Shown here: positions 1-36,765 of the stretch, in pieces | Layout: each line of letters starts with the position of its first letter | How positions within the stretch are numbered: position 1 is the stretch's first letter | Virus record (IMG/VR): IMGVR_UViG_3300027796_000023 | Reading direction: 5' to 3' (one strand) | DNA: 36,765 bases | Source of the DNA: a virus | Notes under the pieces: generated by a model | The model's database searches: none | Seen by the model: the letters and a program-made list of their open reading frames with translations, nothing else | What the model was told of the DNA's origin: nothing | Program-made: the position numbers and the translations under genes

Positions 1-127
1 CGGATACCTGCTCTTTGACCTCCGGACCTATGATCGCATCGCGTAAAAGGAGACCATAGAAAATGGCACTTAATCCCGTAGTAATCGAACGCGGCCTCCG
101 GGTCGAGTTCGCGCGTCAAATGGCAGC
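1..127. repeat. Terminal direct repeat, left copy (identical to 36639..36765); circular-assembly overlap
   Basis: Bases 1-127 (cggatacctgctctttgacc...gtcaaatggcagc) recur exactly at 36639-36765. The repeat cuts through the 3' end of the decoration-like gene and the 5' end of the capsid gene, so it marks circular closure or permutation (unit 36638 bp). Confidence 0.9.
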
Positions 128-968
128 TTTCCAGGCTGCGCGCGAGATCAATCCCGGCCTTATGGGAGCCGCGACTGTCATCCAGTCGAATGGCGCATAT
201 GAAAAAATGGGCTGGCTCGGCGCTATGCCGCAGGTAAAGGAGTGGCTCGGGGAGCTGTCCGCGAAGGAGCTCAACGATTACGACTATACCATCAAAAACA
301 AAGACTGGGCCGCGGCCGTTCCTGTAAACCAGAACGACCTCGACGACGACCAGACCGGAACGATCGCGATGATCCCGGAGTTTTTGGTTAATCGCGTGAT
401 GGCGCATCCGGAAAAACTCATGATCGAGCTGCTAACAGGCGGAACCACCGGCCTCGCATATGATGGCGTTGCGTTTTTCTCGGACGCCTCGGGCGTTCGC
501 GTAAATGATAACCTGCTCGGCGGAACCGGAACGACTCTCGCGCAGATCGAGGCCGACCTGAACGCCGCGCTCGTCGCGATGGCGAAGTTCGTCGACGACC
601 AGGGCGAAGTTATGAACGTCAAGGGAAACATGATCGTTTGTCCGAAGGCGCTCGAAAATAAGTTTAACCGCTTGGTGAATTCCGACTCCGATCCGACCTC
701 CTCCGCACAGGGGACGTTCAATCCCTACGCCGGAAAATTCACGGTCTTCGGAGACGCTCGTCTCGACGCGACCGACGCAAACGACTGGTATCTCCTTGGG
801 GCTGGCGAAGTCGTGAAACCGTTCGTTTTCTCCATGAGACAGGCCGGAAAGCCTCGGTTCTTTCAGCCCGGAAACGGAGTGACAAAACAGTGGCTGGCCT
901 CGGCTGACTACCGCGGAAACGCTGGCTATGGGCTCCCGCAGCTCGCAGTCAAGACCGTCAACAGCTAA
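63..968 (+). CDS. Major capsid protein, Mu gpT-like family (301 aa)
   Basis: ORF preceded by the SD-like aaaaggagacc. The pattern YEKMGWLGAMPQVKEWLGE...YTIKNKDWAAAVPVNQNDLDDDQTG parallels Mu gpT (YGWLGKFPTLKEWVG...YSIANKTFEGTVGISRDDFEDDNLG). It sits after the protease and decoration genes and is followed by a strong terminator. Confidence 0.85.
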   Translation: MALNPVVIERGLRVEFARQMAAFQAAREINPGLMGAATVIQSNGAYEKMGWLGAMPQVKEWLGELSAKELNDYDYTIKNKDWAAAVPVNQNDLDDDQTGTIAMIPEFLVNRVMAHPEKLMIELLTGGTTGLAYDGVAFFSDASGVRVNDNLLGGTGTTLAQIEADLNAALVAMAKFVDDQGEVMNVKGNMIVCPKALENKFNRLVNSDSDPTSSAQGTFNPYAGKFTVFGDARLDATDANDWYLLGAGEVVKPFVFSMRQAGKPRFFQPGNGVTKQWLASADYRGNAGYGLPQLAVKTVNS

Positions 969-972
969 ACCG

Positions 973-1005
973 ACGGCGGGGTCGATAACGGTCCCGCCGT
1001 TTTTC
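973..1005 (+). terminator. Rho-independent terminator/attenuator after the capsid gene
   Basis: ACGGCGGG (973-980) pairs with CCCGCCGT (993-1000) and is followed by TTTTT (1001-1005). Confidence 0.75.
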
Positions 1006-1021
1006 AAAAGGAGAAACGACC

Positions 1022-1177
1022 ATGAGTAAGAAAATCAAGTATACGAACGGATTTGTCGGCGTCGCGAACGACACGGTCGCCGCGATTCTCGAGAAAAAGT
1101 GCGCCGCGAAGATTCTCGGCGACTCTGCTCCGAAGGGCGACGACAAGAAGTCCGACGACAAGAAGGGCGACAAGTAA
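1022..1177 (+). CDS. Small hypothetical protein (51 aa, Lys/Asp-rich C-terminus)
   Basis: ATG lies 8 nt after AAGGAG. Translation is MSKKIKYTNGFVGVANDTVAAILEKKCAAKILGDSAPKGDDKKSDDKKGDK. It is too short for the ORF track but fills the gap exactly. Confidence 0.5.
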   Translation: MSKKIKYTNGFVGVANDTVAAILEKKCAAKILGDSAPKGDDKKSDDKKGDK

Positions 1178-1336
1178 ATGGCCGAGATCGTAGCTCCTGG
1201 ACGCGAGGTCAGTATAAACGGCCGCCGATATCGCGCCGGCGACAAGCTGCCCGACGTTAAAAAAGACGTTCGCGAACAGCTCGAAAAGTCGAAGGCGATT
1301 CTCGGCGACGAAAAAAAGCAGGAGCCGAAAAAATGA
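1178..1336 (+). CDS. Small hypothetical protein (52 aa)
   Basis: ATG directly follows the previous TAA. Its stop overlaps the next start (ATGA at 1333-1336). Translation is MAEIVAPGREVSINGRRYRAGDKLPDVKKDVREQLEKSKAILGDEKKQEPKK. Confidence 0.5.
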   Translation: MAEIVAPGREVSINGRRYRAGDKLPDVKKDVREQLEKSKAILGDEKKQEPKK

Positions 1337-1692
1337 ACCTGCGAATACTGGCCGAAGCGGATAACGCGATCATTCTCGAGGACGATATAAACGGGTTCGC
1401 CGTATCGATTAAATTAACCGACACGGAAACACCTGCGCACGTTTACGAGGTAAAAGGCCAGTATTCTCGAGTCGGGGTCGACATTGATCCGGGAACGGGC
1501 TTGCTTATCCCGGGAGATAAATCGGCCGTGACGGTTCGGCTTTCAAGGTTTTCTCTTGCAAACTTACCCGACGAGGACTGGACGGTCGAAACGACCGACG
1601 TCAACGGCGGGACGTTCAAGGGAAAGGCGACCTATGTCATGCTCGACCGGACCGCAGGGCGCGCGACTATTTTATTTAAGAGGGCGAACTAA
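1333..1692 (+). CDS. Hypothetical virion protein, possible head-tail adaptor (119 aa)
   Basis: Translationally coupled ORF between the capsid and sheath genes. The function is inferred from position only. Confidence 0.6.
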   Translation: MNLRILAEADNAIILEDDINGFAVSIKLTDTETPAHVYEVKGQYSRVGVDIDPGTGLLIPGDKSAVTVRLSRFSLANLPDEDWTVETTDVNGGTFKGKATYVMLDRTAGRATILFKRAN

Positions 1693-2285
1693 TGGCAACG
1701 ATCCCGCGAAGCACCGACGATATACTACTCGACAATATGGTCGCGGAGCTCGCCGAGTTCGCCGCCGAACAGGTCGCAGGGGCATCCGAAGGCGAGACCG
1801 TGGGATTCTCCGTCGAGCGCGATCGAATTCGGCCGCCGTCGAAAAAGAAAATTCCACTAGTCAATGTATGGCTTGCGAGTATCGAACCACAGCGAACAGG
1901 GGCGAGCGCGAAAACAAACGCGAGCGTAATCGCGCGGATCAATGTTGATTGCTACGCGCGAGGAATGGACGATTCGACCGACGACGAGGACGATGCAGCG
2001 ATGGCAAGGCTTTACTATCTAAAGGAACAAGTAAAGCATGGACTATTTCGGCTCAAGTTCGCCGACTGCGGGCTCACAGCCGGGACCGTATCGCGCAAGG
2101 GATGGCCGTCGTGGGCTCTTTTCCAGAGTGAAATAAAACTCCCGGAGATCGCCGTCGTCGCTGGTCGCTGGTCGCTCGAGGTAGAATTCGAATGGAAGCC
2201 GGAGGACATAACCGGAACGGCCTTGGACAGCTTCTCCGTCAACGCGGGACGCTGGGCAGCTTTATACAATTACGGAGGGGACTAA
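1692..2285 (+). CDS. Hypothetical virion protein, possible tail terminator/completion protein (197 aa)
   Basis: Start overlaps the previous stop (TAATG) and the gene lies immediately upstream of the sheath gene. The function is positional only. Confidence 0.6.
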   Translation: MATIPRSTDDILLDNMVAELAEFAAEQVAGASEGETVGFSVERDRIRPPSKKKIPLVNVWLASIEPQRTGASAKTNASVIARINVDCYARGMDDSTDDEDDAAMARLYYLKEQVKHGLFRLKFADCGLTAGTVSRKGWPSWALFQSEIKLPEIAVVAGRWSLEVEFEWKPEDITGTALDSFSVNAGRWAALYNYGGD

Positions 2286-3776
2286 ATGGACAATATTGCA
2301 TTTTCTGCCGTACCTGCCGGCGCGATCGCGTCGGGGGTTTTTATTGAACAGGAGTATAAACGGAACGGGACTCCCGGTCCGATCCCGCAACGGATCGCGC
2401 TCCTCGGACAGCACAACAGTGACAAAACGCTTACGGAGAACGTCGCGCTCGCCGTAACATCCGCCGACGAGGTCGCGCAGTATGCCGGGCGCGGTTCAAT
2501 GCTGCATCTTTTGGCGAGGAAACTGTTCTCGGCGATTGGCTCGGGTTCGGTTGCGGTCGATATGATACCGCTCGGATCAGGAACCGGAGCGGCAACCGGA
2601 ACGATCACTATCGCCGGACCTGCGACGAGCTCGGGAACGATCGCGCTTTACGTCGCCGGAAAAGTCGTTCCTGTCGCAGTTACGAACGAACAAACTGCGG
2701 AAAATATCGCCACCGCGATACGGAACGCGATAAACGCCGACCTCGACCTCCCGATCACCGCGACGGCGCTCGCCGGTGTCGTTACCGTAACACCGCGATG
2801 GGTAGGGCTTTCCGCGAACGGAATCACTATTCGCCAGGATATCCAGGCGGCCGACGCATCCGCGGAGCCCGCTGGCGTTACCGTGACGATAGTCGATATT
2901 GCCGGCGGATCGGCTGATCCGTCGATCGCGACCGCGCTCGAGAATTTCGGTGGAACCTGGTACACTTGGGTTGTTTGTCCATATAATGCGGATACGTCGC
3001 TCGACCTCCTCGAAACCGCTGGTGAGGCCCGGGTCGCTCCCGGAGTGAAACGGCCGTTCGCCGGAATCGTCGGATATAACGACACGCGCGCAAATTTCTT
3101 GACATGGCTCTCGGCGCGAAATTCTCCCTGGACGACCTGCATTCCTGTTGAAGGCTCGCCGAACATGGCCGGCGAGATTGCAGCGTCCGCCGTTGGTTAC
3201 TGCGCCGTTTCAGCCTCGGCGAATCCTGCGCGTCCGTTTAAGACGCTCCCGCTCGTCGGTATCGTATCCGGAGACTACGCGCCTTGGACGTATGCACAGC
3301 GCGACGCGGTCGAAGCGGCCGGCGGATCATCGACATATCTTGACGCATCGGGAGTTGTCAGGATTCACGACCTCGTTACGACATACACGACGAATCCTCT
3401 CGGGGCAGTCGACGAGGCATGGCGATTCACGGTCACGATAACAAATATACAGGCGAAGCTATACAGCCTCGACAATTTGTTTTCGACCGCTCCTTTCGAT
3501 CGCGGAATCGTGGTCGATGATAACGCCGTGACGTCGCTCGAGTATGCTATCAGCCCGAAGCGCGTGAAAGCGTTCATAATCAAACTGATCGACGATCAAT
3601 GGATTCCGAACGCATGGTCGAAGAATCGGGATGATATTGTCGCGGGAATCATATGCGCGATCGATAGCACGAATCAGGGTCGGATCAATGTACTCGTCCC
3701 GGACGTTATCGCGGCCGGACTGCGCATCGTTGCCGTGAAATACCAGTGGTCGTTCAGCGCGACCGCTGCGGCCTAA
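2286..3776 (+). CDS. Contractile tail sheath protein (496 aa)
   Basis: The size, the position before the tube gene and the Mu gpL/P2 FI-like N-terminus (AFSAVPAGAIASGVFIEQEY...IALLGQ) support the call. Confidence 0.8.
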   Translation: MDNIAFSAVPAGAIASGVFIEQEYKRNGTPGPIPQRIALLGQHNSDKTLTENVALAVTSADEVAQYAGRGSMLHLLARKLFSAIGSGSVAVDMIPLGSGTGAATGTITIAGPATSSGTIALYVAGKVVPVAVTNEQTAENIATAIRNAINADLDLPITATALAGVVTVTPRWVGLSANGITIRQDIQAADASAEPAGVTVTIVDIAGGSADPSIATALENFGGTWYTWVVCPYNADTSLDLLETAGEARVAPGVKRPFAGIVGYNDTRANFLTWLSARNSPWTTCIPVEGSPNMAGEIAASAVGYCAVSASANPARPFKTLPLVGIVSGDYAPWTYAQRDAVEAAGGSSTYLDASGVVRIHDLVTTYTTNPLGAVDEAWRFTVTITNIQAKLYSLDNLFSTAPFDRGIVVDDNAVTSLEYAISPKRVKAFIIKLIDDQWIPNAWSKNRDDIVAGIICAIDSTNQGRINVLVPDVIAAGLRIVAVKYQWSFSATAAA

Positions 3777-3788
3777 GGAGGGCAAAAA

Positions 3789-4175
3789 ATGGGAGTACGC
3801 GCAGGCGATATTCGACAGCTTACATGGTTTGGACGCGAGCTAGACGTCAAGGGCGAGGATGCAAACGTAAACATCGACCTCGGCGGATTCACGGTCGAGG
3901 CTGGCATCAATGGAAACGGGTCGATCCCGACGACGCAGCGACGAAAAAAGGCGAAAGTCGGAGACGTCGCGGTCTCGATCGATGACAACCGCGGCGACCT
4001 CGAATTCCTCCAGGAAAAGCAAAACGCAGGGGAGCCCGGTCCGCTATCGATCACGCTCGCCTCCGGAATTAGTTATTCTGGAAACATGATCCTTACCGGC
4101 GAGCTCGTCAAGGCGACCGGAGACGGAACGGCGTCCTGTACTTGGGAAGGCGCGAAGCTGGAAAAAATTTCTTGA
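3789..4175 (+). CDS. Tail tube protein (128 aa)
   Basis: A small ORF directly after the sheath gene with an SD (aaggagggc). It is followed by a terminator and then the chaperone/tape-measure genes. Confidence 0.7.
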   Translation: MGVRAGDIRQLTWFGRELDVKGEDANVNIDLGGFTVEAGINGNGSIPTTQRRKKAKVGDVAVSIDDNRGDLEFLQEKQNAGEPGPLSITLASGISYSGNMILTGELVKATGDGTASCTWEGAKLEKIS

Positions 4176-4180
4176 TTACG

Positions 4181-4205
4181 CCGGAGCCTACGGGCTCCGG
4201 TTTTC
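4181..4205 (+). terminator. Rho-independent terminator after the tube gene
   Basis: CCGGAGCC (4181-4188), loop tacg, GGCTCCGG (4193-4200), then TTTT. Confidence 0.8.
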
Positions 4206-4276
4206 TGGTCCGTCGGCGCAATGGGCGCCGCTCGAGTTATCCTTCTCGGGCGCAGGTTCGATCCCTGGTCGGTCCA
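4206..4276 (+). other. Degenerate tRNA-like cloverleaf (not a canonical tRNA)
   Basis: The acceptor-like stem TGGTCCG/CGGTCCA has one T:T mismatch. The D-like hairpin is GGCGC-aatgg-GCGCC. A 7-8 bp stem (GCTCGAG/CTCGGGC) closes an 8-nt loop (ttatcctt). The T-arm is CAGG-TTCGATC-CCTG. The variable-region and junction spacing are non-canonical. Confidence 0.3.
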
Positions 4277-4302
4277 TAGTTCACTAAAAGGAGAAAAGGA
4301 AC

Positions 4303-4704
4303 ATGAAACAGGTAATCGAAGATGAAGCGGCGACGATCGAGCTCGATCGAATAATCGAGTTCTACGAGGTCGACCCGGAGGGAAAAGACTGGGAGGACAG
4401 CAAAAAACGCCTATTATCCGCGATCATGAAAGGGCGGATCACTCTCGACGAGGAGTCCGGAGTCGTTATCATGGAACTAGTGTCACCGATCAAACTGCAA
4501 AACGACGATATCGTCAAGTCGCTCGAGTTCAGGGAGCCGACAGCGGGAGACCTCAAGGTTCTCGACAAGTACAAGGAATCCGAGTCGATGGCGAAAACGA
4601 TACACCTCGCGAGCAAAATCACCAGTAAATCCATTGCAATAATCGAGAAAATGATCGGGCGCGATTTGTCGACCATGGGGGCGATAACGTCGCTTTTTTT
4701 CTGA
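4303..4704 (+). CDS. Tail assembly chaperone (P2 gpE / lambda gpG analogue, 133 aa)
   Basis: The ORF lies immediately upstream of the tape measure and has a strong SD (aaaggagaaaagg). It ends ...SLFF* on a T7C slippery run. Confidence 0.8.
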   Translation: MKQVIEDEAATIELDRIIEFYEVDPEGKDWEDSKKRLLSAIMKGRITLDEESGVVIMELVSPIKLQNDDIVKSLEFREPTAGDLKVLDKYKESESMAKTIHLASKITSKSIAIIEKMIGRDLSTMGAITSLFF

Positions 4705-4865
4705 TCCTGCCCGCACCGCTCGAGCGGACGCTCTGGGCGGTCGCGAACCGATTCGGGTTCGACGGGCATGAAATGAAGCTCGGACGCCTGGCGTTCTGGT
4801 ATCGCGGACATGAAGCAATATGCAAGGAAGAGGCCGCGGAGGTCGCTCGAGCATCCGGAGGGTAA
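4303..4865 (+). CDS. Tail assembly chaperone, -1 frameshift-extended isoform (about 187 aa; P2 E+E' / lambda gpGT analogue)
   Basis: After the slip at 4695-4701 the -1 frame reads LILPAPLERTLWAVANRFGFDGHEMKLGRLAFWYRGHEAICKEEAAEVARASGG*. The TAA at 4863-4865 lies 3 nt before the tape-measure ATG. Confidence 0.7.
4695..4701 (+). promoter_or_regulatory. -1 programmed ribosomal frameshift slippery heptamer T_TTT_TTC
   Basis: An X_XXY_YYZ heptamer in the zero frame lies directly before the TGA stop. The -1 frame stays open for 54 further codons up to 4865. Confidence 0.75.
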
Positions 4866-4868
4866 TAA

Positions 4869-6449
4869 ATGGCTAACACGTTCACCATAAAAACAGTTTT
4901 TCAAGCCGTCGACAAATTCACCGGAACGACGAACGCGATAAAGAAAAAAATTGACGAGATCGGCGGATCAGCAGATAAGGCGAAGGCATCGCTCGGCGAG
5001 TCGTTTGGAAAACTTGGTTCCGGGATAAAAAAAACCGCGTTAATTCTAACCGCCTCCGCTGCGATCGCCGCAGGCGTCGGGGCTCAATTTGTAAGCGCCG
5101 CGGCCGAAGTTCAACAGTATAAAACGACGCTCGTCACCATGCTGGGGAGCCAGGAAGCGGCGAACGCGCGATTCGAAGAAATGTCGAAATTCGCCGCCTC
5201 GACTCCGTTCGAAATGAAAGACGTCGTTCAGTTAGGAAATCAACTACAGGCGCTCGGTCGCTATAGTAAAGAAAATATGACGATTCTCGGAGACCTGGCG
5301 GCAGCCTCCGGAAAACCGATAGACCAGGCGACGCGCGCGTTCTCGAAACTCGCGAGCGGACAAAAGGGCGTTGCGGTCGATATGTTCCGAGACTTGCTAA
5401 TCTCGACGGACGACTGGGTCAAGGCAACGGGGAAGGGCGTTGCTAAATCCGGCGAGCTCATGGCGTCGACGGAGGAAATGCTCGCGGTCCTCCCTGCGAT
5501 TCTCAAGTCGAAGGGATTCTCGGGAATGATGGCGGAACAGTCTAAAACATTTAATGGGCGCGTTTCAAATATGAACGACGCACTTTTTCAGTTTAAGGCA
5601 GCCATGGGGCAAGCGATGCTAGGTCCGATCGGGAAAGTAGTCGAGCTCTTAACTCCGTTAATCCAGAAATTTACCGATTGGGCAAACGCGAATCAAGAAG
5701 TTATCGGGACGAAAGTCGAGTCGTTTGTCAATGGACTCATAGAAGGGATTCGAACGCTCGTTTCGGTGGTCGGCGGAATTATGAAAGTACTCGGGCCGTT
5801 TACGCCGCTTATAGTCGCGATAGTCGCAGCCATTGCCGCGTATAATGCCGTAATGGTTATATATGAAATAGTAACGACCGCCGCTGCGGTCGCGCAAATG
5901 ATACTAAATGGCGCAATGCTCCTAAATCCGGTCGGGCTCGTCGTCGCGGGAATCATTTTATTGATTGGCGTCATCGCGTTACTGGTAAAGAATTTCGATC
6001 ATGTAAAAGCCGCGATGCTTGCCGCTTGGGAAATTGTAAAGGGACTCGGACAGGCGTTCATGAAATATCTTTTATTGCCGGTCAATTTGGTTATGGAAGC
6101 GATTGGCGGACTGCTCCGTCTTTTGTCTAAGCTCCCGTTTGTGGGCGACAAGATCGCGCCGGCGGTCGACGCGCTCGACAATTTCCAGGCGAATATGAAT
6201 AAAACGCTCACCGGGACCGAAGGGGCGCTCGATTTTAAGGGAGTAGCAGAAAACGCAATGGGAAACGCATCCGCCGCAATGAGTGGCGGGGCGCCTATGT
6301 CGACACAAACGCAAACGATTAACCGAAATAACAACAGTACGGTTGACGTAAATTTCAACAATACGCCGCCAGGGACTCGCGTCGCAGCGACGGGACCGTC
6401 GGCGCCTGGCGTGACGCTTAATACCGGTTCAATGTTTGGGGGTCGCTAA
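4869..6449 (+). CDS. Tail tape measure protein (526 aa)
   Basis: The gene follows the chaperone/frameshift pair. It has an Ala/Gly-rich helical N-terminus and a central hydrophobic block (LIVAIVAAIAAYNAVMVIYEIV...). Confidence 0.85.
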   Translation: MANTFTIKTVFQAVDKFTGTTNAIKKKIDEIGGSADKAKASLGESFGKLGSGIKKTALILTASAAIAAGVGAQFVSAAAEVQQYKTTLVTMLGSQEAANARFEEMSKFAASTPFEMKDVVQLGNQLQALGRYSKENMTILGDLAAASGKPIDQATRAFSKLASGQKGVAVDMFRDLLISTDDWVKATGKGVAKSGELMASTEEMLAVLPAILKSKGFSGMMAEQSKTFNGRVSNMNDALFQFKAAMGQAMLGPIGKVVELLTPLIQKFTDWANANQEVIGTKVESFVNGLIEGIRTLVSVVGGIMKVLGPFTPLIVAIVAAIAAYNAVMVIYEIVTTAAAVAQMILNGAMLLNPVGLVVAGIILLIGVIALLVKNFDHVKAAMLAAWEIVKGLGQAFMKYLLLPVNLVMEAIGGLLRLLSKLPFVGDKIAPAVDALDNFQANMNKTLTGTEGALDFKGVAENAMGNASAAMSGGAPMSTQTQTINRNNNSTVDVNFNNTPPGTRVAATGPSAPGVTLNTGSMFGGR

Positions 6450-7681
6450 TGGCATATGATAATATTCGCGAGGCGAAATATATCGCTCCGTCGGGCGCGA
6501 CGTTCGTCCTACAATTTGACGAGGTCGAGCGATCGGGCGGGAAAAAATCGTCAGTTCATGAACTCCCGCAACAAAACGATCCGATCGTCCAGGACTTGGG
6601 AAACCAGGCGTCGAAATATCCGCTAAACATTTATTTTACGGGGGCGGACTGCTATACACTGGCCGACGCGCTATACGATGCACTATCAGAAATCGGTCCG
6701 GGAACGCTCGAGCATCCGACGTTTGGAAATCTAGAAGTCCTCGCGACAAATTGGAACGAATCCAGGAAGTTAGTCGACGGGCTCGGGCGCGTTGATTTTA
6801 AGATTGATTTTGTACGCGCTCCTAAACTCGATTCGCTTTCCGTATCGACTCCGACGTCAATCGATAGTACGATACTCGAAAAGGCACAAACGACCGTATC
6901 GGCGTCCGTTGCGAAGTCGGCGGGAAAATATGCTCCGGAAACGGCCGCAGAAACATCATGGATAAAAGAAAAAGTATCGGCGATCGTTTCGACATATAAA
7001 ACGACCTTCGAAGGAGTGACGTCATTCGCTAAAGAGGCACAAACCGAAATAAATAAAATAGTTCGGGAAGTCTCATCGACGATCGACACGCTCGTAACGA
7101 AGCCGCTCGAATTATATACCGAATGCGCAGCGATCGCGCAAATTCCTGCGCAGGTATCGACAAAAGTCCTCCGTAAAATCGAAGGCTATCGCGAGCAAAT
7201 TTTATTTATTGCCGGGCAGGTCGCCGAGACCTACACGGAGGCGCTAACGCTCGGAGAGTCACTTTTCTACGCACTGGCAGGAACAGCGGCGGCGACGGTC
7301 GAAGGGACGATTTCAAGTAGGACAGAAGCGATCACGGTCGCGAGTACGGTCGAGGAAGCGACGAACGCGGTCATACAAGCGATTGAAAAACTCGAGGAAA
7401 CGGTTCCGGAATATCGCGCCGATCCGGAAACTTTCTCTGCGCTCGTTTCGATCGCGATACTCGCGCGGGATAATCTGGTTGAAAAGGCTTACAGCCTGCG
7501 GGCGGAGCGCCGCTTAACACTTGCGACGGAACGGACACCGCTCGACCTTCTCGTCGAATTTTACGGAGACGGAATATCGGACCTCGACGCGGCGCTCGAC
7601 GAATTTGTCGAAATAAACGTCCTCGTCGGCGACGAGATAATTTTAATTCCCGCAGGTCGCGAGGTCGTTTACTATGCCTGA
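6449..7681 (+). CDS. Mu gp43 (gpN)-like DNA circularisation / baseplate-associated protein (410 aa)
   Basis: The N-terminus (MAYDNIREAKYIAPSGATFVLQFDEVERSGGKKSSVHELPQQNDPIVQDLG) is typical of the DNA_circ_N family. The gene is coupled to the tape measure by a TAATG overlap. Confidence 0.7.
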   Translation: MAYDNIREAKYIAPSGATFVLQFDEVERSGGKKSSVHELPQQNDPIVQDLGNQASKYPLNIYFTGADCYTLADALYDALSEIGPGTLEHPTFGNLEVLATNWNESRKLVDGLGRVDFKIDFVRAPKLDSLSVSTPTSIDSTILEKAQTTVSASVAKSAGKYAPETAAETSWIKEKVSAIVSTYKTTFEGVTSFAKEAQTEINKIVREVSSTIDTLVTKPLELYTECAAIAQIPAQVSTKVLRKIEGYREQILFIAGQVAETYTEALTLGESLFYALAGTAAATVEGTISSRTEAITVASTVEEATNAVIQAIEKLEETVPEYRADPETFSALVSIAILARDNLVEKAYSLRAERRLTLATERTPLDLLVEFYGDGISDLDAALDEFVEINVLVGDEIILIPAGREVVYYA

Positions 7682-8735
7682 AAAAGAAATCTCCGGACTA
7701 AATGATCCCAACCGCGATATTGTAAAACTACTAATAAACGGGCGCGAGTATACGGGCTGGACTGCGGCGACGATCACCATGGCGATCGATAACTGTTCCG
7801 ACGCGTTCAGTTTAACCGCTCCGTTCGATCCTGGCGATCCGGTCATAATGGCTGCATTTAAGCCTATGGAATATCAGGGAGTAAAACTCTTAATTGGAAA
7901 TGACGTAGTTCTGACGGGAACCGTTGACAAGGTCGATCCAAAAGTCGACGCTGGAAGTAGAACTATAACTGTCCAGGGGCGCAGCTTAACTGGTCCGCTC
8001 GTCGACTGCTCGATTGACGGAAACCTCGAATTTAACGGTTTAACGCTCGCGGATATCGCTCGTACACTCTGCAAGCCGTTCGGGGTCCGCGTTCGATCCG
8101 ACTATAATACAGGAAAGATCGCCGCTGCGAGTGCTAAATTTGGTCAAGGAGCCTACGATTTTTTGTCGAAGGTCGGCGGGCCGCATAATATGTTGTTGAA
8201 CTCGTCGTATACTGGGGAACTAGTTATTACCGACGGGAAGGCGCTCGCGGCGAAAGCTCCGATCGCGACGCTCGTCGAGGGGAAAAAACCGCTTTTGTCG
8301 GTCGCCGCTTCGTTCGATTCGACGGCGCGTTTTTCGGTATACAAGATCAGCGCACAGCAGGACGGATCGGCGAACGTATCGGGGAAAGTAACTGACGCGA
8401 CGATCAAAAAAAACCGACCGCGACTGATCGAGCAGGACGACACGGGAACCGATCCGTCTCTTGCCGCAGCATGGGAACGGTCGAAGGCGTTCGCCGCGTC
8501 TATGTCGGTATCGGCGACCATTGCAGGATGGCGACGACCTGACGGCGCGCGCTGGGCCGAACGCCAGATCGTCACGCTCAAGGCTCCCGGGGCGATGATT
8601 GTACGAGAATCGAGGTGGTTAATCGCCGGAGTAACTCATAAATTGGACTCTGGCGGAGGATGCACGACAGACCTTCGCCTGATATTACCGGAAACGTATG
8701 CGGGAACCGTCCCGAAGGTATTACCGTGGGAATGA
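7674..8735 (+). CDS. Mu gpP (gp44) / P2 gpD-like baseplate hub protein (353 aa)
   Basis: The motif LLINGREYTGWTAATITMAIDNCSDAFSLTAPFDP and the gene's size and order match Mu P-family tail proteins. Confidence 0.7.
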   Translation: MPEKEISGLNDPNRDIVKLLINGREYTGWTAATITMAIDNCSDAFSLTAPFDPGDPVIMAAFKPMEYQGVKLLIGNDVVLTGTVDKVDPKVDAGSRTITVQGRSLTGPLVDCSIDGNLEFNGLTLADIARTLCKPFGVRVRSDYNTGKIAAASAKFGQGAYDFLSKVGGPHNMLLNSSYTGELVITDGKALAAKAPIATLVEGKKPLLSVAASFDSTARFSVYKISAQQDGSANVSGKVTDATIKKNRPRLIEQDDTGTDPSLAAAWERSKAFAASMSVSATIAGWRRPDGARWAERQIVTLKAPGAMIVRESRWLIAGVTHKLDSGGGCTTDLRLILPETYAGTVPKVLPWE

Positions 8736-9253
8736 TCGAGTTAATCGAGGTCGCGAGCGCAGCGATCAAACAGTTTAGAAATGCGCCGGGGGAATCCGTC
8801 GTCGCTAAAGGGACGGGGCTCGGAGGGGCGACGCGCGAGGCTCAAGTTTATCAACAGCACGGACTCCGCTCTCGTCCGGTCAAGGGAACGCGCGGGCTAT
8901 TCGTTGGGCTCGGGTCAGGATCGCGCGAGGGCGTCGTTATCGCGCTCGAGAATTACACGCTCGAAATAACGATCGGCGAGGGCGAAACGGCGATATATTC
9001 GACAGATACCGCCGGATCGGTCAAGGCAACGGCGAAATTTAAGGCCGACGGATCGATCGAATTTAATGGAGATGGTAAACGCCTCGTAACCTGGCAGGAA
9101 TTACAGGACGCGCTATCGGCGCAGGCTAACACGATAAAAACTCATACGCATCCCGACCCGACGAGCGGATCGACTGGGCCGTCGGCGGAGCTTGTGACGC
9201 TTGCCTGCGATATATCGTCCGCGAAAACGTCGACGCTGAAAACTGGCGGTTGA
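8732..9253 (+). CDS. Baseplate assembly protein V / Mu gp45-like spike (173 aa)
   Basis: The internal ATG overlaps the previous stop (ATGA). The pattern QQHGLRSRPVKGTRGLFVGLGSGSREGVVIALEN...GEGETAIYS is gpV/gp45-like. Confidence 0.7.
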   Translation: MIELIEVASAAIKQFRNAPGESVVAKGTGLGGATREAQVYQQHGLRSRPVKGTRGLFVGLGSGSREGVVIALENYTLEITIGEGETAIYSTDTAGSVKATAKFKADGSIEFNGDGKRLVTWQELQDALSAQANTIKTHTHPDPTSGSTGPSAELVTLACDISSAKTSTLKTGG

Positions 9254-9255
9254 CG

Positions 9256-9285
9256 TTGCGCGCGGCGTTAATCTTATGATATAAT
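9256..9285 (+). promoter_or_regulatory. Candidate sigma70-type internal promoter (TTGCGC-18 nt-TGaTATAAT)
   Basis: A perfect TATAAT lies at 9280-9285 with an upstream TG. The 13-mer ATGATATAATACG is shared with the promoter at 32157-32169. Confidence 0.5.
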
Positions 9286-9299
9286 ACGCGGGGGACTTA

Positions 9300-9722
9300 A
9301 TGGAAACCGAAGGCGATCCGAAATTATACGAAACCGGAGCAGGCCCGATTTTATCAATAAACGGCGGACAGCCGGAAATGAACGAAGGCCTCGAAAACGC
9401 CGTATACTTGTCTATTTTTACGGATTCCGGATACTGGGGAAACGTCCTCGCCGACACTCCGGAAAAGTTCTCGAGCAATTTCGGCGAGATATACCGCAGG
9501 ACGTTGAATAATCAAACTAGGATCGACGCCGAAAAATACGCCTCCGCCTCCCTTGCGTGGATCGTTTCCTCGGGGATCGCGAAGTCGGTCGCCGTTTCCG
9601 CATCGATCCCGGGCATCGGGATTCTCGGGTTAATCGTTATTATTGAACAGCCGAACAAAACCGTGACGTTAAAATATCAAATAAATTGGTCCACCATGGC
9701 CGTAAGGGTAGGGGCAGCATGA
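9300..9722 (+). CDS. Mu gp46-like baseplate protein (140 aa)
   Basis: The motif GDPKLYETGAGPILSINGGQPEMNEGLENAVYLSIFTD is GP46-family-like. The gene lies between the V-like and J-like genes. Confidence 0.65.
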   Translation: METEGDPKLYETGAGPILSINGGQPEMNEGLENAVYLSIFTDSGYWGNVLADTPEKFSSNFGEIYRRTLNNQTRIDAEKYASASLAWIVSSGIAKSVAVSASIPGIGILGLIVIIEQPNKTVTLKYQINWSTMAVRVGAA

Positions 9723-10807
9723 TAACGATTCCAAAAGTGGCAGATAATCGCGACCAGATAATCGCGGACATAGAAGGGAAAATCGGCCAGACTATACCAT
9801 CCTTACCGAAAGCATTTTTTCGCGTTATCGCGACCGCATACGCCGGAGCGATCGCGCTTTTATATCGTTTCGGCGTATGGGTATACGACCAGATACTTCC
9901 GCAAACTGCGGACGCCGAGGCGCTCGAGCGTATCGGGAGTCAGTACGGAGTTTATCGCGGAGCACCGGTCTCCGCTAAACTGACGGCGACCGCAACGGGA
10001 ACAAACAGTTCCGCGATAGCCGCCGGGACGCTCTGGCAAAAAAACGGGATCGTATACGAACAGGAAGTTCTCGCCGAAATTACCGCCGGGGTCGTGACGA
10101 TCACCGTCGAGGCGCTAACACCTGGGTCCGATTCGAATATTGAAAACGGCGAAAAGATCAGCCTAGTATCTCCGATCGCTGGTATCGATTCGGACGCGAC
10201 GATAGCGTCAACTATAATCCATGGCGAGGACGAGGAAACGATCGAGTCCTATCGATCAGAAATAATGGACAGACTGGCGAACCGTCCGCAGGGAGGAGCC
10301 GCTCCTGACTATATCTCTTGGGCGCTCGAGGTTCCGGGGATCGCGAAGGCGTTCGCGTTCCGAACAGCTCCCGGGACCGTGACAGTTTATCCGCTAATCG
10401 CGACGACCGGAACGCGATTACCTGACGCGCCGAAAATTGCCGAGGTTCTCGCATATGTTCAAGATACACACCGGAGGCCGCTCTGCGCTGACGTCGCGGT
10501 CGCTGCGCTGACGGAGCGCGTCGTTAATATCACCGTGACGAGCGTCACGCCGTCGAGTCTCGATTCTTGGGAAGCGATTGCCGCAGCATGGACGGCGCAT
10601 TTATTCAAACGCTATCCTGCGCAATATGACGATGAAGCAAACAAAACTGATTTTATCAGCAAATCGGCCATGTATGGCGAAGCGGCCGGAGCTGGCGCGA
10701 CAATTATAGAATTCGAAATGTATCTCGACGCATCGCCTACGCCGTTCGATTATCACGATTTGACGACGTCAGAAATTTGCAAATTAGGGGTCGTTACATG
10801 GCCATAA
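9719..10807 (+). CDS. Baseplate J-like protein (Mu gp47 / P2 gpJ, 362 aa)
   Basis: The start is coupled to the previous stop by ATGA. The size and gene order fit; the ORF-track start at 9686 lacks an SD. Confidence 0.7.
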   Translation: MITIPKVADNRDQIIADIEGKIGQTIPSLPKAFFRVIATAYAGAIALLYRFGVWVYDQILPQTADAEALERIGSQYGVYRGAPVSAKLTATATGTNSSAIAAGTLWQKNGIVYEQEVLAEITAGVVTITVEALTPGSDSNIENGEKISLVSPIAGIDSDATIASTIIHGEDEETIESYRSEIMDRLANRPQGGAAPDYISWALEVPGIAKAFAFRTAPGTVTVYPLIATTGTRLPDAPKIAEVLAYVQDTHRRPLCADVAVAALTERVVNITVTSVTPSSLDSWEAIAAAWTAHLFKRYPAQYDDEANKTDFISKSAMYGEAAGAGATIIEFEMYLDASPTPFDYHDLTTSEICKLGVVTWP

Positions 10808-11343
10808 TGGAAAAAACGCTCCGGCGTTTATTACCGAACGGACAGGCTTGGCGATTGACCGGAAACGTCGGCGAACTGATCGACGCGTTCGGGCTGTCGC
10901 TCGAGCGCGCGCGCGAATTCTTGGAAAACGTGCAGAACGAAGCGATCCCTGGGCGCGCGACGTACCTTCTCGAGGCATGGCATGAAACTCTAGGTCTGGC
11001 GTTCGATAATACATTAACGCCACACGATCAGCGTATGCGCGTAAATTCCGCGTATACGTCGACCGGAGGATCGTCGCTCGATTATGTTGTCGCGCAGGTA
11101 AAAAAAGAATTCCCTCGCGTTATGATACGGGAGCCCGCATCTCCCGGGATGGCCTATTCCGTTACCGGCGACGTCAATACGACGCGTGAACTCGTAAGAC
11201 TCCGAGGGCTTATAGTTCGTCTAGTATTGCTACACTTGACGCCTAATTATACAATAAGAATATTGGAGACGCTCGATTCCGCGTATACGGGCGCCTGCAT
11301 TACTGGGAAAGCACGTTGCGGACGAACCATATCGTCGTTATAA
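10798..11343 (+). CDS. Mu gp48 / P2 gpI-like tail protein (DUF2313-type, 181 aa)
   Basis: The N-terminus LRRLLPNGQAWRL is the hallmark of this family. The ATG at 10798 lies 8 nt after AGGGG; 10807 is an alternative start. Confidence 0.7.
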   Translation: MAIMEKTLRRLLPNGQAWRLTGNVGELIDAFGLSLERAREFLENVQNEAIPGRATYLLEAWHETLGLAFDNTLTPHDQRMRVNSAYTSTGGSSLDYVVAQVKKEFPRVMIREPASPGMAYSVTGDVNTTRELVRLRGLIVRLVLLHLTPNYTIRILETLDSAYTGACITGKARCGRTISSL

Positions 11344-11355
11344 AAGGGGTAAAAA

Positions 11356-12912
11356 ATGGATAGGACAAACGCATCCGGAAGCATCGACGGAGCATACGTC
11401 GACGATGATCCTGTAAATGAAATAACCGGAACGCTCCTCGTCGCTCATGATCGGAACGCAATTCAAGAGGAATTACTTGCCGTCATAGAGGCCGCGGGAA
11501 TTACTCCGAATGGAAATAATTGGGCGCAGATACTAGCCGCGCTCCGATCAAGCGCCGCGAACCTGGTCGACGCTAACAAACTGAACGGACAGCTCGCCGA
11601 ATTTTATCGCGACGCCGGGAATTTGAACGCTGGCACCGTACCAGAGGCGCGACTCCCGCTCGCAGCGATCGCGGCCGCGATAAACTATACCGCCGCCGAC
11701 GTACTCTTAAAACTATTGACCGTAGACGGCGCTGAATCGGGACTCGTTTCGGAAGATTCGACGAAACTAGGAGGAGTCGCCGCCGCGAATTTTATACACG
11801 GAAACGAGAACGGGGCAATTTTAGCAAATAGTGGATCGTTTTCATCTAATGCTACAAGGTCAGGATTTTATATATTTAACGGAATAACCGTTTCAGACTT
11901 GCCGGACGCAGAATTTTATTCCGGATATATAACAAAATATGATAATAATACCGGAAACGCGGAGATTGTAGCAACATCGGGGAAAAAATATGCGCGAAGT
12001 TTAGGCGGAGGAGTTTGGTCCTCATGGATTCTTATCTCCGACAATGGAGTCGCGCCTAATTCCGCAGATTCTAAGATGCTAAATTCTGCGGCGAAGGCTT
12101 TTAAGTTCCAATTATATAACGCAGGAAATACTTTATTAAAAAGAATTTGTATTTTGCCGAATGGAACAAATAGCACCGATTCGGCAAGAATAAACCTTTC
12201 ATTACACGACTGGACTTTTATGTACGGAACGGGTGAATTTGTATTTAAAAACAGAAATGGATTTAAATACATCGCGCATCATGATGGCTCTGTTTCTGTC
12301 AGTACTTGTGGTATTGCTTGCTATAATCGTTCAGACGGAGGAATTGACGTTTGCATATATGCACACGCCGGACAATTTATTGAAGCCTCCGTTTTGGTCG
12401 ACGGCGAAGATATTATTTTTTCGAATGGGGAGGACTTTGTTCCGTCTGGTAGTTTGTGCTTTGACTCTGCGGACACAACGACATATCCAATAAATAGAAA
12501 AACATGGAACTCGAATTCGCATCCGACGACGCTCACCGGATATGGCATAACCGACGCGCTAAAAGATTCGGTAATCGTTACGGGAACCGCACGAACGATT
12601 TATAATCAAGGTATCGTTTCATATACGCGACGAGAATTTATATCGTTCGTTCGTGGTTCGCTCAAGCTCGATTTCGTTCATGATAATTTAGCTGGTTTAA
12701 TAACTGTCACCTCGGCCGGTAAAACTGTATATCAATACAATCATCCCGACAATACCGCTATAAATATAACCGTCGACGTACCGGTTTATCATTCGCAGCC
12801 GGTTGTTTTGACCTGTTCCGCTGGAAATATAACGCGGTTTATGGTAAAAGACGATGGAACCTGTTCCGGTGCGTTATACGACGAGACGGTCGCTTTTCTG
12901 AATCTTGGTTAA
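11356..12912 (+). CDS. Tail fibre protein (518 aa), compositionally mosaic
   Basis: The gene follows the baseplate genes and carries the tail-fibre motif TLTGYGITDA (about 12520-12552). The N-terminal third is GC-rich and the middle (about 11815-12530) is AT-rich. Confidence 0.8.
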   Translation: MDRTNASGSIDGAYVDDDPVNEITGTLLVAHDRNAIQEELLAVIEAAGITPNGNNWAQILAALRSSAANLVDANKLNGQLAEFYRDAGNLNAGTVPEARLPLAAIAAAINYTAADVLLKLLTVDGAESGLVSEDSTKLGGVAAANFIHGNENGAILANSGSFSSNATRSGFYIFNGITVSDLPDAEFYSGYITKYDNNTGNAEIVATSGKKYARSLGGGVWSSWILISDNGVAPNSADSKMLNSAAKAFKFQLYNAGNTLLKRICILPNGTNSTDSARINLSLHDWTFMYGTGEFVFKNRNGFKYIAHHDGSVSVSTCGIACYNRSDGGIDVCIYAHAGQFIEASVLVDGEDIIFSNGEDFVPSGSLCFDSADTTTYPINRKTWNSNSHPTTLTGYGITDALKDSVIVTGTARTIYNQGIVSYTRREFISFVRGSLKLDFVHDNLAGLITVTSAGKTVYQYNHPDNTAINITVDVPVYHSQPVVLTCSAGNITRFMVKDDGTCSGALYDETVAFLNLG

Positions 12913-12928
12913 TGGCGGGAGTTATATA

Positions 12929-13225
12929 ATGAAATTCGGAATAATTATGTCGGCGATTTTACTCGCGATGATCGTCGCGCTTTACTTGGTCAATAAGTCG
13001 CGCGAGCGACAAAAGGAACGCGCCGACGAAGCCGAAGCGCGCGCGAAAACCGAACGCGCTGAACTCGCAAAACGCGAAAAATTCAACGCACAAATGGAGA
13101 CGATCGAAAATGAACGACAAGCGAAAACCGGGAAAGTTACTACTGGCCGTGCTCTTACTGATTTCGACAATTCTCTTGACGTCCTGTCAGATATTGCCGG
13201 AACCAAAAGTCGAGTATCGAAATAG
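12929..13225 (+). CDS. i-spanin (Rz-like, 98 aa)
   Basis: It has an N-terminal TM helix (FGIIMSAILLAMIVALYLV) followed by a charged coiled-coil (RERQKERADEAEARAKTERAELAKREK). The SD GGGAG lies 8 nt upstream. Confidence 0.7.
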   Translation: MKFGIIMSAILLAMIVALYLVNKSRERQKERADEAEARAKTERAELAKREKFNAQMETIENERQAKTGKVTTGRALTDFDNSLDVLSDIAGTKSRVSK

Positions 13226-13403
13226 ACCGATCCCTGTCGTCGCATGGCCGACGTTTCCTGATCCGTCCGGTATCGTCACTCGAACCGATGACGGGTCCGT
13301 CGTTATGCCGACGGAATATTGGCTCGCCTTGACGCGCTATATTATCGACGTAGAATTCGGAATCGAAAAAATCGAGACCTACCGGAAAACTGATAATGAG
13401 TAA
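13110..13403 (+). CDS. o-spanin (Rz1-like outer-membrane lipoprotein, 97 aa), overlapped architecture
   Basis: The signal peptide has a lipobox (LLLISTILLTS-C) and the mature part is Pro-rich. The gene starts inside the i-spanin gene in another frame and extends beyond it. Confidence 0.7.
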   Translation: MNDKRKPGKLLLAVLLLISTILLTSCQILPEPKVEYRNRPIPVVAWPTFPDPSGIVTRTDDGSVVMPTEYWLALTRYIIDVEFGIEKIETYRKTDNE

Positions 13404-14016
13404 CGAATTTCGTGAGTATAATCGCGCGCTGACGTCGCTCGTCAATAATGGAATCCCGCGCGCCGTCGCTGAAACCTTGACGACGGTCGGAGGCTGGGCG
13501 CACTATGCGACAGCGAAAAACGTCCGTCAACGGTTCACGCTCCGAAATCAATACACGGAGCGAAGCCTGCGATTCTATAAGGCGAGCCCGAAAACACAGC
13601 TTTCAAAAATAAACGCCGTCACGGGATCAATAAGTCCATATATGGAAGCGCAGGACGCCGGAGGCGAACGTCTCCCGAAGCAGGGCTCGCGCGCTCCTGT
13701 CGCTACTATCGCGGCGCGCGGAGGAAACCCTTCGAAGGTCATACGAAAAAAATACTATGCCGGAACTATGTCGCCAGATATGTTCGTTGGCCGGCCAGGA
13801 CGCGGAGGCGATCAGCCGTTTGGCGTTTGGGAGCGATATCGACAAGGAAAAACGACGCGGGTCCGCATGATCCGCAGCCTCGAGAATACCAGCGTCGAGA
13901 TCAAGGCGACGCGCTGGCACCGCGACGGAGTGACACCATATGCGCGCGAGAACGTATTCGCCGAAGAATACGCGCGCGTAGCATCCCGAATTCTGCAAGA
14001 ATTCGGCGCTAAATAA
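13396..14016 (+). CDS. Hypothetical protein, last gene of the late operon (206 aa; possible virion morphogenesis protein)
   Basis: A long ORF whose start overlaps the o-spanin stop. No motif is firm enough for a specific call. Confidence 0.6.
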   Translation: MSNEFREYNRALTSLVNNGIPRAVAETLTTVGGWAHYATAKNVRQRFTLRNQYTERSLRFYKASPKTQLSKINAVTGSISPYMEAQDAGGERLPKQGSRAPVATIAARGGNPSKVIRKKYYAGTMSPDMFVGRPGRGGDQPFGVWERYRQGKTTRVRMIRSLENTSVEIKATRWHRDGVTPYARENVFAEEYARVASRILQEFGAK

Positions 14017-14055
14017 AAAAAAGATCATTTACACTAAAAAAACACTGTAAAAAGA

Positions 14056-14085
14056 TTGACGCATGGTGTAAAAGGGTGCTAATAT
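14056..14085 (+). promoter_or_regulatory. Candidate early promoter (TTGACG-18 nt-TGcTAATAT)
   Basis: The -35 is at 14056-14061 and the extended -10 at 14077-14085, in a 91-bp AT-rich gap. It is flanked by the TTTACAC/GTGTAAA inverted repeat (14028-14034 and 14066-14072). Confidence 0.6.
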
Positions 14086-14107
14086 AACCGCATCGACAGG
14101 GGGTTAT

Positions 14108-14302
14108 ATGCCGAAAAAATTAACTAAATGGTCAATAAGCTGGCCGACTTCTTTACACGAACGGGCAACGAGGATCGCCGAGGCGAATCGCCGCAGTCTA
14201 AACGCGCAGGTTCTTTACTGGCTCGAGAATGGCGGAATTCCCGCCGACCTTCTCGACGAGTCGCGGGCCGATATTGCCGAGGGAATGGAGTCAAAAAAAT
14301 GA
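14108..14302 (+). CDS. Arc/MetJ-type ribbon-helix-helix DNA-binding protein (64 aa)
   Basis: KWSISWPTSLHERATRIAEANRRSLNAQVLYWLENG fits a beta-strand/helix/helix RHH pattern. It is the first gene after the early promoter. Confidence 0.65.
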   Translation: MPKKLTKWSISWPTSLHERATRIAEANRRSLNAQVLYWLENGGIPADLLDESRADIAEGMESKK

Positions 14303-14526
14303 CAGTATATGAAAAACTCATGAACGACGCCGATCGCCTGATCGCTGACGGAGTCGCATCATCGACTGGCATCCGCGAGATTAAGTTCCGCGAAGCCGAG
14401 GATATCCGCGAGCGCGCCGAGTCAATGGAAGTCGGCGAAGCTGAACGCATTATTACCGCCTGCAAGGGCCTTTCTTGTAAGGTTCGCGCCTGTAAGTCCT
14501 GCGAATCCGCTGGGGTTTATTCATGA
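14299..14526 (+). CDS. Hypothetical protein (75 aa, Cys-rich C-terminus)
   Basis: The start is coupled to the previous stop by ATGA. Translation begins MTVYEKLMNDADRLIADG and ends ACKGLSCKVRACKSCESAGVYS. Confidence 0.55.
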   Translation: MTVYEKLMNDADRLIADGVASSTGIREIKFREAEDIRERAESMEVGEAERIITACKGLSCKVRACKSCESAGVYS

Positions 14527-14885
14527 AAGTATACATCTCCGGGCCGATCACCGGGCATCCGAATTTGAATCGCTCCGCGTTCGACCAGGCAGTCGCGGAG
14601 ATAGTCGCGCTCGGTGTCGAGGCAGTCAATCCGCATACAATAGCAGGGCCGACTCCAGAAATAATTGCATCATGGCAAACCGAAAACGAAAAATGGGAAT
14701 GGTTTATGCGGAACGATATAAAGACGCTCGTCGACTGCGACGCGCTTTTTATGCTCGATGGCTGGCAATTTTCACGCGGAGCGTCAATCGAGGCTATGCT
14801 CGCGCGTGATGTCGGGCTACGAGTTTTTTATTCTCTCGACGCGCTGCGCGCTTACCGCGAAATGATCCTCGAGGTATCACGATGA
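14523..14885 (+). CDS. DUF4406 / nucleoside 2-deoxyribosyltransferase-like protein (120 aa)
   Basis: The motifs MKVYISGPITGHPNLNRSAF...NPH...CDALFMLDGWQFSRGASIEAMLA match the DUF4406 pattern. Confidence 0.7.
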   Translation: MKVYISGPITGHPNLNRSAFDQAVAEIVALGVEAVNPHTIAGPTPEIIASWQTENEKWEWFMRNDIKTLVDCDALFMLDGWQFSRGASIEAMLARDVGLRVFYSLDALRAYREMILEVSR

Positions 14886-15385
14886 ACGCCGAACGGATCG
14901 TTCTAATCGCCGTATTTTGTAGTTTATTCAATAGTACCGGCGTTCATGCCGAGGATCGATCAGCGGGCATCGACGGAGTCCCTCGGGAGTATCGCGAACT
15001 AATCTTTCGCGAATCGGCGTTCGCATGGGTTCCAATTAAGGTATCCTCCGCGCTGCTCCGCGAAGAATCTCAATGGGACGCGCTGGCCGTCAACGTAAAT
15101 AGAAACGCCGCGGGAGCGATCGTATCATATGACATCGGACTCGGACAGATCAACACGAAATATCTCGATTACTTTTCCCGCGAGTATAACGAAGGGAGAC
15201 GAATTGATTTAACTGATCCGCGGGAAAACGTCCGGACGTCGCTCCGTCACCTGGCGAAAATGTACCGGGCGACGGGCGACTGGCGATCTGCGGTCGCGTC
15301 GTATAATTGCGGATTAACACGATTCAGATCGGGGATACCGCTCCCGCAAGTAACGAAAAATTTAACGCATAGAGTATTTGGCTAA
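14882..15385 (+). CDS. Secreted lytic transglycosylase (SLT domain) - endolysin candidate (167 aa)
   Basis: The N-terminal signal or SAR-like segment is IVLIAVFCSLFNSTGVHA. The SLT motifs are REESQWDALAV...SYDIGLGQIN. Confidence 0.75.
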   Translation: MNAERIVLIAVFCSLFNSTGVHAEDRSAGIDGVPREYRELIFRESAFAWVPIKVSSALLREESQWDALAVNVNRNAAGAIVSYDIGLGQINTKYLDYFSREYNEGRRIDLTDPRENVRTSLRHLAKMYRATGDWRSAVASYNCGLTRFRSGIPLPQVTKNLTHRVFG

Positions 15386-15418
15386 ACTTACGAGTTACTA
15401 AAAAAGGAAAGCGTCGTT

Positions 15419-18085
15419 ATGAAATCAATATTTGACGAGGCGCGGTCCGCCGTCTCCGCGTCGCTTATACAGCAAATGCTCGAAACAAATGGCGCATATT
15501 GGGACGCTGGCGAATACTGGACGCGGAATCCGCTACGCGCTGACGGAACCGTCGGATCGTTCTCGATCAGTGAAACTGGGGTTTGGCACGACTTCGCCGA
15601 CGATACCGGAGGAGACCTGATCGACCTGATCGTCGATATGCGAAAATGCTCAAAAAAAGAAGCCGCCGAGGAAATAGTCCGCATGGGTGGACATTACGTC
15701 GCAGAAGACACTCGACAAAGTCGCGAGACGTCGAAAAAGGAAAAACAGCGCGACAAGTTTCCGCCGCAAATTCCCGCTCCGGAGGCCGCGCTCAAGAGTC
15801 TAAACCAGGCAATGCGGGCAGACTGGGCGCGCGATCGATACGGCGAACCGCTCAAGGGGTGGACGTATCGCGACGCCGACGCTCGCGTCGTATTTTGCGT
15901 CGTCCGGTATGAAAAGAAAAAACCTGACGGAACTATCGCGAAGGACGTCGTTCCGTTCTATTATGGTATTGACGAACGCTGGCACAACGGGAGCCCGCTC
16001 GACACTGGCCGACCGCTATTCAAGCTCGACCAGGTCTCCCGCGCTGATCGTTCGGTTCCGGTTCTCGTCGTCGAGGGTGAAAAATGCGCGTCCGTCGAGG
16101 TTCCCGGATATCTCGTCGTCACCTGGTCGCAGGGGACAGCGTCGGTTCTAAAAACCGACTGGTCTCCGCTCGAGGGTCGCGAAATTATAATTTGGCCCGA
16201 CGCCGATCATCAATACGACAAGGCCGGTAAACTTATTCCATGGCATGAACAGCCAGGCATGAAGGCCGCGCTTACGATCGCAAAACGATTACCAGGGGCG
16301 CGAATTCTCGACGTTCAGAGTAAAGCCGCGCAAAAAAACGGCTGGGATATTGCCGACGCCGTTTCCGACGGAGTCGATCCCGTTGCATTTATTGCCGACA
16401 CGCTGCCGCAGGTTGCCGGGGAAACAGGACGATCGGACGACGCGCTCCCGTTCGTAGTTCTCGGGCATGATACCGCAAGCCATTATTTTATGAGACGCGA
16501 TTCCCGCGTCATTTTCGCAGTAGGTCGCGGATCGTTCAACGCGATTAAGGCGCTCGAGATCGCTCCGCTTTCATACTGGGCGATCGACTTCTCCTCGAAA
16601 ACTGACGGAATCCGCGCTGTCGATATTTATGATTTTTTGATTAACCTATCGGCGGACGCTGGATCGTTCGATCATACAAAAGTAAGGGGCGCCGGAGTGT
16701 GGCGTGATAAAGACGGAATAGTTCTTAATGACGGGCAGCGCTTAATTATGCCTGACGGCACGGTTCGCGCATATGACGAACACCGGTCGGAATTTGTGTA
16801 TATAAAATCATCGGTAAAGTTTGGGGCAATGGCAGGACCGGAGGCGACAGACGAGGACGGAGCACAGCTCGAGGAGCTATTCAAGGCGCAATCTTGGACC
16901 GATCCCGCGATGGCTACGCTGGCTATGGGCTGGGCGCTGATAGCTCCGTTCGGTGGTATGCTAAAATGGAGGCCGCATATTTGGCTAACTGGACGAAAGG
17001 GGTCTGGTAAATCGTATATGCTCGAAAACCTGATCGCGCCGCTCTGCGGGCCGTTTGCTCATCGCGGATCAGGAAAAGACACGGAGGCCGGAATTCGCCG
17101 TTCGTTGAACATGGACGCGCGGCCGGTAATCCTTGACGAAATGGAGCCGAAATCCGCGAAGGCGCGCGAAAAAATCGGGAGCCTGCTCGAGCTCGCAAGA
17201 AACGCCTCGAGCGACGGTTCCGGCGTTATAACGATCGGAGGCGGAGTCGATGGCGGAGCCGTTACGTTCGTTATTCGATCGTGTTTCGCGTTCGCGTCCG
17301 TACAAGTTCCAGACGAGGACGCCGCCGTCGCGTCACGTATTATACGAATGGAACTACGCGCAGAGACCGACCAGGCCGCTAAATTCCGACGCTGCGCGGA
17401 GCTTTACGCCGAATGTATGCAGGACCCTAGTCGGTACACTCGCCGAATGTATCGGGCCTTGCCGCGGATACTTTCCGACGTCGAGTTTATACGATCGGCA
17501 TATCTCGGTATATTTGGAGAACAGCGCAGAGTCGACCAGGTTGCGCCGCTATTCGCCGCAGCATGGGCCGCGCAGTCGTCGTCAACGATACGCGACTCGG
17601 ACGCCGGACGCGAATGGCTCTCGGGATGGCTCGATCGCCTGGTCGCGTCCTCCGGAGAATCCGTCGAGGACGAGGACGCGGTCGTCCGTCATTTAATCGC
17701 CGCGCAAGTAAGAAACGACGACGGGAAAACGCGAACCGTAGCGGAGTGGATGAACGGGGTAATCTTGAACGGCGAGGAGGGCGCCGAGGCGAACCTGCTC
17801 TCGCGCAATGGTATCCGGCTTATGGACTACGAAGGAAAGCGCGTCGTCGCGATCGCGGCCGATAATCAACACGTTCGGAAAATTCTAACGGGGACAGCTT
17901 ACGAATCGGGATACGGCGCACAGCTCCGGCGAAATAAACTATGCGTCAAGGATTCGCATACCGTCCGTTTCGCCTGCGGTTGCCTGCGGGCCTGTCTGAT
18001 CGATTGGACAGGGTTCAAAAAACAATATATCGGCGAGACCGTCATCGCACAGCCTGCGCTCGCGGACGACACGATTCCGTTCTAA
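15419..18085 (+). CDS. Bifunctional DNA primase / replicative helicase (Toprim + P-loop, 888 aa)
   Basis: The N-terminus carries GSFSISETGVWHDFADDTGGDLIDLI. The Toprim motif is VLVVEGEKCA...IIIWPDAD and Walker A is LTGRKGSGKS. Confidence 0.8.
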   Translation: MKSIFDEARSAVSASLIQQMLETNGAYWDAGEYWTRNPLRADGTVGSFSISETGVWHDFADDTGGDLIDLIVDMRKCSKKEAAEEIVRMGGHYVAEDTRQSRETSKKEKQRDKFPPQIPAPEAALKSLNQAMRADWARDRYGEPLKGWTYRDADARVVFCVVRYEKKKPDGTIAKDVVPFYYGIDERWHNGSPLDTGRPLFKLDQVSRADRSVPVLVVEGEKCASVEVPGYLVVTWSQGTASVLKTDWSPLEGREIIIWPDADHQYDKAGKLIPWHEQPGMKAALTIAKRLPGARILDVQSKAAQKNGWDIADAVSDGVDPVAFIADTLPQVAGETGRSDDALPFVVLGHDTASHYFMRRDSRVIFAVGRGSFNAIKALEIAPLSYWAIDFSSKTDGIRAVDIYDFLINLSADAGSFDHTKVRGAGVWRDKDGIVLNDGQRLIMPDGTVRAYDEHRSEFVYIKSSVKFGAMAGPEATDEDGAQLEELFKAQSWTDPAMATLAMGWALIAPFGGMLKWRPHIWLTGRKGSGKSYMLENLIAPLCGPFAHRGSGKDTEAGIRRSLNMDARPVILDEMEPKSAKAREKIGSLLELARNASSDGSGVITIGGGVDGGAVTFVIRSCFAFASVQVPDEDAAVASRIIRMELRAETDQAAKFRRCAELYAECMQDPSRYTRRMYRALPRILSDVEFIRSAYLGIFGEQRRVDQVAPLFAAAWAAQSSSTIRDSDAGREWLSGWLDRLVASSGESVEDEDAVVRHLIAAQVRNDDGKTRTVAEWMNGVILNGEEGAEANLLSRNGIRLMDYEGKRVVAIAADNQHVRKILTGTAYESGYGAQLRRNKLCVKDSHTVRFACGCLRACLIDWTGFKKQYIGETVIAQPALADDTIPF

Positions 18086-18096
18086 TGGGGGATAAA

Positions 18097-18345
18097 ATGA
18101 TTTTAATGAAAAACTGCGATTGTATGGACTACATGGCGACGTTGCCGGACAAATCGTTTGCCGTAGCGATTGTCACGACCTCGGATTCGACCTCGTTTGG
18201 ATGGAAAAAGATCCCGAATATTATGCCGCTGCGCTCAAGCGATACCAGGAACACGCGGCGCAGGCGACGCTATTCGCTCCGCAGGAATTACGCGCAGGAA
18301 ATTACGCGCAGCTCGACCTCGGGGGGTTATAATGGGACGAAATAA
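18097..18345 (+). pseudogene. Internally deleted, frameshifted N6/N4 DNA methyltransferase remnant
   Basis: Frame A starts MILMKNCDCMDYMATLPDKSFAVAIVT, an MTase N-terminus up to where DPPY should follow. Frame B reads LGFDLVWMEKDPEYYAAALKRYQEH, an MTase C-terminal motif, and ends TAATG-coupled to the next gene at 18330-18334. About 180 aa of catalytic core are missing. Confidence 0.55.
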
Positions 18346-18766
18346 CGAGGCCGCTATTATCGCGCAGGTACTAATCGAGGCGACGCGCAAGGGCTGGCGA
18401 TTATTTCGGAATTCCGTCGGTCTCGCGTTTATGGGCGGGCAGATAACGGAGGAACGGACGATCACAGACAAAGCAGGAAAGCCGGTTCACCTGGTCGAGC
18501 TCGTTAATCCGCGGCGCGTCGCTGTCGGGCTCTGCAAGGGATCGAGCGACCTCGTCGGATGGCGTCCGGTCGAAATCACTAACGCCATGATAGGGAAAAC
18601 GATCGCGCAATTCGCAGCCGTCGAGTGTAAAACGCAAGGGTATAAACGCACGACGAGCGAACAGGACAATTTTATCGGCCAGGTAGTAAAAAATGGCGGA
18701 TTCGCGGCGATCGCTCGCGAGCAGTCCGACGGTTCCGTCGTATACGAGGAAATAAAAACGGAGTAA
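18332..18766 (+). CDS. VRR-NUC domain nuclease (144 aa)
   Basis: The motifs GWRLFRNSVG...GSSDLVGW...FAAVECKTQGYKRTTSEQDNFIGQVVKNGGFAAIA fit the D...E-x-K VRR-NUC pattern. Confidence 0.75.
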   Translation: MGRNNEAAIIAQVLIEATRKGWRLFRNSVGLAFMGGQITEERTITDKAGKPVHLVELVNPRRVAVGLCKGSSDLVGWRPVEITNAMIGKTIAQFAAVECKTQGYKRTTSEQDNFIGQVVKNGGFAAIAREQSDGSVVYEEIKTE

Positions 18767-18782
18767 AAAACACGTTCTGGAC

Positions 18783-18825
18783 TTGTGTTTTATGTAACTA
18801 TGATATACTATGATATACATATAAT
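18783..18825 (+). promoter_or_regulatory. Promoter-like element, copy A (TTGTGTTTTATgTAACTATGaTATAC...TATAAT)
   Basis: About 27 of 29 nt match the element at 22081-22109. It contains a tandem TATGATATAC duplication and a TATAAT at 18820-18825, in an AT-rich gap before the helicase gene. Confidence 0.5.
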
Positions 18826-18877
18826 GAGGCGTACTAATGACATATTTTAGTTTATGTTCTGGAATCGAGGCGGCGCG

Positions 18878-20437
18878 ATGATAGTTCTGCGAAACTACCA
18901 ACGCGCGATCCTGAACGATCCCGCGATCGTCGACATACTTTACTGGCTCGAGGGTAAACGGCCGGAACCAACAAAAAAACGGCCGGTCGTCGTATCACCT
19001 ACCGGTTCGGGAAAAACTGCCATGTTCTGCGCAATAGCAGAATATTGCAAGGCGCGACGACTCCGCGTCCTGATCCTGGTACACCGACAGGAAATACTTG
19101 AACAAACGCTCCGCGCCATGCAAAAAATCGGCGTTACCTGCGGGCAAATTCGCGCGGGAAAGCCGATGACAAGCGATTTAATACAAGTCTGCATGGTCGG
19201 GACGCTCGTCCGCAGGCTCGACCGCGTCGCTCGTCCTGATATAATTATCACCGACGAATGTCATCATACGCCGTCGCCGACATACCGACGAATTCGCGAA
19301 TACTGGTCGTCGGTCCCGGCTCCTGGATTTACGGCGACGCCGTCGAGACTCGACGGCGAAGGACTCGGGAAAGATTACGATTCGATTATACTCGGGCCGT
19401 CAGTCTCCGAACTAGTCCGCGATGGATGGCTCGCCGTTCCGGTTCTTTACAGGCCGCCGGAGGAAGTAACAGCACAATTTCATGTAACGCGCGGAGACTT
19501 TGATTCGAAGGAACAGCAAACCGTTATGTCAGGACGGAAAATCGTCGGAGACGTCATCGCGCACTATCGGAAACACCTCGACGGACAGCCCGTAATCGTT
19601 TCATGCGTATCCGTTGAACACGCTAAAATGATGGCGGGAGTATTCTCCGGAGCAGGATATACCGCGCGGGCCGTATGGGGAGACATGAAAACGGAGGATC
19701 GCGAGTCGGCGCTCGGAGGGCTCGGAGACGGATCAGTCCAGGTAGTCACGTTCGCGGACCTTATCGGGGAGGGAGTCGATATCCCGGCCGTCTCCGGGGT
19801 TATAATGCTGCGCCGAACGCTTTCGCTTTCGCTTTATTTACAAATTGTCGGCCGCGCTCTCCGGCCTATTTACGCCGAAGATATGCCGCTCGAAACAGCA
19901 GAACAGCGTCGCGCCGCGCAACTTGCTGGACCGAAGCCACGCGCTATCATTCTGGACCATGCCGGAAATTATCAATTACACGGGCACGTTCTGGCAGATA
20001 GAGAATGGACGCTCGACGCTAAAAAACGAGCAGGAAAAAACCAGCCGGCTCCGACGACGACAAGCTGTCCGCGCTGCTATGGAATTTGGCCCGGGAAGCC
20101 GCGCGAGTGTCCCGCCTGCGGGTGGTCGTTTGTCAAGGCCGAGGCCGCAAAAAAAGCCGCTGACATTAAGGTAATCGAGGGCGAGCTCGTCGAAGCGGGG
20201 ATCGCGGAGGCTGACGCCGAATCGACTGCGCAGTTTATCTCCGCGGCGCTCAAGGCAAATCCAAAAAACCGACAAAAAATACTTCTCGGCCGCGCGTTCG
20301 CGCTCGCGGTCGATGGCGAACATGGAAAGAATACGCTCGGCGCGCTCGCGAAGGCGGTCGGATATTCCGACCAGTGGACGCGCTGGGCTTGGGACTATGT
20401 CAAGGCGAAGCATCCGGCCGAGGCCGGATCGAGATAA
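18878..20437 (+). CDS. SF2 DEAH-box helicase with C-terminal zinc ribbon (519 aa)
   Basis: Walker A is SPTGSGKT and the DEAH box is ITDECHH. The zinc ribbon is CPRCYG...CPACGW. The ATG at 18878 has GAGG upstream; the ORF-track start at 18854 has no SD. Confidence 0.8.
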   Translation: MIVLRNYQRAILNDPAIVDILYWLEGKRPEPTKKRPVVVSPTGSGKTAMFCAIAEYCKARRLRVLILVHRQEILEQTLRAMQKIGVTCGQIRAGKPMTSDLIQVCMVGTLVRRLDRVARPDIIITDECHHTPSPTYRRIREYWSSVPAPGFTATPSRLDGEGLGKDYDSIILGPSVSELVRDGWLAVPVLYRPPEEVTAQFHVTRGDFDSKEQQTVMSGRKIVGDVIAHYRKHLDGQPVIVSCVSVEHAKMMAGVFSGAGYTARAVWGDMKTEDRESALGGLGDGSVQVVTFADLIGEGVDIPAVSGVIMLRRTLSLSLYLQIVGRALRPIYAEDMPLETAEQRRAAQLAGPKPRAIILDHAGNYQLHGHVLADREWTLDAKKRAGKNQPAPTTTSCPRCYGIWPGKPRECPACGWSFVKAEAAKKAADIKVIEGELVEAGIAEADAESTAQFISAALKANPKNRQKILLGRAFALAVDGEHGKNTLGALAKAVGYSDQWTRWAWDYVKAKHPAEAGSR

Positions 20438-20455
20438 AAAGGAGGATCGAAGGAA

Positions 20456-20728
20456 ATGGAAAAATGCGTAACGATTGAATTTAAGGGCGTCGAGCTTGAA
20501 ATCTCGGGGGATTATACGCCGTATACGCCGGCGAAAATTACCGCCGATCCGTATGATTCAGCGCCGGCTGATGGAGGGACGTTCGAAAATATCGCGGTCT
20601 TTGTCGGGGAAGTCGACATAACAGACCTACTTGGACAGGACGTCGTCGAGGAAATCGAAAACGAGGCCGCGGTCAATGCTGCGGAAAATGACGAACCAGA
20701 TTATCCGGAGGACTATAACGATGAATAA
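20456..20728 (+). CDS. Highly acidic hypothetical protein (90 aa)
   Basis: The SD is aaaggaggatcg. The C-terminus is DVVEEIENEAAVNAAENDEPDYPEDYNDE. Confidence 0.6.
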   Translation: MEKCVTIEFKGVELEISGDYTPYTPAKITADPYDSAPADGGTFENIAVFVGEVDITDLLGQDVVEEIENEAAVNAAENDEPDYPEDYNDE

Positions 20729-21845
20729 ATATACAAGGATACGCGATTTTGACGGCGCGCTCGCGAGCGGGGTCGGGTCGTCCGACATTCCGATACTCGC
20801 AGGACTCCATCGTCATTATGGATCGACGACGCTCAAGCTATGGGAGCAAAAAACCGGACGCGGCGAAAAATGGAACGGAAACGAGCGGACACGCGTCGGT
20901 CACGACCTCGAGGCCTATGTCGTTTTTCGGTTTGTCGAGGAGAAATTCGGCGAAGATATTGCCGCCGACGTATACAAGGCGAAGCTACGCGACAGATCAT
21001 CGGGGCCGTTTAAGGCGATGACGGAGGCCAGAAGCCCGGAAAAACCGTTCTGCATTGCTCACGCCGACGTTCTGGTCGATGGACAGATTTTAGTCGACCG
21101 CGGCGATGACGGACCGGTCGACCTGCCCGACGCGCCGTTTATAATCGAGGCGAAAACGGTCGGCGCATATGCTGGCAAGCGTCGCGAAGGACGGATTTTT
21201 ACCGGATACGACCAGGACGATCGGACCGCTCAAGGAATCCCGGACGCCGTTTTTCTCCAGGTCCAGTGGCAATTATTATGCTATGGAGTCGAATTCGCAT
21301 ACGTCGCGGCGCTAATCGATAATCAATACAGCTCTTGGGGTCCGATCGAGGCCGATACGCGCGTACAAGCGAAATGCTTAGCGCTCGCGGAACGATTTTG
21401 GAGACTCGTTTCGACAGATACCGCACCGACGCCGGAAACATGGGACGACGTTCAGAGACTTTTCCCGGAGCAAACAGACACTACCGTTATGATAGCCGGA
21501 GATCAGGAGGCCGACGTCCGCGAAATGATCGCGCGCGACAAGTCCCTCGCCGATCGAGCGAAGGCGATCGACGAGGAACGCGACGACATAAAAAACGCGA
21601 TTGGCGTCCTCTTGGGCGAGAGCTCCGTCCTCTCCTCCGGGTCGGGCGATATACTGGCGAAATCGAGCGAAACGACGCGCGAGTCGGTCGTCATAATGGC
21701 TCGAGAAAAAGATATAAAAAAGGCGCAGGCGAGAAAATCTCCTCCGCCGCTGACCGAAGAAGAAGGGCAGATTCTCGAGCTTGCCGCAGCCGTCCGCGAA
21801 CTCGGACTCGTTACGAAATCATCATTCCGACAGGTAAGGTTCTAA
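20721..21845 (+). CDS. YqaJ-type (lambda Exo-like, PD-(D/E)xK) recombination exonuclease (374 aa)
   Basis: The motif GSSDIPILAGLHRHYGSTTLKLWEQKTG is the YqaJ N-terminal signature. The internal ATG at 20721 overlaps the upstream gene's end. Confidence 0.75.
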   Translation: MNKYTRIRDFDGALASGVGSSDIPILAGLHRHYGSTTLKLWEQKTGRGEKWNGNERTRVGHDLEAYVVFRFVEEKFGEDIAADVYKAKLRDRSSGPFKAMTEARSPEKPFCIAHADVLVDGQILVDRGDDGPVDLPDAPFIIEAKTVGAYAGKRREGRIFTGYDQDDRTAQGIPDAVFLQVQWQLLCYGVEFAYVAALIDNQYSSWGPIEADTRVQAKCLALAERFWRLVSTDTAPTPETWDDVQRLFPEQTDTTVMIAGDQEADVREMIARDKSLADRAKAIDEERDDIKNAIGVLLGESSVLSSGSGDILAKSSETTRESVVIMAREKDIKKAQARKSPPPLTEEEGQILELAAAVRELGLVTKSSFRQVRF

Positions 21846-21846
21846 A

Positions 21847-22080
21847 ATGGGAAAAGCAAAAAGAAACCGAAGCGTCCGCCGACAGATCGACATGATCGCG
21901 ACCGAAACAGCGCACAGCGAAGCGCCGAAAATACCGCGGGTAAAGTGGTATCATAAAATACCTATTTTCGGGACAATGGCGTACCGAAAAAAACACCGGG
22001 AATATGTTTCAGCGCTCGTCATGTTCTCGGCGACGCTCGTCGCAGCGTCAAAAAAAACGTACCGCGGGAGTAAAAAATAG
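21847..22080 (+). CDS. Hypothetical basic protein with one predicted TM segment (77 aa)
   Basis: The ATG follows the exo stop directly. The hydrophobic segment is YVSALVMFSATLVAA. Confidence 0.5.
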   Translation: MGKAKRNRSVRRQIDMIATETAHSEAPKIPRVKWYHKIPIFGTMAYRKKHREYVSALVMFSATLVAASKKTYRGSKK

Positions 22081-22109
22081 TTGTGTTTTATATAACTATG
22101 GTATACAAT
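22081..22109 (+). promoter_or_regulatory. Promoter-like element, copy B (TTGTGT-17 nt-TACAAT)
   Basis: The -35 is at 22081-22086 and the -10 at 22104-22109. It is near-identical to 18783-18811. Confidence 0.55.
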
Positions 22110-22115
22110 GAGTAA

Positions 22116-22470
22116 CAAACAGCCGGGAAACCGGACGAATTAACTTCCGAATTCGTCCGCGCCGCCGTTGGCGTCAACGCGGACACCTGGGGGCGCAAGG
22201 CTAAGCAGGCGACGGAGCTATGGCCGGAAACAGCTGTGCGGCTCCTTGGCGGGTTCGACTCCCGCCGCTCCCGATCGTTCCGCGTATGCGGGACATAACT
22301 CCCGGCGGGGATAAACGCGAAAGTCTTATAGGTATTGATTGACGGTTTACCCTTCGCCGCCGTCGGCGATACGAAGGGAGTCGCGTCGCCGGTCCGTTAC
22401 ACAGCGGACGACCGCGAACTCCGATATCTTACCGGAAACGGTCGGAGCGAAATCGCAAGGCGGCATTTTT
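22116..22470 (+). ncRNA. Long GC-rich structured leader / candidate ncRNA between exo and recT
   Basis: There is no credible ORF in this span. Successive hairpins are CCGG-GAAA-CCGG (22123-22134), GGACGAATT/AATTCGTCC (22133-22158), CCGC(C)GTTG-gcgt-CAACGCGG (22162-22182), the tRNA-like module (22189-22272) and CCCTTCG/CGAAGGG (22350-22378). Confidence 0.35.
22189..22272 (+). other. tRNA/tmRNA-like acceptor + T-arm module (84 nt, non-canonical middle)
   Basis: GGGGGCG (22189-22195) pairs with CGCTCCC (22266-22272) with one G:T. The T-arm is canonical: GCGGG-TTCGACT-CCCGC (22249-22265). The central part folds as one extended arm (GGAGC/GCTCC) rather than as D and anticodon arms. Confidence 0.35.
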
Positions 22471-22486
22471 ATTTATGGGGGATTAT

Positions 22487-23416
22487 ATGGCAATAAACCA
22501 GAAACCGGACGAGGAAAAACAGGTCGCGCGCATCGGGCGACGCGGGCTCGAGACGGCCGTCGAAAAAATGACGCCAGAAATTATGGCGATTGCAGCGCCG
22601 TCGGTACGCTCTGCGGGGTCGACATGGCTCAAACGGGCGATTGTATCGATCGCGAACGACGACAAGCTCCGCGACGTTTTACAATCCGAGGCGGGTATTT
22701 TTTCCGTAATAAAAGGATTTGAGAAAGCCGCTACAATGGGACTACAGCTCGGAGGGCAATTCCCGCAGGCGTATATGACGGGATTCGACGGGAAAGCCGA
22801 ATTGATCGTTTCCGCAGAGGGATTCAAACACACCGCAATTCACGGGCCTGGCGCCGTTCTGTCTGATATGCTAATTCGCCGCGTTTACGAGGGTGAAAAT
22901 TTTGCTGTCGACTTTGCTGGAAACACCGTCGCGCACTCTTACGACGGGAAAACAGAACGCGGGAAAGTTATCGGCGTTTATTGCATTATGACGCGAACCG
23001 ACGGAGTCAAGATCATAGACTATATGACACGCTCCGAGGCGCTCCGGGTTCGCGACGGTCACTCGAAAGCATGGCGCGCTTTCCAGGCTAAAAAAGTCTC
23101 CTCCTGTCCGTGGAACACCGACGAGGACGCAATGATCGAGAAAACAGCCGCTAAAAAGTTTCTCCGAAAATTTGCCGCCGAAGCCGAGGGACTCGCGATG
23201 CTATTTGGTCAGGACGCCGACGATTTCGACGATCAGTCTACGACCACTCCCGAACCGGCTCCTCGAGACGTTTCGGACCGCATGGCCGATCACCTGGACC
23301 GCAGAACAGAACGCACGGCGGCCGCTCCTGTCGTTCCGCAGGCGGATACCGTCGAGGCTGAAGTCGTCGCCGATACTGAACCGGTGCAGGAATCGAAGCC
23401 GGTGGAGTTGTTTTAA
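22487..23416 (+). CDS. recT: RecT-family single-strand annealing recombinase (309 aa)
   Basis: The central motifs are AELIVSAEGFKHTA...RVYEGENF...GKVIGVYCIM...W...MIEKTAAKKFLRKF. The SD GGGGGA lies before the ATG at 22487. It partners the YqaJ exonuclease. Confidence 0.75.
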   Translation: MAINQKPDEEKQVARIGRRGLETAVEKMTPEIMAIAAPSVRSAGSTWLKRAIVSIANDDKLRDVLQSEAGIFSVIKGFEKAATMGLQLGGQFPQAYMTGFDGKAELIVSAEGFKHTAIHGPGAVLSDMLIRRVYEGENFAVDFAGNTVAHSYDGKTERGKVIGVYCIMTRTDGVKIIDYMTRSEALRVRDGHSKAWRAFQAKKVSSCPWNTDEDAMIEKTAAKKFLRKFAAEAEGLAMLFGQDADDFDDQSTTTPEPAPRDVSDRMADHLDRRTERTAAAPVVPQADTVEAEVVADTEPVQESKPVELF

Positions 23417-23417
23417 T

Positions 23418-23750
23418 ATGACAGAAACCGACCTCGTCACCATAAAAAACGCGGCGAAGATGCTCGACTGCTCGGAAATGACGATTCGTCGGCGTATGAA
23501 CGAGGGCGCGTTCGGCCCGATCGTCAAGCGCGGACGGAAATTCCTGCGACTATATCGCGAAAATGTCGAGGCATTCGCGCGCTCAGTCGAGGAAATTCGC
23601 TCGATCGTTCCGATTCAGCCCGCAGGATACGTCCATGAATCGGGGAGCGCTCCGGGTCGCCGTACCTGCGACGCCTGCGGGATCGTATGGGCTCCGACAG
23701 AAATCGTCACGCCGAACACCTGTCCGGAATGCGGCGAGGCGCTAAAGTGA
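23418..23750 (+). CDS. HTH (excisionase/MerR-like) DNA-binding protein with C-terminal zinc ribbon (110 aa)
   Basis: The HTH segment is VTIKNAAKMLDCSEMTIRRRMNEG. The zinc ribbon is CDACG...CPECG. Confidence 0.65.
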   Translation: MTETDLVTIKNAAKMLDCSEMTIRRRMNEGAFGPIVKRGRKFLRLYRENVEAFARSVEEIRSIVPIQPAGYVHESGSAPGRRTCDACGIVWAPTEIVTPNTCPECGEALK

Positions 23751-24001
23751 CGCCGCGAAAAGTATTACATCATGGGAAAGTATATGACAGCGTCGTTTCG
23801 GCGGCCGATGGGATCGGTGTACACAAAAACACGATTCTCCGCGCGCTCAAGTCAGGGAACATACTACACGGCGACCGCGTTACCTATTTTTACGAACCGG
23901 AAAAACGGAACGAACCACAAATCGCCGTAAAAGTATCGCGAGGCGATGGTCCGTTAATTAGAAAACCGATCACGCACGGGATCGGAATTTTGCGAAGGTA
24001 G
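23747..24001 (+). CDS. Hypothetical protein, possible small HTH protein (84 aa, GTG start)
   Basis: The GTG at 23747 lies 7 nt after GAGG and overlaps the previous stop (GTGA). The segment GVHKNTILRALKSG is HTH-like. Confidence 0.5.
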   Translation: MTPRKVLHHGKVYDSVVSAADGIGVHKNTILRALKSGNILHGDRVTYFYEPEKRNEPQIAVKVSRGDGPLIRKPITHGIGILRR

Positions 24002-24008
24002 GGGAAAA

Positions 24009-24413
24009 ATGCAAGATATCAACAACTGGACAGGAACGGGGCGCCTCACTCGAGACGCCGAACTAAAGTATACCAGCGGAGGAATGGCCGTCGCGAAATT
24101 CTCGATCGCCGTGAATCGCAGCGTTAAAAAGGGCGACGCATACGAGGAAACAGCGTCGTTTTTCGACTGCATTTTATGGGGAAAATTCGCCGAGGCAATG
24201 AATCAACACCTTACAAAAGGAAAACAGGTTATGATTTCCGGAGAGCTAAACCAAACCCGTTGGGAACAGGACGGGCAGGCTCGGAGCCGCGTCGAAATAA
24301 CCATTGATCGCCTTATGCTCGGAGGATCACCGCAGGCAAACGGATACCATGCGGGACAAACGGACGCATCAGCGGGTGTTCCTGGTGCAATAGACGAGGA
24401 TATTCCGTACTAA
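24009..24413 (+). CDS. ssb: Single-stranded DNA-binding protein (134 aa)
   Basis: The OB-fold pattern is NNWTGTGRLTRDAELKYTSGGMAVAKFSIAVNR...FFDCILWGKFAE. The acidic C-terminal tip is DEDIPY. Confidence 0.9.
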   Translation: MQDINNWTGTGRLTRDAELKYTSGGMAVAKFSIAVNRSVKKGDAYEETASFFDCILWGKFAEAMNQHLTKGKQVMISGELNQTRWEQDGQARSRVEITIDRLMLGGSPQANGYHAGQTDASAGVPGAIDEDIPY

Positions 24414-24414
24414 T

Positions 24415-24642
24415 ATGAAACGCGCGCGCGAAAAAGTAAACGAATGGGCCGACCTCGCATACGAACGCCGGCTCGGGTCTCACGCTGCGCAATTCTGGAC
24501 GATCCGCGATATCCTCGAGGGGAAACTCGCCGTCGATCCGGGGCGCGCTGCGATCGCCGTTCAATTTATACGGGAAAAATGCAAGGAGTCCGAGGATCGA
24601 GCTCACCTGCTAGCGATCCTCGAGGGAATGGGGTACAAATGA
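24415..24642 (+). CDS. Hypothetical protein (75 aa)
   Basis: A tightly packed ORF in the early operon. Confidence 0.5.
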   Translation: MKRAREKVNEWADLAYERRLGSHAAQFWTIRDILEGKLAVDPGRAAIAVQFIREKCKESEDRAHLLAILEGMGYK

Positions 24643-24815
24643 CGACCGATCAGATAATCAAGGAACTCGACGAAATCGCAATGCGGAATCCTACGGAACG
24701 CGACGTCGTCGAGCAACTAAAAACCGAAGCGCGAGACCGAAACATTAGAACGATCGCCGTCGAGGGCTCACTTCACGAAGCAATTAAGATAATCGAAACG
24801 AGGAGAAAATCATGA
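24639..24815 (+). CDS. Hypothetical protein (58 aa)
   Basis: ATGA coupling at both ends. Translation begins MTTDQIIKELDEIAMRNPTERDVVEQLK. Confidence 0.5.
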   Translation: MTTDQIIKELDEIAMRNPTERDVVEQLKTEARDRNIRTIAVEGSLHEAIKIIETRRKS

Positions 24816-25060
24816 ATATGTTTTTTCTTGGGTTTATTTTGGGAATTGTTTCTTTCGGGATCGCGGGAATATTTTGCAGCTTGCCGAAAATAGGCCGACG
24901 CGATGCTCCGCAACTATGGGACGTCGTCGCGCTGGTACAATCCGACGGGAAATGGAACGTCGTAAAATGGTTGGGCGATAAAGGCGAACCAGGTCGGCGC
25001 GTCGTTCTCATGCGTCGCGAATCCGTTTCAGCCATAATCGAGGAAACGAAACCATGCTGA
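24812..25060 (+). CDS. Small membrane protein (82 aa)
   Basis: The N-terminal TM helix is FFLGFILGIVSFGIAGIFCSL. Confidence 0.55.
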   Translation: MNMFFLGFILGIVSFGIAGIFCSLPKIGRRDAPQLWDVVALVQSDGKWNVVKWLGDKGEPGRRVVLMRRESVSAIIEETKPC

Positions 25061-25659
25061 TAACGCTCCCGCGCGCTCTCGATCCTGACGCCTATTATTC
25101 ACAAACGAACAACGTCGTCGAGACAATCCTCGCGAAATGCAAGGCAGACCGGAAACTCGAAACCTGCGGTCCGACAGCCGCTACGATCATCGTCGACGCG
25201 CTCGGGAAGCTCCTCCCGATCGTCGCTCCTGGCGGGTGGAAACCACAGCCGGAGGACGTACTCGCCGCATGGTTTAATGATCCGCGAAATTATGACGCCA
25301 TGCGGCGCGCTCGCGACGGGATCGATCCGGCGTCGATTATGGGGAACGAGGTGCCGCAATGGTATCCGCCTGCGCTGGCGGCCGTTTTCGGGGTCCGCTC
25401 GACGTTCGCCTGGGGATTTTCGTTCGACCTGGTCCGCGAGGAGATAGAACGAGGGCTCGGAGTCCTCGCGACGATAAAGAATCCGGGACATTATATCGCG
25501 ATTGTCGGTGTCGACATTGATCGCCGGGAACTATTGTACCATGATCCATGGCCGGGCGATCCATGGCCGGGACGATATAAAGGATTTGGCGGGCAATGCC
25601 GTAGACTTTACGAGCTCGAGCTCGTAAATATACAGCCGTACCGGGTCGAAATAGGATAA
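25054..25659 (+). CDS. Putative papain-like cysteine peptidase (C39-like fold, 201 aa)
   Basis: The candidate Cys is in ETCGPTAATIIVDA and the candidate His in NPGHYIAIVGVD, followed by YHDPW. It is the last backbone-composition gene before the island. Confidence 0.45.
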   Translation: MLITLPRALDPDAYYSQTNNVVETILAKCKADRKLETCGPTAATIIVDALGKLLPIVAPGGWKPQPEDVLAAWFNDPRNYDAMRRARDGIDPASIMGNEVPQWYPPALAAVFGVRSTFAWGFSFDLVREEIERGLGVLATIKNPGHYIAIVGVDIDRRELLYHDPWPGDPWPGRYKGFGGQCRRLYELELVNIQPYRVEIG

Positions 25660-25670
25660 TAGGGGTTTAT

Positions 25671-25721
25671 ACTGAACATTGCATAATGGATTTATGCTGT
25701 TCAGTCTAATTTATGTTAGGC
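25671..25721 (+). repeat. Hairpin plus GTTAGGC core-site-like heptamer at the left edge of the low-GC island
   Basis: ACTGAACA (25671-25678) pairs with TGTTCAGT (25698-25705). An inner GCATAA/TTATGC stem and a TT bulge are present. GTTAGGC (GTTRRRY) lies at 25715-25721. Confidence 0.4.
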
Positions 25722-25751
25722 CGACGCCTTCGGCGCCAATAAGGAGAAAAA

Positions 25752-27941
25752 ATGAATATCGATGATAGAAGCCATTTAATAATTCCAATTGAAAGTATAA
25801 AAAAACAGGAATATGAGAAATCTGGTTTTGGTGAAGTTTTTAATAGACAAAATATTCCTGAACATAGTCAGAAGCTGAAAAGAAATTTTTCTGCTATTAC
25901 TTCTCGATTACAGCAAAGTAAAGATTTTGAATATATTGACACCTTAACAGTTTCAATTGTTACTCCTAAAGAATGGGATGCAAAAAAAGAAAAGGGACAT
26001 CTCAATGACCTTGGATTCACAATACTGGATTATAGTCGGAAATATCCAAATATCGTGACCGTCTCCATTCCTAAAAACAAATGGCCTGAAGTAGAAAAGA
26101 AAATTAGTCTATATGCAGAAAAAGGTGGGGTCGGAAAAACAAACTTACAGGCAATCAATGGCTTTATTCCTCGATTAGCAAGTGATTCACTTAATATTAC
26201 TACAGATGAAAGTGATAAATTAATAGATGTGAATATTACTTTTTTTAGTATACTTACTAAAAAAGAAGTAATAAATATAAGTGAACACTTGATTACTGAA
26301 CTTAAAAAAAATAATAGGTCTGTTAAGGTTATCCAATTATCAGATGATGATGTTATTGTTTCTTGTTCAGCATCGATTAATGAATTAAAAGGTATTGTAA
26401 AAGACTATATATCTGTAAAATCAATTGTGAATGATGATATTGTATTTATTGAGAAAGCATCAATCCGGACTAATTCTCATAAAACTGTTTTGGTTTCGAG
26501 GCCATTAACAAATCAAATCATTGCTGTCATTGATGATGGTATTTCTCCGCGTGAGGATTTAGCACCTCTAGTTACAGAGCGATTGTCTCCACAGGTTGCA
26601 AATGCAGTTACTGTTCCAGCAATACATGGAACGTATGTTGCAAGTAGATGCGTATTCGGAGATCTAGACCTTGATTCATTAGGTTCTGAAGTCGAACCTT
26701 GCTGTTGGCTTGATGATATTCCCGTTTTCGGTATAGATAGTTCAGGTAATAAATTAAGTCCAAGAGAATCAGATTTAATAAATGCAATTGATGCTTTTGT
26801 GAGCAAAAACTATAAAACAGTTAAGATTTACAATTTATCATTAGGATTTGGCGCCCCACTGATTTATCAAAAGTTTTCAGAGACCGCAAAGCGTTTGGAC
26901 CTGTTAAGTAAAAAATATGACGTTTTATTTGTTATTGCATCTGGAAATAATAATTCTTTATTAGGCCTCTTCCCTGAAGATCATTTCAAAAATCCATATG
27001 CAAGCATATCATCACCTTCTGAATCATTAACTTGTTTATCTGTTGGCTCAATTGCAAAAAAAGAATCAGCAATTTCAATGTCAAAGTATAATGAAATATC
27101 TCCTTTCTCAAAAATCGGACCTGGACTATTCGGTAGTATTAAACCAGATCTTGTTGCGCATGGCGGGAATCTAGTAAATGGATATAAACCTGATGCTGAT
27201 ATCTCAACGTGTGGATTTTCTGTAGCTAATGGATTAATTGAAAATGATATTGGTACGAGCTTTTCGGCCCCAATCGTCTCAAATATTGCTGCTCAATTAT
27301 TTGACTACTATCCAATGTATGGATCAAACATGATACGGGCATTGCTTATCCATGGTGCAGAGGAACGCATTTTTCCACAAAAACTGAATATTGAATCTCA
27401 TCTAGGTTGTGGCTATGGTGAACCAGATTTGCAAAAATGTTTGCAAAGCGATAACTTTTCTTGTGTGTTTCTAACTGAAGGAGAGCTGGATACTAGTAAT
27501 TATGATCTTGTGCCATTTTATATTCCTAAAATACTTGCAGATGGAAAACAGTCACTACGTATAAAAATAACAATAACGTTTAATCCAGAAGTAAATAAAA
27601 ATAATGATGAAGAGTATTCATGTTCAAGAATATCAAGTAACTTACAACGGCTTAAAGATAATTGTCTTACAAAAAAAAATCCTGAAGAAATAAATCTATC
27701 AGCACCATATAGCACAGTGATTAGGTATAGTTGCTCAATGAAACGCAATATTGAGCCCGGAGAATGGGCAGTAAAATTACGTTTATACTCACGTAATGTT
27801 GATCAAGCAATCTATAAACAGAAATATGCTTTGGTTATTGAGATACGCGATGAACTTAGTAAAATAGATTTGCGAGAACAAGTTATCAACGAAACAGGTG
27901 AAATGTATATCAAAAAGCTGAAAGAAAGAAAAATGGCCTAA
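25752..27941 (+). CDS. Subtilisin-like (S8) serine peptidase with unknown about 250-aa N-terminal and about 170-aa C-terminal regions; no signal peptide (729 aa)
   Basis: The catalytic triad is in D-H-S order: IAVIDDGIS (about 26520), HGTYVAS (about 26625) and GTSFSAPIV (about 27255). The SD is AAGGAG. GC is very low. Confidence 0.85.
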   Translation: MNIDDRSHLIIPIESIKKQEYEKSGFGEVFNRQNIPEHSQKLKRNFSAITSRLQQSKDFEYIDTLTVSIVTPKEWDAKKEKGHLNDLGFTILDYSRKYPNIVTVSIPKNKWPEVEKKISLYAEKGGVGKTNLQAINGFIPRLASDSLNITTDESDKLIDVNITFFSILTKKEVINISEHLITELKKNNRSVKVIQLSDDDVIVSCSASINELKGIVKDYISVKSIVNDDIVFIEKASIRTNSHKTVLVSRPLTNQIIAVIDDGISPREDLAPLVTERLSPQVANAVTVPAIHGTYVASRCVFGDLDLDSLGSEVEPCCWLDDIPVFGIDSSGNKLSPRESDLINAIDAFVSKNYKTVKIYNLSLGFGAPLIYQKFSETAKRLDLLSKKYDVLFVIASGNNNSLLGLFPEDHFKNPYASISSPSESLTCLSVGSIAKKESAISMSKYNEISPFSKIGPGLFGSIKPDLVAHGGNLVNGYKPDADISTCGFSVANGLIENDIGTSFSAPIVSNIAAQLFDYYPMYGSNMIRALLIHGAEERIFPQKLNIESHLGCGYGEPDLQKCLQSDNFSCVFLTEGELDTSNYDLVPFYIPKILADGKQSLRIKITITFNPEVNKNNDEEYSCSRISSNLQRLKDNCLTKKNPEEINLSAPYSTVIRYSCSMKRNIEPGEWAVKLRLYSRNVDQAIYKQKYALVIEIRDELSKIDLREQVINETGEMYIKKLKERKMA

Positions 27942-28048
27942 CAACTGCTTCAACCTGACTCGGCTATGTCACGATTCTTGCTAGTCGTCGCTACGCTCCT
28001 CGGCAAGAATCGCGCCATTACGCCTCGCAGGTTAAGCAAATGTTATAC
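27936..28048 (+). repeat. attC-like site 1 (113 bp)
   Basis: R''-like GCCTAAC contains the protease TAA, and R'-like GTTATAC lies at 28042-28048. The arms pair TGCTT[C]AACCTG[A]C with GCAGGTTAAGCA. The central stem is CGATTCTTGC/GCAAGAATCG. Confidence 0.5.
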
Positions 28049-28059
28049 GGACGGCAAAA

Positions 28060-28077
28060 GGCATAACAAGTTATGCC
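28060..28077. repeat. 18-bp perfect palindrome GGCATAACAAGTTATGCC
   Basis: It lies 12 nt after attC-like site 1 and 22 nt before the next ORF. A near-identical copy is at 28433-28450. Confidence 0.8.
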
Positions 28078-28099
28078 TACAAGCCGCAAAGGAGAAAAG

Positions 28100-28366
28100 A
28101 TGAATATATTCGAGTTTGCGGACATTATCGATAAAAGCATTGTTATTACTCGGTACGCAAATCAAGACGGACGATTCTCTGCATCGTTTGATTACTGCGA
28201 AACAAAACAAGGTGCATGCCTTTGCGGCGAATATGGAAACGGAAAAACTCCGCAAGAAGCATTAAACAACTATAAAAACAAGATAATCGGGAAGACTCTT
28301 GTTTTTAATGCAATGAGCGATGATTATCGGCAAGAATACGTCGCTCCGAAAATGGAAGACGTATAA
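28100..28366 (+). CDS. Cassette ORF 2, hypothetical (88 aa)
   Basis: The SD AAGGAG lies 6 nt upstream. Translation begins MNIFEFADIIDKSIVITRYANQDGRF. The ORF-track start at 28073 lies inside the palindrome. Confidence 0.55.
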   Translation: MNIFEFADIIDKSIVITRYANQDGRFSASFDYCETKQGACLCGEYGNGKTPQEALNNYKNKIIGKTLVFNAMSDDYRQEYVAPKMEDV

Positions 28367-28420
28367 CAACGAGTTCGACCTGACAACTTAGTAAAGTTGC
28401 AGGTCAACTCAATGTTGGAT
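28361..28420 (+). repeat. attC-like site 2 (60 bp)
   Basis: GTATAAC contains the ORF stop. The arms pair GAGTT[C]GACCTG[A]CAACTT, loop agta, AAGTTGCAGGTCAACTC. R' is GTTGGAT, a perfect GTTRRRY, at 28414-28420. Confidence 0.55.
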
Positions 28421-28432
28421 GGATTCTTTAGC

Positions 28433-28450
28433 GGTATAACAAGTTATACC
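28433..28450. repeat. 18-bp perfect palindrome GGTATAACAAGTTATACC
   Basis: It lies 12 nt after attC-like site 2 and 27 nt before the next ORF. 16 of 18 nt match 28060-28077. Confidence 0.8.
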
Positions 28451-28477
28451 GACACGAACTAAACCGGAGGAAGTAAT

Positions 28478-28633
28478 ATGCGAAAGAAGCCTATTGATGC
28501 CAATGAATACGATTTCGATATGTTTGAAAATTGGTTAGATGAAAACGGCGTTGGAGAACTGTTTGACGATTGGTCGCAATGGTGGGAATGTTGGAAAACC
28601 GCCTATCATTGGGGACAAGAAAATGGCATCTAA
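28478..28633 (+). CDS. Cassette ORF 3, hypothetical acidic Trp-rich peptide (51 aa)
   Basis: The SD is GGAGG. Translation is MRKKPIDANEYDFDMFENWLDENGVGELFDDWSQWWECWKTAYHWGQENGI. Confidence 0.45.
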   Translation: MRKKPIDANEYDFDMFENWLDENGVGELFDDWSQWWECWKTAYHWGQENGI

Positions 28634-28660
28634 CAACTGATTCCACCTGACTCAATGCAG
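28628..28660 (+). repeat. Truncated attC-like half-site (R''/L'' arm only)
   Basis: ATCTAAC is a perfect RYYYAAC and contains the ORF stop. It is followed by AACTGATTCCACCTGACTC, so TAACAACTGATTCCACCTGACTC matches attC-like site 1 at 21 of 23 nt. No complementary 3' arm was found downstream. Confidence 0.45.
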
Positions 28661-28686
28661 AAGGCCGTCGTTTATGCGACGTCCTT
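28661..28686. terminator. Hairpin between the island and the minus-strand regulator (possible bidirectional terminator)
   Basis: AAGGCCGTCG / CGACGTCCTT forms a 10-bp stem with one mismatch and a 6-nt loop. No clear U-run follows on either strand. Confidence 0.3.
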
Positions 28687-28690
28687 TCTA

Positions 28691-28900
28691 TTAAAAAAAC
28701 TGTTCTACTTTCTCAATAAGTCCGTCGCGCGCGAGTTTTTCTCGGACCGCCTCGCGGATATACTCGCACCGATTACACGGAATAATATCTTTCCATGTAT
28801 CCGGAACACGAATCGGAATAACGTACTTTTTTCCATAAACCGTTGGTCGGCCTGCTCCCTTACGCACTCCGCCATGATCGGATAATCGTTTTTTTTCCAT
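28691..28900 (-). CDS. Ribbon-helix-helix (CopG/MetJ-like) regulator, the only minus-strand gene (69 aa)
   Basis: The N-terminus carries GGVRKGAGRP. The RHH-like part is KKYVIPIRVPDTWKDII...CEYIREAVREKLARDG. The gene is divergent from the operator-rich region. Confidence 0.6.
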   Translation of the reverse strand: MEKKRLSDHGGVRKGAGRPTVYGKKYVIPIRVPDTWKDIIPCNRCEYIREAVREKLARDGLIEKVEQFF

Positions 28901-28992
28901 GTTTCATACCTATTTTGTCGGGAGCTGATCCCAACATTCCCGGATTATTCTTGAAATAAACATACACCAACCATGTAACATAATCAATTAGT

Positions 28993-29086
28993 TTATACAA
29001 CAATCAAGTTTTGCAAAACCGACAAACTTGATTTATGTTATACAACAATCAAGTGGTAGTTTTTATGAAACTTGATTATTGTATAA
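28993..29086. promoter_or_regulatory. Operator array: four copies of a 17-bp site TTATACAACAATCAAGT in alternating orientation
   Basis: The + copies at 28993-29009 and 29038-29054 are identical. The - copies are at 29026-29042 (diverged outside the AATCAAGT half) and 29070-29086 (1 mismatch). They form two large palindromes. Confidence 0.6.
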
Positions 29087-29110
29087 AAAGAATATCACTG
29101 ATAGCTATTC

Positions 29111-29416
29111 TGTTGCGCTGGAAAAATATGCGCAACAACAGCGCAACAGAACACGACACACGAACACGAATAGCTAATTCCTTATTATATATATATTTCT
29201 TTTAAATAATATATATAAAAAAGTAGGCCTGTTGCGCTGTTGCGCTTGTTGCGCAGAATTCAGTCCTCACGCGGAGTAAAAAAAATTGATTGCAATATAA
29301 TAATCAAACTATGTATATGGTGAAAGTAAGCGCAACAAGCGCAACAGCGTTACATCGTTATCCTGTAAGGAATTAGGGTGCAACAGTAGCGCAACAAGGC
29401 GCAACAAGGCGCAACA
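29111..29416. repeat. Iteron field: 11 perfect + 1 degenerate GCGCAACA 8-mers in oriented clusters around an AT-rich palindrome
   Basis: The - copies start at 29111, 29230, 29238 and 29247. The + copies start at 29130, 29141, 29330, 29339, (29378), 29389, 29399 and 29409. The AT-only palindromic stretch is 29181-29222. An ATAGCTATTC/GAATAGCTA inverted repeat lies at 29101 and 29168. Confidence 0.85.
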
Positions 29417-29541
29417 GACCAGCACACAAAGCGACGTAAATCTATACACTGTATGAAATTAAGGTACTGTCTAGCCGATAAAATCGCTCACGGGTACTGC
29501 AAGGCGCCGAGAATACCTACTTTCTCCATTTTCGGGGTCAG

Positions 29542-29570
29542 TTTACAATTTTACAAATAAGGGATAAAAT
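29542..29570 (+). promoter_or_regulatory. Candidate promoter (TTTACA-17 nt-TAAAAT) abutting the terS start
   Basis: The -10 ends 6 nt before the terS ATG (29577), and no SD precedes terS. Confidence 0.35.
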
Positions 29571-29576
29571 ATATAA

Positions 29577-30251
29577 ATGATTGTAAACCTCACGACCTTC
29601 GCTGACCTGGCCGGAGTCGGAAAGCCTTGCGTAACTTTGTCAGTACAACGGGGAAAGCTCGTCACGAACTCCGCCGGGTTTATTGACACGACCGATCCGA
29701 TAAACTCCGCATACCTGCAAAAGCGAAAAAATAAGCTCGAGGGCAAAAAAACACCAAATGATAAAAAAGCGCCGGAGCAGCGAATGGCGACGAAGGACAA
29801 GCCGTGCAAAACGAAACCGTTAAAAAAGACAGCGACTCCGAAACCTGCAAAAAAGGCGACGACGAAGCTCGAGCACCTGGACGGCGTCGAAATGTCGATA
29901 CCGGACACAGACCTCGACGATGACGGAGAAAAGATCGACGAACCGCTCGATCAGCTCGACAAGCTCGCGGCCGACGTCCGCTTGAAAAATGCGCAGGCTA
30001 AACGGCACGAATTGAAATTCGAACAGGATAAAGGAAACGTCGTCAAGGTCGAGATAGTCGAGCGCATGGCGTCGAAAATAAACAACGAAATAAAAACGAG
30101 ACTGCAAGACTTACCGCGGCGAGTTACTCCGCGGATTATGGCCATGGCTCGATCAGTGTCCGATGATAAAGAAGTACAGCTTGCGCTCGAGCGTGAAATA
30201 GACGACAGCCTCGAGGCGATATCCGTCGCGCTGGGGGCTTCTCTTGTCTGA
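29577..30251 (+). CDS. terS: Terminase small subunit, lambda Nu1-like (224 aa)
   Basis: The N-terminal wHTH (MIVNLTTFADLAGVGKPCVTLSVQRGKL) is comparable to Nu1 (MEVNKKQLADIFGASIRTIQNW). The C-terminus is NAQAKRHELKFEQDKGNVVKVEIVERMASKI. It is followed by a gpA-type TerL. Confidence 0.75.
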   Translation: MIVNLTTFADLAGVGKPCVTLSVQRGKLVTNSAGFIDTTDPINSAYLQKRKNKLEGKKTPNDKKAPEQRMATKDKPCKTKPLKKTATPKPAKKATTKLEHLDGVEMSIPDTDLDDDGEKIDEPLDQLDKLAADVRLKNAQAKRHELKFEQDKGNVVKVEIVERMASKINNEIKTRLQDLPRRVTPRIMAMARSVSDDKEVQLALEREIDDSLEAISVALGASLV

Positions 30252-32130
30252 ATTATTCACCGAGGCAGATATCGCGGAAATGACGAGCAGGGTCGCGAAT
30301 ATATTCCGGAGCGCGATCCCGGAGCGGATAACGACAATGCTCGTTTCCGAATGGGCCGAAAGGCGGCGCATTTTACCGAAGGGATTAACGAGCAGGCCGG
30401 GGCCGTTCCGTTTTTCAGAAACTCCGTATATGCGCGAGATAGCCGACTGTCTATCCGAGTCGTCGCCGGTCCGAGAGGTCGCGCTTATGAAGGGCGCACA
30501 GCTTGGAGGAACAGTCGCCGTCGAGGAAAATTTCATCGGATACGCTATCGACGTTTGTCCCGGGCCTATGATGGCATTAACTGGCGACAAGGATATGGCC
30601 GACGTATGGATGGAAAAGCGCGTCGATCCTATGATCGAATCGGCCGGTCTCCGTCCGAAGATATTCTCGCAGGTAAAAAAACATCATGGACATAATACAG
30701 GCGACACGAAAAACGCGAAGGAATTCCCGGGAGGATTCCTGCTTGCCTATGGTCCGCGCTCCGGGTCTAAATTACGATCGAATGCTATCCAGTATTTAAT
30801 GCTCGACGAGGAGGACGCCTATCCGCTCGAGTTAGGGAATGAAGGCGATCCGATTGCGCTCGCGATCCGCAGGACAGACACGTTCGAAACGTCACGGAAA
30901 ATTTTGCATATTTCGACGCCGCTCGAAATGGAGACGTCAAGGATAAACGCCGCATACCTCGGAGGGGATCAGCGGAAATACTTTGTCCCGTGCAAAAAAT
31001 GCGGGACGATGCAAGTTCTCGAATGGTCAAACATGAAATATCTTACCGACGATCGGGGCCGGCTTGTGTATAACTCGGTTAGGTATAAATGCGCAAATTC
31101 AGACTGCGGGGCGGAGTGGACGAATTCCGACAAGGCGTTTTTTTTACCGCGCGGAGAATGGCGTCCTACGGCCGAGTCATCGCGCCGAAATTTTCGGTCG
31201 TATCACCTGTCGAGCCTGTACTCGTCTCCGGGGGCGCGATCATGGGAATCGATCGCAGAGGAATGGCTCGTGTCGAAGGACGAGCCCGCGAAACTGCGCA
31301 CGTTCGTTAATACGGTTCTCGGGGAACCATGGCAGGAACGCGGGGACGCGCCGGATCATGCGCGTATAATGATCCGGCGCGACCTCGAGCCATATTCCTC
31401 GGGGGAAACGCCGATCGGATCAGCTCCGCTCCTCGTTACACTTGGCGCCGACGTCCAGGAGGATCGCATCGAAGCGGAGATCGTTGCATGGTCGGTTGGA
31501 AAGGAATCGCACAGTATCGGGTATTATGTTCTCGAGGGCGATACATCGGACCTACAAGGCAAGGCATGGCGCGGCCTTGACGACCTGATATCGAACGAAC
31601 ACGCGGGGCTATCGATAACGCTCGCGCTCATCGATGCAGGATTCCGGACGTCGGTCGTATATCAATTTTGCGAACAGTACGAATCCGGCGTCATGCCATG
31701 TATGGGAGAATCCTCGCAGTCATATGGTCGGAGACTATTCGCGCTCCGCGACTGTCCAGGATATGCGACGCAGCGCGTAGACATACAAACCGGACAGCTC
31801 AAGGGCGAGCTATACGGATACCTGCAAAAGCCGTTTCCGTCCGAAGGACAGAATTTCCCGCCGGGGTTCTGTCATTTCCCAGCCGATTATCCGGAGCGAT
31901 ATTTTTTACAGCTCACCGCGGAAAAGCGGATCAGGGAGAAAACGCGCTCCGGGGCCGTTCGCTATATTTGGAAAACGATCCGCGATCGAAACGAGTCGCT
32001 CGACTGTCGCGTTTATGCGATGGCTGCGCTTTACGTTCTCGCCGCGAGGATCGGCGAGGAAGTAAGTCCCGATGAGCCGATCGCATGGGATCAATTTTGG
32101 ACGATGGTTCTCGCGTCAACAGCCGAATAA
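30244..32130 (+). CDS. terL: Terminase large subunit, lambda gpA family (628 aa)
   Basis: FVNTVLGEPWQERGDAPDHARIM is comparable to lambda FVNTTLGETWEAKIGERPDAEVM, and RNESLDCRVYAMAALYVL to RNEALDCFVYALAAL. The start is uncertain: TTG at 30244 or ATG at 30280. Confidence 0.9.
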   Translation: MSELFTEADIAEMTSRVANIFRSAIPERITTMLVSEWAERRRILPKGLTSRPGPFRFSETPYMREIADCLSESSPVREVALMKGAQLGGTVAVEENFIGYAIDVCPGPMMALTGDKDMADVWMEKRVDPMIESAGLRPKIFSQVKKHHGHNTGDTKNAKEFPGGFLLAYGPRSGSKLRSNAIQYLMLDEEDAYPLELGNEGDPIALAIRRTDTFETSRKILHISTPLEMETSRINAAYLGGDQRKYFVPCKKCGTMQVLEWSNMKYLTDDRGRLVYNSVRYKCANSDCGAEWTNSDKAFFLPRGEWRPTAESSRRNFRSYHLSSLYSSPGARSWESIAEEWLVSKDEPAKLRTFVNTVLGEPWQERGDAPDHARIMIRRDLEPYSSGETPIGSAPLLVTLGADVQEDRIEAEIVAWSVGKESHSIGYYVLEGDTSDLQGKAWRGLDDLISNEHAGLSITLALIDAGFRTSVVYQFCEQYESGVMPCMGESSQSYGRRLFALRDCPGYATQRVDIQTGQLKGELYGYLQKPFPSEGQNFPPGFCHFPADYPERYFLQLTAEKRIREKTRSGAVRYIWKTIRDRNESLDCRVYAMAALYVLAARIGEEVSPDEPIAWDQFWTMVLASTAE

Positions 32131-32136
32131 AAGCTA

Positions 32137-32165
32137 TTGACCGCTTGTCATCGCCATGATATAAT
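32137..32165 (+). promoter_or_regulatory. Near-consensus sigma70 promoter (TTGACC-17 nt-TGaTATAAT)
   Basis: The -35 is at 32137-32142 and the -10 at 32160-32165 with an upstream TG. It shares ATGATATAATACG with 9277-9289. Confidence 0.6.
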
Positions 32166-32208
32166 ACGGTCAACGATAAACTATTTTTATTTATATACGG
32201 GGGCTGGT

Positions 32209-32445
32209 ATGCGGACAAGCTCGGAAATACAGGCCGATTTAACCGAAGCGCGAACGGCGCTCCGGTCCGCTTTGTCCGCGCAATCATACTCCCTTGACAC
32301 CGGCCAGGGTAAACAAACCGTAAGCCGGGCTAATCTATCCGAAATAAAAAATTATATTCACGACCTCGAGATCGAGCTCGATCAGTCGACGGCCTCGGAA
32401 AACGGTTGCGGAGGGCTCGTCGCTGGCGAGTTACGTCGTCGCTAA
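32209..32445 (+). CDS. Head-tail joining protein, lambda gpW-like (78 aa)
   Basis: SSEIQADLTEARTALRSALSAQSYSLDTGQGKQTVSRANLSEIKNYIHDLEIEL is a gpW-type pattern. The gene lies between TerL and the portal, as in lambda. Confidence 0.65.
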   Translation: MRTSSEIQADLTEARTALRSALSAQSYSLDTGQGKQTVSRANLSEIKNYIHDLEIELDQSTASENGCGGLVAGELRRR

Positions 32446-34058
32446 TGGCTGGCATATTTGACCGAGTAAAACTTGCCGCCGACGCCATAGCTGGCCGCGT
32501 TTCCGCCGTTGCGCGTTGGGACTATCGTTCCGGAACGAAGTCCGGCTACATGATGGACGGATCGAAATTCCGCGGAGGGATGCTTTATCCGTCCGCGTTC
32601 GATTTCGATCATAACGCTTTACGAGATCGGAGTCGTGTCACATATTGGGAGACGTCGCAGGCCGCAGGGATTTTGAATAGTCTCGTCGATTCTGTCGTCG
32701 GGACAGGGCTTTCCGTCGAATGCTCTCCGCTCTGGTCGCTTATTGGCGACCATGGTCTCGACGAAAAAGCGCAGCACAAATTCGCGCGCGATATTGAAAC
32801 ACGATTTGATTTATATATGCGATCGCATGAACTCGACGCGACAGGCCGTCTCACGGGATACGAATTCCAGGGGTTCGAACAGCTAAATCGTTTTCGTGAT
32901 GGCGAGATCGTCGCGATCCTTCGCTACTCCGGCGACGCGAAAAGAATGTCGCCGCTATCCGTGCAGTTTATTCTCCCGGAGCAGGTCGTCGATCCGGCCG
33001 ACGCCTCCGTACTCGCCGCGGTCAAGGCGCGCGGGAATCGAGTTATTAATGGGATCGAAGTCGACGACGTCGGAAAAGAGATCGCGTTCCATATCGCCGA
33101 TATCGACGATCGCGGGAATATCGTCCCGACACGGACGACGCGCGTCCCGGTCTCCGGACCTTCTGGCCGTCGGTTCGTTCTCCATCCAATAATCGCCGAC
33201 ACGCTCGGCGCCGTTCGCGGGACTCCTCTCCTCGGGTCTGTCGTTCATGAACTCCAAAAAATTACCGACGGAACCGTCGCCGAACTCGAGGCAATGGTTC
33301 TGAACGCGACACTCGCCGTTTGGATCGAGCCAGGACAGGAACACGACTCGTCAAATGCGCTCACCGGAATAAAAAAACGCGGAACGACAGAAGCAGGAGC
33401 GCCGGCATATGACGACAAAACCGGAGCCGTGACGTTCGACCGGCCGGGCGTTATAATTCAAACGCTCAAGCGTGGTGAAAAAGTAAATTCGTTCGATTCT
33501 AAACGGCCGAACATAAATTTCCCAGAATTTGTTCGCCAGATTCTAACGCCGGTCGCAGCGTCGAAAGGCTGCCCGATCGAAGTACTCGAGAAAAAATTCG
33601 GGCAGAACTACAGCGCGAGCCGCGCGACGTTGCTTCTTTATTGGAATACCGTAAACCGCTGGCGCGAGGCCAATGCGTCGCAATTTACCGGCCAGATATT
33701 CGAAACATGGTTTGCGGAGGAAGTCACTGCCGGTCGCATCGCTGCGACTAATTTCGATACCACTCCGTTAATTCGTGCAGCATGGTTGAACTATAACCTC
33801 GTCGGCGATAAAATGCCGTCGATCAATCCGCTCGACGAGGCTCGGGCCGACGCTGAACGTATCGCGCAGGGCGCGAAAACGCGCGAGCGTAACGCGATGG
33901 AATATAACGCGACCGACTTCTCGGATAATGTAAAACGCCTAAAAATCGAGAACGATTCCCTCGCCGACGCGCAGGAAAAAATTATGAAATTACAAAACGG
34001 GCAAACTGCGCCAGAGACCGCGGACCCGGAAAAAACAAAAAACGAGGAAAATAAATGA
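32445..34058 (+). CDS. Portal protein, lambda gpB family (537 aa)
   Basis: The start is coupled by TAATG. The size and position fit, and the C-terminus is acidic. Confidence 0.8.
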   Translation: MAGIFDRVKLAADAIAGRVSAVARWDYRSGTKSGYMMDGSKFRGGMLYPSAFDFDHNALRDRSRVTYWETSQAAGILNSLVDSVVGTGLSVECSPLWSLIGDHGLDEKAQHKFARDIETRFDLYMRSHELDATGRLTGYEFQGFEQLNRFRDGEIVAILRYSGDAKRMSPLSVQFILPEQVVDPADASVLAAVKARGNRVINGIEVDDVGKEIAFHIADIDDRGNIVPTRTTRVPVSGPSGRRFVLHPIIADTLGAVRGTPLLGSVVHELQKITDGTVAELEAMVLNATLAVWIEPGQEHDSSNALTGIKKRGTTEAGAPAYDDKTGAVTFDRPGVIIQTLKRGEKVNSFDSKRPNINFPEFVRQILTPVAASKGCPIEVLEKKFGQNYSASRATLLLYWNTVNRWREANASQFTGQIFETWFAEEVTAGRIAATNFDTTPLIRAAWLNYNLVGDKMPSINPLDEARADAERIAQGAKTRERNAMEYNATDFSDNVKRLKIENDSLADAQEKIMKLQNGQTAPETADPEKTKNEENK

Positions 34059-34330
34059 CGATCGAAGTCGGAATTCTGGTCGCGGTTGTTGGGGTGGTCG
34101 TATCGGTCGCGGCGTTTTTTATCGCACGACTCAAGGACGCCGAGGAGCGCGGGGCGCTGAAACAGCGCGTCGCAGATTTGGAAAAACGGGCTGACGCGAC
34201 CGACGCGAAATTTGACGTCGTATTAAAAAAACTTGACGAGATCGCCGCTAAACTCGGAACGCTCGTAACGGAGCATCGAATTCGCGGGGACGGTCGTTCA
34301 TGTTTTGAACATGAAGGAATCGAAGGATAA
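34055..34330 (+). CDS. Membrane-anchored coiled-coil protein (91 aa)
   Basis: The N-terminal TM helix is VGILVAVVGVVVSVAAFFIA, followed by charged helical sequence. Confidence 0.55.
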   Translation: MTIEVGILVAVVGVVVSVAAFFIARLKDAEERGALKQRVADLEKRADATDAKFDVVLKKLDEIAAKLGTLVTEHRIRGDGRSCFEHEGIEG

Positions 34331-34341
34331 TCGGAGGCATT

Positions 34342-34752
34342 ATGACAGATTTTAGGACCGAAAAAAACGAGAACGTCGAGGCGCTAGTCGACAAGGTCTC
34401 GGAGTCCGCAGTCTCGACTCCCGAAGAAAATCACCGCATCAATGCGGGTAAACAATATTATGCACTTTATAGGGCTCGAGGAAGCGCCACGACACGATCG
34501 GAGCTCATAAAAACCGGTCCGAAGTTCTTACACTTGGCAATAGTACTATCGTCCGGGCTCGCAACGGAGGCGGAAATTTATGAAGGCGCGACCGTTACGG
34601 ACAACGGAACCGCGCTCGACAGGCGGAACTATAATCGCAATTTTGGCGATAATGACACCGGGGCGTTATTTTTTACAGGGCCGGCGTTTTCTGGCGGATT
34701 GTCAATCCGTCCGAACCAGTCAGGATTCGGGAGCAATCCCGGCGGGGCGTAG
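34342..34752 (+). CDS. Hypothetical protein (136 aa), possibly extended to 34884 by TAG read-through
   Basis: The ORF ends at the TAG at 34750-34752. The same frame stays open for 43 more codons and ends TGA at 34882-34884, overlapping the next ATG. Confidence 0.55.
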   Translation: MTDFRTEKNENVEALVDKVSESAVSTPEENHRINAGKQYYALYRARGSATTRSELIKTGPKFLHLAIVLSSGLATEAEIYEGATVTDNGTALDRRNYNRNFGDNDTGALFFTGPAFSGGLSIRPNQSGFGSNPGGA

Positions 34753-34880
34753 TCGGGCGCATCGCATGGATCGGCCGAGTATATTTTAAGGCCGAATACG
34801 AACTATATTTTTACACAAAAACCGGACGCATTAACCGACACGGTTTTACTCTTTGATTTTTATGAAACGGAGGTATCGGA

Positions 34881-35162
34881 ATGAACATCGACTGGCAGGT
34901 CGTCCTCTCCGCAGCGTTCGCCGCGATTGGAGTACTCGAGTATATAAAAGGATTTTTTAAGGAAGCTCCGGCGAATGTATGGCGCATTTTACAGCCGGTT
35001 TTATGCGTCGCGTTTGCGGCGACCGCGTCGCTCTTACCGTCATGGGTCATGGTCGGGATTCTCGCGCTATCGCTTTCTCAAGTCGGATACCAGACAATCA
35101 TCGACACCGTGAAAAATCTGATCGCGTCTCGCGGACAGAAAAACGCGGAGGAAGGAAAGTGA
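34881..35162 (+). CDS. Holin-like multi-TM small membrane protein (93 aa)
   Basis: It has two or three hydrophobic segments (VVLSAAFAAIGVL; ILQPVLCVAFAATASLL; VMVGILALSLS) and a charged tail (RGQKNAEEGK). The SD GGAGG lies 7 nt upstream. Confidence 0.5.
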   Translation: MNIDWQVVLSAAFAAIGVLEYIKGFFKEAPANVWRILQPVLCVAFAATASLLPSWVMVGILALSLSQVGYQTIIDTVKNLIASRGQKNAEEGK

Positions 35163-36253
35163 AAACGATCAGCATCGATGGCGTTATCGGTTGGGACGTA
35201 TTCGCCGCAGATATCCGCGCGCAGATCAGGGACGCCGCTGGCGACGACTTGACGATCGAGCTCAATTCACCTGGCGGATCAGTGACGGAAGGGATCGCAA
35301 TTTTTAACGCGATAAAAAACGCATCGGGTAAAAAAACCGCGAGACTCGTCGGGCTTGCCGCATCGATGGGGTCATATATCCCGCTTGCCTGCGACGAGGT
35401 CGTCGCCGAGAAAAACGCGGTTTATATGATTCATAACGTACAAATGATTGCGGTCGGCGATCATAACGCTTTACGAAAATCGGCCGACGTTGGCGAAGGT
35501 CTGACGAAGATTCTCGCCTCCGCATATGTCGCCAAAACGGGTAAAACGGCCGAGGAAATTCGCGCGCTCATGGACGGAGACAAGGGCGCCGACGGTTCAT
35601 ATTTTTACGGCGACGAGATAAAGGAGGCGGGATTCGCTGACTCTGTCGACGGAGAAAAATCGGGAGATGACAAGGCGACCGCAGTCATCAAGACTCGGGC
35701 CGCCGTTGCTCTAGCCGACGACCTTATAAAAAGGTTGTCAACAGAAAAAGATATCGATAACGCCGCCGCAATGGTCGCAGAGTTCGCTCCGCGTTCCGTT
35801 GCGCAGCATAACGAGAAAAACGCCGGCGTTGCCGGCGCGCAGGCCGCAGGGCCAAAAGAAAAAGAGGGGGTCAAAAAAATGACTACCGAAAACGTAAAAG
35901 CCGAAGCGCCGGAAGTGGCCGAAGCTCTGCGGAACGAAGGCGTTCAGGTTGAACGCCGGCGCGTCGCGGGCCTTACCGCCTGGAAGGGGATCAGCGCCGA
36001 GGCTGACAAGATCGTCGAGGAGACGGTCGCAAACGGGAAAACCTACGAGGACGTAGCATCGCAGCTCGCCGCCGCCGCCGCGAAGGGAAAGTCCGCGGAG
36101 CCCGCAGGGGGCGACAATCCTCCCGCGGTTCCGTCCGCAAATGCGCAAACCGCATCGGGGGCGACCGGGCTCGACGAGCTCGATCGCGAGGCCATGGCTA
36201 TCTACGGGACCGCTCCCGCTGATTATCAGAAATTCAAGAAGGAGGCCGTCTAA
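35159..36253 (+). CDS. ClpP/S49-type prohead protease fused to a scaffold-like C-terminal domain (364 aa, GTG start)
   Basis: The protease motifs are LNSPGGSVTEGIAIFNAI...LAASMGSYIPLACD...MIHN. The GTG at 35159 follows GGAGGAAGG and overlaps the previous stop. The C-terminal half is Ala/Glu/Lys-rich. Confidence 0.8.
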   Translation: MKTISIDGVIGWDVFAADIRAQIRDAAGDDLTIELNSPGGSVTEGIAIFNAIKNASGKKTARLVGLAASMGSYIPLACDEVVAEKNAVYMIHNVQMIAVGDHNALRKSADVGEGLTKILASAYVAKTGKTAEEIRALMDGDKGADGSYFYGDEIKEAGFADSVDGEKSGDDKATAVIKTRAAVALADDLIKRLSTEKDIDNAAAMVAEFAPRSVAQHNEKNAGVAGAQAAGPKEKEGVKKMTTENVKAEAPEVAEALRNEGVQVERRRVAGLTAWKGISAEADKIVEETVANGKTYEDVASQLAAAAAKGKSAEPAGGDNPPAVPSANAQTASGATGLDELDREAMAIYGTAPADYQKFKKEAV

Positions 36254-36684
36254 TGGCAGCATTAACCGCTCCGCGCGTTCTCGAGTTCGTCGGGAACCAG
36301 GACGAAATTTCGCCGAAGGTTGCCGCGTCCGACACTTATTACAAGGGAATGCTCCTTTGTTATGACGCGAACGGATTCGCCGCCGAACCGACCGACGCCG
36401 CCGCCTTAATTCCTGCGGGAATTGTTTCCGGCGTATTCGAAGGCGGGGAACGCGACGACGCTCTCGCCGTCGGAACTACCGCAGCCCGCGCAGTCCTCAA
36501 GCGTGGAAAAGTTTGGCTCCCGTTCACGGGCGCCGCGCAGTCGAATGTGGGCGAGATTTTTTACATCGCCGACGATCAGACCCTAACGCAGACCGCCGGA
36601 TCGAAAACCGTCGGCCTGGTCGCTCTCGATTTCAAGGCCGGATACCTGCTCTTTGACCTCCGGACCTATGATCGCATCGCGTAA
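36253..36684 (+). CDS. Head decoration / cement-like protein (DUF2190-like, 143 aa)
   Basis: The gene lies between the protease and the capsid gene (after wrap-around). The pattern is GMLLCYDANGFAAEP...IPAGIVSGV...GKVWLPF. Confidence 0.55.
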   Translation: MAALTAPRVLEFVGNQDEISPKVAASDTYYKGMLLCYDANGFAAEPTDAAALIPAGIVSGVFEGGERDDALAVGTTAARAVLKRGKVWLPFTGAAQSNVGEIFYIADDQTLTQTAGSKTVGLVALDFKAGYLLFDLRTYDRIA

Positions 36685-36765
36685 AAGGAGACCATAGAAA
36701 ATGGCACTTAATCCCGTAGTAATCGAACGCGGCCTCCGGGTCGAGTTCGCGCGTCAAATGGCAGC
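36639..36765. repeat. Terminal direct repeat, right copy (identical to 1..127)
   Basis: See the left copy. It contains a duplicate of the capsid gene start (ATG at 36701). Confidence 0.9.

Follow-up and report, generated by a model that had tools for sequence, protein, structure and literature searches.

A probable integron cassette array behind an attI-like site in the genome of a contractile-tailed phage

The stretch from 25,691 to 28,655 of the viral genome described here is, with a probability of roughly 0.88, a CALIN (a cassette array lacking an integrase of its own) of three cassettes, which lies behind a conserved attI-like site. The phage is contractile-tailed, and its genome is complete and circular. 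The window (the whole stretch of DNA that was analysed, 36,765 nt) has a 127-nt end overlap and thus closes to a 36.6-kb circle (36,638 bp) with a lambda-type terminase, and phage genes flank the island on both sides of the circle.

The array is part of a larger tract of unusual composition. In 500-nt windows, the GC content is 0.53–0.59 before 25,500 as opposed to 0.30–0.42 across 25,750–29,500. In 1-kb windows, the mean is 0.366 (maximum 0.427) inside 25,660–29,460, compared with 0.540 (sd 0.030, minimum 0.410) outside the tract on the 36,638-bp circle (z = -5.8; z = -8.0 for 3-kb windows of the tract). The left edge is sharp, immediately past the stop codon at 25,659, and the sliding windows bear out the abrupt drop described there in the initial annotation (from about 0.54 to about 0.36), which had also mentioned 60-nt lines with less than 20 % G+C (the line starting at 26,221 has 15 %). 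In the tetranucleotide analysis that it called for, the eight largest distances from the genome average all belong to windows starting within 25,001–26,751. The codon usage is indeed unlike that of the rest of the genome, GC3 being 0.21 in the main island ORF vs 0.60–0.64 in backbone genes, and composition and gene content agree with the proposed foreign, accessory nature of the segment. The recovery that had been placed at 28,660–28,700, however, is only a partial rise (0.44–0.48 at 28,650–28,850), followed by a renewed dip (0.26–0.35 at 28,900–29,250), and backbone-level GC is reached again only at about 29,600. Low GC thus extends over a tract of about 3.9 kb. The cassette array, which corresponds to the originally delimited island (25,660–28,660), is one structural unit within it; the rest (28,656–29,460) is phage backbone, comprising a terminator-like hairpin, an RHH-like regulator gene on the minus strand, operator-like repeats and, upstream of the small terminase gene (TerS), iterons.

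The three cassettes are co-oriented on the plus strand and single-gene, and each ORF terminates inside the R'' box of its own attC. The repeats previously reported in the island are real: CTAACAACTGNTTCNACCTGAC (repeat family D1) occurs in three copies, each overlapping an ORF stop codon. Cassette 1 (25,716–28,042, 2,327 bp) begins with TTAGGC and consists of one ORF and attC1. Cassette 2 (28,043–28,414, 372 bp) contains a leader hairpin (GGCATAACAAGTTATGCC, 28,060–28,077), an 88-aa ORF (28,100–28,366; 97 aa with the start at 28,073) and attC2. Cassette 3 is truncated (28,415 to about 28,655) and contains a leader hairpin (GGTATAACAAGTTATACC, 28,433–28,450), a 51-aa ORF (28,478–28,633) and half an attC. 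The start of cassette 1, G|TTAGGC, is the exact reverse complement (7/7) of its own R'', GCCTAAC (27,936–27,942), as read directly from the sequence; likewise, G|TTATAC of cassette 2 is the reverse complement (7/7) of its R'' GTATAAC, while GTTGGAT of cassette 3 complements its R'' ATCTAAC at six of seven positions. Judging from the sequence, this complementarity is the scar of a G|TT crossover by an integron integrase. The 88-aa protein has 18 homologues, all metagenomic, and the two that were examined (76 % and 68 % identical) are both in phage-like contigs. The 51-aa ORF matched no family among the Pfam, PADLOC, NCBIfam and PHROGs profiles, and neither Rfam nor tRNA searches gave any match in the region.

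The attC sites were evaluated with a covariance model trained on 61 sites. It replaced a simple scan for NNNNAAC...GTTNNNN plus fold, which had returned dozens of matches across the GC-rich backbone. The long-form attC1 (27,936–28,048, plus strand, 113 nt; R'' GCCTAAC with the stop codon inside, R' GTTATAC) scored 61.7 bits, and the short-form attC2 (28,361–28,420, plus strand, 60 nt; R'' GTATAAC, R' GTTGGAT) scored 66 bits, although neither score is independent, as the training set included both sites. The bottom strand of attC1 folds with -25.1 kcal/mol (z = -4.6); that of attC2, in which a T and a G each form a single-base bulge, folds with -16 kcal/mol (z = -6.4). Both sites show the full R''-L''-variable loop-L'-R' layout and fold far better than shuffled sequences; with respect to the consensus RYYYAAC/GTTRRRY, one box per site is off by one base. 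All 57 nt from R'' through the GTT of R' are shared between attC2 and TJE1_attC2, an oligonucleotide for which recombination into attI1 by IntI1 was demonstrated in vivo (Qi et al. 2023, PMC9892861).

The third site (28,628–28,653, plus strand) consists of R'' ATCTAAC and L'' only, and is 92 % identical (22/24) to the 5' half of attC1 (27,938–27,961). Scored as a whole attC, it reached just 12.4 bits (E = 0.9) and showed no attC-like fold. A complete third attC or a distant partner arm was searched for and not found, leaving a half-site; the reading of 28,628–28,710 as two fused convergent attCs was also discarded, as the sequences do not fit. Several features of a CALIN are present, namely two neighbouring attC sites (attC1 and attC2), bottom-strand hairpins with an unpaired spacer and extrahelical bases, and cassette starts complementing their own R''. 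An intI gene adjoining the array, the mark of a complete integron, was not found in the 36.6-kb circle. A tblastn search of the window with an IntI1 query gave no match, while three bacterial loci (L133, L147 and L137) did match, and no recombinase was recognized among ten large ORFs of the window searched against Pfam and ten others searched against PHROGs.

Cassette 1 is preceded by an attI-like leader (25,691–25,721, plus strand), TTTATGC-TGTTCA-GTCTAAT-TTAT-GTTAGGC, in which crossover presumably takes place after G25715 and before T25716. Part of the leader coincides with the 3' arm of a strong hairpin, ACTGAACA...TGTTCAGT (25,674–25,707), and as single-stranded DNA the leader folds with z = -6.4. 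This hairpin lies between the C39 gene and cassette 1, and might lower read-through. A matching block of 24–32 nt heads the first cassette in at least nine other viral contigs whose left flanks are unrelated. The array of Tetrasphaera phage TJE1 is preceded by a site of equal box layout, the two phages sharing GTTAGNC-6 nt-GTCYAAY-3/4 nt-GTTRRRY ahead of their arrays. A motif scan of the whole of IMG/VR found only 10 stretches with the leader motif, all preceding cassettes of this attC family; no such block was seen beside the IntI homologue in locus L133. The block at 25,691–25,721 may act as an attI site, a reading based on conservation and box layout. A conserved attI-like leader found in IMG/VR solely ahead of such arrays may be new.

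The attC family is not confined to phages. The model matched 190 times in 89 IMG/VR stretches, and large arrays are present in a Treponemataceae chromosome (OY762953.2) and also in Paludibacter and other MAGs. Bacterial contigs carry arrays of 7 to 11 sites, one of which adjoins an IntI homologue (L133). A purely phage-specific family is ruled out by these arrays and by the IntI homologue near attC in L133. The counts of 89 stretches in IMG/VR vs 57 in 596 Gb of genomes indicate a viral enrichment that is only apparent, because phage sites served as the basis of the search pattern and IMG/VR contains redundant sequences. The hint at integron-bearing taxa in the initial annotation was correct. 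The unit itself had not been identified there as an integron cassette array.

On its left, the array follows the gene for a C39-like peptidase (25,054–25,659), the last gene of a long rightward replication/recombination block. On its right, a terminator-like hairpin followed by a T-rich run (28,664–28,690, recognized by fold and by a terminator scan match at 28,666–28,681, plus strand) separates the rightward genes from a convergent, leftward gene for a 69-aa RHH-like DNA-binding protein (28,691–28,900, minus strand). The location described earlier, between the rightward block and a regulatory region, was confirmed, whereas the integration module expected there was not found. The phage had been called temperate, which is unsupported because the circle encodes no integrase or other recombinase that could be found; the locus is a convergent-transcription junction. 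Promoter-like sites for the array were not above chance (12 found vs 14.5 expected). With no promoter signal ahead, a terminator-like hairpin behind and cassettes co-oriented with the upstream genes, read-through expression, as suggested in the initial annotation, is therefore plausible.

The RHH-like protein had no Pfam match and was assigned by sequence pattern. Its gene is probably the first of the phage's short leftward unit and external to the plus-strand array. Members of this RHH family are cassette-borne in contigs L034, L113 and L004, and an inverted cassette was considered; the window, however, shares only the operator motif with them, without a cassette leader, and homologues occur at an equal position on the minus strand in the relatives L004 and L174, so the gene was assigned to the backbone. 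The operator-like repeats (28,994–29,085) are two copies of TATACAACAATCAAG and one inverted copy, and this motif overlaps the promoter of the RHH-bearing cassettes in L034, L113 and L004. Twelve GCGCAACA-type iterons follow (29,111–29,416), in both orientations around an AT-rich core (29,185–29,222). This iteron region is backbone outside the island, either cos/terminase-binding or origin-like; L004 has an equal layout with a different iteron, CCATAAAA. Backbone homology to L004 restarts at about 29,460, and TerS starts at 29,577.

Comparison with related phages, which had been proposed as a check, showed that the segment is not conserved core. At the corresponding locus, L004 has different, decayed cassettes in inverted orientation with degenerate half-sites only, L174 has GC-normal genes, and L014 has no cassettes. 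Since the relatives differ at this locus, the island is, on sequence comparison, accessory, and the content of the locus turns over. No attC sites were found in 22 metagenome relatives of the C39 gene. Among isolated phages there were no close relatives, the top TerL match being 40 % (Wolbachia phage WO).

The ORF of cassette 1 (25,752–27,941, plus strand, 729 aa; GC 0.33, GC3 0.21) has a ribosome-binding site, AAGGAG, 6 nt upstream of its ATG, and encodes a subtilisin-like, IetS-like S8 protease (Pfam Peptidase_S8, 1e-31; PADLOC IetS, 3e-79 across residues 104–714; phrog_3964, 5e-83). D261, H292, S503 and N399 are invariant across 65 homologues. The AF2 model (pLDDT 89.5, pTM 0.91) shows prodomain-like N-terminal modules, a subtilase core and a C-terminal beta-sandwich, and fold searches returned generic subtilases only. 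Sequence and model are consistent with a cytoplasmic, zymogen-like IetS-family subtilase with an intact catalytic triad. The gene also occurs as an S8 cassette in a seven-attC, low-GC array on a metagenome contig (L107), with 54 % amino-acid identity and a long attC homologous to attC1. The other cassettes of that array encode DUF87 ATPase, protein kinase, TerB_N and NA37 domains, and can be read as defence-like.

As regards the origin of the island, the cassettes would have been inserted into the phage by a host-encoded IntI while both were in one cell, from a pool common to bacterial chromosomal integrons such as those of Treponemataceae and Paludibacter, whose arrays have this attC family. 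The insertion point would be the gap between the end of the rightward block and the end of the leftward regulatory unit, where nothing is disrupted. The attI-like site and the intact attC1 and attC2 should remain substrates for a host IntI in trans, which could thus remove cassettes 1 and 2 or bring in others, while the distal attC, lacking its 3' half, would leave that end of the array fixed. Transcripts would read through from the upstream phage genes and end at the hairpin at 28,664–28,690. The least certain step concerns the protease, whose most likely role would be proteolysis in the infected cell to the phage's benefit, possibly by excluding competing phages or by destroying a host defence or another host protein. 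The protease could also be a passenger without benefit to the phage.

Two other origins of the island were considered. An ordinary moron or horizontal island, acquired by illegitimate or homologous recombination and with palindromes that are terminators or REP-like repeats, would account for the low GC, the accessory distribution and the position at the end of an operon, all typical of morons; attC sites also resemble hairpin terminators, and one terminator-like hairpin is predicted here. It is nonetheless very improbable, considering that the palindromes, with their unpaired spacer and single-base bulges, have boxes of the RYYYAAC and GTTRRRY types, that each cassette start complements its own R'', that one site is identical to a validated attC, and that the repeat family forms bacterial arrays of 7–11 sites, one beside an IntI homologue. 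Even less credible is an assembly chimera, a phage contig misjoined to a fragment of a bacterial integron. The change of composition at the junction is abrupt, and two other assemblies of the same phage stop inside attC1, as if the region were hard to assemble. The C39–S8 junction is, however, identical across samples and assemblers (JGI 3300004154 and Logan SRR10466901 are independent assemblies), seven contigs carry the identical protease, the contig closes to a circle with phage genes on either side of the island, the isolated and sequenced TJE1 has such an array, and a relative has relics at the locus.

The function of the cargo and the state of the array leave more room for alternatives. 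It is doubtful, though worth considering, that the phage encodes an IetAS-type defence whose protease effector keeps other phages out of a cell that is infected or lysogenised. The full-length PADLOC match and the intact triad are in favour, as are the 54 % identical homologue among companions read as defence-like and the knowledge that integron cassettes encode phage defence (bioRxiv 10.1101/2024.07.02.601719). IetAS (Gao et al. 2020), an operon of two genes located in a bacterial defence island, shares with the present protein the length and domain order of its S8 protease. Here, in contrast, the protease is a single-gene cassette on a phage; no IetA ATPase gene adjoins it, its neighbours being the C39-like peptidase and the 88-aa ORF, and its 209 bits against NCBIfam IteS are far below the equivalog cut-off of 900 bits. 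A Flagellimonas homologue also stands alone, no ATPase partner was identified for a phage-borne homologue (L168), and the lack of any temperate sign makes a long-term benefit to the host cell doubtful. Because of the low score and the absence of IetA, a defence role is an extrapolation by analogy. It is rather unlikely that the array was captured once, is now immobile and carries genes useless to the phage: the truncated distal attC, the degenerate half-sites of L004 and the attC loss by slippage expected after insertion outside integrons (bioRxiv 10.1101/2022.09.11.507474) would fit such decay, but both attC1 and attC2 are undamaged, no stop interrupts the 729 codons of the protease ORF, the catalytic residues are all present, and several samples contain the same sequence. 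Finally, the attI-like site could tentatively be regarded as a dedicated, integrase-less docking platform of phage genomes, a possible but not probable extension of the CALIN reading, in which cassettes would be captured and swapped by the integrase of whichever integron-bearing host is infected, at a motif of about 30 nt, GTTAGGC-TGWWCA-GTCTAAT-ATAT-G|TTAGRY. This motif heads the array here, in TJE1 and in the at least nine other unrelated viral contigs, and nowhere else in IMG/VR. The cassette pool would then be common to unrelated phages and bacterial integrons, with methylases, the IetS-like protease and small phage-type proteins as cargo; an identical leader and attC "chassis" around unrelated ORFs, and conserved R''-AA-R' leader hairpins, would be traces of cassette building and re-loading.

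Phage CALINs, including this attC family in TJE1, are already known (Qi et al. 2023, PMC9892861). TJE1 (HQ225832) is likewise integrase-less, with three co-oriented cassettes of the same attC family; its attC2 has the sequence of attC2 in the present phage, and its methylase cassette shares 58 of the 61 leader positions of cassette 2, despite unrelated ORFs. TJE1, a Tijeunavirus, differs in its unrelated backbone with no other DNA match, its cargo (a methylase and hypothetical proteins, rather than an IetS-like protease and two small ORFs), its complete last attC and the genomic position of the array. The sedentary chromosomal integrons (OY762953.2, L107) share the attC family, including the long form of 110–125 nt, and single-ORF low-GC cassettes, with a homologous S8 cassette in L107; they are, however, long and bacterial, with an IntI homologue beside attC in at least one locus (L133), whereas the phage array is short, without integrase and embedded in phage genes. 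Cassettes also insert at GWT (attG) sites outside integrons, with subsequent loss of attC by slippage (Loot et al., bioRxiv 10.1101/2022.09.11.507474). The present array resembles them in lying outside an integron platform and in the decay of an attC after insertion, but its left junction is a motif of about 30 nt conserved across unrelated phages instead of an arbitrary GWT, which suggests a dedicated site.

Integrons are known above all for spreading antibiotic resistance and, more recently, for storing anti-phage defence genes. The occurrence of their cassettes inside phages, with recombination sites proven to work elsewhere, means that phages can move cassettes from one bacterium to another and can also take genes from the cassette pool for themselves; a host integrase could bring such genes into phages and remove them again. 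This phage contributes a defence-family protease as cassette cargo on a phage, a relative whose decayed array at the equal locus shows that the locus turns over, and a candidate attI-like docking site common to unrelated phages, by which the question of how cassettes enter phage genomes becomes accessible to a simple recombination assay.

The contig is circular, the 127 nt at its start being identical to the 127 nt at its end, and is a complete phage genome. It encodes a major head protein, a tail sheath, a tape measure and a Mu-like baseplate, and, at 15.4-24.4 kb, a primase, a helicase, RecE-like and RecT-like proteins and an SSB. A C39-like peptidase (C39, 25,054-25,659) lies left of the island; the small terminase (TerS, 29,577) and the lambda-type large terminase (TerL, 30,244) are encoded to its right, and a portal and a ClpP-type protease are also encoded. 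All genes assigned here read rightward, the sole exception being a 69-aa ORF at 28,691-28,900. The initial annotation had regarded the phage as temperate, which is not supported, because neither an integrase nor another recombinase was found in the window: tblastn with IntI1 (an approximate query sequence) matched bacterial loci only, and the twenty large ORFs of the window that were compared with Pfam and PHROGs included no recombinase.

The abrupt fall in GC content that had been noticed after the C39 gene was confirmed. GC in 500-nt windows is 0.53-0.59 up to about 25,500 and then 0.30-0.42 over 25,750-29,500, with a sharp left edge, and the very low values reported for single 60-nt lines are real (15% G+C in the line from 26,221). 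The recovery had been placed at 28,660-28,700; it is partial there (0.44-0.48) and is followed by a second dip to 0.26-0.35, backbone level (> 0.5 in 500-nt windows) being regained near 29,600. Computed on the circle of 36,638 bp, the mean GC of 1-kb windows is 0.540 (sd 0.030) beyond the tract, as against 0.366 within 25,660-29,460 (z = -5.8), and 3-kb windows give z = -8.0. The eight windows with the largest tetranucleotide distance from the genome average all begin between 25,001 and 26,751, and GC3 is 0.21 in the main island ORF versus 0.60-0.64 in backbone genes. A milder second patch of about 0.40, at 11,750-13,000, spans the C-terminal two-thirds of a tail-fibre-like ORF (11,356-12,912), the low-GC part of which may be a swapped receptor-binding module.

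The island is an integrase-less integron cassette array (CALIN) with two intact sites. Its three rightward ORFs each terminate within a copy of CTAACAACTGNTTCNACCTGAC (repeat family D1), and the full-length copies are, judging from their sequence, integron attC sites. Both attC1 (27,936-28,048; GCCTAAC-AAC-TGCTTCAACCTGAC...GCAGGTTAAGCA-AAT-GTTATAC) and attC2 (28,361-28,420; GTATAAC-AAC-GAGTTCGACCTGAC...GCAGGTCAACTC-AAT-GTTGGAT) combine R'' and R' boxes with an unpaired spacer, and their arms pair except for single bulged bases. Folded as bottom-strand single-stranded DNA, they reach -25.1 kcal/mol (z = -4.6) and -16 kcal/mol (z = -6.4), respectively, attC2 with the single T and G bulges expected for attC sites. 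Cassettes 1 and 2 start with GTTAGGC (25,715) and GTTATAC (28,042), the complements of their own R'' boxes GCCTAAC and GTATAAC, while GTTGGAT at the start of cassette 3 (28,414) is complementary at 6/7 positions to its own R'' box, ATCTAAC; such complementarity is the trace that a G|TT crossover by an integron integrase leaves.

A covariance model built from 61 sites of the family gave 66 bits for attC2 and 61.7 bits for attC1, values that are not independent because both sites were in the training set, and it recognized no further convincing attC in the window. The third site (28,628-28,653) retains R'' and L'' alone (12.4 bits, E = 0.9), shows no attC fold and marks the end of the array, adjoining a terminator-like hairpin at 28,664-28,690. 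It may have been truncated by deletion, the anticipated fate of hairpin sites that lie outside integrons (bioRxiv 10.1101/2022.09.11.507474).

A mini-palindrome, NNNTAAC-AA-GTTANNN, was also observed in both cassette leaders (28,060-28,077 and 28,433-28,450), where an R''-like box abuts an R'-like box 19-20 nt past the preceding R' box. It occurs at the same distance in 10/149 viral attC 3' halves versus 0/91 in bacterial loci, and its stems vary with compensation (AGATAAC/GTTATCT, GTGTAAC/GTTACAC, GCGTAAC/GTTACGC); it could be what is left of a collapsed attC, or a leader hairpin with a function of its own.

Cassette 1 is preceded, at 25,691-25,721, by the leader TTTATGC-TGTTCA-GTCTAAT-TTAT-GTTAGGC, in which a short spacer separates an inverted R-like box from an R box, another R-like repeat lying upstream of them. 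We call it attI-like because this layout resembles the simple site of attI1. The leader block recurs directly ahead of the first cassette of arrays in eight stretches of other viral contigs (L034, L047, L048, L050, L055, L088, L101 and L103), the left flanks of which are unrelated, and Tetrasphaera phage TJE1 has a leader with the same box layout (GTTAGAC-CGATCG-GTCCAAC-CAT-GTTGGAT). A scan of the whole of IMG/VR for CTGNNCAGYMTAAYNTATGTTA returned 10 stretches only, and in all 10 the motif stands one cassette upstream of an attC of the window's family or upstream of a truncated attC. Among the sequences compared, the leader was found in viral contigs only, being absent from 57 bacterial stretches and from the array of L107. 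Two occurrences (L034 at 7,887 and L055 at 3,256) come from IMGVR_UViG_3300033997_000192, a single 40-kb viral contig in which two distinct arrays appear to be present, both with the attI-like motif at their head.

TJE1 was the sole megablast match among isolated phages, and the first 1.5 kb of that genome is an array of three cassettes with the same attC family as the window. Phage-borne CALINs and this attC family are already published: CALINs were described in 17 phages, TJE1 included, and IntI1 was shown to insert both TJE1_attC1 and TJE1_attC2 into attI1 (Qi et al., 2023, PMC9892861). From R'' through the GTT of R', attC2 of the window is identical at 57/57 nt to the TJE1_attC2 oligonucleotide (PMC9892861), and therefore one of the two intact sites is, by sequence, an experimentally validated integrase substrate.

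Cassette 1 contains an intact gene for a 729-aa S8 peptidase (Pfam Peptidase_S8, 1e-31), with a full-length match to PADLOC IetS (3e-79) and a match to phrog_3964 (5e-83); against NCBIfam IteS it scores 209 bits, well under the 900-bit equivalog cut-off. Residues D261, H292 and S503 and the oxyanion N399 are invariant across 65 homologues. The AlphaFold model is confident (pLDDT 89.5, pTM 0.91) and comprises two N-terminal beta-alpha-beta modules, which in the model we read as prodomain-like, together with a subtilase core and, at the C-terminus, a beta-sandwich; among PDB entries, the pro-form of Tk-SP matches it best. Since no signal peptide was seen in the 729 residues, the protease looks like a cytoplasmic, latent enzyme. 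There is no gene for the ATPase IetA beside it, and therefore it does not form an IetAS system; in Flagellimonas, too, a homologue stands alone. Leaving identical copies aside, the nearest homologue (54%) likewise forms a cassette, with a homologous attC of the long type. The array to which it belongs is low in GC and has 7 attC sites, and its other cassettes encode DUF87 ATPase, protein kinase, TerB_N and NA37 domains. This setting fits the reported storage of anti-phage defence genes in integron cassettes (bioRxiv 10.1101/2024.07.02.601719). A further homologue (46%) was observed in another phage contig with a capsid gene, a D5-type primase and two methyltransferases (L168, 8,001-12,368); the 664-aa ORF that follows it has no Pfam match and might be its partner. 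The 88-aa protein of cassette 2 has 18 homologues, every one from a metagenome; the two examined (76% and 68% identical) are encoded in phage-like contigs, where the genes around them are tightly packed and leave no attC gaps. The 51-aa ORF of cassette 3 has no match.

The island is accessory, because three relatives differ in content at the same spot. L004 (TerL 78%, C39 68% identical) has the same gene order on either side of the locus, but between C39 and TerS it carries different low-GC genes on the opposite strand, with three degenerate attC half-sites, all on the minus strand, which are the best three model matches in 74 kb. L174 (C39 60%), which shares its metagenome series with one of the assemblies of the window phage, has leftward GC-normal genes between C39 and a homologue of the ribbon-helix-helix-like (RHH) regulator encoded by the 69-aa ORF, and no attC. 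L014 (TerL 59%), also with no attC, has two small leftward genes and a long intergenic region ahead of TerS. The locus, a junction of two convergent transcription units, is therefore variable within the phage group, and cassettes are held by some members only. A homologue of the C39-like peptidase (37%) was also seen, with an intact attC of the window's family about 1.2 kb away and on the opposite strand as in L004, in a Dehalococcoidia MAG contig (L165, JBAZEO010000099.1; features at 183-242 and 1,465-2,016), which may be a mis-binned relative of the window phage.

That the island arose as an assembly artefact is unlikely; the C39-S8 junction is identical in the independent assemblies JGI 3300004154 and Logan SRR10466901, and the identical protease is present on seven contigs. 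Two of the seven break within attC1, as is expected of a repeated or variable site. These are two independent assemblies of the same phage, ending inside attC1 right after the protease gene (L105, 8,184-8,244; L106, 3,898-3,928), which suggests either variable downstream content in the population or assembly collapse at a repeated site.

The remainder of the low-GC tract, 28,656-29,460, is not cassette array. It contains the RHH-like 69-aa gene (28,691-28,900, minus strand), operator-like repeats (28,994-29,085; two copies of TATACAACAATCAAG and one inverted copy) and 12 iterons of the GCGCAACA type in both orientations (29,111-29,416), which lie on both sides of an AT-rich core (29,185-29,222) a short distance upstream of the TerS gene. 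L004 shows the same architecture with another iteron, CCATAAAA, and backbone similarity to it picks up again at about 29,460; the iterons are probably terminase-binding (cos-like) or origin repeats, co-varying with a DNA-binding protein. The RHH gene holds a conserved backbone position in the window's phage group. Homologues are cassette-borne (L034, 8,659-8,817; L113, 657-821; L004, 5,102-5,263), and their cassettes have their own promoter, TTGACA-17-TATAGT, overlapping the operator motif CTTGATTGTTGTATA, which is also repeated upstream of the window RHH gene; the regulator family is therefore tied to the cassette pool.

As for the extent of this pool, the pattern AACAACKRNTTCNAN{15,45}YYAASYMAATGTT matched 89 stretches in IMG/VR, within which the covariance model recognized 190 sites, often 3-7 per array. 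PHROG families were matched by 9/10 flanking ORFs from six IMG/VR loci (including large terminase, primases, helicases and a Cas4-type exonuclease), and none of the 89 stretches encodes an IntI homologue. In 596 Gb of bacterial and archaeal genomes, 57 stretches fitted the same pattern. Among them are arrays in a Treponemataceae chromosome, with 9-11 sites per 8 kb, and others in Paludibacter and Acholeplasmatales MAGs; in one bacterial MAG (L133, MFD04752.bin.1.3), an attC lies beside a homologue of IntI (52% identity to the IntI1 query). The cassette pool is therefore common to bacterial chromosomal integrons and phages.

We propose that the cassettes were brought in by a host IntI, which could act in trans on them even now, and that they would be expressed through read-through from the rightward phage genes. 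The protease would act in the infected cytoplasm, where it could exclude rival phages, attack host defence proteins or be a mere passenger. Within the literature searched, several features appear to be new: the presence of an orphan IetS-like protease in a phage-borne cassette, the decayed and inverted array that a relative has at this locus, and an attI-like leader confined to array heads. The same appears to hold for cassettes that have a common leader and attC yet unrelated ORFs: the 61-nt leader of cassette 2 matches that of the TJE1 methylase cassette at 58/61 positions and the attC is the same (28,042-28,102 and 28,351-28,417 in the window, 287-347 and 1,006-1,072 in TJE1, L001), whereas the encoded proteins, of 88 and 243 aa, are unrelated. 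One such chassis of leader and attC with differing cargo bears on how cassettes are made or re-loaded.

Follow-up and report, generated by a model that had tools for sequence, protein, structure and literature searches.

An integron cassette array in a tailed-phage genome

We analyzed a stretch of 36,765 nucleotides (the window), which is a near-complete tailed-phage genome of ~37 kb. Its genes include those for a Mu-like gpT capsid protein, baseplate J/gp44-48 proteins, a tape measure, a lambda-type portal and ClpP, as well as those for an SF2 helicase, YqaJ, RecT, SSB, and Nu1-like and gpA terminase. Among the genes of the window we detected no lysogeny module. A gene encoding an S8 serine protease is located where the co-oriented early operon ends. 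With tailed-phage genes all round, and a GC content of 0.34 in the protease gene unit compared with 0.54 in the phage backbone, the gene is foreign cargo in a phage, as the first-pass annotation had proposed.

The protease gene is the sole ORF of the first of three integron cassettes (Table 1), which form an array that separates the early replication/recombination genes from the regulatory/packaging region. The array is bounded on the right by a small backbone gene. The protein encoded by this gene has no Pfam or PHROG match, and the related phage L015 has homologues of the gene in the corresponding place. From its position only, we infer that it encodes a regulator. A terminator-like hairpin (28666-28681) abuts the half attC of cassette 3, and the sequence at 28.9-29.5 kb is an AT-rich region that contains iterons and inverted repeats resembling operators. 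The protease gene had been placed next to its regulatory region, which is accurate only in a loose sense, as this region is ~1 kb downstream of the protease cassette with two cassettes and the small reverse-strand gene in between.

Table 1. Features of the cassette array and of the protease it carries. Coordinates are those of the window; the arrow marks the crossover point.
Feature	Coordinates	Strand	Description
Hairpin after stop of backbone C39-like gene, just upstream of cassette boundary	25667..25710	+	Bottom-strand fold -12.4 kcal/mol, z=-5.6
Core site GTTAGGC (GTTRRRY)	25715..25721	+	Crossover G↓TT is left end of cassette 1
Integron cassette 1	25716..28042	+	2,327 bp, GC 0.34; 5' hairpin, RBS, IetS-like ORF, attC1
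IetS-like S8 serine protease, solo (IetA-less) clade	25752..27941	+	729 aa; PADLOC, PHROG, Pfam and NCBIfam matches
N-terminal region (aa 1-232)	25752..26447	+	IetS-type, prodomain-like fold (AF2, Foldseek, alignment)
Low-confidence linker (aa 233-253)	26448..26510	+	Joins prodomain-like module to catalytic domain; pLDDT 61-65
S8 catalytic domain (aa 254-555)	26511..27416	+	D261/H292/N361/S503 (Pfam, clade alignment)
C-terminal β-sandwich (aa 570-700)	27459..27851	+	AF2; followed by two helices, aa 707-728
attC1	27936..28048	+	113 nt; R'' GCCTAAC ... R' G↓TTATAC
Cassette 2	28043..28414	+	372 bp; ORF of 88-97 aa (28073 or 28100 to 28366) and attC2
attC2	28361..28420	+	60 nt; R'' GTATAAC ... R' G↓TTGGAT; matches L001 1016-1075 exactly as far as G↓TT
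Cassette 3 (truncated)	28415..28653	+	51-aa ORF (28478-28633) and half attC, R''-L'' arm only (28628-28653)
Backbone gene, small 69-aa protein	28691..28900	-	Right bound of array; not part of cassettes

Reverse-complementing the core site at the left boundary of cassette 1 gives exactly the R'' box of this cassette's own attC, and the same holds for the first nucleotides of cassette 2 (G↓TTATAC) and the R'' of attC2. The R'' of attC1 contains the stop codon of the protease gene. A covariance model built from attC sites outside the window recognizes attC1 with 89.6 bits (E=1.4e-18) on the + strand compared with 36.7 bits on the - strand, and the bottom strand of the site folds with bulged bases (z=-4.2). 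attC2 is recognized with 48 bits (E=1.1e-8), a value that is partly circular as an identical site from phage TJE1 is in the training set, and its fold contains an extrahelical T and G (z=-6.0). The half attC of cassette 3 is the third copy of TAACAACNNNTTCNACCTGAC, which occurs 3 times compared with 0.05 expected. We rejected this third repeat as a full attC because it is missed by the covariance model, and no 3' arm was found using either folds or the model. The hairpin upstream of cassette 1 was also rejected as a full attC, as the model does not recognize it; possible identities for it are a terminator of the backbone or the degenerate remnant of an attC.

The ORFs of cassettes 2 and 3 have no Pfam or PHROG match, and a scan for sigma-70 promoters around the cassette gave matches no more numerous than in shuffled sequences. 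Phage_integrase does not occur among the 25 listed of the 31 Pfam families in the window, and every window ORF of 300-450 aa has a function other than integrase assigned to it. Since no integrase family was seen, the three-cassette array is classified as a CALIN, a cluster of attC sites without an integrase, rather than a complete integron. The anatomy of the array indicates that the protease gene reached the phage as a mobile integron cassette, which leads this integrase-less series. Mobility by way of attC sites was missed in the first reading of the sequence.

The attC family of the array is Spirochaete-type. Among 50,697 phage records, the only nucleotide match concerns the two ends of cassette 2, where the 5' leader and attC share ~98% identity with those of a methylase cassette in Tetrasphaera phage TJE1. 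The CALIN of this virulent phage (Qi et al. 2023, PMC9892861) similarly consists of co-oriented cassettes without intI and has the same attC family, and one of its attC sites is identical to attC2 as far as the crossover point. In experiments, IntI1 recombined two attC sites of TJE1, although the one identical to attC2 is not necessarily among them (PMC9892861). However, the cargo of TJE1-type CALINs is mainly orphan methyltransferases and ORFs of no known function, and a defence-family protease cassette has not been reported. Compact, promoterless defence genes are also found as cassettes in mobile integrons (bioRxiv 10.1101/2024.07.02.601719) and in chromosomal integrons termed 'biobanks' (PMC12614218). 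In contrast to these, which have Vibrio or class 1 attC sites, the array described here is on a phage and has Spirochaete attC sites. Neither study mentions a protease or Iet-type cassette.

The backbone C39-like gene is identical in seven contigs on record, which come from at least two sources, and an identical protease is present in 7/7. In the related phage L015, this locus holds attC-like sites that differ from those of the window and run in the opposite orientation; they are weak matches to the covariance model (E=0.085 and 0.52). Homologues of the terminase are found in one Sedimentisphaerales MAG, one Spirochaetaceae MAG and otherwise in metagenomic contigs, making the host ambiguous, and a search for related loci using the small terminase gave no matches.

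The protease and its catalytic residues

The protease ORF begins with an ATG start codon with the sequence AAGGAG 5 nt ahead of it. The triad motifs are IAVIDDG (D261, nt 26532-26534), HGTYVAS (H292, nt 26625-26627), and GTSFSAP (S503, nt 27258-27260), and the oxyanion-hole asparagine is N361 (nt 26832-26834). These four residues stand in S8 order, placing the protein in Peptidase S8, and all are invariant in an alignment of 56 sequences from the clade described below. The Pfam Peptidase_S8 model (PF00082) matches aa 254-552 with E=1.1e-31 and 110.7 bits, compared with a gathering cut-off of 21.8. The N-terminus is charged, and no signal peptide or transmembrane segment was seen in a simple Kyte-Doolittle check (19-residue average maximum 0.97). 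Several points of the first-pass annotation are borne out by these observations, namely the intact triad, the lack of an N-terminal signal peptide, and the size of the flanks, ~250 aa before and ~177 aa after the catalytic domain. The protein is apparently an S8 serine protease of the IetS family that is cytoplasmic and competent for catalysis.

An IetS protein without IetA

The defence-system search suggested earlier for the window, run with PADLOC, matched the protease to IetS (PDLC02197, aa 104-714, E=3.2e-79). The matches to other systems (mREase_IV, PbeA, DpdF, REase_I, PsyrT) all trace to one SF2 helicase (18854-20437) through generic similarity, and were rejected. The protease also matches phrog_3964 (E=5e-83) and, over aa 127-669, NCBIfam NF042956 IteS_antiphage (209.3 bits). 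This score is far from the equivalog cut-off of 900, and the function may therefore have diverged. An IetS from a phage in which it is paired with IetA aligns with the protease end to end (BLASTP, aa 1-715, E=6e-41), and PF27160 (Y4kK_N) is matched in many members of the clade. The flanks were previously described as showing no recognizable motif. Based on the PADLOC, IteS and PF27160 matches and the end-to-end alignment, this description does not hold, as they are the standard N- and C-terminal regions of IetS. We consider it very probable that the whole protein is IetS-type, and hold the family assignment and the cassette anatomy with high confidence.

In IetAS (also Gao_Iet, IteA/IteS, or Y4kL/Y4kK) the protease IetS is a toxin and IetA an antitoxin, and defence requires protease activity, although the mechanism is still unknown (PMC13069673). 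The system acts like abortive infection and is triggered by a phage protein (bioRxiv 10.1101/2022.08.27.505566). In paired systems IetA, an AAA+ ATPase, is encoded directly upstream of IetS, and the genes often overlap. Using tblastn with three verified IetA proteins, we found IetA directly upstream in 24/24 viral contigs with enough sequence. The same queries had no match in the window, nor in L004, L007, L008 and L011-L014, and PADLOC matched no IetA-type ATPase among the 42 other ORFs in the window. The gene is thus a single-gene version, as first described.

IetS proteins without IetA form one clade of ~100 proteins nested among paired IetS in a neighbor-joining tree, which is rough and lacks support values. 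An AAA gene overlaps that of the nearest outgroup (P0108), while none accompanies the basal member of the solo clade (P0105). Most members are chromosomal, occurring in defence-island-like settings in Bacteroidota or in bacterial cassette arrays rather than in phages. Because its flanks are standard IetS regions, the protease is not a wholly new module; the sequence relationships indicate an IetA-less variant of the known IetAS, from a branch that lost its ATPase partner.

The protease shares with IetAS the full-length protease family (N-terminal, S8, and C-terminal regions), the catalytic residues, a cytoplasmic location, association with defence genes, and presence on mobile elements including phages. 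However, it has no IetA, its identity to paired IetS is only 25-30%, and it is mobilized as a single-ORF integron cassette. Re-use of the IetS protease in a non-canonical gene configuration is also seen in ietHAS, which consists of IetAS and an SNF2 helicase (Liu-DS4, NAR 2026, PMC13069673). While ietHAS gained a helicase and keeps IetA, the solo protease has lost IetA and has no partner. We found no paper describing solo IetS or protease cassettes.

Predicted structure

The AF2 model of the whole protein (pLDDT 89, pTM 0.91) has a layout similar to that of pro-subtilases: two βαββα modules, an S8 core, and a β-sandwich. The N-terminal region consists of a strand and a long helix followed by two βαββα(β) modules (aa 64-123 and 158-232), with pLDDT mostly >85. 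In the clade alignment R32, H38 and Y121 are invariant in this region, as are W672, R681 and D700 in the C-terminal region. The top Foldseek matches are ProN-Tk-SP (571 columns, E=1.7e-26), unprocessed pro-subtilisin E, PCSK9, and Kex2/furin, and the β-sandwich gives long alignments to Tk-SP, kexin/furin, and PCSK9. The model and these matches suggest a prodomain-like fold; Pfam I9 does not match the protease, and a sequence search of the PDB with a profile of the clade matched S8 domains only, with no match for the flanks.

The closest solved folds are those of the pro-subtilases (Tk-SP of Thermococcus kodakarensis, PDB 3afg; pro-subtilisin E; kexin/furin; PCSK9), in which a βαββαβ prodomain-like module, S8 core, and β-sandwich occur in equal order. 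However, these proteins are secreted, have signal peptides, and share 12-20% identity with the protease, which has an extra N-terminal module and no secretion signal. In the model, the flanks resemble prodomain-like modules and a P-domain-like sandwich. The first-pass annotation took a secretion signal or propeptide architecture as evidence against its own interpretation; of these, the protease has a prodomain-like fold and lacks the signal. The N-terminal region is alignable to the N-terminus of IetA-paired IetS. As paired proteins share this region, it does not by itself explain independence from IetA.

Related cassettes and their neighbors

Homologues with 54% and 46% identity to the protease are also encoded in cassettes, and the homologous unit of S8 gene and attC is found in two further arrays, L004 and L007. 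The array holding the 54%-identical homologue is of bacterial type and includes further defence-like cassettes. The 46%-identical homologue is in L007, a second phage-like contig, and is followed by an attC homologous to attC1. The neighbors of the S8 cassette differ by array, being a PD-T4-6-like kinase in L004, a type II REase in L007, and a small ORF in the window, and the Bacteroidota copies of the S8 gene are flanked by another attC type. We count these differences in favor of autonomy of the S8 cassette. Altogether, the neighbors of the relatives include type I and type II R-M, REase with MTases, FRG, UvrD/PD-(D/E)XK, a DRT-like protein, and the PD-T4-6-like kinase. The association of the relatives with defence islands is circumstantial evidence.

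Proposed role of the phage-borne protease

On balance, we favor by a little the reading that the locus encodes a self-inhibited, autonomous IetS-like effector for defence or exclusion, carried on a phage-borne integron cassette. A host integron integrase would have inserted the cassette by attC recombination. In the phage, read-through from the early operon, which runs in the same direction, could supply the transcript, and the cassette's own RBS could serve its translation. The product would be a self-inhibited zymogen in which the prodomain-like N-terminal modules assume the restraining role that IetA has in paired systems. By analogy with IetAS, a phage-derived cue might free the protease, which would then cleave essential cellular or viral proteins and abort the infection. 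In bacterial arrays the gene may act as single-gene anti-phage defence, and on the phage it may exclude competing phages. Considered separately, the role in defence or exclusion, which is drawn by analogy, falls slightly short of an even chance, and the self-inhibited zymogen, for which the basis is fold resemblance only, is more tentative still. The earlier proposal of a new abortive-infection or exclusion module is supported in so far as the family has a documented role in conflict and relatives lie among defence genes; the module is not, however, wholly new.

Since no integrase or lysogeny module was seen, there is no obvious lysogen to protect, which favors exclusion during co-infection, counter-defence, or a passenger cassette. 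A counter-defence or host-takeover protease would break down components of host immunity, or other proteins of the host, at an early stage of infection, paralleling the orphan methyltransferases in phage cassette arrays elsewhere that defeat restriction. We consider this unlikely. The position of the gene at the end of the early operon is consistent with such a role, as is the fixation of the cassette in all seven contigs, and without a detected lysogeny module the gene would be expressed in lytic infection. Additionally, known phage CALINs are enriched in anti-restriction methylases, and the TJE1 cassette with the same boundaries carries one. However, the family is documented in one role only, that of toxic effector in a defence system of the host, most members of the clade are chromosomal, and nothing points to specificity for an immune protein.

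It is also unlikely that the phage is a mere vehicle for a neutral or slightly costly protease gained with other attC cassettes via a host integrase. Phages have been proposed as cassette vectors (Qi et al., PMC9892861), and the unameliorated GC content points to recent acquisition. The neighboring cassettes hold tiny ORFs without assigned function, the array ends in a truncated attC, and the differing attC-like sites at the L015 locus suggest that content turns over. However, the ORF is intact with all catalytic and clade-invariant residues preserved, and it is present in every recorded copy of the phage backbone from the two or more sources. For a genome of this size, an insert of 2.3 kb is a considerable burden, constitutively toxic cargo would be selected against, and the S8 cassette in the second phage-like contig has diverged independently.

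There is very little probability that the protease belongs to a canonical two-component IetAS with IetA encoded by the host or outside the window. Prophages and phages often carry IetAS, as seen in the 24 viral contigs with both genes, and the window may miss a few bases of the genome (36,765 compared with 36,771 in the longest contig). However, the window is essentially the whole genome, the place directly upstream of the protease gene is a cassette boundary, and seven further loci of the clade also lack IetA. As the cassette moves as a unit, the protease could not rely on a linked partner. A secreted subtilisin, suggested by an order of prodomain, S8 and β-sandwich typical of secreted subtilases (Tk-SP, kexins), or a virion maturation protease of the phage is hardly credible, as the protein has no signal peptide or hydrophobic segment and is homologous end to end to intracellular IetS, and the gene is foreign by GC content, flanked by attC sites, and accompanied in the phage by a ClpP-type head protease beside the portal gene.

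Our preferred reading of an IetS-like effector for defence or exclusion can be extended to the clade, although we consider the extension somewhat unlikely. IetA-less IetS proteins would be autonomous single-protein immune sensors and effectors in which their own prodomain-like modules replace the ATPase antitoxin, and their cassettes would be captured by phages and used against rivals. Because solo IetS need only one gene, they could circulate as cassettes among Spirochaete and Bacteroidota integrons and be captured repeatedly by phages. If so, phages would sample the bacterial pool of defence cassettes via host integrases and turn it on rival phages.

The IetS protease has been regarded as a toxin that needs an ATPase antitoxin. 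A natural and widespread ATPase-free clade is a minimal system for asking how IetS stays silent, what activates it, and which proteins it cuts. Tools for finding defence systems that require IetA and IetS together will miss this clade. Finally, an integron cassette of this type in a phage links two recent ideas, that integrons are stores of defence genes and that phages carry attC arrays, and suggests that phages can draw on the cassette pool of their hosts.

An IetS-family protease with a pro-subtilase-like layout

The ORF for the S8 protease is a real gene. It starts with ATG, has an AAGGAG box 5 nt upstream, encodes 729 aa, and lies in a sharp island with a GC content of 0.34 compared with 0.54 elsewhere in the window. 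Pfam Peptidase_S8 matches residues 254-552 (E=1e-31). The three catalytic-triad motifs recognized in the first-pass annotation are all found and contain D261, H292 and S503; with the oxyanion-hole asparagine N361, these residues are invariant in an alignment of 56 members of the clade described below. A hydropathy scan detected no signal peptide or membrane segment (maximum 19-residue Kyte-Doolittle average 0.97), in agreement with the earlier statement that an N-terminal signal peptide is absent.

The regions flanking the catalytic domain had been described as devoid of recognizable motifs. However, this description does not hold: PADLOC models of IetS, the protease of the two-gene anti-phage system IetAS, match strongly (best E=3.2e-79, residues 104-714), and residues 1-715 align with a gut-phage IetS that has a verified IetA (ATPase) partner (25% identity, E=6e-41). 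The phage family phrog_3964, of unknown function, also matches (E=5e-83), and the NCBIfam IteS model aligns with residues 127-669 at 209 bits, below its cut-off of 900. The precomputed Pfam domain PF27160 "Y4kK_N" is found in many proteins of the same clade; Y4kK and Y4kL are the IetS and IetA proteins of Rhizobium plasmid pNGR234a. The protease is thus an intact IetS-family member and, by homology along its whole length, may be expected to work like IetS. However, because the window has only one gene of the defining pair and the NCBIfam score falls short of the equivalog threshold, we filed it as an IetA-less variant outside the IetAS system proper.

An AlphaFold2 model built from the clade alignment (pLDDT 89.4, pTM 0.91) resolves the parts given in the table. 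The closest PDB structures in a Foldseek search are unprocessed pro-subtilases, with ProN-Tk-SP (571 aligned columns, E=1.7e-26) and pro-subtilisin E ahead of PCSK9 and Kex2/furin. The order of the parts and these top matches therefore suggest a prodomain-like module, an S8 core and a P-domain-like sandwich, without a secretion signal. The architecture of extracellular subtilisins, named previously as evidence against a cytoplasmic effector, seems to be matched in the prodomain-like fold (Foldseek) but not in the secretion signal (hydropathy).

Features of the window and of the protease (nucleotide positions unless marked aa)
Feature	Position	Strand	Basis or description
518-aa ORF	11356-12912		tail module
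C39-like peptidase gene	25054-25659		Pfam E=3e-7
Three-cassette integrase-less attC array, Spirochaete-type attC family	25715-28653		between early genes and regulatory/packaging region
Cassette 1	25716-28042	+	2,327 bp, single ORF (protease)
5' hairpins of cassettes 1, 2 and 3	25722-25738, 28060-28077, 28433-28450
Protease ORF	25752-27941	+
attC1	27936-28048	+	covariance model 89.6 bits, E=1.4e-18
attC2	28361-28420	+	covariance model 48 bits, E=1e-8; partly circular, identical TJE1 site in training set
Half attC	28628-28653
69-aa gene	28691-28900	reverse
TTATACAACAATCAAGT repeats	28988-29093
Iterons	29111-29416
Nu1-like small terminase gene	29577-30251
Strand and long helix	before aa 64		AlphaFold2
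Two βαββα(β) modules	aa 64-123, aa 158-232		AlphaFold2
Floppy linker	aa 233-253		AlphaFold2
S8 core	aa 254-555		AlphaFold2
β-sandwich, then two terminal helices	sandwich aa 570-700		AlphaFold2

A one-gene cassette in a tailed phage

The window spans what is essentially a complete genome of a tailed phage, with packaging and head genes (Nu1-like and gpA terminase, lambda-type portal, ClpP), structural genes (Mu-like capsid, baseplate, tape measure), replication and recombination genes (SF2 helicase, YqaJ exonuclease, RecT, SSB) and a C39-like peptidase. The repeat TAACAACNNNTTCNACCTGAC terminates each of three consecutive small units (three matches compared with 0.05 expected by chance), and in units 1 and 2 it is paired with an imperfect inverted partner ending in GTT. 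Cassette 1 begins G/TTAGGC (25715-25721, slash at the crossover) and its own 3' site opens GCCTAAC; cassette 2 begins G/TTATAC and its site opens GTATAAC. This complementarity between the G/TT start and the 3' site is the classic cassette signature. As bottom strands, attC1 and attC2 form hairpins (z=-4.2 and -6.0) in which a spacer separates the R-box from the L-box and single T and G residues bulge out. A covariance model trained exclusively on external sites recognizes two full attC sites in the window and no more, with the + strand preferred for both. The third repeat is a half attC lying directly against the terminator of a backbone gene on the reverse strand. No integrase was found among the Pfam families listed for the window (25 of 31), and the array is therefore a CALIN. 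The protease gene appears to move as a one-gene cassette, and the description of the gene as foreign cargo in a phage is borne out by this low-GC attC cassette in a tailed-phage genome.

Small conserved hairpins follow G/TTRRRY directly in cassettes of this attC family, also in the metagenomic arrays L004 and L007 and in Tetrasphaera phage TJE1 (L001, HQ225832): cassette 1 and several L004 and L007 cassettes have CGACGCCTTCGGCGCC, and cassettes 2 and 3 have the palindrome GGCATAACAAGTTATGCC / GGTATAACAAGTTATACC. Assembled independently from the same phage, contigs L002 and L003 both end inside attC1, a few dozen bases past the protease stop, consistent with either assembly breaks at repeated attC or downstream cassette variation in the population.

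Other features of the backbone were also observed. The C39-like, papain-fold gene directly before the cassette site closes the early operon in every related phage examined (42-68% identity). Just 5' of the small terminase gene, an AT-rich region holds twelve copies of GCGCAACA / TGTTGCGC in both orientations. In the related phage L015 the iteron at this position differs (AACCATAAA) and the small terminase is 49% identical; the region could serve for recognition in packaging (pac/cos) or at a replication origin, with site and binding protein changing together. On the 5' side of the 69-aa gene, whose product has homologues at the same L015 locus, TTATACAACAATCAAGT occurs as two direct copies and again in inverted form, an arrangement that resembles the operator of a small regulator. 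The 518-aa ORF has a GC content of 0.45, below that of its neighbours, and a weak flagellin-like match; it is probably a mosaic tail-fibre/receptor-binding gene, separately acquired.

A solo clade without IetA

The first description of IetAS was of a plasmid-borne toxin-antitoxin pair in which the IetS protease is the toxin and the IetA ATPase the antitoxin; defence requires protease activity, and the anti-phage mechanism is unknown (PMC13069673). The system shows abortive-infection behaviour with a phage protein as trigger (bioRxiv 10.1101/2022.08.27.505566). IetA lies immediately 5' of IetS in an E. coli phage, a gut phage and a Dongshaea plasmid (PADLOC E=1e-105 to 1e-143), and in 24/24 viral contigs that reach far enough upstream. 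IetA was not found anywhere in the window, as the first-pass annotation of a single gene implied, nor at seven further loci, those of homologues from metagenomes (54% identical, L004; 46%, L007), Flavobacterium (L008), Flagellimonas (L011), Paludibacter (L012/L013) and Empedobacter (L014).

A rough NJ tree groups the solo proteins in a single clade that branches from within paired IetS. An AAA gene overlaps that of the nearest outgroup checked (P0108), and the basal solo member (P0105) has none. The clade comprises ~100 clusters of ~734-aa proteins, chiefly from Bacteroidota. Its neighbours include type I R-M, FRG, UvrD/PD-(D/E)XK, a DRT UG24-like protein, a PD-T4-6-like kinase, a resolvase, and a type II REase (E=3e-150) with two methylases, all typical defence-island genes. 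Phage CALINs and integron defence cassettes are both already published; a literature search of limited scope found no publication on the solo clade or on a protease or Iet-type cassette.

Distribution of the cassette type

TJE1 is the only nucleotide match among 50,697 phage records. Its array, of three cassettes with attC sites of the window's family, has been published as a phage CALIN in which IntI1 recombined two attC sites in vivo (PMC9892861). As far as the crossover point, one TJE1 site and attC2 have the same sequence. Cassette 2 (28043-28420) and the TJE1 methylase cassette (L001 284-1075) share a 5' leader (~60 nt) and attC at ~98% identity, whereas their ORFs (88-97 aa, unknown; methylase, 242 aa) are unrelated; they therefore have common ends and different cargo.

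The 54%-identical protease is flanked by window-type attC in a textbook array of ~32% GC (L004 1-14190, JGI 3300027419 Ga0209340_1001570). Beside this IetS-like S8 protease, the cassettes encode TerB_N, a 756-aa DUF87 ATPase, DUF5677, DUF1232, a 701-aa PD-T4-6/mad6-like Ser/Thr kinase with a 215-aa partner, and NA37 with a 425-aa partner; most look defence-related. The 46%-identical protease (L007, Logan SRR21120502_1868) is followed by an attC clearly homologous to attC1. Its low-GC island (5600-12500) also holds a 664-aa type II restriction enzyme (PADLOC E=3e-150) and, on the opposite strand, two DNA methyltransferases, with a further attC of the family at 12396-12514. Since tail and head-tail adaptor PHROG matches surround the island on this ~55% GC contig, L007 is a second phage-like carrier. 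The Flavobacterium and Empedobacter copies are flanked by sites of a different, GCCTAAC...GTTAGGC type.

The 20-nt attC core TAACAACTGCTTCAACCTGA occurs in >120 stretches of species-representative genomes (L024-L103), mostly Treponemataceae, Treponema and other Spirochaete MAGs, with dozens of copies on Treponemataceae chromosome OY762953.2; chromosomal integrons of Treponema are well known (PMC3607928). Further copies sit on short contigs whose bins belong to many unrelated phyla, archaea and Saccharibacteria among them, reflecting either mis-binned cassette arrays or a widespread cassette pool. In L015 (IMGVR_UViG_3300020814_000171; terminase 77% and C39-like gene 68% identical) attC-like sites occupy the same locus in reverse orientation (4800-5870, genes on the minus strand; weak covariance-model scores, E=0.085 and 0.52). 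The locus consequently looks like a recurrent cassette hot spot in this phage group.

Possible roles of the protease

The favoured reading, defence or exclusion, has two main rivals. Anti-restriction methylases are carried by phage CALINs elsewhere, and lysogeny genes were not seen in the window phage, which makes counter-defence use by the phage plausible. That the cassette is mere cargo is suggested by its unameliorated GC and the decaying end of the array. However, the ORF is fully intact, it is present in 7/7 recorded contigs with the identical backbone gene, and a diverged copy is carried by L007, which together argue against a pure passenger.

A defence or exclusion role would begin with transcription. 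The gene points the same way as the phage early operon and carries a ribosome binding site of its own, and a promoter scan around the cassette gave no signal above chance; read-through from the early operon would transcribe it. The protease may be synthesized as a self-restrained zymogen and activated by an infection cue, as in IetAS, and its proteolysis would abort infection. Because its cassette neighbours differ in every array, the protease must act either unaided or together with core host factors. In bacterial arrays it would act as a single-gene defence, and on a phage it may serve to exclude competitors.

Follow-up and report, generated by a model that had tools for sequence, protein, structure and literature searches.

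An integron-type cassette array with an attI-like site and without an integrase in the genome of a tailed phage

Introduction

How does a tailed phage genome come to carry what looks like a row of integron gene cassettes, with no integrase among its genes, and is this row a genuine integron-type array? The question is raised by positions 25665–28660 of the IMG/VR virus record IMGVR_UViG_3300027796_000023, whose whole stretch of 36,765 nucleotides was analysed here and is called the window. The well-supported answer of our analysis is that this island is a genuine integron-type array in a phage genome, made of an attI-like site and three cassettes, without an integrase. The window is a complete ~36.7-kb bona fide tailed phage genome with Mu-type head and baseplate modules and a lambda-type terminase, and the island occupies an accessory-gene slot between a C39-like peptidase gene, the last upstream backbone gene, and a ribbon-helix-helix (RHH) gene with the terminase module. 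A tblastn search of the window with IntI1 gave no match, no tyrosine recombinase was found in its 36.7 kb, and no Phage_integrase match was obtained among the scanned ORFs; together with the phage genes on both sides, this bears out the first-pass annotation of this DNA, which had described a cassette array inside a phage genome without an integrase. The island contains two complete attC sites 313 nt apart with no intI nearby, and is thus a CALIN (at least two close attC sites and no intI nearby); a complete integron, with intI adjoining attI and cassettes, is not present in the window.

The same annotation had taken such arrays to be undescribed in phages, and in this it was mistaken, given that Qi et al. 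2023 (PMC9892861) described 17 phage CALINs, with the attC of our site 2 among the published material, and tested one site, TJE1_attC2, experimentally. The present array is a further phage example and not a new element type, phage arrays having first been described in 2023. What is new here is the attI-like module, the pool of short-attC cassettes in IMG/VR and the structured leaders of the cassettes. We regard it as nearly certain that sites 1 and 2 are true attC sites and that their cassettes are integron cassettes, and the full statement, namely an integron platform on a phage with IntI acting on phage DNA, as probable.

Organization of the island

The features of the island and its right border are the following.

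25665–25721, + strand: attI-like site, with two direct-repeat boxes, an inverted L box, a spacer and an R box
25716–28042, + strand: cassette 1, with leader hairpin, RBS, 729-aa ORF and most of attC site 1
25752–27941, + strand: cassette 1 ORF, 729 aa, predicted IetS-like S8 subtilase with DDG, HGT and GTSxxAP catalytic motifs
27936–28048, + strand: attC site 1, 113 nt, long chromosomal type, R'' GCCTAAC, R' G|TTATAC
28043–28414, + strand: cassette 2, with structured leader, RBS, 88-aa ORF and attC site 2
28100–28366, + strand: cassette 2 ORF, 88 aa, no family matched
28361–28420, + strand: attC site 2, 60 nt, short type, R'' GTATAAC, R' G|TTGGAT
28415–28660, + strand: cassette 3, with structured leader, 51-aa ORF and attC half-site 3
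28478–28633, + strand: cassette 3 ORF, 51 aa, stop inside ATCTAAC 28628–28634
28628–~28660, + strand: attC half-site 3, R''-L'' arm and start of the loop only
28666–28691, no strand assigned: terminator-like hairpin (28666–28681) with T-rich tail, from folding
28691–28900, − strand: backbone gene for a 69-aa RHH-like protein (RHH from its sequence pattern only), bounding the island on the right

All three cassettes are oriented with phage transcription and are promoterless, single-gene units bounded by attC sites, sharing one plan that runs from TTRRRY through a leader hairpin, an RBS and an ORF whose stop lies inside R'' to the attC. In a promoter scan of the window, the number of sites was not above that in shuffles and no convincing cassette promoter appeared; no Rfam family matched within 25400–29700, and a tRNA search found none.

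The attC sites

Sites 1 and 2 both possess the inverse core R'' (RYYYAAC) and the core R' (GTTRRRY), with the GTATAAC of site 2 deviating once from RYYY, and the coding sequences run into them: GCCTAAC at 27936–27942 contains the TAA stop of the 729-aa ORF, and GTATAAC at 28361–28367 the stop of the 88/97-aa ORF. Folding of the bottom strands with DNA parameters gives, for each site, an R box paired as AAC/GTT and an L stem, between which lies a short unpaired spacer; the L stem has one bulged G and one bulged T, separated by 6 nt. The fold of site 1 has −25.1 kcal/mol (z −4.6) and that of site 2 −16.0 kcal/mol (z −7.6), both equalled by 0 of 200 shuffles. In the case of site 2, the bulged T and G lie at bottom-strand positions 38 and 45 of 60, which are their positions in the folded attC_aadA2 of the class-1 integron. 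The 5'-arm motif TAACAACNNNTTCNACCTGAC occurs three times in the window, and not one of 100 shuffles gave any match to it, even at 2 mismatches.

An attC covariance model built only from 10 unrelated attC sites (class-1 and phage) and run over the whole window returned sites 1 and 2 as its two best matches with exact ends, at 31.8 bits (E 9.5e-6) and 18.9 bits (E 0.018), respectively. Site 2 and TJE1_attC2 have the same sequence between R'' and the GTT of R', both included, and TJE1_attC2 was recombined with attI1 by the non-cognate integrase IntI1 (Qi et al., PMC9892861). Site 1, in turn, is 100% identical to attC sites at two other loci, L208 and a Treponemataceae chromosome (OY762953.2, L156), and the cassette array with this identical attC spans at least 150 kb of the OY762953.2 chromosome. 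Members of the same attC family also lie at most 8 kb from integron integrases in five spirochaete MAG loci (TIGR02249 at 408–457 bits, cutoff 265). Judged by these comparisons, the attC family of the array is also present in bacterial chromosomal integrons.

The first-pass annotation had anticipated much of this: ORFs stopping in GCCTAAC, GTATAAC and ATCTAAC at 27936, 28361 and 28628, sites 1 and 2 as complete imperfect palindromes of 113 and 60 bp ending in GTTATAC and GTTGGAT, and extrahelical G and T 6 nt apart on the bottom strand beside an unpaired spacer. Its coordinates held, the folds agree with it, and two of the further checks it had proposed, with an attC model and against chromosomal arrays, came out in its favour in the model ranking and in the Treponemataceae array.

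The attI-like left end

The left edge had been read as a hairpin plus GTTAGGC at 25715; both are there, the hairpin folding at −12.4 kcal/mol (z −5.7), and they form part of something larger, namely an attI-like site that other viral contigs also have. Its repeat boxes are GTTTATAC-TGAACA (25665–25678) and ATTTATGC-TGTTCA (25690–25703), followed by the inverted L box GTCTAAT (25704–25710), the spacer TTAT and the R box G|TTAGGC (25715–25721), with the crossover between 25715 and 25716. The hairpin was also considered as a degenerate attC and rejected as such, the covariance model giving no match there and the AAC box being absent.

The attI-like site recurs at the start of the array in at least nine other viral contigs, and to the right of G|TT in those contigs the sequence switches between unrelated first cassettes at that very nucleotide; in other contigs a consensus promoter precedes the site. 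A profile made from nine other viral contigs matches the window at 25689–25720 with E 8.8e-9, the remaining matches in the window having E of at least 0.038 and all falling within 25664–25721. Cassette replacement at equivalent attI-like sites is seen in contig L268 compared with L269 and L273, whose flanks are 98% identical and whose first cassettes differ. The core AGTCTAATTnATG|TTAG is also present in the spirochaete integrons L120 and L130, where it separates intI from the first cassette; the resemblance to chromosomal attI is short (12/14 nt plus the repeated box; E 0.36 with a two-sequence profile). attI sites have no universal consensus. We suggest that the left edge is an attI-like site, similar to the intI-proximal junctions of spirochaete integrons, which may be functional. 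The exact 27-mer of the window's own site had no match in the metagenome contigs database, and this search thus yielded no variants of the phage that carry other cassettes; nor was cassette polymorphism seen for this phage across four samples.

The right end

At the right end, the 5' arm of site 3 has 21 of 23 nt in common with site 1 (two positions differ), just as had been noted at first reading, and a 5'-arm profile matches it at 28629–28653 with E 6.7e-6. No 3' arm (L'/R') was found, and the attC covariance model gave no full site there; site 3 is a decayed half-site, with one arm where an attC has both. The terminator-like hairpin closes the array, between it and the convergent RHH gene, and there the phage backbone restarts. 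The 69-aa RHH-like protein had no Pfam match, and the related phage L228/L248 has homologues of its gene in the corresponding place. The possibility that this gene is an inverted cassette was rejected for the window, since, read in the direction of this gene, no attC comes after it; the homologue in L228 does have a half-site. The junction at the right end of cassette 3 is identical in three independent assemblies. The first-pass view of an array truncated at the backbone junction stands insofar as the array abuts a backbone terminator, and needs revision in that the break lies inside an attC loop: on this side the array does not end in an IntI-type junction.

Cassettes and cargo

The first six nucleotides are TTAGGC in cassette 1, TTATAC in cassette 2 and TTGGAT in cassette 3, and each start complements the R'' of its own cassette (GCCTAAC 7/7, GTATAAC 7/7 and ATCTAAC 6/7), whereas the fit to the physically adjacent R'' is worse (5/7 and 4/7). 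This complementarity is the signature of a circular cassette, and it tracks the cassettes and not their physical neighbours.

Cassette 1, with a GC content of 0.30–0.38 vs. ~0.55 in the backbone, has as its leader a short GC hairpin, GACGCCTTCGGCGCC (25723–25737), that matches many leaders of Treponemataceae chromosomal cassettes. Its protein matches Pfam PF00082 at 1.1e-31, the PADLOC IetS profile PDLC02197 at 3.2e-79 and PHROG 3964, and a homologue at 54% is a single cassette within a long-attC array (L243). Compared with the IetAS/SgiAT module, whose IetS component is described (PMC5006074) as a toxin with IetA as its partner, the cassette 1 protein aligns with IetS profiles along nearly all of its length and has the S8 catalytic motifs intact, whereas the IetA ATPase had no match among the scanned proteins of the window or beside the homologue in L243; because of this absence from both places, the predicted product is an orphan IetS-like subtilase and not a complete Iet system. 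Such a protease could have a role in superinfection exclusion or counter-defence; the functions of the cargo genes are in general inferred.

The leader of cassette 2 (28049–28090) is structured, with the apex GCATAAC-AA-GTTATGC, and that of cassette 3 (28421–28462) likewise, with the apex GTATAAC-AA-GTTATAC. In phage TJE1, a methyltransferase cassette with a different ORF is flanked by a leader 95% identical to that of cassette 2 and by an attC 100% identical to site 2; homologues of the cassette 2 ORF are present in other phage genomes. Among phage GenBank records, megablast found only TJE1, with matches at 28039–28102 and 28355–28416.

Comparison with known systems

Like the window, the CALIN of Tetrasphaera phage TJE1 (PMC9892861) is a unidirectional phage cassette array without an integrase and with the same attC family, and its left boundary, GTTAGAC-CGATCG-GTCCAAC-CATG|TTGGAT, is laid out as in the window, although Qi et al. 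(PMC9892861) read this boundary as a terminator with GTTRRRY motifs and not as an attI-like site. The backbone and cargo are unrelated: TJE1 carries a methyltransferase, whereas the window has a long chromosomal-type attC and the IetS-like protease. The sedentary chromosomal integrons of Treponema and other Treponemataceae (Wu et al. 2013, PMC3607928) have the same attC family, to the point of identity with site 1, as well as the short GC leader hairpin after R' and a similar attI core; those that have intI transcribe it toward the array and in the same direction. In contrast to them, the window has no intI and only three cassettes on a phage replicon, and two of its three attC sites are of the short form that is rare in chromosomes.

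The class 1 attC sites of aadA2, aadB and aadA7 follow the 60-nt plan of site 2 (RYYYAAC, spacer, L'', loop, L', GTTRRRY), with the extra C and extra A of L'' on the top strand at identical bulge positions, whereas sequence identity is confined to the boxes and the integrase lineage is different. Cassette insertion at non-canonical (attG or secondary) sites (Loot et al. 2024, as cited in PMC12901181) likewise places cassettes outside an integron platform, at G|TT; the target in the window, in contrast, is a conserved attI-like module with repeats and not an arbitrary GNT.

Proposed mechanism and alternative explanations

We propose that an integron integrase of the spirochaete/Treponema type, encoded by the host, would act while the phage infects the cell. 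It would fold the bottom strand of a cassette attC and recombine it at G|TT, the partner being either the phage attI-like site or a second attC, by which cassettes would be inserted into or excised from the phage DNA. Cassette 1 would have come from a Treponemataceae-type chromosomal array, and cassettes 2 and 3 from a pool with miniaturised attC sites (~45–65 nt) that is nearly confined to viral contigs; the 3' arm of the last attC would subsequently have been lost, which would have fixed the right end of the array. The first-pass annotation had also thought of IntI-mediated cassettes from a host integron: the attC sites and cassettes are real and belong to a chromosomal-integron family, while the action of IntI on the phage, and recombination in the phage itself, is something that presumably took place. 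In line with this reading, the related phage L228 has different cassettes at the same locus.

An unlikely alternative, yet the one that survives best, is that cassettes and sites are real and the whole block was acquired passively by illegitimate or short-homology recombination, from a host array or another phage and, for example, through the phage's own RecT/YqaJ system, with IntI never acting and the sites inert and decaying. The phage does encode RecT and a YqaJ-like exonuclease, and the identical 20–25-nt arms and leaders around different ORFs in the window and TJE1 could be the homology for such an exchange, whereas the left junction falls exactly at the G|TT of a conserved attI-like core, where cassettes switch at that nucleotide across at least nine contigs. 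Site 3 is broken off inside its own loop, about 30 comparable half-sites exist in viral contigs, and related phage L228 has an inverted and degenerate array, but sites 1 and 2 of the window are wholly intact and L268 vs. L269 is a clean swap of one cassette.

It is very improbable that the array is an assembly artefact, either a chimera of phage and host array through repeated attC sites or host DNA beside a prophage. Contigs from two samples do break within the site 1 palindrome, but the two broken contigs overlap in the site 1 loop; the left junction (peptidase–IetS) and the right junction (cassette 3–RHH–TerS) each occur in at least three assemblies, from several samples and two pipelines, all contigs are ~36.6–36.8 kb, consistent with circular assembly, and phage genes flank the island on both sides. 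Finally, the reading of the palindromes as ordinary phage intergenic terminators or stem-loops merely resembling attC, which would suit their location after ORFs and the weak terminator activity that attC sites can have (Qi et al., PMC9892861), has a negligible chance of being right, being contradicted by the lack of a following T-tract at sites 1 and 2, the bulged-base geometry of attC_aadA2, the matches of an independent covariance model, the identity to chromosomal integron attC sites and to a validated one, and the absence of such elements from other intergenic positions of related phages.

Returning to an integrase acting in trans, we put forward tentatively, as a possibility somewhat short of an even chance, that many phages of anaerobic and wastewater communities keep integrase-less platforms and swap cassettes of a phage pool by means of host integrases. 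Such a platform may consist of an optional consensus promoter, the attI-like site and cassettes, with swaps between phages and between phage and chromosome, and the phage-specific pool may be marked by a 45–65-nt attC and a covarying two-tier leader hairpin in each cassette. If this is true, phages would be integron "hitchers" and cassette vectors across hosts; if the attI-like site is functional and short-attC cassettes circulate, they would make regular use of the integron system and act as its vectors, and defence or toxin-like genes, of which the orphan IetS-like protease is an example, could move between bacterial chromosome and virus by site-specific recombination. The window is a clean and complete example, tying one phage to a chromosomal integron lineage and to a cassette pool of unrelated phages that include the isolate TJE1, and its sites are short and well defined and therefore directly testable by standard attC x attI assays.

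Relatives and host of the phage

The array is present in at least four samples. A TerS search in IMG/VR gave no relatives, and a TerL search gave 13, with L228 the only one that covers the island locus and the contigs of the others stopping just upstream of TerS. Only one Sedimentisphaerales and one Spirochaetaceae MAG are named as sources of the TerL relatives. The host is presumably a member of the Treponemataceae; the host of TJE1 is an actinobacterium, with which a purely spirochaete origin fits poorly.

attC Sites of the Island

The three genes of the low-GC island are each followed by an attC-like element (sites 1, 2 and 3, borne by cassettes 1, 2 and 3), and every coordinate that the first-pass annotation had assigned here agrees with the sequence from 25500 to 29000 and with the ORF list.

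Features of the cassette island
25752-27941, + strand: ORF 1, TAA stop inside GCCTAAC (27936)
27936-28048, + strand: site 1, 113 nt, 3' end GTTATAC
28049-28090: leader of the short-attC type, directly after R'
28100/28073-28366, + strand: ORF 2, TAA stop inside GTATAAC (28361)
28361-28420, + strand: site 2, 60 nt, 3' end GTTGGAT
28421-28462: leader of the short-attC type, directly after R'
28478-28633, + strand: ORF 3, TAA stop inside ATCTAAC (28628)

In single-stranded DNA folds of the bottom strands of sites 1 and 2, the AAC/GTT R box is separated by a short unpaired spacer from an L stem with a bulged G and a bulged T, 6 nt between them, so that the boxes, spacer and extrahelical bases previously proposed for both sites are present. 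The fold of site 1 has -25.1 kcal/mol (z -4.6) and that of site 2 -16.0 kcal/mol (z -7.6), with 0 of 200 shuffles equalling either one. Site 2 superimposes base for base on attC_aadA2, both being 60 nt long with the bulged T/G at bottom-strand positions 38/45. Site 3 is indeed the 5' arm alone, and the folding structure there is a terminator-like hairpin at 28666-28681. The arm motif TAACAACNNNTTCNACCTGAC has three copies in the window and zero matches in shuffles, with 2 mismatches tolerated.

We also built a surrogate attC covariance model from 10 aligned sites outside the attC family of the window, namely six of the seven attCs obtained from class-1 plasmid arrays (aac(6')-29a, blaVIM-2, arr-3, aac(6')-Ib, aadB, aadA2 and one more), plus attC_aadA7, two PH101 sites and one P12002L site from the supplement of Qi et al. 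(PMC9892861). The R- and L-box pairs alone were annotated, and the calibrated model was run over both strands of the whole window with filters off. Its two top matches, both end to end on the + strand and with exactly the ends assigned before, were site 1 (27936-28048; 31.8 bits, E 9.5e-6) and site 2 (28361-28420; 18.9 bits, E 0.018), and beyond them no match with E<0.1 was found across the window on either strand.

Such an array had been taken as not a described feature of phages, which is wrong because phage CALINs, or integrase-less attC clusters, were published in 2023, and the oligonucleotide TJE1_attC2 of that study has the same sequence as site 2 across the whole stretch from R'' through the GTT of R'. 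In that work, 10,705 phage genomes were screened and 17 CALINs found, and five of six phage attCs recombined with attI1 under IntI1 in suicide conjugation (PMC9892861); one of the two complete sites of the window (site 2) thus already has experimental support. A blastn alignment with TJE1, a Tetrasphaera phage, gives 100% identity for window 28355-28416 and 95% for 28039-28102; the TJE1 cassette shares these attC and leader stretches with cassette 2, but a methyltransferase replaces the 88-aa ORF. The array is a real, well-defined feature and a further phage CALIN of the kind in Qi et al. 2023, and the attI-like module, the short-attC pool and the structured leaders are what it adds to the descriptions that we found in the literature.

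Cassette Boundaries, Leaders and the attI-like Left Edge

The six bases past the crossover point G|TT are TTAGGC (25716), TTATAC (28043) and TTGGAT (28415). The cassette starts complement their own terminal R'' box in 7/7, 7/7 and 6/7 positions and the adjacent R'' box less well (5/7 and 4/7), which is how cassettes that were once circular and opened at G|TT should look; the first-pass annotation did not mention this complementarity. Just past the start of cassette 1 there is a GC hairpin, GACGCCTTCGGCGCC, typical also of Treponemataceae chromosomal cassettes. Short-attC cassettes share a conserved leader that consists of GGAY and a two-tier hairpin and is followed by the RBS, with the hairpin apex often being RYYYAAC-AA-GTTRRRY; both window leaders resemble those of loci L002-L167. 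An alignment of 36 leaders showed compensatory changes in 6/6 inner-stem pairs, the attC model scored both window leaders as 'R-box only', and no Rfam family matched window 25400-29700. The leader is a candidate mRNA insulator or stabiliser, or else a candidate accessory recombination structure.

The left edge had been described as a hairpin plus GTTAGGC. The GTTAGGC is there, but the edge is more than that and, to judge from its sequence, is an attI-like site made of two direct-repeat boxes, an inverted L box and an R box.

Left edge of the island
55 nt before G|TTAGGC: GTTTATAC-TGAACA...ATTTATGC-TGTTCA-GTCTAAT-TTAT-G|TTAGGC

A near-identical arrangement precedes the first cassette of viral contig L071, and motif searches found an attI-like arrangement at the array starts of L024, L035, L036, L039, L042, L081, L103 and L264; the TJE1 array start has the same layout in other bases. 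A profile from nine other viral sites matches window 25689-25720 (E 8.8e-9), the remaining matches being far weaker (E>=0.038) and all inside 25664-25721 on either strand. Between intI and the first cassette, the spirochaete integron loci L120 and L130 carry ..TTTATAAGTCTAATTAATG|TTAGAA and ..GTTAAGTCTAGTTAATG|TTAGGT, respectively, the latter with GTTTATACTGACCA repeats upstream. The window and chromosomal junctions are alike in 12 of 14 nt at the anchored position, a short but specific likeness, and a two-sequence chromosomal profile has its sole window match at the same place, a weak one (E 0.36).

In the viral contigs, what lies left of G|TT is conserved and what lies right of it consists of unrelated cassettes. 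A metagenome scan added contigs L266/L267, with a 70-nt region homologous to the attI-like site of the window and no backbone proteins detected in common with the window phage. In both contigs, a perfect TTGACA-N17-TATAAT promoter stands ahead of this region, giving in L266 (240-335) a Pc-attI module without intI. Contigs L071 and L271 also have a consensus or near-consensus sigma-70 promoter ahead of theirs; the window copy, which begins directly past the stop codon of the peptidase gene, lacks one. Contig L268 and contigs L269/L273 share 215 nt of left flank (98.6% identical) up to G|TTAGATGGATT, followed by a cassette of about 930 nt in L268 versus about 215 nt in L269/L273, and then 97.7% identity again; in these short contigs, this is a clean single-cassette replacement at the attI-proximal position.

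Distribution of the Site Family

The arm-motif scan returned 106 stretches from IMG/VR and, with one genome per species, at least 120 stretches from genomes; among the genome matches listed, Treponema, Treponemataceae and other spirochaete MAGs predominate, and in the Treponemataceae chromosome OY762953.2 the family matches are spread over about 150 kb. At least seven genome loci have an IntI homologue within 8 kb of a family attC, aligning with IntI1 along most or the whole of its length at 43-52% identity, and the five checked scored 408-457 bits on NCBIfam TIGR02249 'integron integrase' (cutoff 265). In the spirochaete loci intI is oriented toward the array, the arrangement published for Treponema (PMC3607928). 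Site 1 has 100% identity to attCs of OY762953.2 and of one further contig, and eight others are 98-99% identical to it; site 2 recurs with 100% identity in three viral loci, TJE1 among them.

If only sites that carry the motif and have both arms are counted, 89 of the 92 on viral contigs (L001-L106) are shorter than 70 nt, whereas 77 of the 93 on genome contigs (L107-L226) have at least 90 nt, and the window holds one complete attC of each type, short and long. Such a split points to a pool of miniaturised cassettes borne by phages. Half-sites resembling site 3 number about 30 among the viral sites, and since these are often joined straight to the RBS, hairpin sites seem to decay once fixed. 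The viral contigs with family sites are mostly unrelated to the window phage, and several carry portal, terminase or tail-fibre genes. Many of the IMG/VR matches are close to a contig end, at most a few hundred bases away.

Phage Context and Origin of the Array

All the substantial genes of the window are phage genes on the + strand.

Phage gene modules of the window
Head, tail, baseplate and lysin genes, + strand: Mu-like gpT head protein, tape measure, Mu gpP/J/gp45/46/48 baseplate, tail chaperone, SLT lysin
Replication and recombination genes, + strand: helicase, YqaJ-like exonuclease, RecT, SSB
Terminase, portal and protease genes, + strand: lambda Nu1-like small terminase, gpA large terminase, lambda-type portal, ClpP-type protease

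A C39-like peptidase gene borders the island (GC 0.30-0.42 versus about 0.55 in the backbone) on one side; on the other side, ahead of the terminase, is an RHH-like gene on the minus strand. The array was said to lack an integrase, and no tyrosine recombinase was found among the scanned window ORFs, nor did tblastn with IntI1 (a query 100% identical to the annotated intI1 of thousands of plasmids) match the window. At this locus, the closest relative (L228/L248, TerL 78% identical) carries another island, whose family sites point the opposite way.

Island of the related phage L228/L248
4630-7000, genes on the - strand, between C39-like peptidase and TerS: two degenerate inverted family attCs and two RHH-like genes

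The reading with the best support is that the phage carries an integrase-less integron platform, consisting of the attI-like site and the cassettes, on which a spirochaete-type integron integrase of the host would act in trans. A chromosomal array would have supplied cassette 1, and the phage-borne pool cassettes 2 and 3. From the exact G|TT junctions and the cassette turnover at equivalent sites elsewhere, we infer recombination on phage DNA, and the attC identity hints at a possible Treponemataceae host. The main rival, passive capture of the whole block with shuffling via short-homology recombination, is plausible because the phage encodes its own RecT/YqaJ system, and the truncation of site 3 requires some such event under any reading. 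An assembly chimera or prophage flank is unlikely, given that both island junctions recur in independent assemblies from at least four samples, and that two contigs of the window phage break in the site 1 palindrome (27987-27995, loop) and overlap there, as expected of a circular assembly of ~36.7 kb. The 113-nt hairpin evidently breaks assemblies, so attC-type sites may be under-reported at contig ends.

Cargo Genes and Other Regions

Cassette 1 encodes a 729-aa S8 subtilase (sequence and Pfam) with intact DDG, HGT and GTSxxAP motifs, whose residues 104-714 match the PADLOC IetS profiles (3.2e-79). The protease IetS is the toxin that pairs with the ATPase IetA (PMC5006074), and since no IetA was found among the window proteins scanned, cassette 1 does not make up an Iet system. 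In a long-attC array, a homologue with 54% identity stands alone in its cassette, beside other defence-like genes. The 51-aa product of cassette 3 gave no match. Homologues of the 88-aa cassette 2 protein have 43-89% identity to it, and three of them were traced to other phage genomes, where only degenerate 3' tails are left. Behind the homologues in L257 (4100-4130) and L258 (5260-5290) there are degenerate R''-L''-like tails (e.g., GTATAGCAACTGATTCAACAC), suggesting that these two genes may be former cassettes decayed in place.

Elsewhere in the window, an 888-aa ORF of the replication module (15419-18085) has no Pfam match and weak similarity to a primase/helicase-like ORF in L036 alone. 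A second low-GC patch (12001-13000; 0.40-0.44) covers the 3' part of a 518-aa ORF (11356-12912) that lies just downstream of the baseplate genes and has no Pfam match; this part may be a horizontally exchanged receptor-binding domain. Between their TerS and TerL genes, L228/L248 carry an N6/N4 methyltransferase gene that is absent from the window. Window 28900-29576, which lies immediately ahead of the small terminase gene, is non-coding and AT-rich (GC about 0.38-0.42), with 20-nt inverted repeats, and is probably a cos or packaging/regulatory region; L228 has an analogous AT-rich repeat region.
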